From Tubulanus polymorphus (Eukaryota > Animalia > Nemertea), in the NCBI RefSeq assembly GCF_964204645.1, contig NC_134032.1, positions 434,001 through 498,000 of the forward strand: a DNA stretch of 64,000 nucleotides, given 5' to 3'. The notes below the pieces were generated by a model that searched no databases, was not told the origin of the DNA, and saw only the letters and a list, made by a program, of their open reading frames with translations. The translations under genes and the position numbers were made by a program. Positions 1 to 64,000 of the stretch are shown piece by piece (within the stretch, counting starts at the first letter, position 1; each line of letters starts with the position of its first letter).

Positions 1-2678
1 AAGCGAATTTCATCAAACAAAAGTTTGCTCGAATTTGTTTCGTACCAATATTTAGATATTAATAACTAGACTTCCAAGTATAGAGGGGGTTTCTTCAAAA
101 TCAACAAAAGGATATTTGTATAAAGCAGTATCACCTAAAGTATTTATGTACAGTATATATGGATTTCCAACCAAGCTAGACGAATGCTTCCGCCATTGTA
201 CAAAGGAGATTGGGGTTATAATCTCAAAATCTCCCCTTGGAAAATGTTAAGAATTTTAATGGCATTTTATTTCTTTTCGCAAATCTCAATGTTCGGCGAT
301 GCGCAGTGGGAGGCCCCTTTGATGGCACGTAATCTCAAACTCAAACGGTTACGGATCAGTCGCCAGGAGAAATATTCCACTGAACACAAGCCCAGACTGC
401 GGATAATGTACCTTAACCTGGATAATTGAAAAAAAATTGGAAAATATGACTTTTAGGGATATCGCAAAATGAATTAAAAATTCACAATGCTATATCTAAA
501 ATCGTGAAATCATGCCGTCTTACTTTCTATTCGTACTTTCTGTTTATTTCCCAACTTAGGAAAATATAATTAAACTCACCTGGTTATCTGATAAAGCTTG
601 TGCTGCACCTAATGAGGACATGAGATCGACTCGCTTGTTGACAACAGCTTCTATCATATCAGCTCGACTCATTCCAACCCAGTCGTTCTCGCAATTGCTA
701 AAGTACATTGAGTTATGTTTACTGTCAACTTTCTACTTCGTAGCGTCGCGTAATTTCGAAGATTTCTAAGACGGCTCTGCTTAAGTTATGCGGGTATTTT
801 GATATTTAAACGTACAGAACATGTGCTCAATCCATCCGTTTGACGCTACGACCATACGATCAAACCAACATATAATCCAGGCAAATACTAGATTATACTT
901 GAAACGCCAATCGTGACGGAGGTGTATGGAAGCATTGTAGGAGTATTGTGGGATTATTGCGGGAGTATTTTGGGAGTATGGCGGGAGTATTGCGGATGTA
1001 TGGCGGGATGTACATCATATTACAATCTGTCTTATAGACCCCAGACTCAGCTCGACTGTTTTTTTGGGTTAAAACATTGGTGAGTTTATTGTGATATCGA
1101 AAGACTAATCTAGTGTCAATGGTGCTTTATGCGTGGATTTGAAGATTGTTACAGAACTAAAACAGTCTCTAGAATAGACTGGTCAAAACAATCCCGAACG
1201 CGTCGGAGTTATCCTCCAGTGGACGGCGCGCTCTACGTAGGTCGGAGTTATCCTCCCGTGGTCGGAGTTATCCTCCCCGGGGCCGCATCGGGCAATATTT
1301 CGTGTACTATTATACAAACATCTAGTCATCGGGGAAATCATGAACTAAGCGTAGGATGGAACGTGCATCGCAGACGACAGCAGTCCCGATACCTGTCAGG
1401 ACGACAACCAACAACCCGATCAGTTCCTCGCGAGTGTGCTGTATTCCATCATACTCGTACGTGACTTTCTCTTTGCGCCGATTCACCCTAGTGGAGCACT
1501 CGTATATACCCCCTAATCACAAACCCCTCTTTAGAATCGTGCTGCAAGCTTTTCTCACATAACGACGGGTCTTTGTGCGTCACGCCAGGCACCGACTCGA
1601 CTAATGCTGTTATTTTCACTAATGGTAATCGTTTCCACTTTAACTGATTGCGTTCGATTGCTTTAACGCTGACGCCACCTAGCGGTCGTTAAGTCAGTGC
1701 GTATATCATCTAGAAGTCTCATGAATAGTACGTGCGGTGTTCGCCTTTTAGACCCCTCCACTCCTTTGACGATCATGATATTCATTTTATTGACCCCCTA
1801 CCCCCTCACCCCCCACCCGTACGTACATTTTGAAAGAGCCATGCAATTTATAATATTAATTACTTCATGTATATTGAGTACTTTTGAATAAAGAAAACAT
1901 CTATTAATAAATTTGCGACCGGTTGTCACTCAAACTCAACCGGATGTCACGCGCGTCGCTAAGAAGATATTTTTACGATTGCGGTATCAAGATAATCCAT
2001 AGATAAAACTTCAGTGACAAATTCTACATTGAATCTCAAATCATGAAATAGTTACAGCCAATGACACAAAATTAACAATTTTAGGCGCTTCCTAAAAGTG
2101 ACGTTTTTAAAACTGTAACTGTGTCCGATTGTTGCAGCCGAGAAAAACGAGATAAACACCGTCAGAATATAGAAATTGTCACCTTTCTAACGATACATGA
2201 GTTAAAGTTTTTTTTAAGCAAAAAAGGAATGGACGGCACTAAATCGCGCTAAAGGTTTCACTTTTAAAAAAATGTTGAAATCGATCCAACAAAGCGGGAG
2301 CCCTGGTAACTGAATACTTCCCTATTGTTTGTATGCCTGGATTTGGTATTGTGTAACTTATAAATAAACCAGCCTACAGGTTTGATATAAACCGGTGTTG
2401 TCTGGGTCATTTTTTACCTTAACCCGGTACCTCATTGACTATTGATTAGTTCATGCTCATCTGATGTATCTAGATAGCTGCTGACTTGTACTTGTTTTTC
2501 TGTCTAGTCTAGTGGGACTAGGTGCTTTTAGTCAGACAGACAGACAGACAGACAGACAGACGATCTGAATGTCACCGCCGCGGCGCTCTCCGGGTAGAAA
2601 TACAAAAAAATATATCTACCTGCGACCTTTCGTTACTTTTGGTATCTGATATTTAACATGTAGTTTCTTATAACAACA

Positions 2679-2956
<278 letters not shown>

Positions 2957-3353
2957 TCCCTGCTCATCCCCGTGCCTTTTAAACCTGATCGTTATCCGAA
3001 CGAAACACGGCGTCGCATCAATAGGTCACATGATAATTCTGTTCGGAAAGATTTTCGTGAGTTGTAGATGTTTTAGAGAATATTATGATTGTGAAAGATG
3101 ATTCTGAATCTGAAGAATCCTCTACTGAAAGAATCGAGTACTCTCTCATTCCCTCTCTCCCTCTCTCTCTCTCTGTCGATCCCAGTCATTCCCTCTCCCC
3201 TCTCTCCCTCACCTCATCCATCATCGCACTCCTTGCGGAATATGTTTAATCATTAGTTGATTTTAATTGATTAAAATCCTACAAACAGATCATCATCTCT
3301 CGCGTATCGTTCAGACGTGTTCATATCAATTTAAATACTAACACGTTAATCAT

Positions 3354-3633
3354 ATCTCGGAGACAACCGCTCCCACCACGTCTCGGAGACAACCGCTCCC
3401 ATCACATCTCGGAGACAACCGCTCCAGTTCCCGCCACATCTCGGAGACAACCGCTCTAGTTCCACCACATCTTGGAGACAACCACTCCAGTACTACCGCA
3501 TCTCGGAGACAACCACTTCAGTACTACCACGTCTCGGAGACAACCGCATCAGTTCCCACCACATCTCGGAGACAACCGCTCCAGTTCCTGCCACATCTCG
3601 GAGACAACCGCTCTGCAGTTCCTGCCACATCTC
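3354..3633. repeat. Minisatellite, ~25-32 bp unit (cacatctcggagacaaccgctccagttc)
   Basis: About 10 imperfect tandem copies of CTCGGAGACAACC. Confidence 0.9.
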
Positions 3634-5564
3634 AGCTCAAACCCGGTTAATAACGATGTGATGAGGTTTATTTTTGCAGGTAATTTATTTTCATTTGAAT
3701 TCAGGGATTCTATTAATCTCATCTCATCAAGAGAGAGTTATGAAGCCATGCGGTAGGCGCCAGCGAAATTGAAATTAACAGCGCCAGATACATTTCTGCA
3801 GTCAAATTGATGAAATATTCGATTCGCAAACGAAGACCCGGAACCAAAAAAGCGTCGAAGAGATTAGACTTTGAAATGAGTGGGAACGCGGAGTGCTAGC
3901 TAGGGAGAGAGCCAGCATTAGGCCAATCTCGAATGTAAATTATCAACAAATCAGCTCGGAATGACGGTCCCGATCCCCGGAAGGGCTGGAGGGCGAGGGG
4001 TGTTGCGGAGTTACTGCTGGTATTGAATTAGTGTCAATCGGTTTATAAGGTTTCACAAACCCAGACCGTTACACCGCGTCATAACCAGCCTTAATCTATT
4101 CAATTATCTAAAAACGCGCTGATAAAATCGAATTGAGCGAGAAATTCTCGAATGTAGCGACACGCAAACGGTTTACTGGGTTTTTATCAACGCCAGATCA
4201 ACCAATCAGACCCGTTCGGCCCTGTTCCGAGTTCTTTTTTGGTCGTGCGTTTTTCTAGTAGTGTCTATTTCCCATGCGACGGAGCCGGGTTATTTCGCAT
4301 ACGTCACACGAATCGAGCAGTAATCCTATTCATTAACTACACGAGATTACCGTGTTCCCCCGACCACGGACCCAGTTCCGCAGTCGCCATAGTTTCGTCC
4401 AATCGAGAAACATATTTAAAAGTTATCTTCTTTTTAGTGAAAAGTTAACTGTATGACTTGTATATATTGTATCTGCATCGACAGGAACTGGACCTAGAAA
4501 TGTTAGGGTCCAAATTCATGAAAAACGGTTAAGCTTAAAAACGGTTAATACGTTTGAATTGTAACTGATATGGAAAATATATAAAGTTAGCAGAAATGAT
4601 ACCTTGTTTCGCATTTCTGCTGAGCTTAAAAATCAACCCGACCAGCAGTTAATTTTGTTGACAAAATCGATAAGGGCGTTAAAAAAAATGGAATTATCAT
4701 TCGACTTCACAGAAACGCATAGAATTATTACAAGTTAAAACAATTAAATAAAAGAGAAAGAAAAAATATATAGATTTACAAAATGGTAGTGTGCTTTTCC
4801 ATACAGGTCGCTTGCGCAGGCACCCAACCATTCCAATTATCATTTCCAGTAAGCAAACTCAACGATGAATCACATCTCGGAAATACCGGGTCCATAAATA
4901 CCGGTAGTCAATATTCATTGTTGTATATAAATGACAATATGGCCTGTAAGAATAAGAGACGTTACTTCTCCCACGGCGAACCAAGCTTGATTAAATACGT
5001 CACCGATTCTTCATTGCGCTTAATTTCATCCTGAAAATAATTTCCGTAATAAATTTCTGCACGTGTAATTAATACACGTATTATCGTGCGGCCGGGTGGT
5101 AGTAACCCGATTACCCCGGCCGGAAAAAAACCGGAGTCGCCCGGGAATTGTAATTCCGTTAATGGACCGAACTCCCGGTGACCCTCAGCCGCGGACTGCT
5201 CCACTCTGATGGATGGGAATAATTGATTAGGAATTTCTTTTCGATGTTCGTAAAATGGGAATTAAACGTCCCGTTGCATTTATATACTATCAAGAACTGC
5301 GCCGAGGATTTTCTTTCCGAAATTGTCGTTGAATTGATTTCCCCGAGGAGGAGGTGTTTGTATTAGTGAGCACTTCCCGGATCTTACTCACTCGCCGAGA
5401 TTATTCGAAGTGATTTATCAACGCGACTTTTCGCGTTTAACGACCTTCACCTATGGAGTAAATCGAATGATGGAGTAAAGACGGCTCTCGTGCGAGATTT
5501 TGAATACAAGATTGTGTAAATTCATCTTTGAATAGCTTTTGGACTGACACGATTCACGTCTGAA

Positions 5565-5812
5565 ACCAGTTCCAGAGTTGTGTGGGTTTAATTTGACTCT
5601 GGATCCAGTTTCACAGTTGTGTGGGTTTAATTTGACTCTAGATTCGGTTCCACAGTTGTGTGAGTCTTATTTGAATCTGAATCCACGGTTCCACAGTTGT
5701 GTGGATTTAATTTGTCTCTGAATCCAGTTCAACAGTTGTGTGGGTTTAATTTGACTCTGAATCCAGTTCCACAGTTGTGTGGATTTAATTTGACTCTGGA
5801 TCCAGTTCCACA
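5565..5812. repeat. Minisatellite, ~38 bp unit (ccagttccacagttgtgtgggtttaatttgactctggat)
   Basis: About 6.5 tandem copies; the unit resembles the ends of the small palindromic elements at 49.9 and 57.3 kb. Confidence 0.9.
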
Positions 5813-6889
5813 ATTGCCTGATTAAAACCAAAACGCGTGGAGACCTCATGTGAAACCAATTTCTCGCTGAATTCCATACAGCCATATATCCGGAAAACTA
5901 CAATATATCAATGATTTGATTTTATTTTGGCTCAATACTTATACTGACGATAACATTAATACAAATTCATAAATAATTATCAATACAATATACAACTCAG
6001 CCAGGTATACAACTATAGTTCTAAAGGGATAGGAGAAAATTGGGGAAAAAAATGCAACGTTCATTAATCTACTTAATTCTGAACCACAAAACAATGATTC
6101 AGACGCGAAGGGAAGGAAAATCAGAGCATTACGACGTCGCCAGTGAGTAGGATGTAAATCAGATCTATTTCACAGTTAAGTATCAGCTGAATAATTATGC
6201 AAGAGCGGTTTTCAATCTGAAACGACAAAATACAAACCAGGTTTTTTTGTGTCCTACATTCATTTTGTTTGACTAAAGATCATAGTTAGTTTGTCTCTCC
6301 CTTGAATCAGGGGGTTTACAAACTTCGAGGGTCTGTCATGTAAATCATATAGTGTGTCTGACCACCAATAGAAGGTGTTGCACGTGATGTAGTAGTTCGT
6401 CTGCCCGTCAGTGCTGGAGACTTGTCTACATAACATCAAGACATTGAATCATAGGATTTACAAACTTTGAGGGTCCGTTATGAAAATCACTTGTTCGACC
6501 ACCATTAGAATGTGTTGCATGCGATATCATAATTTGTACGTCCGTCAGTGCTGGAGACTTGCCGTACATAATAACAAATGATAATCGGGAGATTGGCAAA
6601 ATAGGAGGGTCTGATACGTAAATCATTTATTCTGTTTGACCACCAATAGAGGGCATAGTCACAGCAAACAATCTATTACCTAGTGTTGCTCAAAAATTGT
6701 TTAGTAGATTCAGCGGTGGACAAATATTTTCTTGACCGGTTCATTTTTCGCAATAAATTAATTTCTAATCCTTAAATAAATAAACTTCATTGATCAGTTC
6801 AATCGCTTGTCACATGATGTCAAGTAATCTCGAGAACTAACTAAAATGAGTTCGACTCTATCATTTTGTTGTAATAAGCCGACATTGAA

Positions 6890-7155
6890 CAGGGGCGGTT
6901 CCATGGGGGTTCTGAGGGTTCTGGGATACCCTACGTCTGTGCCCCTTGGAGATGCCCCTGAATTCATGGATTTGACGTAAAACTGCCCTCGTTTGGTATG
7001 ATCGAGCGTAGTACATGTAAGTGCCCCAGAAAAAGTTTGATGTTAAGGGACCTTTTTTGCCGTGATTCAACATAGAAAGTACCTTCCCCTATTATAGTGA
7101 GTGCTCTTATACAATTCAGAACCCCCATCGAGATAGAGCCCTGGATCCGCCCCTG
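6890..7155. mobile_element. MITE with CAGGGGCGG termini (hAT-like); related copy at 7827-8273
   Basis: Terminal inverted repeats caggggcgg...ccgcccctg, no ORF. Confidence 0.6.
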
Positions 7156-7181
7156 AAATCTAATTCACGAGTCCTACCTGC

Positions 7182-9930
7182 TCAAGATTTTTCCAACGCG
7201 GTAATTCGAACGTCCATTTTCTTCACCAGAGCTGACAAATCTTCGACGGCTGAAAATAACGATGAAATCCGGCAGCTTTAACGAATTTTTCATCTTTAAA
7301 AGGTGTTTTTAGGAATTGAGGAGTCGTAGTCGGGGCCGGTATTAAAGGAGCCAGGAAAATTGGGTTAACCCTTTCAGTGCGTCAACACTGCAATGCAGTG
7401 TATGAATCAGTGATTGATTTTGCTAGTACACCGCACTGTGGTGTATTGATGTAATTAGTAATTATCTCTCTTGAAAGATGGCAGCACCTGTCAAACATAG
7501 TGAAATATTAGTAACTAACGATACATCGCACCAGGGTGTAGACGCACTATAGTGGTTTTCCCGTTATTCAACACACTAGGGTGGAATTTTTTCAGAATTT
7601 TCAAATTATCTCCAGCACTATACGGGTATTGATTAGTCAGCACTGAAAGGGTTAAACTTTCAAAAAGAATCGTCGTATTTACAGCCGTCGTTTTACGAAT
7701 ACGTACTTCTTTTCAATTGTTCGTTGTCGATGACGAGTTTCTCGACTTTGTTGGCGAGTTCCGAGTCGATGACACCGCTACCCTGCAACATCGAAAAATT
7801 CACATTTATCAAATATCTTACGATAACAGGGGCGGATTTAAAGGGGGTCGGAGGGGGGTCCAGATCCACCTAAATTTGAAAGTCCCTTAAGATGTCAACC
7901 CCGAAAATAAGCGACCTCTTTTCAATTAAGGTGTGTATTGAAAAAAAGTGGTATTTCTTTGCGCAAAATGATGAATATATGATGGAACAGCTAACCCCAC
8001 CCCCCGATATATCGCATTTACTGTATTGCGATTGTGGTATTGTGCATTTAATGATTAATTTCATGGATTTCATCATTCAACTTTGTGGAAATCTCACCAA
8101 ATTCTTCTTAAAATTTCAAAACATTTCTTCTATCGTCGAAGAAACCCCCTCAAGCACCCCCACGGTGGTTATAGCCAGGAGGGCTTTGCTGCTACACAGC
8201 TTGCATCGTCCTTACAGTAATATTTCGTATGGTCCCTAATTGCTTCCATACTAAAATTCTATATCCACCCCTGGACATTAATTCATGTAAGATTGATAAG
8301 AGTATGGTTAGCCATCTCACTACTAGGATTACAAACAAACGTGTTATCATCGTTATGACGGTATATGATTAGTTGCTAAGAACAAGGGTCCTGATTTTGT
8401 ATAAACAATTGGAATTAAATGCGATTAGCTGCTTTGTGGAACTATTCCAGGAGTCCGGACCGGGCTTTCTATACAGTGTAAAGGACTGACATTAAATATG
8501 CAGATCAAGCATTTTCAACATATAAACATTCAATTTGAACATCTTACTTAAAAAAAAAAACATTTATTCTGTGTTAATATTTGGTCAGTGTTTTGTGTAA
8601 GGGATCATTCATTTATTACGTACGCATAAAATTTGAATTTTTCAACCCCCCTCCCCCTCTGTACGCCATTTTTTCATATACATTAAGCATTACAGTACAC
8701 AATTGCACCCCTTCCCTAATGCGTACGTAATAAATGAATGACCCTTAAGTGCCTTAGAGCAGCATTTGTACTGAATAAGGCGCCAAATATGGTAAATAAA
8801 TGATTAGGGGGGCTACATAAAATAGGTCAGGATGAGATTGCAAGTAGAAAACCAACAAAAACTGAAATTTGGACTACGGTAAATTCTGAACAACAGAAAA
8901 CAAAATCAACATCACATGAGAATAAAGACAACATTCTTTTCAAACCTTTTTTATCCTCAAAGTATCCGGCGGCTGGTTATAAAATATAGACAGTGATAAA
9001 TTGATAAATTGGCTTCCACAGGTTTGATAAATACATGTATTTAATACCCTGAAGCAAACCCCGTTTAGGGCTACGAACTAGCCCATACGCCCCGAGAGTG
9101 GACTACGAATTAGCCCACAAACCCCGAGAGTGGACTACTAACTAGCCCATACACCCCCAGAGTGGACTAGGCCTAGCCTATACGCCCCACGAGTGGGCTG
9201 AAATGGTACGAGACATAAAGACTGACAGATAAAAGATATACTCACCGGTGCATTGAGTGAGTGTTTGATTTGTTCGCGAGCCCTCGCTATCTCACCGACC
9301 AGTACACTCTACAAAACAATAACATTTAATATATAGAACCAGAATCGACGTGCGGCAAAGCTGATACTAAGAAAGCCCCGACCGCAACAAACTATGTTTC
9401 TAGGGACGCTGCGCCCTCTACTGACGGGAAAAAAAGGTGCTTAACCCTTTCAGTGCGGTGTATAAATCAGTGATTGATTTTGCTAGTACACCACATCACG
9501 GTGTATTGATGGCAGCACCTGACGAAAAACACTTAGATATAAGTAACTAACGATACACCGCGCCGCGGTGTAGACACATTAAGCAGACGCCTGTTATTTG
9601 AAGCGCTGGGCTCGAACTTTTCCAAAATATTCAAATTATCTCAAGGTGTTTAAATTAGTCAGCACCGAAAGGGTTAAATGATCGACAATTTTAATATCCA
9701 ACGCCCCCTGGTGAACATAAGCAGAAACAGATGACTTCGTAACAGGGGCAACTAATTCACTAAATTCATTGAACCCTCATTCGTAGGAAAGTCGCGATAC
9801 TTACGGAGTTTGAACCGTCGCCGGAGTCCGTGGAGGTTTTTTGCGCGATACGTTCGTAGAAATCTCTTTCGGCTTCATGGTAACGGAAATGGTCGAACCA
9901 AACGGTTTCAAAAGCGAACGGATGAACCAT
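7182..9930 (-). CDS. EEF1D: Elongation factor 1-delta-like N-terminal/leucine-zipper protein, 110 aa, ending before the GEF domain; exons 9930-9805, 9308-9246, 7782-7707, 7249-7182
   Basis: Spliced GT-AG frame MVHPFAFETVWFDHFRYHEAERDFYE...SVLVGEIARAREQIKHSL...KVEKLVIDNEQLKRTVEDLSALVKKMDVRITALEKS* matches the EEF1D motifs WFDxxxYxxAExxFYE, IARARExI and the leucine zipper. Phases 0/0/1 are consistent. TGA at 7184-7182. Confidence 0.85.
7369..7651. mobile_element. piggyBac-like MITE (~280 bp). Other copies: 9445-9673, 44555-44842, 53110-53404 (inverted), 57363-57623, 62992-63272; partial copies near 41305, 42960, 50255-50312, 58668-58930
   Basis: TIR CCCTTTCAGTGC...GCACTGAAAGGG flanked by TTAA; shared internal sequence between copies. 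Confidence 0.88.
8601..8744. mobile_element. MITE with ~27 bp TIR (gggatcattcatttattacgtacgcat); second copy at 58421-58585
   Basis: Near-perfect inverted termini with a TA/TAA-type flank; two dispersed copies. Confidence 0.8.
9065..9200. repeat. Minisatellite, ~32 bp unit (gagagtggactacgaactagcccatacgcccc)
   Basis: About 4 degenerate tandem copies within an EEF1D-like intron. Confidence 0.75.
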
Positions 9931-10654
9931 ATTGAAATATATTCTAGATAACGTCAAGAGAACGACCTAAAAAATAAAGAAACATTTATCGAATCCTGTG
10001 TCTATTTGGCCCGTACCGAGGGGGTAGAGAAACAACCCCCTGAAATGTTCAAAGTGCCCTAAAAAAAGTCAGTGTCTAAAATTTAAGAATATTTTAGGGG
10101 TAGCGAACGAAACCCCTAAAATATTCAAGTCAGTGTTTAAAATTTTGTGTCATGATTTTCTGAAATTTTGATACAATTTTGATGTTGTTGAAAAATGATA
10201 AGAAATCCATTCTGTAAACGGACGATTTATTCAGGCACTTCATATAAGGATGTCTTTTTTTCAATCGGAAAATACCCTTTTTCACGGTGAAAAAGTGCAT
10301 TTCATCGTGAAATAGAACTGCCCCTCAAACTACATGCCCACTTGGGAAGTGGTTTCAAATGCTCAACAATCTAACAATTTCAATATTCAACGCCCCTGGA
10401 CCCATATACAACTAGGGGTCCAGGGACACCATGCCCACTTGGAAAGTGGTTCCAAATGCTCAACAATTTCTAACAATTTCAATATTCAACGCCCCCTGGT
10501 GACCATATACAAAAACCAATGACCTTGAAACCCTAAGGAAAAAATCTGCTATTTCGCCCATGGCTTGTTCGAATTGGCTGATTGACGCGCATGCGTACAG
10601 AGGGGCCCGACTTAGAAACTTCAAGGAAAGTGTGAAGAGAGTTAGAGAAAATAG

Positions 10655-10800
10655 GAGCATGGAGCGAGATTCGAACCCGAACCAGCAGATTGCTAGCCTT
10701 CTTTACCCAAGACCACCGGGCTCACTGCCAACTCTAATCCTCTAACCCTAAACCTAACCCTTTAGACCCAAAACCAATCGAAACCCTAACCCTAAACCCA
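10655..10800 (-). repeat. tRNA-derived/SINE-like head next to degenerate (TAACCC)n
   Basis: B-box-like GGTTCGAATC on the - strand at ~10668-10677, followed by telomere-like hexamers; similar TTAGGG-like run at 54812-54852. Confidence 0.45.
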
Positions 10801-13013
10801 AAATAATGATTTTACTGTTATATTCTAATAGTGTATCTTATTATCTATATTTGTGGCAAAATGGCGCATTTTTGATTATTGGCAAAATATCCACTTCCTT
10901 TTCTCTTTGAATACCACGTTTTTGCAGAAATTTAAGTAAATTCGCAGCAGCTAAATATTAAACCCTGACAAAAATCGACAATTAGCCGCGGAAATCTGAT
11001 ATTGCTTCCCACGCGCCTGGTTAGCGTGTCCTGTTCCACCAAAAAAATGCAAGTCACCAAACCAGTCCCCGAAAAAGGTTTTCAAGCTTTCGGCTTCACT
11101 CTGTCAAACTTTCAGGTTTATATAGGCCTATCGTTACACAAATTTTTCCCCTTTGCTCATTTTTACCTGTAAAATGTATATAAAGTTGATCCAATTGAGT
11201 TTAACGCCTCGAAATACAGGAAAAATACCCCCAAAACATACAAAATTGAAAAAAAAAGGAATCCAAAACTCACGAATCACTTCCTACTCCACGTGAATAC
11301 TACCGGGTCGATTGGTAACCACGCTACACTAAACTGCGGCTGGGGCGATGTCTAAATCACGGACTAAGGACGTTTGTACTTTTTAATACCGGGTTCCTGG
11401 GGCCTATAAAACTGCCCCATTGATAAATCAGACATTTCTGAAAGGAAGCGTTGGGGTTGATATTTGCTCTGGAATTACTAGACTCGCCAGAGCGAGTATT
11501 GAAATCGTCAAGTGCTGCCCCTAGAAATAACGATAGCGGTGAAAATATGAACCACAAGACTCGCTTGCCAGACACTTTATCCTATCACCGATTTGTAGAC
11601 TGGTTACCGGTCTCTATCTTCAATTAGAATATATTGAATGGGACAGGCAACCAGTCTAACCGATTTGCCGCCGGCTGGACTCCGATAATCATATCTTAAC
11701 AAAAATCGATTGTAAATCTTTAGAAAGTATAGAATCGATTGAAATTGGTTTTTTCAGGTCCCCTGAGATGATTAAATGAGTGGGAGACGAAGCCGTACGG
11801 GGTTAACGGGGTACAACACTATATATTTCGGTTGATCTGAGGTGGCCGAAAGAGTCGCGTCCTCACAGGTGTAACAACAATTCATCGGAAAGTGCCGGAC
11901 CTATTATTGAATCGATTTTCAGACTTTGGACTCAAATTCTCTTGATGTGTGACATGTTTTCTGAAACGTCTCATCTGTGCTCAAATACTATCGAATAAGT
12001 TTTATCGTTGATTAGGTTAAAGAACGAGCGTGATATGGTTCATTCATTGCGCAATTGTTACTTTCCCGATTCTTTATCAGATATTGAAAATATGAATGAC
12101 AAAAACCAATTTACCATTTTTTCATGGTGCGTATTTTGTTAACGGATCACATGGGTGAAGTGACAAATTATCCACAGACGATGGATACAAAATAGTGGAA
12201 CTAATCATTCCTTAGAATGTGTAGAATGTTTTACTAATTCCCCCATATAATTGGAACTTTCAGAAATCTAGTGAAATGTCCTTAAAATTCACCAAATTCC
12301 TCGTTGCTTTTATTCGAACAAACGCCGCACACGACAAAACATTTAAACCGGCTAAAAATTATTCAAACCTGAAACAACTCGATCGTTCCATCTATTCTGG
12401 CAGAAAATCGCGACCAATCGAAGGAAGTGTTTACAACCAAAACAGATATTCAGACAAAAAAACCATAAGTGTACGACATACATTAGCTAAAATTGCCTAT
12501 AACAGCTTTGATAAATTGTCTAATACCTAGCAGCATATGATTTGATTGTCTGTGAATGGAAGTTTTAGATTTTTTGCCGCGGGGGTCAGTGAAACTATCA
12601 TCAACGATTCTATTTAAATACTTGTATTATCTGACGGTTCCCGAATGATTCTTAATTCATCATTGAATAGAAGTTTAACGATTCGAGCGCGATTTTCATT
12701 TCGAAGTCGTCAGCATATTTTAGATTGGATTTCGCGTATGATTAAGGAAGTTGAAACGGATTCATTTTTACTAATTGGATAAATTAGAAATGCGGAAATG
12801 AAGCGATGGAGAGTTAATAGTGTAATTTAGCGGATGCGGATTTCTTAATTGATTCAATTAATTAAACGGGAGGGACGGGCGCGGTACCGATAGCGAGGTA
12901 ATCGATTTTTAAACGGCCGTCTTGCTACCGGGGTTGAGCCTCGATGATCAGAGATGAAGGATCGGGGTATATACGACGATATTTTGTGTGGCCGCCGTTC
13001 GCAACGGTTTCGT

Positions 13014-13949
13014 TTAGAAGCGGATCAAATTGCGCAATTCGTTTCTGATTACTTTTCCCGTCATCAGATACAAGTAGAGATTCAGCGAATAGTTCACCGC
13101 TAGGATATCGTTGAGGACAGTGGAAATGTGATTTAATTCTAGATTTGTCCTGAGAAAAGGGCCGATGACGAACGTCGGGAACGTTGTAACCATGAAAAAA
13201 GCGCACAGTGACAGAACCAACACGGTTACCTGGTTTGAGTATTTCGATGCTAGGGTGGTTTCTGAGTTGCCATTTTTTCTGAATAAAATGATCGACGTCA
13301 TCGCGGACATGATGCCTAACAAAATAAACGGGCCCGCAGAGACAAGAATAGACGTTACCAAAGGCTTGACAAATGTGGGCACATTTTTAATGATACAACC
13401 GTTGTCACTAACATCGATAGTTACAAATGAATAACTAAAGCCCAGCGCTAGGAAGCAGATTACGGAGAAACAGAGTTTCGAGGCAGTATTCGGGCTCCAG
13501 AAACGAGGACCTCTAAACGGAAAACAAACGACGCACATTCGCTCGGTAGCTACGAGGACCAGCGTCCACGGACTGCACGAAAGGCACAACAATATAAAAT
13601 ACTCAAAAGATATACACTGAATTCGCGTTGACGGTTTGATCAGTAATTCTCCATAAAATGCATAAGATATAACGTTAATATATTTACTGAAATAGGCGCA
13701 GACTAAAGCTAAAGTGTCGCAGACGGCTAGTTGAACGAAAATACGACTGAAAGAACGTCGCCATAGTTTACGTCGCAGCATCACTATCACGATGAGCAGA
13801 TTACCGACGAATCCGAGAATTAAACAAAGACTGGCGAACACGAGGTAAAACCAGAGATAAGTTCCAGGCATCGTAGTTGCAGACAGTACGATCGCCGTGT
13901 AGATACCGGTGGGATTTGTGCGGTTCTGAGGAACTGAAGATGCAGCCAT
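13014..13949 (-). CDS. Intronless class A GPCR, 311 aa, FMRFamide-receptor-like/orphan peptide or chemosensory receptor
   Basis: Seven hydrophobic segments; TM1 GN, TM2 LAVCD, TM3 ERM, TM7 NYSLNLYLY; N-glycosylation site NRT; first in-frame ATG at 13949. Confidence 0.88.
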   Translation of the reverse strand: MAASSVPQNRTNPTGIYTAIVLSATTMPGTYLWFYLVFASLCLILGFVGNLLIVIVMLRRKLWRRSFSRIFVQLAVCDTLALVCAYFSKYINVISYAFYGELLIKPSTRIQCISFEYFILLCLSCSPWTLVLVATERMCVVCFPFRGPRFWSPNTASKLCFSVICFLALGFSYSFVTIDVSDNGCIIKNVPTFVKPLVTSILVSAGPFILLGIMSAMTSIILFRKNGNSETTLASKYSNQVTVLVLSLCAFFMVTTFPTFVIGPFLRTNLELNHISTVLNDILAVNYSLNLYLYLMTGKVIRNELRNLIRF

Positions 13950-14249
13950 CGCGTCGCCGACCAATCAGACTTCACTCTCAATTACAGCTCACTTATCATT
14001 GAAACTATATTGAAAGCTAAATAGATTTTATAAACGTCTGCGCCTTCTTCTTGCTTTCGTTCGTAAATTCAAATGACCTTCAATTATAACCAACGTTGAG
14101 CATGTATAAAGACAGCTTCGATAGTCAAAGCATCGCTTGTTCTAATATTTCCAAATTCAGAAAAGTCCCCTCTGCATTGCAGTGCTCTAGGGGATGAATT
14201 GCAATATCTAATTTGTATTTCTTAAACATAGTTAGAAAATATGTATTAC

Positions 14250-15090
14250 GCGGTCAAGTCATGTGTTAAGCTTAACCCTAACACGGCGCAATATTTTGCG
14301 GCTGATAGAGGGTTAAGGCAAGGTGAAAATTGTTCACCTATTCTATTCTATTCTATTTCCTTATTTTGAAACGATATCGAAGACGGATATTCTAGCGCGC
14401 GGTAAACCATCTTACGTAGTCGTTTATCGGAAAAACTAAATTTGAAATGTGATTCAGAACTTGGGACTTTACTTGATGTATGCATTATCCTTTACTCGGA
14501 TGAGACGGAAGATGAACAAGAAAACTAACTTAAAAGTTTATTGACGCCTTGAAAACTAACACGTTGCTTTATACTGCCGACGTTTAAAAAAGATGATATT
14601 AATTACACGTGTATATGATATCAGGGATAACTAAAGTAATTTTAGATTTGAACATATCAATAATTGAATTAAATTGACCGGCAACCAGTCTAAAGAAGAT
14701 ATTGATGACGTAGCACACATCCTCACAAAAATAATCATCAAAATTATGCAAAAATAAGAGTCATGAAAATATCTAGTTACAAAATGCCACAATTCACAAT
14801 TTTGAAACGCCAGTGATGACGTTAAGCACATTGACTCCATACAGAACCCTTCAAATAACGCATACTAGGTATCAATGTATATAAACATTAATTGTAACGG
14901 TTTTTTACGGCGTCAGATACGTTTAGACATACTATTTGAATATCACAATGGCGGTGAATGGTGATAAAACTAAAATATGAGTCTTCGCTTGAATAAATAG
15001 TTGGATAAGACAAATTTCGAAATTTATGTTTGGTAACTAGGAGATAGAGCTAGTCGAGGATTATGTGTACCTCGGAGTAAAAATTATCTG
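14250..15090 (+). mobile_element. Degenerate LINE reverse transcriptase remnant
   Basis: GLRQGENCSPILF (RT motif), YSDE (YADD-like) and VEDYVYLGV, with frameshifts and stops. Confidence 0.7.
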
Positions 15091-15109
15091 AAATGATAGT
15101 TTCGCTAAA

Positions 15110-16128
15110 GCAAAATTAAAGGATAATTACTTAAGTCGAAATGATGTTTCACTGTTGTTAGGTCATTTGTTTTTATCCTTAAAATGTACGAATCTGTATT
15201 TAAAATCATCAATGGAAATCCACAATAAAATGTTCCATCTTCAGTTGATAAATCATAAACATAATCTGTTGCTCTTGGATTTGATATTTCAAAACAATCT
15301 CTCATTTCTTCTGTTCATCCTTTTTCAGTGTGGCTTAAATCATATTCTTTTGGTCTATTTTTTCTCAATCCTAATGATGAGCATGATATATTTAATCAAC
15401 TTTCACGCATTTTCCGTTTTGAACGAATCGAATTGTTTTATTTTTTGTGAATCGTTTTGTTCCATCAGCAGGGGAGCGTAGAATCCAATGAAATACAATT
15501 TTCTTAATTAATTATGGTGCATTTAATACATAATCTGGAATTAATTATCATTTCTCTTTTTTATCTATAATTGATTCCATCAATATAAAATTCATTACTG
15601 TAGCAAACTCTTTAGGTTTCAAAACATTTTAAGAAATAACATAACTACTTCACGATATTTCTAAATTTTTTAAGTTTTAAATCTTGATTACATAAACACC
15701 ACCAAAAAGAGTAGAACTAACTACTAATAACTATCTGCTGAGCCATCTCCGGCGAAAAATCCTTTAAAGAAATATTCTTTTACTTCTAATGTTTCAGGTT
15801 CTATGTTATAGATATTTCCATGTAAAATTAATTTCAAATAGATTAAGTTCTTGAAACTGTTTTTTAAATAGCTTAAATTTTTTTTGATGTTTTAGTGATT
15901 AAAGATGTCCATTATGATTCCATTTTGTTATAAATTCATCACAGACTTCACACTGAATTTCATCTCTTTTTATATTGTTTCATTGTTCTTGTCCTTCATT
16001 GGGAATTTCTGGAGCTTCAAATCTATAACATTCTGTTTGTGTTTTATAGATTTTTCATGTTGAGATTTATTTATTATACTGATATATCTTTAACAATACG
16101 CGCAACGATATTCATTTTTATCATCCAT
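15110..16128 (-). pseudogene. Polinton/Maverick-type family B DNA polymerase remnant with LAGLIDADG intein (copy 1)
   Basis: Minus strand: Zn-finger-like start (MDDKNEYRCAYC...HEKSIKH; CEVC...GHL*SLKH), LAGLIDADG motif FKGFFAGDGS (15762-15742), WCLCNQDL, IPDYVLNAP...YFIGFYA..ADG, intein C-terminus DYVYDLSTEDGTFYCGFPLMILN, then extein TDSYILRIKTNDL...FDLSNYP. Confidence 0.8.
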
Positions 16129-16505
16129 TTTTTTGATTGGTTCTCACTGCCTCCCATTTATAAAGAATACAAATTATCTGTGCGGGCTATTGCGGGCGAG
16201 TCAGCCTCTCTTCCTCTGGCTTGAAACCCTGATTTTGCAATTACTCATCGATGACAATCAAACTGAGGACATTTATTATCTTAACGTTTAATCAAATGGA
16301 AGCCGTTTGGCAGTCAAAATGAGGACTAGAAACCATTTTGATAATCAACCGTCAAACTGAGAACATATATTATCTGGAAGTTCCATAAGAGAAACCTTTA
16401 TGACAATCAACAGTCGAACCCAGGACAAACACGTATACAAGTATGCTTTACAAAATAATTACCTTCACCGATAATTGTAGCAGATTCCCGATCCTTTCTA
16501 GGGTC

Positions 16506-16767
<262 letters not shown>

Positions 16768-17425
16768 GAACGTTTCTCAATCACCGCTGCTGTGACGTTT
16801 ACTAGAATGAAAAAAGGTCTGAGGATGATTTTTAGTTAGAAATTCCGATAAGAAATACATTTGTGAGAACTTAACTCTGTCTGTGGTCTGTTATTAGAAA
16901 GTCAACTGTTCTAACTCTGCCTCGTTTCTAGTGAAAGGGCTGCGTGGGTGGGGGTTATAAGAAAGAATTACTCAGTTATTCTAATGTACACCACTATTGA
17001 AATTTTGAGATGCTACCAATGAGTTATTTGAAAATCAGTTCATGTTTTAGATTTTCCGAGCAAAATTAGCAATACTTGATATTGTTTGGAAAATGTAGTG
17101 CTTAGCTTTCATAAACCACGACAGAAGAAAATACCGATACACCGGTATCGATATCTTTCCAAGCGACTTTAACGTCGAATAACCTGGAGCCGCAGTCGGG
17201 AATTCGATAAGTCATAAAAATAATGCCGTAGGGAAAGGATTTTAATTGGAAAATATGATATGCATGTATACCGCGGTCGTCATCGCTGTAGTGAGGAATC
17301 CACAACAAACTCCATCTTCAATTATGTGACTGCATACCAGCATCGAATTTGCTTATTTGATGTATTGCGGCTGCAAGTATAGATATCTTCACCAAAGAAC
17401 TTTCACGGTTGTGATGGTACTTGCT

Positions 17426-20400
17426 ATGAAGCAGCGACTGAAAGTGCTGTTTATAGCGTCGCTGATCGTTTGTCAAGTTCGCATCGCACGCGCTGATCGC
17501 TCCGACTCTATCGAGGAATCATCTGTGACGGTCAGTTCGTCTTGTAACAACACGTGGTACTCCGTCGATTCTTCGTCCGGTTACATCATTTCACCGAATT
17601 ATCCGTCGTTAACGCGCGGTGTTGAATGTCGTTGGTTCGTCAACAGCTCTTCACCGGGAACTTTTCGCGTCCAAGTTTACTACAATATTGAGACGTCAAT
17701 ATTCTGTAGTGATAATTATCTCCTCGTACACGAGTCTGATACCAGAATCTGCGGTGACGGAATGCATGACATTCACCGTAACAATTCGATCTCGTTGATG
17801 TTTAGGAGTAAAGTCGATGGTCCACGAGGTAGTCGCGTTTATATCGTGTATCGTATGAATCGGAATCAGTTGAGAATCAGTCATCGCTGCAGGAACTGGA
17901 GTTTCAAAGTGAATGAATTAAAAACACCAAGCGGATACAAATTCTCGATGTACCTTCATCACCAATGCCAATTATTCATGGAATGGGACGCCCTACCGCA
18001 TGGTTTAGGAATGAATTTGACCTTCGTTGATACGGAGCTAAACATAATACCTGGCGCTAACGTCGATCCAGCGACGAGTTTTCGAATCTATGATAGCTGG
18101 AACACCAGCATTGAACCGATAGCGTTTATAGGCGCACAACGCGGACAGCAGCCGTCATCGTTTTATACCAAAACAAACAAAGCCGCGATTGCTGCGTCAA
18201 ATCAACTTATGACAACGACAAAACTTTTAGTCCAGATGTACAAAATATCCGATTGGAACGTCACTAATCCGTTGATTCAGATCTCTGACAACGAATCGGG
18301 AGTGCTCATTCCCGATGACAACAGTTTACACGTAGTAACTCGATCAAAACACTTACACTGCTGGTCTATCACAGTGCAGGTGTTACAGTACGTCGTATTC
18401 AACTGGACACGTGATCTCAGCACATCCAGTGACGTCATCGGTGTATATAAGCTAGAAGGGTTACGCGTTGTAGGAACTGGTATTTTACTCGGTTACAACT
18501 ACCTGGAATCGCTGAGTATCAAATCCGACGGCTTTCTCGTTATACTGTGCGTTCTAACGAAGCCCGATATCGCAGAATCGAGTTTAACCATACATTTCAG
18601 TAAAAAATCGCTTTCGATGTCACAACTCCGCATCAAGGTGGGAAGGGTAGGTGTCGAAATCATGTAAATGTTATCGCCTTCAAATTCTCGAGAAAAATAG
18701 TGCGTACTTAAGATATTATACCATAAAATAAGTTTCTATTGATCTTATTCTTATCCATTTTAGATAGATCGCATGTTGGGGACGCAGAAACTGCGGTCTT
18801 CTTCGCTATTTCCATTTCAATCTACACGTAAGATGTTGGAATATCGTATTGTCAAGTATGATTTCGAATGGAAAGTTGAGATTTTTGAAAGTGAACTGGA
18901 ATTAAAGGTGCTGTCTGTGAATTGTGAGAATGCTGGATTTTACATATATGACGGTGGTTATTTCACAGCCACACGCTACGGTCCGTATTGTCCCAGTGCG
19001 TCACTTTTTCATTATCGACGAAGTATTGTCAGTCTGATTACATCAGGTGGCCCGGTTATGGTAGTAGCATATATCTACAACTACCAGGGCAAGAGCTTGG
19101 TAAGTTATGAGGCTAGTTTGAAGTTACGTCCATCTGACTGCGACGGTTACATCCTTCTGGAAAAAGGAGAAAACCAGTTAACAGTGACGTCACACGGTGT
19201 CATGATTACACCTAAAAATCGGTGGCTCGCGTTACATAACTTATATATAATATCGACGAACGCATATGAAATAAGCTCTTGTTCGCCTGATCATATGCCA
19301 AAAGACAGACGATGCCATACTTACATATCGCTCAGCAGGCAGCGTCTTAATAACAGTCTCGTACTGCACACTGTGACATTTGGGAAGGCGTATTTGTTCT
19401 GGAGATACCCGTATATTATTGAACTGCGGAGTGTCTGTCAAACATTGAAAAAATATAACTGGCCAATTGACTGGACCAGGCGAAATGAAGACTGTGGAAT
19501 CATTCAGTCACCGAACTATCCAGGAAAAACTGATACGTCACGTGTTGTATTAACATACGATTTGGCTTTCCGAAAGAACAGGACACGAATTCAGTATTAT
19601 AGATTTATTGTAAAACATGTAGAAATAACGCCATGCATCAAGCGATCCCGACAAGATTTAGACTCGGTTTTATTCGTCCAGTTAGTAAATCGAGACAACT
19701 CTAAATTTGGTAGACACGAAATCAAACTATGCGAATCGTACGGACCGGGAGTAGTATTTTACAGCTTAATAGAACACGAACTGTGGATTGAGGTGAAAAA
19801 CAGAACACCTAAATTCCGTATACAATACACTTTGGAAAAGCAGTTAGTGAAAAAACTGCGCGATGATGTGTGTAAACCAGGATTTTTAGATTCAGGATAT
19901 TCCTGCGTAAAATACATCAGAGATGAACGTCTGAATTGGGAAAATGCTGAATTGTACTGTAGACAGAAGTACGCGGGACATCTTCTCAGCATCAACTCAG
20001 AACGGGATATGTACAATATCAAGACGTTATTTGCTATACGTCCTTTGATCTCACAGGCATATTCACAGAATGCGCTCATAATGATGATTGGACTGAAATT
20101 ACAGGTATTTTCCAGAACTAAAAACAATCCCCTTTCTGAAAATCTGTTTTCATCGTATCTTTTGTATCTCATTTTCAGCAAAATAATAGCTATTACATGT
20201 GGACTGATGGAAAACCTTTGAGTTATACAGAGTGGTACAAACCAACAGATAACGACACAATTCCTGAAGTTATTCGAGGATTGATATCCCCTTTAAGAAA
20301 ACAACCGATAAATGACGTCAATGTGCGGTGTACGGCGATGATACTGAATAATCCACGAGGATCAGCGAACTGGGTTCGATTCCCTTGCGGAGTAAAAGAG

Positions 20401-23400
20401 GTCCATACGAGTTTCATTTGTGAAACAGAAAGACATGGCATCGAAATGAAGGCGGAATTGAATTCAACTATGAGCTCAGGTGAAAATACCACCATCGATT
20501 TGAAATATGGAATTAACAGCACATTTGAGATGCGACCAAGTTTACTCGAGACGACTGGTTTCAATATCACCGGCTGTACGTTCGGTTGGATTAGCATAGA
20601 TAAACAATGCTATCAAATACTGACAGACTGGAATAATCATCGGGGTTTAGATAAAAATACTGCGATAGAAATGTGTCGAAAAATCCGTGGTGAAATTGGA
20701 ATGCTAACGAGTTATACAGAAAAAGAAACTATGAACCTAATGAGACAATTTCACTATCAACATCAATACGGTTCTATACTAACGATGACTTCTAATGACA
20801 GACTGCACGTTATAAGCCCAATAATAACTAGAGATAGAATAACTTATATTCAATCACTTAAATGGACGATAAAAAATTTCGATAAATTGGCTGATACTGT
20901 ACATTCAGTTTTGTGTTCCTACAATGTAACCGACCAAGAGTTAGTTTCTATAAGCCGATGTAAACCGTGGCAGTTCATATGTAACGATCAAAGATGCATC
21001 AGCGACCATCGCGTATGTGATACCAGACACGACTGTCAACACGGTGAAGATGAACTCAATTGTACGGATATCAGTTTACACAGTCAGTTCCGCTGCAACG
21101 ATGGACAGGTGATATCAATAAGTGGTTTCTGTGATTTCATCCTGGAGTGTGAGGATGGTTCTGATGAGAATTCGTGTTTCCATCCTACGTGCTTGTCCGA
21201 ACAATTTCACTGCGATAGTGGTCAGTGTATAAGTATGTCGAATAGATGTGACGGAGTCAATCATTGTAAAGACGGCTCTGACGAAGTAGAATGCACCGCT
21301 GAACTGTGTCAGGGTTTCCTGTGTAACAGTGGAGACTGTATCAGTTCTCAGTTGTATCAGGATGGTGTCGTGGATTGCACCGGAAGTCTAGAAGAGGATG
21401 AATCAGTAACAACTACCAATGTAACGCTGAATCCTACGTTTCAGTGCAATACTGAAAACTACTGCACGACTAACTTCACAAACTTGTGCGCGGAATCTGA
21501 TGAACAAAGATGTTCTTTCCATTCTCCTCATTGTTATTCAAGACGTCACAGATGTATTCTAGAAAGAATGACGGATGGTTACCCAGTTTGTAGAAATCTT
21601 GAGCACGTGTTGAGATGTGAAGAATTTCAATGTCCAGCTGGTACTGCAAAATGTCCAGCATCGTACTGTATACCGATCAGACAGGTGTGCGATGGTCAAA
21701 CAGACTGTCCCAATTCAGAAGATGAGTTAAACTGCGAGACATTTTCATGCCCAGGAATGTTTAAATGCGGCCACGAAAATCGATGTATTCCACAGTCTGA
21801 CGTGTGCGACGGTGTTGTAGATTGTAAAAATACCACTGACGACGAGGCTTTCTGTAACGTTACGTGTCCTGAAAATTGTACATGTCAAGGACATTTGATT
21901 GAATGCCACAATTCACGGTTATCAGATATCAGTGAAATCTTCCCAGCATCAGCACGAGTTTTAATTTTGTCAAGTAATCAAATCATCTTTGATGTCTTCT
22001 CATTTTGCAAATACTTTTATCTTCGTATTCTCAACATCTCCTCCAACGAGTTACCTTTTCTTTTGCCAAACTCGTTCTCAAACCTACATAATCTACACTC
22101 ATTAGACCTAACATATAATAACATAACATCATTATCCACAGAAACATTCACCGGTTTATATAGTTTGAAACAGTTATTCATAACTGAAAATCCACTTCGC
22201 GATATAGAGGACGATACCTTCCAAGATTTGAAATCTCTCAGAGTTCTCGATCTCCACGGACTTTCCTTATTGGTGCTTGGTAGAAATGTATTTCAAGGTT
22301 TATCTGCATTGCAGTCGTTGAATATCAGCAGTAACAGAATACATCATATTTCACGATATGCTTTTTCTGGATTAACTACTCTTGAAACACTTGATATAAC
22401 CAATAATTATGAAGTCATATCTGTCGAGAAGAATGTTTTTGACAATCTGACAGCGTTGGTCTTTCTAACGTCTGATGCTTATAAATTTTGCTGCATGGCC
22501 CCGAATGTTGACAAGTGCCTTCCTGAAGCTGATCAATTTTCCTCGTGTTCTGATCTGATGGGTAACACGGCCCTCAGAGCTATCATCTGGGTGATCGCTT
22601 CATTCAGTTTTTTCGCTAACGGAATTGTAATTTCTCTTCGTATTCAAGCGATTCGATTCTCGCTAAATCCATCCTCAGACATCATCATCATCAATGTTGC
22701 TGTGTGTGATTTTATGATGTCTATATATTTGTTTCTGATCGCTGGAGCCGATTACATTTACAAAGGCATTTACTTTCTCAACTCAGAATCATGGACGGAC
22801 AGTTTGTTTTGCCGTCTTGCTGGGATCGTGGTGTGTATTTCGTGTGAAGGCTCATTGACATTTTTACTAATCATGACGCGTCATAGATTTTCAAATATCG
22901 TTAATCCATTTTCTGGAAGCAAGATGACATCTCCGAGATATGTGTCAATCGTTTGCTGTTTATGTTGGATTTTCTTGAGTGTCGTGGCATTACTACCCCT
23001 TTTTCCTATATCTTACTTTGGAAGGAATTTTTACGGTGCTACCGGAGTTTGTTTACCGTTGAATTTGATTTCAATTGATGTCCACGCCTGGCAATATTCA
23101 TTGGTTATTTTTTCTCTGTCTAATTCTCTCATACTTGCTACGATAATGACGACATACGCTCAAATGTACCGACTCGTATCCGGAAGCAGGGCTGGATCGG
23201 GTAGAGCTGATCCTACTGAACTGGTTTTGGCACGCAGGAGTTTGGTGATAAATCTGTGTAATTTATTTTGCTGGCTGCCGTTAATTATCGTTCAGTTCTG
23301 CGCGGTATTACGAGTCGAAATACCGAATCAGGTGGCGGCTTGGCTGGCGGTTCTTTTCTTGCCGATCAACTCGTCCCTCAATCCCCTACTTTACACTATA

Positions 23401-23463
23401 CTGACTATTGATATGAAATCCATACGTGCAAAGACAAAACGCAGGCAACATAAGAGAAAATAA
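17426..23463 (+). CDS. GRL101-like LDLa-LRR GPCR with CUB and C-type lectin ectodomains, ~1950 aa; exons 17426-18646, 18764-20104, 20179-23463
   Basis: Signal peptide; CUB motifs (GYIISPNYP, GIIQSPNYP); CTL (WENAELYC..HLLSI..IGL|..WTDG) spanning a phase-0 intron; multiple LDLa repeats (CDxxxDCxDGSDE); LRRNT and LRRs; hinge YKFCC...FSSCSDL; 7TM ending LPINSSLNPLLY. Both introns GT-AG, phase 0. Confidence 0.9.
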
Positions 23464-23829
23464 CAGATAAGATATCTACAGCCTTTGGCCTATTTATCCG
23501 TGAAGTGTATCTATTGCAATTCATTGTTATCTATTGCAATTAACATAAAATTTCATTGAGAAGGCAAATCTCAGAGAACTATTAATTTCACATCACACAA
23601 TTCCTATACATTGAAATTATCAAACAAAATTCACTGAAACTAATATTCTAATCGCGCATAATTGATCGCAAAAATGAAACAATAAAATCAATTTCCAATT
23701 TCGCCATGAAATATGTAAATTGGTTTCCGTGTTAGGATTTACGGCGTTCAGTTCTGCATTTCAAAATCGAAAACCAGGAGTTCAATTTCGCATTATTGCA
23801 GTAGAAAGAGAATTTTACAACGATAACAA

Positions 23830-25620
23830 GAGGCCGACGGGTCTTGGTATTGGTAGATTATACTGTGGTAAGGTATCGAGTGGTTAATGTTTTATATCTC
23901 CCGGCAAATGTTCAATGACAATGTTGGTTTTGAGGATCATATACGTAACGTCAATTTGTCTTTACATGCAAATGGTTGGCTGTCATCACCCAAGCCGTAC
24001 TTGATTTCCCTGGTTCGAGTGATAGGTGTTAGGAGGTTGCTGCCGGTCATAATGGAATGTAGTTTCGGTTATCAGTGGGATCATTAGATTTTGCCTACGT
24101 AACCCCTGACCCCGATAAATAGACTGCTCTAAAATTGTACCTTCGATCGCGAGTACGCTCAGAATGACGTGATCTCTGACAATAATTGCAGTAAGGCATT
24201 ACTGATGCCAACCTATTATTTGACCGAGAAGTTAGGTAGGCCTGCATAGATTTTTTTAAAATCTATTAAGAACAGCAGAAATACCCATCCTCGATGGGTT
24301 GGAAAATTCTGAAAATTTTTGTTTGTAGAAAAATAACTGCCTAATAAATCCCGATTGACCTTTCCAATTAAAGCTCATCAAGCAATGTCATGTCCTCGGT
24401 CTATAACAGTAAATGTTTTTGCAATTTGTTCTCCCAGTACTGAGAGTGACTGGTATACCCCTCCTTAGTTTAAATAGGCTCCTTAAATATCAGCCTGACA
24501 AAATCCCAATTAACCATTTACTATACTGCCAACGTCTGGTGGAATCTTCTTGGATTTTGGGAATTTAAATACGGGTGGAATAAGACCCTGGGGCCAGTTG
24601 CACAGTTGTGACTTAAGTCCATAATAGGTCTTAAATCTTAAGACTGGTTTTAAGTTGTTAGATTGACTATAGAACGAAGTTGGTCTTAAGTCTAAGCCAT
24701 GACTTTGCAACTGGTCCCAGGATCCAAATGAAATTGTTATCTTTACCATAAGAATGAATACAAGCAAAGTTTCATGACCAATGAATAGATTTCGCACAAA
24801 CTGGTCATGACAGTTTCTCCTTTATAGTATAGATTTCATTTAATCATGCTCTTTCCCTTTACGAGCGGATACTGAGCGCGATACAGGAGGACCTTGTTGT
24901 GTAAATTATTGCTGATTAACAGCCTCATCAATCGTTGAGTTAAAACAAACTTCTTCAAATCCGTCCGTAACCCTAACAAGAAGACTTGCAATCGCGTCTG
25001 AGGAGTGGTTTTCAATTTAGCAAACTTAGAGGTGAGGTCCTCCAAGTATGACTTCACCGGCTAATTCGGTCCCTGTTTATGGACATGTAACACGCTTGCT
25101 CTTGCTTCTAGTGAAGTTCTTTTGGGTCTAACTTTGCCAGCAGCCCCTCTTCAACAAACGAGTACGTGTCTGGACCTAGACATTGATAAGTCAAAGTTAT
25201 AACGTCATCTTGCCACGTCCGTCAAATATGCCGGCAGCACTGCTGGAGCATCCTCTGACCAACCAGACCCTCAAAATCACGAATGAACTGACCGAAATCA
25301 CCCGAGGCCTTACCATCAAATTTCTGTCGCTTAGGTGGGTGGAGTGCGGGTCTAGGAAAATTGATTACTGAATTCAAAGTGTTTTGGTGTGATCCAGCCT
25401 GCGCTGCATTGATAGGTGGGTTCGGGGGAACGGGTGACGATATAGTCGCAGGCGGCCTGGAAAAGTATTGTTCGGCAGACATGAGCTTTTCTGCCGAACA
25501 AGTACAATCAATAACAGCATGGATTGACTGCACATGGATCCTAGGGACAGGTTCCATTGCTTCATGTAGTGCTCGACGAAATAGTATTTGAGGAGCGGCC
25601 AGAGCTAGGGAAAGTATGTC
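23830..25620 (-). mobile_element. Degenerate LTR retrotransposon gag(-protease) remnant
   Basis: KFDGKASGDFGQFIRDFE and VKSYLEDLTSKFAKL...FLLGLRTDLKKFV resemble the retrotransposon gag capsid; GWVFL-like segment further downstream; interrupted by a MITE. Confidence 0.55.
24591..24717. mobile_element. Short palindromic MITE (gggccagttgcacagt...tgcaactggtcc); copies at 44107-44244, 55607-55746, 61354-61447
   Basis: Inverted termini, internal cttaagac/gtcttaag repeats, CWG-like flanks. Confidence 0.8.
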
Positions 25621-25649
25621 GAAGAGGGATGGGCACGGACTAGAAGAGA

Positions 25650-26367
25650 GTGGGTCTCCCACCCGTCAGGAGACACCGTTCAGACTGGAAGAGTGGGTCT
25701 CACACCCGTCAGGAGACACCGTTCAGACTGGAAGAGTGGGTCTCACACCCGTCAGGAGACACCGTTCAGACTGGAAGAGTGGGTCTCCCACCCGTCAGGA
25801 GACACCGTTCAGACTAGAAGAGTGGGTATCCCACCCGTCAGGAGACACCGTTCAGACTGGAAGAGTGGATCTCCCACCCGTCAAGAGACACCGTTCAGAC
25901 TGGAAGAGTGGGTCTCCCACCCGTCAGGAGACACCGTTCAGACTGGAAGAGTGGGTCTCACACCCGTCAGGAGATACCGTTCAGACTGGAAGAGTGGGTC
26001 TCCCACTCGTCAGGAGACACCGTTCAGACAGGAAGAGTGGGTCTCCCACCCGTCAGGAGACCCCGTTCAGACTGGAAGAGTGGGTCTCACACACGTCAGG
26101 AGACACCGTTCAGACTGGAAGAGTGGGTCTCCCACCCGTCGGGAGATACCGTTCAGACTGGAAGAGTGGACCTCACACCCGTCAAGAGACACCGTTCAGA
26201 CTGGAAGAGTGGGTCTCCCACCCGTCAGGAGACACCGTTCAGACTGGAAGAGTGGGTCTCACACCCGTCAGGAGACACCGTCCAGACTGGAAGAGTGGAT
26301 CTCACACCCGTCAGGAGACACCGTTCAGACTGGAAGAGTGGATCTCCCACCCGTCAGGAGATACCGC
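25650..26367. repeat. 43-bp minisatellite, ~17 copies
   Basis: Unit GTGGGTCTCCCACCCGTCAGGAGACACCGTTCAGACTGGAAGA with period 43 (25650, 25693, 25736...). Confidence 0.97.
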
Positions 26368-26522
26368 TATTCCTCGTATATTTATGACTACTCTTATCGC
26401 TGTTTCGTGTTATCAGTGACGCGTGGTTTATACAGCAAGACACGTGAGAGATCTGCCCGCGCACGTGAGGTCACGAGATCACGCATGCGCACTCTACAGC
26501 TAGAAAACCACCCACCGACAAC

Positions 26523-28982
26523 ATGGCGTCCAACTCTACATACAGATTCGAGCTCGCAGTTTCTTATCGTGGTCGCAAGATCGGTGTTTGGTCGGATCAC
26601 GACAACGACTACAGAACGATACAGAATTATTACTTTCAACCGTTGTTCGATTTAGAATGTGATCTGATCGCTACTGCTGGTGATCAATTACAACTACCGA
26701 TACAGATGTGGACAGAAGAATTAGAGACTATTATCGAAGTAAAACTGAAAGCGATCTATACGGAACAAGTTATAAATGTACAAATGATGCCGTTTGACGA
26801 GGTAAACATCGTTCAGACCCCGATAGAAATATCTGATTTCTGTATTTAAATGTTTAATTAATCGTTGACCCCGATATGATGAATTCGAAGGTCGAGAATC
26901 CAGCAACAAATTAGTCTCACAAAAACATTTTTCATTATGTACTTTGATCATGAAATGTACTTCATGAAATACTAAAAGTAATTCTGCATTTGGATGACAC
27001 TGTATTATCGACAGGTCTACTAGCTAGGTATAACTGTGACTCCGCGATGTGAGAGTAAAATAACGTTCTTTCAATTTCAGGTGAAATTGCAATGGAGAGA
27101 AGCGCCCCCTGGTGTAGAGATACCGAATCATCATATCGGGTTTAATCACTGTCCAGCGATTCATGTGTTTATCGTTAAATGCTCAGACGATGAATCAGCG
27201 CAAAACTTAAAAACACATCTTCAACAAGTCCCGCATTCATTAGTGTCGGGGCTTCATGTGATCGCTTCAAACCAGGCATCTGCACATAATTTGTATAAAG
27301 TAAATTCAGTAGGTGTGCCGATCAGTGAAACCCGAACAGTTCGACCAGACATTGATGAACGACATAGTTCTTTTATAGAACATGTCAGACAGTTTCACGA
27401 TAATCTAGAAAATCAATTCTGTCAATTGAAACACACTATAGAAACAGTTGAAGAGAGGCTGAACCGGTGCTGTACTGAGCAACAACCTGAAGAGAGGCTG
27501 AACCGGTTCTGTACTGAGCAACAACTTGAAGAGAGGCTGAACCGGTGCTGCACTGAACAACAACTTGAAGAGAGGCTGAACCGGTGCTGCACTGAACAAC
27601 AACTTGAAGAGAGGCTGAACCGGTTCTGTACTGAGCAACAACTTGAAGAGAGGCTGAACCGGTTCTGCACTGAACAACAACTTGAAGAGAGGCTGAACCG
27701 GTTCTGCACTGAACAACAACTTGAAGAGAAGCTGAACCGGTTCTGCACTGAACAACAACTTGAAGAGAAACTGAACCGGTGCTGCACTGAACAACAACTT
27801 GAAGAGAGGCTGAACCGGTTCTGCACTGAACAACAACTTGAAGAGAGGCTGAACCGGTTCTGCACTGAACAACAACTTGAAGAGAGGCTGAACCGGTTCT
27901 GTACTGAACAACAACTTGAAGAGAGGCTGAACCGGTTCTGTACTGAACAACAACTTAAAGAGAGGCTGACCAAAATTACTGATGATGTCATAGGGAGAAT
28001 TAATAAATTGGAGAGATGTAGTGGTGACGTCAAAGGGCGAATAGATAATCTGGAGGGATGTATCGATGACGTCACGCGGCTACGTGTAGGAATAATCGAT
28101 TCATTGACGTTCAATAAACGGGTAGATACAGATTTCAGACCCCACCTGATGACGTCAGTACCCGGTGAACACGTGGGTGAACAGTCACGTGTTATATGTG
28201 CGCAGTGGTGCTCGACTGGTTCTATATATAGTATGAATGATGATAATATACAGAGATACATAGAGATTGATGGTGAGATACAAGGACTCGCTGCTGATAG
28301 TGACGGGTTTCTGTTTGTGCTCGTGGGGGGAAACAGTGAATTCATCCTGAGAAAATATAAAAATCAGAGAAAACTCTTCGAAGAAAATATCACTGATCTC
28401 CTGCCTGGAGTCTGTGTATCCTTAGTGATCCGTGATCACATTATCTATATACAGACAAGAGATAGAGACGTTCATGTTTTACGTTTAATAGAAATCCCTG
28501 CTGAAAACAGATTGATCGATAGATGCCGAGTGAAGAAATATCAGCTCCCGGATGGAGAGTACAAACATATCAACTGTTTCGATGTCGATTCAAAGGGACA
28601 CATGTTCCTCTACTGTTCGCATACACGCAGATTATTGTATCTAACACCAGAAGCGGAACTGATAAGTTTTATCAATATGAAGGATTTCGGACTTACATTT
28701 GATCCACTTGCAGGATACCCGTGTGTTATTAATGATGATCGTATATTACTATCGGTAAACTCTAATACTGGTAACAGAGCTGCTGTTATCAGTATCAGAT
28801 ATAATGATCAGGGGTTTATAGATCACCCGCGTATAATACTGAACTCTACAGACAGTTGGACATGTGACATACATCCCGTGTTTGACAGTGACACTGTAGT
28901 TATCCGACACCGTGATAACAGTAGTAATCAGTATTCATTGAGATTCTACAGTATAAACACTGTATTGACTCCCCCGATTTAG
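26523..28982 (+). CDS. Uncharacterised protein, 726 aa (paralog A): N-terminal domain, 13-aa tandem repeat, C-terminal beta-propeller-like region; exons 26523-26801, 27081-28982
   Basis: GT-AG phase-0 intron (FDE|VKL) in the same position as in the paralog at 45.3 kb; strong similarity between the two proteins at both ends. Confidence 0.8.
27452..27969 (+). repeat. Coding 39-bp tandem repeat (EERLNR[F/C]CTEQQL) x ~13
   Basis: Directly visible in the DNA and in the 648-aa ORF. Confidence 0.95.
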
Positions 28983-30092
28983 AGCCGAAGTCCAAACCGA
29001 TTCTGAACCGGCTCGTGAATATTGCTCGGATATAGAGGGCGCTGCAGGTGCCGATGAACTGTCGATTATACACGATTATTATTTCCCAACATTATTTCTA
29101 GTTGATTATTTAACTTCACAGTTATAACTTTTATCTTTGAATAGGGATTGTCCGTCCCTCTTATTTGATTGATAGATTTGATCTTACTTGATTTGGTTTT
29201 CCATAATAAAAACCTACCACACCTGTCCGGAACGAAACAGCGGGGTGTGATGTTGAAATGAGATTTGAATTACATATACAAGTCAACCCCCGATATACCG
29301 CCCGCCCACATCGGTGCAGAATGATTTTGGCGGTGTAGAGAGTATGGCGGTATATCGGGAGTGTTTTATTATGTATTTGTATAGAGATGTACATTGAGAA
29401 AACCTGGCGAGGGCGGTAAATGGGAGGGCCGTATATCGGGGCTTGACTATAGTTAGGTTCGAATTTACAAAATTTTCGAAATTAAAAAATTGCAGGATGT
29501 CTTTTTTTAACATTTTCAATGTTAATATAATCTAAAATTGCCTTAGTCTTTGTGAATTTGGATATGCATGTGATGATCTCTTGTTCCCGAGGAGACCACG
29601 CGGGACCGCGGGTGCACCGGGTTTTTAACTATTGAGTTTTTATTACGAACATGATATATTACAATATAGAATGGACGGCCACAAATCGTCCGGGGACATG
29701 TGGTCTCGAAACGAAAAGAAAAAGAACAATATTACCTAGATACACCGTACTACTGGTATTAGCTTTTACATTGAGACAAAAATCTTATCAGACGCCGATT
29801 CCTCTTTATAATATAGATTAAAAGCGGATTCCTGTTTATAGTATAGATTAGCTGTAAAATACACTATGAGCTAATGTAAATATTGTAATGTATATAATAT
29901 TAAAAAGCCGATTCTACGTGTCCTAGGACAGGATTTGGTTCCCATTTAGCCGATTCCTCTTTATAGTTAGGATGAACTGTGGTCGTTATTTACTGTTTAA
30001 CAATTTATCGTTTTCTTTTTAAATCGGGCGGGTCGATTTTGGTATTCAGAATCGTAAGAAAAAAAGTAAATACCTATCGTATGCCTAATATA

Positions 30093-30361
<269 letters not shown>

Positions 30362-30577
30362 GTATCTGTTTAGCTGTAATAGCCTCCTGTCTATTGGACA
30401 AACACAAAATGTCAGTTTACGAGAGTTTACGTCGAGTTTCTGATATTTCACGTCGAGTTGTGAAGCTCGAATCTAATTTGCTTTGTTGTAAATCGGAAGT
30501 TATTGTAGCCACCATTTCGTGTGTATTTAATCAATAAACGATACCAATAACTATTTACTACTCATTCTATTTTCTAT

Positions 30578-31171
30578 TGCGGTAATTCGAGCGTCCATTT
30601 TCTTCACCAGAACTGACAAATCTTCAACGGCTGAAAATAACGATGAAATGCGTCGTACATAAATCAAGACGTCCATTTTTCACTACTTATAGATATAAAT
30701 ATCTAACTACCGTCAAGTTGCTACAGGGTCTCAACAGATCGGCCATTCCTGGATATAAGAAATTTTCAAGGAGTTTTTAAAGAGAAAATTTCATATTTCA
30801 AGGAAGCGTCTGCATTACTTTCGCACGTATATCCCAATTACAGTAGACTCCTCCTAAATCGGTACCGTTTATCTCAGTAAACCATTAATTCAGTGGTTTT
30901 GTAAGGAAATAATTAGTCAGCAACGAAAGCGAACACTTTAATATTCAAAGGTCTCTGGTGAACATAGGCATATACACAAACAAATGACACGAGCTACAAT
31001 TTCGCAAAACTGATGAACCCTAAAAACTGATTTCATTCTTAAGAAAGTGGTAATACTTACGGAGTTTGAACCGAGTTTGTGGAGGTTTTTTGTTTCATAG
31101 AAATCTCTTTCGGCGTCATGGTAACGGAAATGATCGAACCAAACGGTTTCGAAAGCGAACGGATGAACCAT
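30578..31171 (-). pseudogene. EEF1D: Second, fragmentary EEF1D-like copy (first coding exon 31171-31061 and part of the leucine-zipper exon at ~30630-30578)
   Basis: Near-identical to 9930-9805 and 7249-7197, but the two middle exons are absent. Confidence 0.8.
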
Positions 31172-31740
31172 GTTGAAATATATTCTAGATAACGTCAAGA
31201 GAACGACCTAAAAAATAAAGAAACATTTATCGAATCCTGTGTCTATTTGGCCCGTACCGAGGGGGTAGAGAAACAACCCCCTGAAATCTTCAAAGTGCCC
31301 TTAAAAAAGCCAGTGTCTAAAAAAATTGGTCATTTTTCGAAATTTGGAACATGAAAAGGAATCCTTTCTAAAATGAATAATTTAATCAGGTACCCGGGCA
31401 CTTCATATAAAAATGTCTTTTTTCATTGGGAAATTGCCCCTTTTCACGGTGAAAAAATAGGCCCATTTTCGTGAAATAGAGCTGTCTCAAAAAAGCTCGG
31501 CACGGTCCTGTCTGTTTTTTAACACTGTAGGCCTGTAGGTAATCTATACACCGTTCAGATGTTTGGGGTCATTGTAAGACCCACAATAGGCCTATACACG
31601 AATTATGGTATTCCCAAAATGAACTCAATATACAGCGGAACCTCGTCAAGACAAAAATATTCGGAAATTATTCTGGATTAAACCTCATACAGTCGTCACA
31701 TCATCTAAATCACAATCTTAATGATTCTATAAATTCTAAA

Positions 31741-31862
31741 GAGCGGTGTGGCCGAGTGAGATGCCCGGTCGTGGGTTCAAACCTCGTCAATCGCCGTAGC
31801 CTCCTCAGGCAAGACACTTATCCTCACTGCCTCTCTCAACCCAGGAGTAAATGGGTACCCGG
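31741..31862 (+). mobile_element. tRNA-derived SINE fragment
   Basis: A-box-like tggccgagtg, B-box ggttcaaacc, conserved SINE-core-like ggcaagacactt...cccaggagtaaatgggtacc. Confidence 0.7.
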
Positions 31863-32194
31863 CCTGATAGATGACGCATATGCATAGGGCTACATAGGCT
31901 AGTAGCCTCTACGAGGCAAAGGCTAAGTTCACTGTAAAAGAGGAATTAGATTTATTAAAATGCATGTTAATTAGTGATTAAATGGTTCTGACTTGCAACG
32001 ATCAATCACAATTATCAATTTTATTCACTCTCAATTACAGCTCACTTATTATTGAAAAGATTTCATAAACGTCTGCGCCTTCTTCTTGCTTTCGTTCGTA
32101 AATTCAAATGACCTTCAATTATACCCAACGTTGAGCATGTATAAAGGCAACTTCGATATTCAATAATATTTCCAAATTCAGAAAATGAATAAAT

Positions 32195-33225
32195 GAAGTT
32201 TCAGTGTATTAAAATCTGTTGTAAGGTCATTTGTTTTTTTTTATCTTTAAAATGTACGAATCTGTATTTAAAATCATCAAAGGAAATCCACAATAAAATG
32301 TTCCATCTTCAGTTGATAAATCATAAACATAATCTGTTGCTCTTGGATTTGATATTTCAAAACTATCTCTCATTTCTTTTGTTAATCCTTTCTCAGTGTG
32401 GCTTAAATCATATTCTTTTGGTCTATTTTTTCTCAATCCTAATGATGAGCATGATATATTTAATCAACTTTCACGCATTTTCCGTTTTGAATGAATCGAA
32501 TTGTTTTATTTTTGTGAATCGTTTTGTTCCATCAGCAGGGGAGCGTAGAATCCAATGAAATACAATTTTCTTAATTAATTATGGTGCATTTAATACATAA
32601 TCTGGAATTAATTATCATTTCTCTTTTTTATCTATAATTGATTCCATCAATATAAAATTCATTACTGTAGCACACTCTTTAGGTTTCAAAACATTTTAAG
32701 AAATAACATAACTACTTCACGATATTTCTAAATTTTTTAAGTTTTTAAATCTTGATTACATAAACACCACCAAAAAGAGTAGAACTAACATATTAATAAC
32801 TATCTGCTGAGCCTTCTTCAATGAAAAATTCTTTAATAGAATATTTTTGTTCTAATGTTTCAGTTTCTATGTTATAGATATTTTCAATTATTTCATCAAA
32901 TGATTCATTCTTGGAAAAAAACTTTTATGTTATAATTCATCTTTAGTTTTTATGTCAGTTTTATGTTAGTTTTTATGTCAGTTTTATGTTAGTTTTTATG
33001 TCAGTTGTATTTCATCACCTTTTTTTTCTACTTAAACTTATGATCTTCCGTAAGATCAACAAATCCTTATTCAGTTCTAACCCTATATATTTCTTATTTG
33101 TCTAATTATATTATTTGATTTTTAAAATCCATTTCTTGTCCAAACATCCATTAATCCATTAATTTGTATAAATTCTTTTTCACCATATGAAATATTCTGA
33201 AATTCATCGACTAGTTCTTTGAATA
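32195..33225 (-). pseudogene. Polinton-type PolB remnant with intein (copy 2; retains the intein N-terminal splicing region)
   Basis: DVWTRNGF*K...IYRVRTE*GFVDLTEDH (block B TxxH at 33051-33040), decayed LAGLIDADG blocks, DYVYDLSTEDGTFYCGFPLMILN|TDSYILKIK (junction 32266/32265). Confidence 0.8.
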
Positions 33226-33362
33226 GCAGCGCATCAAGCTTTTGATACTTCGTGTATCCCAACCAGGAAAATCAATGACGAAAAAAAGACAAACTGATTT
33301 ATTCGCACGTTCATTTATTCATCTGAATCGTCGAAATATAAACTGATCTTAGATTGAACAGA

Positions 33363-34091
33363 TCAAAATTTGGCGCAACAAGTTGTTGGGTTATACCATT
33401 TTTTGTGGGCACATTTCCAGTATCCATTTCTGCAACCAACCACAATGAAACGCACGCCTTTTTTGCCTGAACTGCACGTACACGAGATGTACCGCCTTTG
33501 TATATCCTGCGACAATTCTGAATGATAGGAATCAGTATCTTTATGAACTATTGTATTAATAGTATTATCATTATTACGGAGACAATTATCACTAAGCATT
33601 GCTGGCCGACCAAGAGATAAGGCGTTTTTATTTAAGCAACTCGTATCAAATCGCTTTGCTCCGTCGATTACTGTCACGTGGTACAAATCGAATCGCCTTA
33701 AATAAATGACCCTACTCTCCACAACCGGAATCTGAATTTTCTGCGATTGAAAAAGCCGCCATTTTGTTTTTGATATATCGCCGAACGCTACAAAGACGTA
33801 GCAAATCGAATCAAAGCGCTTCGATTTGGTCGCGTTGGCGATTTGCTTAAATAAATGGACGATTCGATCCGTGTTGATTCGAGTTGCTTAAATATAAACG
33901 CCTATAGTTTTTCAGTCGAGCTGAATTTATATATGGGAGTTGAAATAATGGTAATTTTCATTATTCAATTATTTTAACTCACGAGAATCTGAATAAGATC
34001 TAATTCGCTTCTTACCTTCGGTGGAAACCACTCCCGAAATGACTAACGCGACTGCGACAACCAAAATAAAGATCTGCAAAATGGTCAACAT
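33363..34091 (-). CDS. Secreted 76-aa prepropeptide; mature 42-aa six-Cys cationic defensin/anemone-toxin-like peptide; exons 34091-34016, 33517-33363
   Basis: Signal MLTILQIFILVVAVALVISGVVS, acidic propeptide ending in RR, mature YISCTCSSGKKGVRFIVVGCRNGYWKCAHKKWYNPTTCCAKF. Phase-1 GT-AG intron, TATAAAA at ~34264-34258, AATAAA at ~33319-33314. Confidence 0.82.
33620..33903. mobile_element. MITE in the intron of the peptide gene
   Basis: TIR aggcgttt.tatttaagcaactcg...cgagttgcttaaatataaacgcct. Confidence 0.75.
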
Positions 34092-34496
34092 TCAACGATA
34101 TACAACCGATACCTACAGTTTAAACTATCAGTTCTAATAATTCTGATTCCTGTTGATATTCGTGGTACGTACCTTCATGTTTGTAGAGAAAAGATTTGAA
34201 GCTGATCGGGCGATTTTGCTTTTAAGAGTGATTGGGGGGCGACAATAGATTGAGGCATTTTATATGATCTCCCCTTACAGTTTAAGAGGCTTAATTCTAT
34301 CCGGAACAATCCGGATTTTCTCCTCGTCAATCTGTGTTCGTTGTAAATGTAAATCATAGCTGCATACATAATGAATGGCCGAACAAAATTATTCAGTATT
34401 AGCCACACCTCATATCTAATGTGTTAATGTAGATGACATATTTATCACATCAAATTTTAGATTTCTTATAAAACTATGGATGTAGATAATTTCTTC

Positions 34497-34661
<165 letters not shown>

Positions 34662-35179
34662 TTTTATAACTCTTTTCTCGTATCTTTACACCCACTGATC
34701 ACCTCTTTTGGCATTATTTATAAGTTAGATACTTCGCATCCCGTAACTAACTGCGTGTGCCACTCTTGGCGTTTTTAGAATATTCGAAGTTTCTTGCTCC
34801 CCTCAAACCACCGTCAACACATCGGATGAGTTTTTGACGCCTGAAAACCCTTACGATGATGTTTCTATACATCATAAATGCTATGCGTTATTTGAACAAA
34901 AATCAAAAGTAGCCTAAAATAGCTTTTATTTTTAATGATAGATAATGTTACGTGAAATTTAGCCGTAATGAGTGATGGATTAGTGAAATAAAAATGATCG
35001 ATAAGTGTAAATTATAGGAATTTTCACATCGCGTTGTCTACCCGTGTAGATGTTGGGGCTACACGCTGAATGGAACTTTTCATATTGATATCTATCGAAC
35101 TCAAAGTTTTAGTTGATATCTTATATATGACCTGCTTTAGTGCATCATGATGCATGTCTATCCACAAAAAGCAGGGTGG

Positions 35180-35545
35180 ATAGACTGGCTGGATGACTGA
35201 CGTAATGAATGGAGACTGATGACGGAAAGACTTGGAGGGCTGCGGGTGGATGGACTGACTGGATGAGTGGATGACGGGATGACTGGATGTGGAATGTGGA
35301 TGGACTGACTGGATGAGTGATGACGGGAAGACTGGATGTGGAATGTGGATGGACTGACTGGATGAGTGATGACGGGATGGCTGGATGTGGAATGTGGATG
35401 GACTGACTGGATGAGTGGATGACGGGATGACTGGATGTGGAATGTGGATGGACTGACTGGATGAGTGGATGACGGGATGGCTGGATGTGGAATGTGGATG
35501 GACTGACTGGATGAGTGATGACGGGATGACTGGATGTGGAATTCA
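35180..35545. repeat. Compound minisatellite, ~50-55 bp unit of GGAT/GACT-rich motifs
   Basis: Repeating ggatgtggaatgtggatggactgactggatgagt...gacgggat. Confidence 0.9.
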
Positions 35546-36379
35546 CAGTCGCAGTCGAAAATGTCTACACGAAGATCAATATCCACTGGTGGCGCAACTA
35601 AGAAATAAATTCAATCAAATTTAATTCGTTTAAATGACTAAAACTAATGACTATTTGTGGTTAATTCTGAGGGTATTTCGGTGGGCCGTTATGTAAGATA
35701 GTTAATCCATGCCAGATGCTGGCCGTAGTAACTGACCGCTGGGTGGCCAAGAACAGAGACTGTGAACTTATTTTTAGTTTGTGTTAGTGTAGTACAGAAT
35801 CAATATCATCAGTTAGCGTCAAGAAACCAACGTGTTCGGACTTGTTACTCTCTCAGGCTCCCGGTCTTGTCTCAGCCTTTAGCCGTCGCTGGTCAACAGT
35901 TATTGCGACCCACAACGCTGGTTTTTATAAGTTACCACAATTAACTTCGATATTCTCTAGGACGCCTTAGTGCAGTCACACCATCTCGGTGCCAAAATAG
36001 TCTTAAATCTGAATCCTGCCTATAAGAAATTCTGTCAACGAATCATTGAGGACCCAAGAGAATTGGAGAAGAAATATAGTGAGTTTACGTGTTATTGCTA
36101 ATGATTATGATATTTCGCGTAAGTCTAAACTGAAATACATAATTCACTATAGAATTGTAATGGTAACAGATTGACGACGAGAATATCCGGACAAAACGGC
36201 CGGATTTAAATTCGGAAAGTCGTCAGGTGTCACATTCATAAACACAAGTGACACATCATTGACTATGAATAATTGATCGATAAACATCTGCTTAATGATT
36301 GATATCTATGATTTGCAAACCAACCCACAGATGACACACCATTGATAACTCGACACACCTAACGAATTTGCTAAGCCTT

Positions 36380-36975
36380 TAGCACGTGATGATCTCAAAG
36401 CCAAGCACATCATCCTTACAGGAGACTTCAACTGTCCCGATATAGACTGGGAAACCGACACAGTTCCACCTGGTAGCCCAGAACGAGAAGTCCAACAAAC
36501 GCTTGTAAACTTAACTCTGGAAGCTGATTTGACCCAAATGCACGAGAAGAGAATATACTAGACTTAGTATTCACTACACATCCTTCGCTTACCAAAAATT
36601 CAACATCCATGCCAGGGCTCTCAGATCATCAGATGGTCGTCACTGATATCGGCAGCAAGCCACGCCGAGAAATACAGCAACGACGTCGTTATGCCCAGTA
36701 TCACAAAGCAGACTGGCCGAGCTCGATCAAACGTCAGTAAAAGTCGCCCAGATGCACGGTAACAGCACCGTCCAAAAGATGTGGGTCACCTCAAATTAAG
36801 CCTACATAGCTATGTTAAAGAACACTTACCATCATCAAAGCTCTCTGACCAGAAACAATGACCACCCTGGTTCAGTTATAAGATCCGTAAACTATTAAGA
36901 CGAAAAAGACGCATCTATGACAAGGTTATATGCAAAAAAAAACTGGAAAACCTTTAAATCCTTTCAGAAAGAAAA
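36380..36975 (+). mobile_element. CR1/L2-type LINE AP-endonuclease remnant
   Basis: ILTGDFNCPDIDW, ILDLVFTT, PGLSDH and PWF motifs, with frameshifts. Confidence 0.85.
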
Positions 36976-39502
36976 GTCTCCTAAATTCGGCAACTTTGAT
37001 ACTGTGAGATCAGGTTCATGGTCCAGATGTGATACCGTTAACACTATAAACAAAACTCGCTGGAGTCACTGGGTTGGATGTGATACCCCTAATGTAATAA
37101 TACACATTTCTACCGGTATATAGGTAAGTTATCTATTGAATGGTATCATAATAAGAATGTTGATGGATAGCTAGGCTATCTTGATATCTGTAATTCACCA
37201 TTCTCGCCGATTCTTTGGCGACAAAATCGGAAATTGGTGATAAAGATCGATTTACAGGATTCAGGAAAAATGGGAAAAGTATGTGCTGGGCCCGGTTTCA
37301 CGAAACAGTTTAAGCCTAAAACAGTTATGTTTGAATTGTTGTCCTCATTGAAAACATGAAGTAACCAATGGCAATTACACCAAAAATTTGAGTTGAACTT
37401 GTTTGTGAAACTGGGGCCTGGATGTCTGAAAAATATTCACCGGCCGACGTTTATCATCACTCCTCTATTCTTATTAGTCCGAAGCTCCCTAGACGCCATC
37501 CTCACTACTCCAGTTTGAAGTGGATTTCAATCGATACTTGTATTCATCGATAAATCTCTTTGTGTCATATTTCATAAAGGAAAGTGCTCGAATCGCTGTT
37601 CTAATAACACATTAACATACACACAGTAAATATATAGACGTTTTGCATATTTATTTAAAAGTTGAAACAGACTATACATAGCTCGACACTTGACAACATA
37701 TCAGAATCCAGCACAATTTTCAAAATCGTTTTCGAATATATTTTCAAACTTTATCAGGGTTCATAGGATTTGCAGCCTTTCATTTTCCACACCTTTCCCA
37801 ACAAGGACAAATATCCACATTTCCGTAGCTACTAAATCTGGTACGAGTTTATGACCTGAGGCAGAATTGAATGTTACAAAAACAAATACTAGACCTACGG
37901 TACTATAACCTCAAGAACAAATTAGACGGACCGTATTTTTAAGATTCAATCGCTTTTTCAAGGCCAAATAGCCAATTTTCCATGAGGTTAAGCTTATGTT
38001 CTTAAATACTGACTAGTGCAAGGAGGCACTGTTGATTGGCAAAGTTAAGGAAACAAATAAAACCGCAATAAAAATCATCCAGAAGACATTTCTATCATAA
38101 AGAATTTCCAAACTTGTAGCATCAAATACTAAACTAAAAACAATTTCTTACTTTTTCCAAAGCGTTTTAAAAAGATAATTACTACAACCTATCTTACATC
38201 ACCAGGACTAGTGCGAACCCTGTTTCAAGTGTACGAAATATCATTTTTAGCTCATCCTCGCTTGCCATGGTTTGGATACCACCCGACAAACTCGCGCCAT
38301 CATAAACCCTGGCCGCAAACTCTTCATTGGTCTCTTACACTGCCCAAAATTTTTTGGGCGGACTGGTTGCCACTTAGCGCCTACCAGTCTATATATCTAG
38401 CCAATCAGACGCATTGCATTGATAGAGCCAAACTGCCGGTGAAAAACAACATTGGCTTAACCCATTACTCCTCAAGCCGCCCGTATCCGCCCTGTCTATT
38501 ACACCTCAAGCCGCCCGAATCCACCCCCGCACCTTTTGTATGCTGCACGAAAACGGTTAAAGTGGCAACATCCTCCTATTTCAATTTCTCGAGTATTTCG
38601 AATTTGAACATGACACATCTGAGCGCGCACTTCTAATCCAAGTAAGTTTGGATGAATTTCGGGGGCCAAAAGGACACGATTTTGGTGGCCCGCATAATCA
38701 AATCTTATATCATATGATTATGAAAGCCTCGACTATTTACTACACTAACTTGTAGTGCATGGAAATAAACAGCAAATGAGATATTTGGTATCGAGATGAA
38801 CTTGGATTTTACCTTGAATTTTCTGATCAGAGGAGTAATTGACATTACATAGTACAATTCTTGAGTGCTGGGTTAAAACACAGACTGGTGGCCGCTGAGC
38901 AGCAGCCTGTCCGCCCAAAGCTCGGCGAGCGGCGACCAAATGTCTGGCAAGCGAGGATACTTTTAGCTGTGAAATAGTCAGCAATAAAGACACAGGACCC
39001 TAAACCATAGAAGACACGTGTGACAATCATCAGACACCTGTACAGTGACAATCATCAGACACCTGTACAGTGACAATCATCAGACACCTGTACAGTGACA
39101 ATCACTGTTATAAAGTCGTTATAGTTAAGACAATCACTATAATTGTGATGACTTAGCAAACTGAATTGCGAATACAAATTGAGACGACTTATATAATGTG
39201 ATGACTTAAACTTTGTAAATAGAATTGCTAATACAAATTGAGACGACTTAAATTGAGACGACTTATCTGTTGACGACTCAAGCAAGTTTGGCCGATTGAG
39301 AAATTTAAAACTCAACCCCGATCCATACAGCGTTCATGATAACTCTTATCATGAACTTGTTTAATATATCCGATATGTAAATGATAAAACAGTGAAATAA
39401 AGCAGCGATCCTGCTGGCCTTGACCATCGTGTTCGGCCCGACTCTTGATTATCAATGCAGCACAATTAGCATACCGTACCTAGCTAGAGACACATTTCAG
39501 TC

Positions 39503-39792
39503 CATCCTCGCTTGCCAGGGTTAGATCGGCTCACGTCAACACACACCCCGACCGCTGATCTTTCATCGGAATTTAACAACCAAAGATTTCTCAGGCGGTC
39601 ACCAGCGGATGTATCTAGCCAATCAGATGTGTTGCCTTTCACCGGCAGATTCGATCTACCAAAACAACAACGCATCCGATTGGTTAGATATTCAGATTGG
39701 CGGCCATCGAGTGCCAACCAGTCAGCGCAAGACATCTGTGCTGCAGGGTGTGTGGGAGGTGAGGGGCGATCATCCTCTGGCAAGCGAGGATG
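39503..39792. mobile_element. Non-autonomous DNA element with TIR CATCCTCGCTTGCCA; related longer element at 38253-38958
   Basis: Inverted termini catcctcgcttgccag...ctggcaagcgaggatg and an internally palindromic body. Confidence 0.75.
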
Positions 39793-39821
39793 AATTAAGT
39801 TCTATTCTCAATTTGTAGTAT

Positions 39822-42800
39822 TCATTGTCTGAGTTGAATTGTTGGAATCGTAGACGGCGCCGTCTGCTGTTGCTGCTGCTGGTTATTGTTGCCGAATACC
39901 TGCCCCGACGTTGACGATGAGCCGAACCCCGATTTCAACCCCGAGACGCTTCTATCCGATTTGTTCGATGACCCGGCGGCTGACACGGCGGGCGAGTCCG
40001 CGCGGAACCGGTCGTGTTTCCAACGCGCCGCGTCCGCGTTGCCGCGCGGCCGCGACGACTGGTACGGTTTCCGGTTCATGAAATTCTGATTGTTGAATTT
40101 TCTCGGTTGATATTTACTGGAACTGATTCCAGATCCTGAAATAAACATCAAACATAATCAATACCAGGTCCGTATTTAGGGGGGGGGGGGGTCTGCACTG
40201 AACTATGGCATCAAACATTTGACTTGAAAGAGCTTTTAACAAACAGTAGCCCTAGGGCTAAAAAAAATTGATATTGTTTCTCCGCTCTGCTGTTGATCCG
40301 GCCGGCCGCCTATCTACCCTGTACATTACTTTTTTTAAAATCGTGATCAATTTTACCATAACAGACTCGGCCGCTATAGAAATGAACTGTTTATAAATTT
40401 TATCATATTTTACAAAAATGACCCGGCCGCTGCGGAGAAACTAGGTATCATTTTTGTTTAGCCTAGAGTTGTAACCGTAAAAACGATAATCTGTTAATCC
40501 TGAATCCATTAATTATTGATTAACAGATTAGGGTTTTTACAGCACTAACAACTCTCTCTGTGGCTTGAATGAGAAATAATTCGGTGTCAAAAATAGAAGC
40601 TTAATTGAAAATTAACTAGAAATCATATTCTAATTTGAGTATCTTGATAACATTTGAAAGGAATTGGGCCCTTAAAATAGGCGGAAACTACTCTGAAATA
40701 GTTGTTGTCAGATCTGTCTGTTTTGAGAGTATTGCGATATTTTTGGGAGGAGTTGAGTCCTTCAAAAAAACAATCGCACAAAACTACTCGTAAATAGTCA
40801 GGTCTGCTTTTAGGGAAAAATATTTCCACAATCGCCGGCAGACGCTCGGCGTTATCTCAACACTCACCGCTTCGTAATTTTATCTTGTTCGGTTTCACCG
40901 AGACGTCGATTTCAAAATCGCGCGAGAAATGAATTGTCACGAATTGGAAAAACGACGCGACTCCGAATTTCCGCGTGGCGAGTATTTCTTCGTATTTTTC
41001 CTCGTAAATACGCCGGATTCTCGACGCGGTGAGGCCCTCCGTGAAGCCGACGCCGCTCTCCTGCAACACGGCCTCAACGCGATCTTTCATCAGCCAACGC
41101 GTGTACTTGTGAGGTGGCAATTTGAAAACCTGCGGCCGTCCTGAAATTACAAGTTGAATACACCTGCTATAGTCATCTCGGGCAGACACAGTACACCCTA
41201 ATACTCTACTCCGGGATACATCAACTAATCCAATCAAACCTAGACCATCAATCAATGCATCGAAATCAAATATCACAACCAGTTTGTTTTATAAAAGCTT
41301 TTAAACCTTTCAGTGTGTCTACACATCAGTGCAGTGTAATGATCTACACCTCAGTGCAGTGTATAGATCTACACATCAGTGCACTGTATGAATCTACACA
41401 TCAGTGCAATGTATAGATCTACATCTTGGTGCGATGTATAGATCTACACATCAGTGCAATGTATAGATCTACATCTTGGTGCGATGTATAGATCTACATC
41501 TTGGTGCGATCTACATCTCAGGATGGTTTATAAATCTACACCTCAGTGCAGTGTATGAATCTACCCCTCAGTACGGTGTATGAATCTACACCTCAGTACG
41601 GTGTATAAATTAATGATGGTCATTGTTAGCACAGAGATTTAGATTAGAAGAATATAAGAACAGAAGGTTAGGTTAAGAAAGGTCAGGTGAATCAATGGGA
41701 TTAGGATTTACCCTTCCAACGGTGCGTTTACACCATAGTGCGGTGTATAAACCAGTGATGGGTTTTGAATAGAAAAATGTAAGCGGCATCGCGAGGATAG
41801 AACGAGTTCTATTTCAACGACCCGATCAGATCGTCGTAGCCAATCAGCGACAAGTTTTGCGTCAAACGACCTTAAGACTCTGCGACGATTGAGTAATAGT
41901 CGACCCGAGTGTTCTTACGACGTCGCGACAAACCAATCAGCAATCGACGGTGGTTTACTACTGCTAGTCGACCTGAGCTTAAGCTTTAAACATCTAAATG
42001 TTATCTATTACTAACCAATTTTATCGGTATTTCCGCCATATTTCTCGAGTTCCAGACGATCCTCCGTAGTACCATACATCCCTCTCGGCGGACGCGGAGT
42101 CAATGTGCTGCCGATGTTTTTATCGTTTCTGTTGACACTTTCTCCAGCCGCCCCGCCCCCGCCCCCGCCGGTTGAGTCTTTCGGACTCGATCTGTCGTCG
42201 TGTTGCTGCAAGTATTTCAAACATTTTATTGTGAAACAATTCACGTGGTGTATCAAAACAAGAACATGAAATAATCCCCACAAGCAAGTCAGACAGTAAG
42301 GACTCCAGTCAAAAAGTCGTCTAAATTCTTAAGATTGGTCTTAAATGGATAAAATCCTATAGAACCAAAATGGTCTTAGACTGGTCTTAAGTTGTTAGAT
42401 TGGTTATAGAACTAAAATGAGCTTAGACTGGTCTTAAGTTGTTAGATTGGTTATCTAACTGAAGTGAGCTCTGACCGGGATCGTCCAACTTGCCAAAGGA
42501 TTCAAATGCAGTGGTGTTGGAAGCAATTTGAGATTGTTACGGCCAAGGCCTAGAGAGCTGGTTCTCAGTCGGTAAAATGCAGAATAAATAAATGATATTT
42601 TCGATTTTTGTAATCGGAAATATCTTACCAGGAACGGCGCGTTCTTATTCGGCGACCAAAATTTCTTTTTATTCGAATCTTGCGGAGATTTGAATTCTTT
42701 GCGTTGGTTGCCGCCGGCGCCGCCGCGACTGTCGTATTTTTTGTAGCCGCTGCCGAACGCCTGACCGCTCGTAGTCGGTTTGAACGAGCTGTTTTTGTCG

Positions 42801-45800
42801 AACGCTCTCCCGGTCGACGACGACGACTGTCTGAAAGCGTTGTTCCTGCCACCGTCAGCTGCCAGCTTACCGAAATTACCTTTCATATCTACAAACGAAA
42901 TGATTATAATCAATTATCTAACCAACATCCAGGGGCTGCAGTTACTAAAAAGTTGGTTTAACCCTTTCAGTGCGTCTACACCGCAGTGCGGTTTATAAAT
43001 CAGTGATCAATCTTCCCTAACCAGTTTCTTCAATTTCCACCCTCATATTTTTTCAATTTTTAACCTTATGAAAATTCGTGGCCTAAAATAGATTTCCTCA
43101 ATTCACTGCTATTTCCCGTATTCAAGGCCTATGAATGTGCTGAAGAGAAAATAGCCTGACGATGTAACATTTTTCATTGAATCGAGTATTGATAAACTAA
43201 AGAAACAAGCGGTCGATAGCATTATCCACAATTCCCTGAACTTTCCAGGTTTTTTTTTTTTGGTAAATAAAATTCATCGAGTCTCCTGAAGTTTTCCCTG
43301 ATTTTTCTGATTGCCTGAGTTGACCAGGAGACTGGCCACCCTGCGTAAAGACTGAATGCACCACTTCGATAACTCACTCTGTTGGCGTTTGTTGATATTC
43401 GCTTGTCTTTTCTTAATGTCTTCCAATTTCTTTTTGCGAAATTCGGCCAAAACTTTCTTTTTCCTGAAAATATCATCAATCATCGGATGTATGAATGACC
43501 GAAACATAGAGCATGATTAAAAATCCATAGATGATCAAACAATGCGTAGCTTGCGTGCAATTATGATAAGAAAATTCGGAACTCTGTTCTAAGCCTCAAA
43601 TTTACAATTGATTGTGGCTATATCATCCAACTGTGAAGCAGCTCAAATGAGAGAGGAATTTGACTTTTAAAATAGCTGTTTAATTGAAAGTGAAATCAGA
43701 TATTCTGATTCATTCACTTTCTTCCCCTTTACAAATATCCTGGGCCCGGTTTAATAGACTGGTATTATCTTTAACTCGGGGGTTAACTCAATTGAAAATG
43801 AATTGAGTTAGCCTCCGGGTTCAAGTTAATACCAGTCTATAAAACCGGGCCCTGAATTTTCCACGTGATTACACAAAATTCTCTGAGAATCAGAGAGAAA
43901 TTTCTAGGTTTTAAAATGTTACAATTCATTGATTTTTCATTGAATCACATACTAATAAAGGAACACGCGGTCAATAGCATCATCCAAGTTCCGCGAGTTT
44001 TACAAGTCTTTGGCAAAATTAGTCAAGTTCCCCGAGTTTTTCTAGAATTTTTCAGATTCCCCGAGATTTCCAGGTTTCTGGCAAGATTTGTTAAATTCCC
44101 TGGCCAGGGCCAGTTGCACAGACCTGGCTTAAGTGCAAAAGTGGTCTTAAATCTTAAGACTGATCTTAAGTCATTAGATTAGCTACAGAACTAAGTCGAT
44201 CTTAGACCGGTCTTAAGTCTAAGCCGTCACTATGCAACCGGCTCCAGAGTTTTCCATGAGTTTTCCGGGTCAGTGGCGCCACCATGTATGGAAATGATTT
44301 TTCAAACCGTCTCGTACCTGTTGACCTCTTCGATTTTTTTCTCCAACTCGGCTGTTTTCTTCTTATTTTTGATCAGACTGTATCGAAGGTCGCCCTCTTT
44401 CAGAGCTAGAGTTTTATCGGACGCTTCTCGGTGCTGTACTTTCCTATAAACGTGAAACACATAAACATGAAACACAATTCGAACCTAGGATAAGAGTAGT
44501 AGTAGCTCAGACATGTAGAGAATAGGATAATAAGATTAAAACCCACACATTTATCCCTTTCAGTGCGTCTACACCGCAGTGCGGTGTATGAATCGGTGAT
44601 GGATTTTGCTAGTACACCGCACTGCAGTGTATTGATTTAATTAGTAATTACTAATTATTTCTATTGAAAGATGGCAGCACCTTTCAAACATAGTGAAATA
44701 CTAGTAACTAATGATACACTGCACCGCGGTGTAGACGCACTATAGTGGTATTCCCGTTATTCAACACACTAGGGTGGAATTTTTCAGAATTTTCAAATTA
44801 TCTTCAGCACTATAGGGTATTAATTAGTCAGCACTGAAAGGGTTAAGAGATAAATAAATTCTACTTGTCAAGAATTGAATGAATTTGTTTTCCATTAGAT
44901 AAATTGAAATCATGTACATGTAATTTAAAGTCGCTCAATTTGTATAGCCAATAGGCTCAGCGTACAGCTGGCCTAAAAATGGCCTAAGCTTGGACATATA
45001 TCTGGTCAACCGGCGGCATTAGAGTACAACTATCTGCTGAACAAAGTCTATTTGTTAAAACTATCATTGAGATCGACCTCGACAAAAATCAACTTCACAC
45101 GAAATCAATCACAAAAAAAAAATCTCGTAAAAAATCCTTTATCACTTTTATCATTTCGAAATACTGATTAGTCATTGACGCACAAACAACGGTTTCTTAT
45201 CTCCGGGTCTTCGTCACATAGCGCATGACATTATCACATAACTGTTATACGTGATATAAAACTTATACGCCCGAGTTCTTAGTTCTATGTAGTTACTTAT
45301 TGACGAGCAAACATGGCGGGTAGTAGCGTTAGCTGCGAGTATAGATCAGAATTCACTGTTACGTTTGAAAGACGCAAAGTAAACGTTTATTCAGATGAGG
45401 AGAATGAAAGTAGAGATATCGCTAATTATTCCTATCAACCGTTATTCAAACTAGAATGTGATCTGATAACTGTTGACGGTGATCTATTACAATTGCCAGT
45501 AACGATATGGACAGAGGAACTGGAGACCTTGATTAAACGAGAACTTTTTGAAAGACAACAAATAACCGAAGAACAAATATCCGTACAAGTGATAACGTTC
45601 GATGAGGTAAGAATCATTTTCATCTTCAGTTTCATCATCATCACCCACGCACGATACTAGACGGGTGACCGCTGCGAGGTGAGAGTCAAATACAAAATGT
45701 TGTTTTCAATTTCAGGTGAAATTAGAATGGCGAGCAGCGCCCCCCGGTGTTGAGATACCGGATCTCGGCATCCCGTTCAACCATCAACCACAAACCCACG

Positions 45801-48800
45801 GATTCATCGTTAAGTGTTCGAATGGAGAAATGGCCGAAAACTATAAATCAAGCCTTCAAAAGTCTCCACAATTTATAGGAGCAGGACTTCATGTGATCGG
45901 TATTAGTCGACGAGGGACGCAATCGTTTAAAGTTAACTATACAGAACCGATCACTGAACATCAGACTGGTACAGAGCTGATGGAACCTGAGGATGAACAT
46001 CCCACTGGTACAGAGCTGATGGAACCTGAGGATGAACATCCGACTGGTACAGAGGATGATGTTATTGTTTCATTAATGATCAATAAACAGGTAGATACGG
46101 ACTTCAGTCCCACCCTGGTGACGTCACTACCTGTTGAGCAGGCGGGTCGACAGTCACGTATAATATGTGCGCGCTATAAATTCGCTGATTATATATATAG
46201 TATGAATGAGGATAATGAGATGGAGAGATACATAGAGTTTGACTGTGATGAGATACAAGGACTCGATACTGATAGTAACGGGTATCTGTTTGCGCTCGTG
46301 AAGAAAAACAGCAAATTCTACCTGAGAAAATATAAAGATACAATAAAACTGTTAGAAGAAGACATCACCGATATCCGGTCTGGAGTCTGTAGAACCCTAA
46401 TACTCCGTGATCACAAAATCTATGTACAGTCAAAGAGAGACGTTCATGTTTTACGTTTATTAGAAAACCCTGTAAACAGTTTGATTGATAGAAACCGAGT
46501 GAAGAAGTATCAGCTCCCGGGTGGAGAGTACAAATATATCAACTGTTTAGATGTGGACTCACGGGAACGCATGTTTGCCTACTGTATGCATACACGTAGA
46601 TTATTGTATCTGACAGCAGAAGCAAAGCTGATAAGTTTTATCTATTTGAAGGATTTCGGACTAACATTTGATCCACTTGTGGGACGCGTGTGCCTGATCA
46701 GTGATAAACATGTATTACTATCGGTATACTCTAATACTGATAACAGAGGTGCTGTTATCAGTATCAGATATAATGATGAGGGGTTTATAGATCCCCCCGG
46801 ACGTATAGTAATGAACTCAATGCACAGTTTGGTATGTGAGATGCATAAAGTGTGTGACAGTAACACTGTAGTTATTTGTCACTATGATAACAGTTATAAA
46901 CAGGACTCACTTAGAGTTTATAATATAAACACTGGACTAGCTCAGTAACTAGTTGCCGCATGATAAACAGAACTTGTTGATAGTTTACAAAACTCTGCAC
47001 CAACAGTGTTATTCAACGTGTATCTATACTATATTTCTCTAATGCGTATTTTACTGAACATCTCACGTTTGCCATGGGTCTCGTCGGGGTGTATAACTTA
47101 TCCATTAAATGCAACATATCTATAAGAATGCATTGTGAAGGGTTTTTTATACGAAAAACATCAGTGGGACCAGAAATTTGGGGTTTTGTACAAGCCAATC
47201 AACTGGCTACGTAGACGCGACAAGTGTGAACAACAGTAGCAGCAGCAGTAGCAGCAGCAGCGCTACACACACACACTCACGCAAGAGCACTGCAGCAGGC
47301 TTCTAAAAATAAACTGGGTCACTACTGCTGTTACCAACACCGTGAACTGAAACTCAAGAGGTGTCATGAGATGCAGGCTTCAATTACCCAACGGTCCATC
47401 CCGATTGCTAACGCAATTTCATTGCCATACGTTTATTGTTATTTAGATAAGATAACTCTTTCTGTTTTTTCATTATAGAATACATAGCCTATAATATTGT
47501 AATTACTGCATTCTTAGTATTCCATTTTTCTATCTACCCGTCCATTGGGTGTGTATTTGGCTAGTTGCTGTATAAGTCTACTCTTTTATTGAAAACAAAT
47601 TTATTCAATTTGCGATAAATAGAATTCATTCTTCATCAAATTGCACAGGGATGAAAATGTTTGCGGGAGGTTGGATGGCGGGATAGTTACCTATCGTCCG
47701 ATGGAGTCCGACTCCTCCGGGAATCACGATCCGATGATTCGGACGACGAACGACCTCTACTCCGACCACGACCTTTACTCCCGCCGCCGCGACTTCGATG
47801 AAAGTCGCTGTCGTACGAGGCCGACCGGCGTTTGTCGCGTTTCCGCGACAACGACCGGCGGCGTCTGCTGTCGCTACGGCTACGACTGTCGCGTTGAGGT
47901 TTCTTGCCGACCGGACTACGACTGGCGCTGTTCTTCACGCGCGCGGCGGCCGCGGTCTCGCGTTGTTTGTTACGTCGCTCCCGTTCGATGCGATCGTCTG
48001 TCGCTCCGACCTCTTCCAACTCGATCCCGGAGAATCGAGAGATTCTTTGTCTGAATGAGAAAAATGTCAATTATCAATAATATGAGTTTAGCTAGAGACA
48101 CAATGGTTAAATTGTGAAGTTATGCGCTGATTCAGATTACTCTTATAACGTGGCCACTAATATATTTGTTAACGAGAGAGAAATCTCACAATAACGAAGC
48201 CAAGATTGAAAAATTCTATATCAGAATGGTTGTATTTGAGGAGCGACGTTTCGGCTAACAACTGTTAGCCATCATCAGGCGTACTGATGATGGCTAACAG
48301 TTGTTACGCCTGATGATGGCTAACAGTTGTTAGCCGAAACGTCGCTCCTCAAATACAACCATTCTGATATAGAATTTTTCAATCTTGGCTTCGTTATTGT
48401 GGGATTTCTGTCATTATCATCATACACGGATATTGTCGTCTTGACTGCAAGTTATTTTCCTAGACACGATCTGCTAAGAATCCAATCAATAAACGCGATC
48501 AAATACATAAAACACAGATGGAAACTGTTTGATTAGATCTAGCAAATCTTAACAAATTTCACCGACTTATCCCTATTTTTAGCTTTCTTTTTAAAGAAAG
48601 GAAAATTCATCGAGTTTTCCCTGGTTTCCAGGTAAGTGGCGCCACCCTGTTTTAGAAACAATAAGCATGCGCCTTGAAGCTGTCTTGACCACACTGTCTT
48701 ATGTCTTTAAACAGCAATCAGATCAATGAACTCATGGATTGGCTAGTTTGCTACTAGCAAAGTGCACCATGATGCAGTGCACTAGCAAAGTCCCATCACC

Positions 48801-51800
48801 GAGTTTTACACCGCACTGCGGTGTAGACCCGCTGAAGGCGTCAGTTCGAATTGATCTGATTTGGCAACAATTTCAAACTCACCTGGTTTTTCCAGATTTC
48901 TGTCGATTTGTGATTAATTCATCATCATCATCGTCATCGTCGTCATAGCGTTGCGTGAACGAACCTATTTTAGCGAACGAGCTAGCAGCCGATGACGTGG
49001 CGCCGGCGGGTCCCGACGGACGAGCCTTCACGACTCGGGTCTCAATCAACTCGTCGTTCTCGTCGTATCGGAACTGTTTGATCTCCTCGCGGTCGAACAT
49101 CGGTTTCAGACCCTCGTCTTTACGACGAAGGATCGCGACGCAGTCCGGATTGTACGACCGGTCGACGGTGTAAACCGGCGCGCCGCTGACCTTGCGTTTT
49201 ATGTCGACCGATATGTACAACTCGACGACCGGTCCGCGAGACGGGTTGCCCGGGAGATCGCGGAAACGATCCGACAGCGTGTAGCGTTGGCGGCGTTTAA
49301 CGACGTGCGGCGGCTCGCGTATCGCGCTCACCGTCCGCGTCGTCAGTAAACCAGACGTTCCCGACTCCGTCTGCTCGAGACCGCCGCGTTTCTTCACCGG
49401 AGAACTCAACCCTACACTCGTTCCCGCTGCTGCTGGTGCTGCTGCTGACCCCGCTGCTGCTGCTGTTGATGATTTAGATCTCTTTCGCCACGAGTCCGAC
49501 CCACGTTCGTCGTTACCGGCGCTCGCAGTTAACTTACTGCGTTTCTGTTCGTACGTCTGCTCTCTGTAACACAAACAATCAACATCATAAATTCTGTCTT
49601 TGAATTAAAATCACTCGCTTTTCAATCCAGGTTTCACCAGGATCCCTACAGATCAGTGATTACTGGCTATAAGGTGTTTTTAAAGGAGAAAATTACAAAT
49701 TTGCATCCCTTTCATATCTCAATTACTCTAGACTCCTCCTAAATCGGTACTGTTCTCAGTAAACCGTTAATCCAGTGGTTTCATAAGAAAATTTACATAC
49801 TTTTACATCACTAAACTCTAATTTGGTACCCTCCTAATTGGGTTAAAGCAAGTACCAACTGTACCAATTTAGAGGTAGTCTTCTGGACCCAGTTCCACAG
49901 TTGTAAGTTAAGATTTGACTCTGAGTTAACTCATCGAAAATGAACTAATTTTAACTCAGAGTTAACACTAAACTCAGAACTGTGGAACTGGATCCTCTAC
50001 ATTTACAAACTAGACACAAATTTCTAATTGCCCGTTGAGTTTCAGGTATTTCGCTCAAATCTTAGCAGTTTCTTTAGAAGTATTATCTGTTTAGAAAGAG
50101 TTTTTTTAGGATCTGTCGGGACCCGGTTGTACATGGAGACACTGCGGCAGATTTTACCTTTGATTTGCCGGGGAAGCTGAACGTTTACGATCTTTACCCC
50201 GACGATCGCTCGCCGACGATTTACTCGCGCTTGTCTTCGCTTCACTGAAACATGAAAATTTTCAAATTATCTCCAGCACAAGAGGGTATTGATTAGTCAG
50301 CACTGAAAGGGTTAAGACATTTTGCAAACTTGTTGACGACGCGTTGAAGTTATTTAACAAAACCTTTCGAAGAGGTAGTTCTATCCCGTTAACACTGTAA
50401 ATACTTGTCAAAATGCAGGCTACTTTTTCGGGCCCCGCTTAAAATATCTACTGTCGTAATTCATGTGAATTTAATTTCTTAAAACGTCGGTACAATTCTT
50501 CCAAAATCACGCCCCGAAAGGTGCATTATTCTCAAAACGAACATTCGTCAGAATTATGTTAAACCGCGCGAAAACTATGACATAATTCAGGATCCAGTTC
50601 AACGGTAATCGAGGTTGGGTTTTCTTTAAACGTTTTATTATCAAATCGTAACTTGGAAACTGGATTCTGACGGAGAGAGAAGAGAAGTTAAAATGAAAAA
50701 GGAACCGTTATTAAAACTCGTAAATCATCGATGCAATGACACCTACCTGTCAGCATGAATACATCGCACAAGTATTTTATCTATACAGACATTTTTTCTC
50801 GCTTTTTAATCTATCAATTTTTTTCCTTAAAGACTCGTATGTTTTTTTTTTTTTTTCTACTGGTAGGGAAAGAACTCCATCGAGAAAATCATCGTTATTA
50901 TTCGCCGACCATTCTAATTTCGTGATTCGACGACTTTTCCCGTGACTTTTCTCGCCAAATTTTATGACTTAATCGCCGTGTCGTAAAACCTGTCGTACGC
51001 TCTGGTCTTTAAAGTCGCTTGCACGTGGTGGTAGCAGAACGTAGGCCTCGTTTGTATTACGAATTCTGCGCTGCAAAATTTCATAGATCGAATTCCGTAA
51101 CTTTCGGACAATTTGACGCAGAGTTTCTAACTTTCTTCATCTTGAATTCACTGACATTTTCAGTTTTGATATGAACCTTGAATACTGGAAGGGTCTGAAT
51201 TCAGCATTTATTCATCGATAGCCACATTTCTACACCACCTGTCTCATGTACGTACGCCTAATTATTGATTATTGATTTCATAATACTTCACACTTTTTAG
51301 TGCATTTTCAACTGATTTTCAGCTATCTTAGTCAGCTGAGAGAAATTTCACTGATTACCACAAGGGTCTACAATAAACAGTCTTGCAGCAATTTCAATGT
51401 CAATACGCCTTTACACGACACACCCTCAAAGTATATAAAATTCCCTGATTGAAGTCTCCAGCACTGACGGGTTTATGGCATCACGTGCAGCACCCTCTAT
51501 TGGTGGTCAAACACAATAAGTGATTTATATGACAGACCGTTGAAGTTTGTAAATGCTTTATCTTTTTTTTTGTTGGGTGCGACAAGTCTCCAGCTCTGGT
51601 AGGTAAACAATCTATGACATCACGTACAACACCCTCTATCGGTGGTCAAACACACTAGGCCTATATGATTTACATGACAGAGCGTTGACCATTCGTAAAT
51701 CCCCTATTGTTTATGTTCAGCATGTCTCCAGCACTGATGGGCAAACAAACTATGACATCACGTACAGCACCCTCTATCGGTGGCCAGACACACTATACGA

Positions 51801-53000
51801 CAGACCGTAGAAGTTTGCTAATCTCCCGATTAACTTTTGTTATTAATGTTATGCGCACAACACCTCTTTATCTCCAGTCAAGTCGTCTCTGTCAGGCGCG
51901 TTGGAAGCAATGTTTCATTACCGCGGCCAAATACCGATTTTGGACAGGTTCTAAATATTGTCGAGGCGAATTTACTTAATTTCATCAAAAACGTGGTATT
52001 CAAAGAAAAAAAAAGGTCATTCAGTAAATTATGCACCTCCAATGCCACTGTCTGTTACTTGCTCTTCTTACGACAGCTGGTAATAATGGTTCTATTTTCA
52101 TACATTCATATTTTCACTTCACCTGGAAGTGGTTATTACGCACAGTAGACACGTACTCATAATCAAGTATGATTCCCAGCATTATCATGACTCTCAGACT
52201 CAACGTCCGGTCGATATTGTCTATAAATATCGATATCTTCAAGTTAAAGGTGATGGCGAATTCTTTCGCCTCCTAGCCGTTGTTCAAGATGCCGGTTCTT
52301 TTCAAATCGCACCCGACGAGTTCTCGATACCTTAATCTTAACAAATCTCCATCATAAACATGACTTCGTTTATGATTTTTACCATACATTCCAACAACTC
52401 GACGCCTAGCTCGATGTCAAAGTTGATGATTACGATCATTTCAGTAGCAATCCCATTTCCTCTCTAGAGCCGTGCGGTTTTCACCGAAACCTACCAGAAC
52501 ATTTTTTTTCATCAACTCATCGTCAGCTTTAACCCTCAGCTAATCAACACAGCTTCGAAATCGTAATATCGAGCTTTTTATACAAGATCTCATGATAATT
52601 ATTACGACCAGAATTTCTGTTTTGCTTCCTCTTTGTTTTTGTGGTAATAATCGAACCTAAAACGTCACTCCTTATCTGAAAACAAACTTTCATTTTTAAT
52701 ACATCATCGATCGTCGCCGCTTCTAAAATTTAAAATTAAAAAAAAAATACGGCGATCGTTTAAAAAACTTTTCGTCGCGTCCCTCTCTGCGACTCCGGTG
52801 ATCGCGGCGAATACCTTTCGTGTCTCGTCGCCGACGATTGTTGCTTGGACGCGGGTGGCGATGACCTCCTCGCCGACGCAGATTTCTTCGAATCGTAAGG
52901 CGATCGTCTTTTTCTCGGCGATCGCGACCTCGATCGCGAGTACGACGACTTCTCGCGACGCGACCTCGTCGTCTTCGTTCGTCCTCTCGATCTCGACCGA
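39822..53000 (-). CDS. RS-rich BCLAF1/THRAP3-like, transformer-like protein, >850 aa, first exon not located; exons 53000-52815, 50244-50158, 49563-48883, 48050-47691, 44443-44318, 43463-43378, 42888-42629, 42205-42016, 41140-40868, 40135-39822
   Basis: All ten exons are GT-AG with compatible phases and an open frame. RS domains; motifs TLSDRF, GDLRYSL, FLQHDDR and RWKHDRF typical of the BCLAF1/THRAP3 family; CAM-like NPDCVAILRRKDEGLKPMFDREEIK; LOTUS-like exon. Confidence 0.8.
41310..41610. repeat. ~22-24 bp tandem repeat (gatctacacatcagtgcaatgta) derived from a piggyBac-like MITE end
   Basis: Begins with cctttcagtg..tctacac, then amplifies that subterminal motif about 12 times. Confidence 0.75.
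45313..46948 (+). CDS. Uncharacterised protein, 508 aa (paralog B), nested antisense in an intron of the RS-rich gene; exons 45313-45606, 45716-46948
   Basis: Same phase-0 intron (FDE|VKL); shared blocks YxxQPLFxLECDLI, WRxAPPGVEIP, KKYQLPxGEYKxINC and KDFGLTFDPL. Confidence 0.8.
48179..48408. mobile_element. Penelope-like terminal repeat in inverted arrangement
   Basis: Near-perfect ~100-bp inverted repeat, each arm carrying a hammerhead core. Confidence 0.7.
48304..48348 (+). ncRNA. Type I hammerhead ribozyme motif; inverted copy at 48241-48283
   Basis: CTGATGA - stem II ggctaac/agtt/gttagcc - GAAAC-GTC, with a minimal palindromic stem III. Confidence 0.7.
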
Positions 53001-53689
53001 CTGAAAATATACCGATAAACAACGTATCATTAACTCATTGCCTGCCAAACACGTAACCAGAGCTGCCAGCTTAGATTTTATCTTTTGTTGATCATATGTC
53101 AAAGTTTAACCCTTTCAGTGCTGACTAATTAATACCCTATAGTGCTGGAGATAATTTGAAAATTCTGAAAAATTCCACCCTAGTGTGTTGAACAACGGGA
53201 ATAGCACTATAGTGCGTCTACACCGCGGTGCGATGTAACGTTAGTTAGGCTACTAATATTTCACTATGTTTGACAGGCGCTGCCATCTTTCAATAGAGAT
53301 AAAAACTAATTACTAATTACATCAATACACTGCAGTGCGATGTACTAGCAAAATCCATCACTGATTCATACAGCTAGCACTGCGGCGTAGACGCACTGAA
53401 AGGGTTAAACTAATCTGGCCAACAAGACAATTGCAGTATAAAATGCCAATCCAGTGAGTACACAGTTATTAAAGCAACTGCTGTGATTATCATCAAACAA
53501 CACAATGTAATCATTCTGTCTCACAACAATTCATGATGTAGGGGGCGACATTGAGGGTTAGTTTGGGTTTGATGCATCGTCTATCTTGAATCCGCGACAG
53601 GTTAGCCCGTTAGGTGATTGACTCTTGAGTTGAGGGAGGGGTGTGATTTATTAGGCCTATCTGAAGCGGTAGTTTTAGGCGGCCGCTCT

Positions 53690-54090
53690 CTACGTTTGGT
53701 CGGACCGCGCGCCGATGAGAATCATTTCATACGCCTGGCCCTTATTAGATAAACGGCCCCTGTGTGTATCGTAAAAAAATGCACTTCGTTTTCTTAGGTT
53801 GGAATCAGAGGTTGAATTTGAATTGAATCGGGAATCGGTGTAATAATTGTATACCTTCTCCTTCTCCTCATTCTGCCGGGAGGAGACGGGGAATGAAGAC
53901 TCATAAATGTACGCGCCATCCTCCGCTTTAATCCTCTTCTGGTATTTCAGGCTACTGTGAGAGCTGCAATACCCCGCAATATCCGTCCAATTATTCACTA
54001 AATGAAGCTGAAATTTAGAGAAGGGTCATTCTTAGGAATCCGCAGACCTCTTGCTCCTGCCCTGAGAAGCCAGGTGCCCTCTCATATGGA
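53690..54090 (-). mobile_element. Possible LTR retrotransposon gag remnant
   Basis: PGFSGQEQEVCGFL...KFQLHLVNNWTD is a gag-like pattern across a frameshift. Confidence 0.35.
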
Positions 54091-56619
54091 AAATTAAAAT
54101 CGGGTTCTGTGAATATGTAGAGCGCGCGGTGTGACCGCTGCAGCCTGTAGGCATCGCGTTGTGGGCGAAAATGAAAACTTCTGGCGGATAATTTGGCGAA
54201 CCGATGCGGCAATGTAAATCTACACGCAGTATATTTCTATTATTAGTTATCATATTTCAAACATATTATTATTACCGGTATCACCAAAGAGTTACAAATC
54301 TGGGATTGTAACAGTAGAATCTGTTTGCAATTTCATTTCTCGAGTCCATTTTAAAGACTAACCCCTTGTAAGCAACCCCCGCCCCTATTCTTCTAAGTTT
54401 AAGCACTAAATGTAGTATGTTCGGCCTGCCAAATTTGTAACATATCCGTAACTGATGCCAGTACAGTCGTCAAAACCATTGAAGTCCGTCCCGAATTTTA
54501 AGTCGAATTCATTAGGTCATATTGAAAATGTTTCAGGCCATTATCCTTTACAAACTCTCAGCATTGTTGAAATTACAAAATTCATTGTTCTTAAAAGATC
54601 CATCTCAGTATTTCAAAATCGAGAATTTGTTTCAAAAAAAATTAGAAGACACGTTTCGATCTCAAGAGACCATTGTCCGGTGTGAGATTATATGACTGAA
54701 AAGAGGGCTATAGGCCTACAGGGAGAGAACAGGTTAATTACTGAGTAGCCTACGGTAAGCTTATGTAAAATGGCAAGTAAAATACTGGTAAGATTCAAGA
54801 ATAGGGGACTAGTGGTTAGGATTAGGGTTAGGATTAGGGTTAGGGTTAGGTTTAGTTCCCTAATCATCATTAATTACTATATACATTACTATCATTATAT
54901 ATCATCATTATCAATTACTAATATTATTACTTAATTGATTACTATCACTACATATATATTGCTATAGTCCCCTATTCTTGAATCGCACCAAAATACTTAG
55001 AAAGAAGGGAATTATGCGTAGAAAAGCATTTGTAAGTTAACTTATTGTAAAACATTCCTTGAAAAAAGTCTCCCAGTTACTGGTAAAAGACAAATAATAA
55101 ACCAGACACTAAAAACATGTTGGGTTCTTTCCTTTTTTATTTTTACACCATTTATACAATATTTATCATATCATACAAGTCTAAATTATATTTACATGAA
55201 GACCAAAAGATATTAATACCTGTCGATTGGTGACGTCGTGAATCATCGTAACTATTTCACAACTGGCAGCTTGAAACATACAGAGAAACAATGGAGAATG
55301 CAAGATTGGTCCAATTATTCATTCTTCCGATGACTGACTAGGAAATGATGAACTGGTTTTCAGAAGCTTGGAGTAAAACTCCAGCGGTCGAAGTAAAGAA
55401 ATATGAAAATCAATGGCACCGTTCAATCAACATTAACAAACCTGTGTGACCACAGTCGTCACGCTCAATTGAACAAGTAGAAAAATGTCACCAGTCGAAG
55501 CGAAGATTTCTTTCCAGCCCTAGGGTAAAGGAATTGCGTGTTGGCCCATAGTTAGTTCGCCCGTCAGTGCTGGAGAATTGCCGTACATAACCACAAGAGA
55601 TATTCAGGGACCGGTTGCACAGTCATGGCTTAGACTTAAGACCAGTCTAAGACCAACTTTTTTCTATAGCTATTCGAACGAATTAAGACCGGTCTCAAGA
55701 TTTAAGATCACTTTTGGACTTCAGTCACGACTGTGCAACTGGCCCCAGGGGATTTACAAACTTCGAGGGTCTGTCATGTGTTTGACCACCAATAGAGGGT
55801 GTTAAGTGTGTTTGGTTGAGCACCGATAGAGATTAGCAGTCAGTAACCTGTCCGGTGGTCGGATATTTTCACAAACCACATGGTTCGGTATAAGCCTAAG
55901 CCCCATCCGACTATAAAAGCTTACCACCAACGATTAGGTAACAAACTACAATAGAGATGCAGCAAGACCTCTCTAGAGGGAAAGGCATTTTCCGTAACTT
56001 GTGGTTACTTAGCTTTGACTGATGAAATTCTGCGAAGCTGATCGAAGGTCGATGTTTAATGAACTGGGGGATTATGATATTCTATATATTGATTATATAT
56101 ATATATATTAATATTTATATTTGGTAGATATATTATTTAAGTACTGGTCACGTATCATACAGACACAATATCGAAAAATATATATTATTTTTACTCTATT
56201 TCGGACTAGACAACGATTCATAACGGCAGAAACAATAACTAATACTCTGTTCAAATCATCAACATCATTTAAAAAGATGACTTGATTTTTTTTCATACTT
56301 TCAATTGAAAATCTGCAATACATGATACGAGTACAATATCTGAAATTATGCCCCTATAACTAGACGATGCATGTACCTTTTAGTTATTAAGTTCGCGCCT
56401 TTTGACTGAGATAAACATCATAAAACGATTTGATTCAGAGTCCCAATTGACTCTGCTGCTGATTTCATTCTGGCTCGAGTGATTGCGGAATACTCTTCTG
56501 GCCAGAATTAACGATAAATTTAGAGGTGAAACTGAACTTTGTAGATACAGATATGGTGGAAGCAGAATCTCGTTTAAGAAGACAATTCAATCAATTTCAA
56601 TATTGGGTATAATGAGTTA

Positions 56620-56930
56620 AAACGAACAGATTATCTGGTCTCCTGAAGTTTGTTGTGACAAGGTTCCGTTCCACTAGAACTATCAGTTATAACGAACAGA
56701 CTTTCTGTACCCCTGAAGTTGGTTGTAACAAGGTTCCACTAGAACTATCGGTTATAACGAACAGATTTTCTGTTCCCCTGAAGTTCGTTGTAACAAGGTT
56801 CCACTAGAACTATCGGTTATAACGAACAGATTTTCTGTTCCCCTGAAGTTCGTTGTAACAAGGTTCCACTAGAACTATCGGTTATAACGAACAGATTTTC
56901 TGTTCCCCTGAAGTTCGATGTAACAAAGGT
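56620..56930. repeat. 65-bp minisatellite, ~4.7 copies
   Basis: aacgaacaga recurs at 56691, 56756, 56821 and 56886. Confidence 0.92.
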
Positions 56931-59040
56931 TACCCTAAATGTATACACATACTATATCTATTGGCAGTGAAATAAATGTACCTAAAAAGATAAGTACAGA
57001 TGCACTCTGATAGTACCGGTATTTGCAATAACTGTTTCGTCAATTTCTAACCAGCCCCCAAACCAGCCAAAATGGCAGAAAACCCTTCACTATTCAACAC
57101 TGCGCTCAGACTAAAATTGTGTTAAAAGTTTAGACTGCTCATAAGTTGTTAGCTTTGCTACAGGAGCAAGTTGAGAGACTGGTCTCGAATGCGCTACTGG
57201 CCTCGGAAAACTGTGTTATACACTAATGAGCGCTACCTTGATTGCAGATTTTGTTAATTCTTCGCTGATTGATTACTGAATAGAATTTTAATCCCTAACA
57301 ATTAAACAACAAATAAAAACGTAACGTTATTTTCTGAATCCAGTTCCGCAGTTGTGAGTTAACCCTTTCAGTGCGGTGTATAAATCGGTGATGGATTTTG
57401 TAGTGCGGTGTATTGATGTAATAAGTAATTAGTTTTTAGTTCTATTGAAAGATGGCAGCACCTGTCAAACATAGTGAAATATTTGTAACTAACGATACAC
57501 CGCGCCGCGGTGTAGACGTACTATAGTGGTATTCCCGTTATTCAACACACTAGGGTGTAATTTTACAAAGTTTTCAAATCATCTTCAGCACTATAGGGTA
57601 TCAATTAGTCAGCACTGAAAGGGTTAACAGTTAACTTCGAGTTAAGATTAGTTCACAAGCTCAGAACCGCGGAATCGGGTCCAGTTATCCTAAGCTTAAA
57701 CAGTTCGAAACAAATCGATAATATAGTTAACAGCGTCTAAAAGATTTACACAGAGCTTATAAAGAAAATATGCCCTATTGATTGTTTATTGAGACAATAC
57801 ATGAACTGTGTGAGCTGCGCCAGATTTAAAATCCCTCTCGAGCCTTCCTGAGTTGGACCAGCTCGCGATCAGCTGCTTTTAACGTCAATTTCATCCCATA
57901 TCCTTCGAGCGTCAAGAGATTCGATTATAGTAAATGATTCCCGTTCGCCACAGAAGTCAGCCGTATTTCCAGTTTATTTTTTTCTGCGCGTACGAACCAA
58001 TCTTTTCGCGTTCCTTTGTATTGATAGCTTTTAAACCATAACCGACAAATCACAGAAGACTCTTATTAATCATTATTCCGGGTTGGTCCGACCGTTGGTC
58101 CGACCGGTGGTCCGGCGACCTCGTACAACACACGTATCACATTACGACAATAGTTGAGTATATCCGATTTATTTGATACAGTTTTATCTACTCTGAAACC
58201 ATTTTCGCTCAGCGCTCGGCAGTGGCAAGATCTGAAAGTAGAAACAACCACAATTCCGCGTGAATATCATAGCCAGAATTCAGCTATATATGTTTCGCAG
58301 TTATAGGATTTCTACTTATTATTGAAAGCACAATTACGACAAATAAGACAACTACTACAGAAATGTCACTTTCCCCTCATTTACAAATTCCACGAGTTTT
58401 CACTGATTTGTCCATGTTTTGGGATCATTCATTTATTATGTTCGCATAAAATTTGAATTTTTCAACCCCCCTCCCCCCCTGAACGCAAAATCGGCCATTT
58501 TTTCATATACATTAAGCATTACAATACGCAATTGCACTGACCCCTCCCCCCTCCCCTAATGCGTACGTAATAAATGAATGACCCCTTTAGACAAAATGAG
58601 ATTAAGTTGACACCAAAAATTGTAATTCAATTCAAAATGAACTAGAAATTATTCTGGTTGAGCTCTTAACCATCTACACCACAGTACGGTGTATAATTCA
58701 GAACGAGAGTTTGTGAGTACATCGCATCACAGTTGTATTGATATCATTAGTAATTAGTTCTTGTCTCTATTGAAAGAGCGCCTGCCAAACATAGTGAAAT
58801 ATTAGTTACTAACAATACGTCGCACTGTGGTGAAGACACACTGTAGTGGTATGCCATTATACACCGCACCTGGGTGGAATTTTAGAAATTTTCAAATCAT
58901 CTCCAGCATTAATTAGTCAGTACTGAAATAGTTTTAGAAGAGCAGAAACAGTGGTCGTGCTCAGGTCATGGTCTTTAAGGGATGAATTCGATAAAGATCT
59001 AACTCCACGTACTGTATAACTATAACTGGTTTAATCTTGA

Positions 59041-61177
59041 CTAGTCGTCGAATTGATCTCCGCGTACGAGCTGAGACTGATGGTAGCGCCCTCTCTCCGC
59101 GAAATCATCGTTATCTTCCGTAAGTTGAGCGGCCATCGTGTTCATAGCCGGAGTGTTTGGAGTGACGACTATTTGTTCCGGAGGCGGAGGACCTCTGCTG
59201 AAATCAGAAAAACATCCGTGTCGTATTCAACTTCGCTTGCTAACGGTCCGCCGCAGCTGAGCGAACTGTTAATTGCTTAACTTACCGGCAGCAGTTTTGA
59301 AAACGTTCTTTTAACCAGATCCACAAATTAAAATCAGCGATGCCTAAAAAGTATGATACAAATGTGTGTTGTACATGAATACCAGAAATTGATTATACAG
59401 TAGACCTGATTGTGGGGTTTGTACAGTGGTAGTCCCATGATGTCATCAGGTGTAGATGCACTGTAGATGCACTGTTAGTGCACTGTTAGTGCACTGTCCC
59501 CTGCCCTGGGAGGAACATGGCCGAGTCCCATGATGCCAGCCGGTTTGAATCCCTGCTGAAGGAAGAACATGACAGAGTCTCACGATCTCATCAGGTTCAG
59601 ATCCCTGCCAAGGGAGGAATGCGGCAAAGTTTTATGATGCCATCAGGTTCAAATCCCTGCCAAGGAAGGAATGTGGCGGAGTTTCATGATGCCATCAGGT
59701 TTGAATCCCTGCTGAGACAGGATCTTGGCAGAGCCTCGCGATGCTATCAGATTCGAATGCAAGTCGAGGGAGGATACTTAGGTACTCGCTACACTCAGTA
59801 GGTTGGCTTCATATGTACAGAATTTCACTATCGTTTTTGATACTGATCGAGTAATGCGACCTACCTGGAAACACTCCAGGATTTGTTTTTGTAATATAGA
59901 AATATATGACGATGGTGACTAAAATGGTGGCTAGTGCGTAAATCCACATGATGGCGAACATGATGACGAAACAAGCGAACATCTGAATAACGAGAAAATA
60001 AACATGATACAAGTTTAATTCTGACCGAATGAGAAACATAGGGGAGAGAGAGAGAGAGAGAGTGAGAGTGCAGCTTACCCCGAATATAGAGAGCCACCTA
60101 TTGCAGAGGAATGAGTACCACGATCGAGGTAATTTAACAATCTCTGTGTTTACTTTTTTCTTAGTTTCACCTTCTGTATCAAAAACAAAGAAAGAACAAC
60201 CGATTTTTGTTTTATAGATATCTTTCAGGAAAAAAATAACACACTGAATTTTGCAGTTGATCGTGGCAACAGAATATGCCAAGGTATTAAAATGATATGG
60301 AAACAGTAAGTAATTCCGCTATTCAACACCCCCTGGTGACCATATGCAAAAACCGATGACGTTGAAACTCACTTTTATCATAGAACATGTCACGAGCAAC
60401 AATTATTCGTTCAACATGTCAAGACCTACAACTTGGCAATTGATTATGGTAACAATATATCCATCGATACCAATATAATATAGAAATACTAAGTTGTACT
60501 ATTGAATGCCCCCTAGTGACCATAAAGAATAACTTATGTCCTTGAAACTCACCACAATCATAGAACATGCCATGAGCTACAACTTTGCAATTGATTGTGG
60601 TTACAAAATATTTATAGGTACCAATACGAATAGACAAATAGTGTCATATTTCGAATGAGGCTCATAAATGGTAGTCCAAATTCCCCGTGTATATATAAGG
60701 CTTACCTTTACCCCCTAGAAGTTTCGAGGTATCGTCTAGATGACTATCAATCGACCCGCTGCGATCGATCTCCGAATCTCCGCTCGGCTGTCGTTTAATT
60801 TGCGGCTGCGTCGGATCGATACGAACTCGTTCGGGAAACAACGTGTCCAAATCGTTATTTTTATCCTTCGTTTTCGCGATCGTCGCTCCGTAGCCAGCGT
60901 GCGCCGCCGCCGAGTCTGTCACCGCGCCGTTCGAGTCCGTACGGGTAATTACCTTACCGTTGACGGGCTGGCGGCCGGAGAAGCGTTCCTCGCGCGTTTT
61001 CTGGATGTCGAAGCTCATCGCCAACGCGAAGTACGCGTAGTCGACGGCCGCGTACGTCAACATGAACGGCATCGTGACGATCGGACCGAGCGTGTTCACC
61101 TCTCCGAATAGAATAAACACCAGACTGATCAACGTGATCACGATCAACGAATAAACGGGAACTTTGTTCGGACCGCG
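59041..61177 (-). CDS. SLC12A8: Solute carrier 12A8 (cation-chloride cotransporter family), 3' exons 61177-60706, 60173-60079, 59982-59865, 59343-59286, 59197-59041; upstream exons not identified
   Basis: RGPNKVP...GEVNTLGPIVTMPFMLTYAAVDYAYF, WYSFLCNRWLSIFG and C-terminal QLTEDNDDFAERGRYHQS are characteristic of SLC12A8; exon phases are consistent. Confidence 0.9.
59515..59770 (+). repeat. ~54-bp tandem array with tRNA B-box-like cores
   Basis: About 5 units, each ending catcaggttcgaatccctgc-like. Confidence 0.6.
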
Positions 61178-64000
61178 CTGAAATTCGATAAAATAAACTT
61201 GTTTAGAAATCGAACGATAACCGCACTCAAACGTGGTGAATGGATAATAAGATAAAAACCCACTATTTACAAATAGTTTTTCTTTGCTTATCTTTTTGAT
61301 TTTCTTTTAATCTGTAGATAGTGGGTTTTTATCTTATTCGTTAGTAAGAATCAGGGGCCGGTTGCATAGTCATGGCGTAGACTTAAGACCAGTCTTAAGA
61401 GTTAAGACCACTTTTGGACTTAAGTCACGACTGTGCAACTGGGTCCTAGGCTGCAGTTGTTCAAAAGCTGGTTTGAAGAAAACCGGTGGATAAATATAAC
61501 AGCTACAACTTTTAGTTATCACCATTCCAACTATCCGCAGGTTTACTGTAACAAACTTTTGAGCAACTGCAGCCCCTGGACTAGGATCCTGCTCATTACG
61601 GATCGAGACGAATGAGGACTCCGCAAGCGATACACCAGATATCCCACCAGATGGCGTGTGGATATAAATGACAACTTTTGATTATAATTGAGTTTATTTT
61701 CAATCAATTTTCATCTTGAATCCATCTTTTCCTCCAAATCAGAAATTAGCCGAATCACGTCTCTTGTTACAAACTCAGTTCGATCTTAAAGGTTCAAATA
61801 TAACGCCATTAGTATCACTGCCGCCGCAGTACTTGATGGCGGCTTACTGAACACTAGCGACACCTGGTGGATCCTCACTTGCTACAAGTGGAATCCTCTA
61901 CTGGTGGATGATCACTTGTCACAAGTGGAATCTTCTACTGCCGAAGTAGTTGATGTCCTACTGCAAACTTGCAACACCTTGGTTGAAATGATCCGCATTG
62001 AACAGGTTTAAGCATTTTCAAAGCTCACTTGCAAGGAGACCCTTATCAAATTACTTTGCATTTCTTAATACCAACTTAGATCAAATTACTTCTCTTAGTT
62101 TCTTAGCAACATTATAATTATCATATTTTCTTACTCACAACAAACAAAACAAACCAAGTGCACCGCCACAAAGACAAGCCACTCCTTACACCACAAAGAC
62201 AAGTCACCACAAAGATACATTACCTAATTGGAGTAATCAAGATAATTCAACCCACAAAGTTTAAAACAAAGTATTCACTTATATGGAAAATACACATGTA
62301 AGCCATGTTTATTTTGCACACTTCACATGTAAGCCATGTTTGTTTTGCACACTACACATGTAAGCCATGTTTGTTTGCATAAATTTTGTCGTTTCATATA
62401 AGAAGTGGTCGAATTTTTCAGACGTTATTCGTGTGAAGTTTATATTTTTGTAGAAAGGAACTAAATAGCTTTAGCTAAACAACCGATAAAGAGAGTGAAG
62501 TTAGCGAAATAGAGTCGAATTGAGCAGCTCTAAAGAATAAAACTCATAAAACTCTGAACGCATCACACAAACCCATGGCTTACCCCGACACTAATATGTT
62601 CCATTATAGGAATGACCGAACTGGCCCCGACTGCCTGTAAAACCCGTGGGGACCCGGTGACGGCCCCGAGAGCCGCGGACATTGACGACACGTACAAACC
62701 GCACAACCACATAGGCCCGAACACGGCCACCTAGCGGGGTTAACATAAAACACAAACATACGTATTACAAACATAGAATTAATGGGTAAGCAGGAGTGGG
62801 AGGGGTACGACAGAGCTTCTGAAATAAAATACGTGCAATATAAACGTTACGAAATCGAGGGTCGGATCTAGACGCAGGAGCATCTCAACAAATATATTCA
62901 CCGCAAATCAATAAGAAACTTGCATCATTTCGGCAGTTTAACTTTTCCAACAAATGTCGAAATTGTGCCTTTTTTGAAAAAGTGCCCTTAACCCTTTCAG
63001 TGCGTCTACATCGCAGTGCAGTGTATAATTCAGTGATGGATTTTGCTAGTACACCGCGCTGCGGTGTATTGATGTAATTAGTAATTATCTCTCTTGAAAG
63101 ATGGCAGCACCTGTCAAACATAGTGAAATACTAGTAACTAACGATACACTGCACCGCGGTGTAGACGCACTATAGTGGTATTCCCGTTATTCAACACACT
63201 AGGGTGGAATTTTTCAAACTTTTCAAATTATCTCCAGCACTATAGGGTATTGATAAGTCAGCACTGAAAGGGTTTAATGAATGGTCAATCAAAATTCTAA
63301 TCGATCAAACCGAATTATCGTAATACCCCTGCTAGATCCGCCCTTAGATTTCTAAGTACATGCTATATATCAAACATCGTCCTTGAGTGATAACTTTCAG
63401 TTCAACTACTTTCTCATTCTCATCTCCCCCCGGGCATCATTTCACAGAGTTCATCCTAAGTTGTAGTTAGTAAGATCGAGTGCTGTTGCTGTTGTTAGGA
63501 TATTTACGTTTTAGATTCGTACGCAATGCGTCAGAAAAAGTCACCGCGCAGAAGTGACCGTTGACAGTTGGTGAATTGGAGGGTCGAGTTTAGATCATGT
63601 ACGTGCATGCATGTCGTGTGCGTGTGTGGATCAACAATAGCCTTCTTAATTACTCGGAGTAGTTTTTCCACATTCGGCTTTGCATTTTCATCAAACGGTA
63701 CAGCTTAGAATTAACTTAAAGAAAATTGCGCATCGTTTATCGTACCAATTGAAACGCGTTGTACGGTAGGAGTTTAAATTCTTTCCAAAACGCCGATCAT
63801 TATCCGTTTTAAAACGGAAAATAAAAGGAAAATAGACGTTCACGATGTTAAGTTAATTCTAAGCTGTACCGTAATTCTTCCAATAAAGAAATATCTCTTT
63901 TTGTCAATAATTCCACAATCTCATGAAAATAAAGTTCGCCTATTGTTTTTTCAATTTTCCTATCTATCACACATCGAAATATTTCCCTATAAAATTTGTT

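Follow-up and report, generated by a model that had tools for sequence, protein, structure and literature searches.

A decayed LAGLIDADG intein in a Polinton-type DNA polymerase fragment on a nemertean chromosome

Introduction

The closest described relatives of the intein reported here reside in the family B DNA polymerases (PolBs) of Nucleocytoviricota (Mimiviridae, Phycodnaviridae, and others). They occupy the same site in the catalytic motif, YxD/S...N/TDS (slashes mark junctions), carry two LAGLIDADG motifs, and are of the same size (~340-360 residues). Archaeal PolB inteins, such as PI-PkoII and the split Pol intein of Nanoarchaeum, share the Hint and LAGLIDADG fold, and Nanoarchaeum NEQ528 ends in the same N/TDS context; they differ in being 11-18% identical in structural alignment and in having a cellular host. 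We take pol-c to be the allele name for the YxD/TDS site. In the portion of the review available to us, 67 viral DdDP inteins are tabulated (PMC5784728), and a title in its reference list records inteins in invertebrate iridoviruses.

Inteins have also reached nuclear genomes within viral PolB DNA: according to the accessible text of PMC10710043, nuclear scaffolds of algae and a labyrinthulid (Klebsormidium, Tetrabaena, and Hondaea) carry them inside viral-like DNA polymerases. The words "Polinton" and "Maverick" do not occur in the main text as available. In Polintons themselves, HNH and VSR nuclease inserts have been described in the polymerase pPolB2 (PMC10748475), in a main text whose accessible part does not use "intein", "Hint", "homing", or "LAGLIDADG"; PMC11161782, as far as its available text goes, suggests that those inserts are "intein invasions". 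Reviews, in the parts available, hold inteins to be absent from metazoan genomes (PMC8529194, PMC5784728). Hedgehog and other animal Hint-domain proteins do place a Hint fold in animal genomes but, according to the same partial text of PMC5784728, are not lodged, with an endonuclease, within a host protein and do not join two exteins.

Here we describe an intein whose carrier is a protein-primed Polinton-type polymerase (pPolB), scarcely alignable with the PolBs of Nucleocytoviricota and belonging to an integrating element, and whose host is an animal. Like the HNH and VSR inserts, as they appear in the available text, it puts a nuclease domain within a Polinton polymerase; unlike them, it has a full splicing domain, a LAGLIDADG nuclease, a site in the catalytic motif, and empty alleles. 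The term "intein" was not found in the accessible parts of PMC8502044 and PMC8097293. Across the literature covered, which also includes PMC12220804, PMC5718144, PMC3671162, PMC5871332, PMC10643990, and 10.1101/299784, each in its available portion, we found no splicing intein in a Polinton polymerase or an animal genome; subscription papers, Repbase notes, and supplements may differ.

Results

A broken intein ends at the catalytic site of a polymerase fragment

We analyzed a 64,000-nucleotide stretch of Tubulanus polymorphus DNA (the window) and confirmed a decayed LAGLIDADG intein (15120-15858, minus strand) ending Asn/Thr-Asp-Ser in a Polinton-type pPolB. The parts of this fossil (copy 1, 15120-16128) are:

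16039-16128, minus: zinc finger 1, preceded by an ATG and probably the pPolB N-terminus; one internal stop
15887-15952, minus: zinc finger 2, CxxC...H...H, in a different frame from finger 1
15858-15887, minus: inferred internal deletion point; the alignment to the intact intein-bearing pPolB P0032 begins at its residue 1304, base 15858
15739-15768, minus: LAGLIDADG motif 1; 20/30 identical to P0032 1311-1340
15541-15515, minus: IPDYVLNAP, part of the LAGLIDADG motif 2 region
15455-15541, minus: region of LAGLIDADG motif 2, disrupted by stops and frameshifts; motif 2 itself (15495-15455) is split by a frameshift
15198-15266, minus: intein blocks F and G with the terminal Asn; C-terminal splicing region
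15120-15197, minus: C-extein, +1 Thr of TDS and 23 more residues, to FDLSNYP at 15120

A frameshift-aware alignment of copy 1 to P0032 gave 49.1% identity across 230 residues. The aligned piece contains 6 frameshifts and 9 stops, and the score was 360 as against 34-39 for four shuffles. A profile of 122 natural inteins matched copy 1 at E 1.1e-13 and a second copy, described below, at E 1e-20, with no further match below E 1 anywhere in the window. Raw frames gave no significant intein match to Pfam or NCBIfam, because the gene is in pieces; the best values were E 0.14 for LAGLIDADG_3, with motif 1 alone, and E 0.00094 for zf-U1, with finger 1. The Asn/Thr junction falls at 15198/15197, and a terminal Asn followed by Thr recurs in copy 2. 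The residue preceding the terminal Asn in copy 1 is not His, which is rare across the intein family too (12/131). The block F/G region is 63-67% identical to the ends of giant-virus-type PolB inteins (e.g., P0011) and can be aligned, at E 0.18, with NEQ528, a split-intein piece of Nanoarchaeum.

The original prediction, made from the sequence alone, had named LAGLIDADG motifs, a block F/G, an Asn/Thr junction, an extein, and fingers, and all of them lie on the minus strand where it put them. Its calls of an intein and of insertion at the PolB catalytic YxD/TDS site also hold. It had proposed a frameshift-aware translation and profile searches; the frameshift-aware alignment and the natural-intein profile bore it out, and the family searches of raw frames did not. 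What it had missed, besides the identity of the residue before the terminal Asn, is that in copy 1 the fingers abut the endonuclease, with almost no polymerase and no N-terminal splice junction. We infer that ~1,200 codons are gone, comprising the exonuclease, most of the palm, and the N-terminal splicing region of the intein. A contig of sequencing run X1 (see below) spans 15767-16450, across the deletion point. Since the N-terminal junction and these codons are absent, copy 1 is unable to splice.

The fingers had been said to fit a Polinton PolB. Finger 1 is identical to P0033 residues 1-34 at 12/34 positions (pairwise E 4e-4), and finger 2 weakly matches the N-terminus of P0032 (pairwise E 0.038). 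These matches to pPolB N-termini are weak, and the fingers could also come from another ORF.

Intact relatives encode a complete intein predicted to splice

A phmmer search of 1.84 billion proteins with the last 96 residues of the fossil returned 12 proteins with E of 0.001 or lower, the best at 1.5e-24 and 61% identity. Eleven have this intein end, and one is an unrelated repeat protein. Five of the eleven are PolBs of the RNA-primed type bearing the intein; the other six (P0007, P0008, P0009, P0010, P0013, and P0015) are fragments with pPolB-like exteins, which in three cases are shorter than 35 residues and were judged by eye. With the intein part of P0007 as query, 4/174 candidates were retained, three of which (P0032, P0033, and P0034) are pPolBs of full length that contain the whole intein. 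In all three, DNA_pol_B_2 and LAGLIDADG_3 are both above cut-off; Intein_splicing reaches E 4.5e-7, 2.3e-9, and 3e-6, respectively, with the gathering score passed by P0033 only. Two further intein-bearing pPolBs are P0142 and L001 (the latter with two stops). In two sets of matching loci, the 13 others of the first and the 6 of the second represent PolBs of the RNA-primed type or an intein in topoisomerase II, and 5/6 of the second set are named GVMAG. Other searches added no intein carrier: a word-based protein search with the fossil piece (0/55 candidates), viral-contig scans with single proteins (no matches), a phage search with the fossil piece (chance matches only), and the ESM Atlas with P0033, which gave only leads below 0.9 in eukaryotic pPolB clusters, none displaying an intein family.

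An N-terminal Ser is present in 125/125 full-length relatives, block B reads TEDH in 6/6 pPolB inteins tabulated, and both acidic LAGLIDADG motifs are kept in 6/6 full pPolB inteins tabulated; copy 1 keeps motif 1. TIGR01445 is above cut-off for P0033 and P0142 and just under it for P0032 and P0034. An alignment-based model of the intact P0033 intein, on which the Hint fold rests rather than on the fossil sequence, reached pLDDT 94.9; its best PDB matches are PI-PkoII (E 5.6e-17), TliVMA, PI-PfuI, and PI-SceI, and it superposes on I-DmoI with an rmsd of 2.4-2.8 over ~170 residues. A single-sequence fold of a giant-virus intein (pLDDT 32.6) was set aside.

By sequence, then, the intein sits at YxD/TDS of a pPolB in intact reading frames and in the fossil alike. 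Ser1, block B TEDH, the terminal Asn, and the +1 Thr, together with the modeled fold, point to standard splicing, which would be required, given that the catalytic motif is divided by the insert. The intein of the intact relatives is thus predicted to splice out of the polymerase.

The carriers fall into two types. An Endonuclease_7-like domain marks the P0032/P0033 type, which scores lower against PF03175 than P0034 does; we infer the class labels Beta/pPolB1 for the former and Alpha/pPolB2 for P0034. P0034 and P0013 represent this second, barely alignable pPolB type with the same intein. P0034 presumably carries a VSR-like motif as well, so that its polymerase may hold two nucleases, that motif and the intein. 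A related intein occupies a non-allelic site in a topoisomerase II gene (P0056, and L013:10001-11221, on the same contig as the GVMAG locus L018).

The intein family is shared with giant-virus polymerases

The inteins of pPolBs and of giant-virus-type PolBs, the Nucleocytoviricota among them, are 39-46% identical over ~345 residues, and their extein cores score only 36-82. The same holds within Polintons: the intein of P0034 is 44-49% identical to those of the other pPolB type, with extein scores of only 53-84. Because similar inteins sit in barely alignable exteins, vertical descent of the intein is unlikely. These identities and the trees below would imply at least one jump between an RNA-primed viral PolB and a pPolB, and at least one between the two distant pPolB types. 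Here "giant virus" is by name for P0083 (Mimiviridae sp. ChoanoV1, an example of a Nucleocytoviricota relative) and the GVMAG contigs; the others are so called by Pfam DNA_pol_B and similarity.

A FastTree of 133 rows, which leaves out eleven near-duplicates, protein-duplicating loci, and rows with no junction pattern found, put 14/14 pPolB-borne inteins in one clade (99). An IQ-TREE analysis (LG+G4) of 51 hand-picked rows likewise united 10/10 pPolB rows (100/99) and grouped the window copies with P0007 and P0032 (99/96); its bootstrap had not settled (0.949). Rooted on two topoisomerase-intein rows, this tree nests the pPolB clade among the other PolB inteins (100/99). It thereby favors a giant-virus donor of the Polinton intein, which we consider probable, with room for doubt. 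Consistent with such a source, 116 of the best 120 listed matches of an intein profile (1,550 proteins at E<=1e-10) carry DNA_pol_B, and the top named matches of the P0033 intein in BFVD are PolBs of a phycodnavirus, a pandoravirus, a marseillevirus, and a megavirus.

The intein could instead have come from elsewhere, the two groups being sisters from a third source, or have flowed from Polintons to giant viruses; we hold this to be the less likely reading, though by some way the strongest of the alternatives. An approximately unbiased (AU) test did not reject a tree that keeps the 39 RNA-primed-type PolB inteins together as sister to those of pPolBs (p 0.18), and the stem of the pPolB clade is long (0.41). 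On a different point, that the pPolB inteins form one clade, a second AU test did not reject a tree that splits them by polymerase type (p 0.32). Since the trees hold neither archaeal nor phage inteins, they leave a prokaryotic donor possible. Against such a source, 0/85 candidate stretches in prokaryote genomes were confirmed as relatives and phages yielded a single 23% match, and the nesting, the profile matches, and the structural matches all point to giant viruses. The original prediction had suggested a possible acquisition from a co-infecting giant virus. Kinship with giant-virus inteins stands, with the direction of transfer favored rather than proven; this element did not acquire its intein freshly, for the fossil's intein falls in a diverged clade that was by then established among Polinton polymerases.

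Intein-plus and intein-free alleles coexist

The cluster of P0033 has 136 members, of which 40 were read and 15 listed, on ENA contigs between 57 kb and 1.0 Mb in length. Such lengths greatly exceed that of a Polinton and suggest a gene integrated in a large genome. Among the 15 listed members, the intein is present in seven and missing from six; the remaining two leave the site uncovered. The exteins of the 13 informative members are 94-99.7% identical at the protein level, and an in-frame insert of 346-348 residues is precisely present or absent. Columns that separate the two classes are concentrated at the site, 9/10 lying within -6 to +44 of it (p 1.9e-9 if uniform). Within 10 residues either side, the intein-plus P0037 agrees with the distant carrier P0142 at 17/20 positions and with its intein-free sister P0048 at 12/20; far from the site the relation is reversed (374/377 with P0048, 253/341 with P0142). 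The near-site contrast is weaker with L001 (14/20 vs. 12/20).

This is the pattern that homing would be expected to leave: the endonuclease would cut empty alleles, and the intein would be copied in together with a short donor flank. On these allele patterns, which are indirect and at the protein level, we regard homing in the intein family as likely. Intein-free alleles P0042-P0049 differ at the site itself (YTD/CDS, YFD/TDA, and YGD/TDA), a variation that could reflect escape from the endonuclease.

We judge it improbable, on the other hand, that the Polinton intein is fixed baggage, with plus and minus alleles produced by ordinary inter-family recombination or loss. The comparison was confined to the protein level and took in 15 of the 136 members, and the intein-plus alleles could stem from one event. 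Yet the insert is present or absent exactly, flank differences are confined to the site, and the endonuclease motifs are intact. The intein-plus flanks are, moreover, nearer to those of distant carriers, whereas precise loss would leave intein-plus flanks without likeness to P0142.

Two decayed copies lie beside animal-type genes

The same intein recurs 17 kb away, together with a piece of host flank:

32216-33238, minus: copy 2 of the intein; block B kept; the extein ends after ~12 residues
33090-33040, minus: block B of copy 2, with TEDH at 33060-33040; deleted in copy 1
13971-14164, no strand assigned: duplicated host flank, an 80% match to 32024-32185 beside copy 2

Copy 2 aligns with P0032 at a score of 434 (frameshift-aware; 46.6% over 322 residues, 9 frameshifts, 15 stops), its four shuffles falling within 31-39. 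The cores of the two copies are identical at 626/644 bases and have breaks in common; the upstream parts differ, with fingers in copy 1 and intein block B in copy 2. No block A (N-terminal Ser/Cys) is recognizable in either copy, and no N-extein emerged when the window was searched with a pPolB profile, a match at 33593-33330 being too weak to accept (E 3.6). Both window copies are broken and incapable of splicing. From the window, an intein-bearing element would have inserted upstream of a GPCR gene and decayed; the decayed element would then have been duplicated locally with its flank, and different parts lost from each copy. Over LAGLIDADG motif 1 (15720-15860 vs. 32790-32930), inter-copy identity falls from 95-100% to 82-92%; the 5' part of copy 1 may derive from a different element, or the core may have been homogenized. 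A 50-base imperfect inverted repeat (78%) lies upstream of copy 2, at 33620-33669 and 33854-33903.

Animal-type genes flank the fossil:

13014-13949, minus: rhodopsin-family GPCR ORF, the neighboring host gene (7tm_1 E 5.5e-10)
17330-23463, plus: three long ORFs side by side, of which the third (1107 aa) has five LDLa, LRR, and 7TM

The LDLa-LRR-7TM receptor architecture is not known outside animals. The first two ORFs are CUB-like and lectin-like by eye, with no Pfam match at 0.001, and all three are possibly one large receptor gene.

The stretch is present in three runs (X1, X2, and X3) of one study, whose short contigs provide the read support; none spans from the GPCR gene to the intein or the whole stretch. 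X1 contigs tile 13554-15189 at depth 18-30 with one 10-base gap. The extein end and its flank are bridged by an X1 contig (14871-15189) and by one contig each of X2 and X3. A separate X1 contig joins the fingers to the endonuclease, another contig joins copy 2 to its flank, and an X1 contig over 15242-15542 reproduces the decay with one other letter and one gap. The intein fragment is, very probably, chromosomal in this animal. The prospect that it is contaminant or symbiont DNA misjoined into the animal assembly is slight: its GC content is low (27% in copy 1 and 26% in copy 2, against 40% in the window) and a single study holds the stretch, but breaks and host flank are common to two copies that lie 17 kb from each other, contigs bridge both copies to their flanks at a depth like that of neighboring DNA, and the run contigs reproduce the decay.

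At four places (32262-32365, 32522-32625, 32834-32937, and 33094-33197), short X1 contigs have summed depths in the thousands, with neighbors at 20-40, a sum that we do not take as copy number. They overlie the most conserved intein motifs, and some longer contigs are ~80% alike; a multi-copy, diverged family of the same intein may be present in the same runs.

Other features of the window include a triplet repeated perfectly 87 times immediately upstream of copy 1 (16507-16766), host repeats of high depth that separate the GPCR gene from the fossil (14447-14922), and a 43-base tandem repeat at 25647-26366 (16.7 copies, 93% matches). Paralogous plus-strand ORFs at 27024-28982 and 45683-46948, of no clear family, are 80% identical over 874 bases, and the former contains 13.4 copies of a 39-base coding repeat. 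Two minus-strand ORFs of more than 200 aa, 48879-49604 and 60662-61306, have no Pfam match at 0.001; the latter resembles a transporter exon by eye.

The extein is of the Polinton type

The polymerase left in the window amounts to only ~26 extein residues, and the 27 residues after TDS scored 85, 56, 47, 37, 37, and 33 against six pPolB exteins, compared with at most 29 (mean 20) against 117 others. The closest exteins are those of P0007 and P0032; P0032, P0033, and P0034 match PF03175. The C-extein of copy 1 is also the best window match of a pPolB profile (E 0.023). We consider it almost certain that the intein resides in a Polinton-type pPolB, as the original prediction had argued against cellular Pol delta. 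A cellular Pol delta and a Hedgehog-type Hint gene were both rejected on the LAGLIDADG insert and the extein scores. That the fragment is instead an endogenised giant-virus PolB, for which the intein end closely resembling giant-virus-type inteins, the precedent on algal and labyrinthulid nuclear scaffolds (PMC10710043, in its available text), and the brevity of the extein might speak, is most improbable in view of the extein scores, of the grouping of the fossil intein with P0007 and P0032, and of the long ORFs scanned in the window, which held no other giant-virus-like gene.

A search with an alignment of the fossil's pPolB type picked out nine viral contigs that carry intein-free relatives, 29-34% identical to P0048. 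Among the ORFs tested on these contigs, an rve integrase was found in 4/4 candidates, an A32 ATPase in 3/3, and a double-jelly-roll domain in 1/3. In the window, tblastn gave no match at E<=0.01 to ORFs of these Polinton-like contigs, so that remnants of integrase, ATPase, and capsid were not found, and no convincing terminal repeats surround either copy. Because these element genes and repeats are absent from the window, what survives is a Polinton-type gene fragment, not an element. The proposal of an intein inside a virus-like transposon holds for the type of gene, in a copy that is dead and internally deleted.

Discussion

We consider it highly likely, taken as a whole, that the locus is a dead pPolB fragment with a LAGLIDADG intein at YxD/TDS, whose intact relatives are predicted to splice and probably home and whose source was probably a giant virus. 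The novelty lies in where a familiar intein type is found: in a polymerase family new to it and, in fossil form, on an animal chromosome. The locus places true-intein sequence, albeit within a mobile element and as a dead copy, on an animal chromosome, where reviews, in their accessible parts, have none (PMC8529194, PMC5784728). Drug arguments rest on that absence of inteins from metazoans. The finding also extends inteins to protein-primed Polinton polymerases and gives substance, in the form of an actual splicing domain, to what is, in the available text of PMC11161782, a one-line speculation.

For an intein to home, donor and target must meet in one cell; its occurrence in both Polinton and giant-virus polymerases is therefore evidence on the debated cohabitation of Polintons and large DNA viruses. 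The natural pair of plus and minus alleles offers a ready system for studying homing between multi-copy elements in a eukaryotic nucleus.

The chances that intact, active copies exist in animals seem to us evenly balanced. More tentatively, and at slightly worse than even odds, we suggest that an active LAGLIDADG intein of giant-virus origin may persist in animal germ lines, spreading between chromosomal Polinton copies of invertebrates and crossing both polymerase classes. Animal Polintons and giant viruses would then replicate in the same cells, and the nuclease may be a weapon against intein-free polymerase genes.
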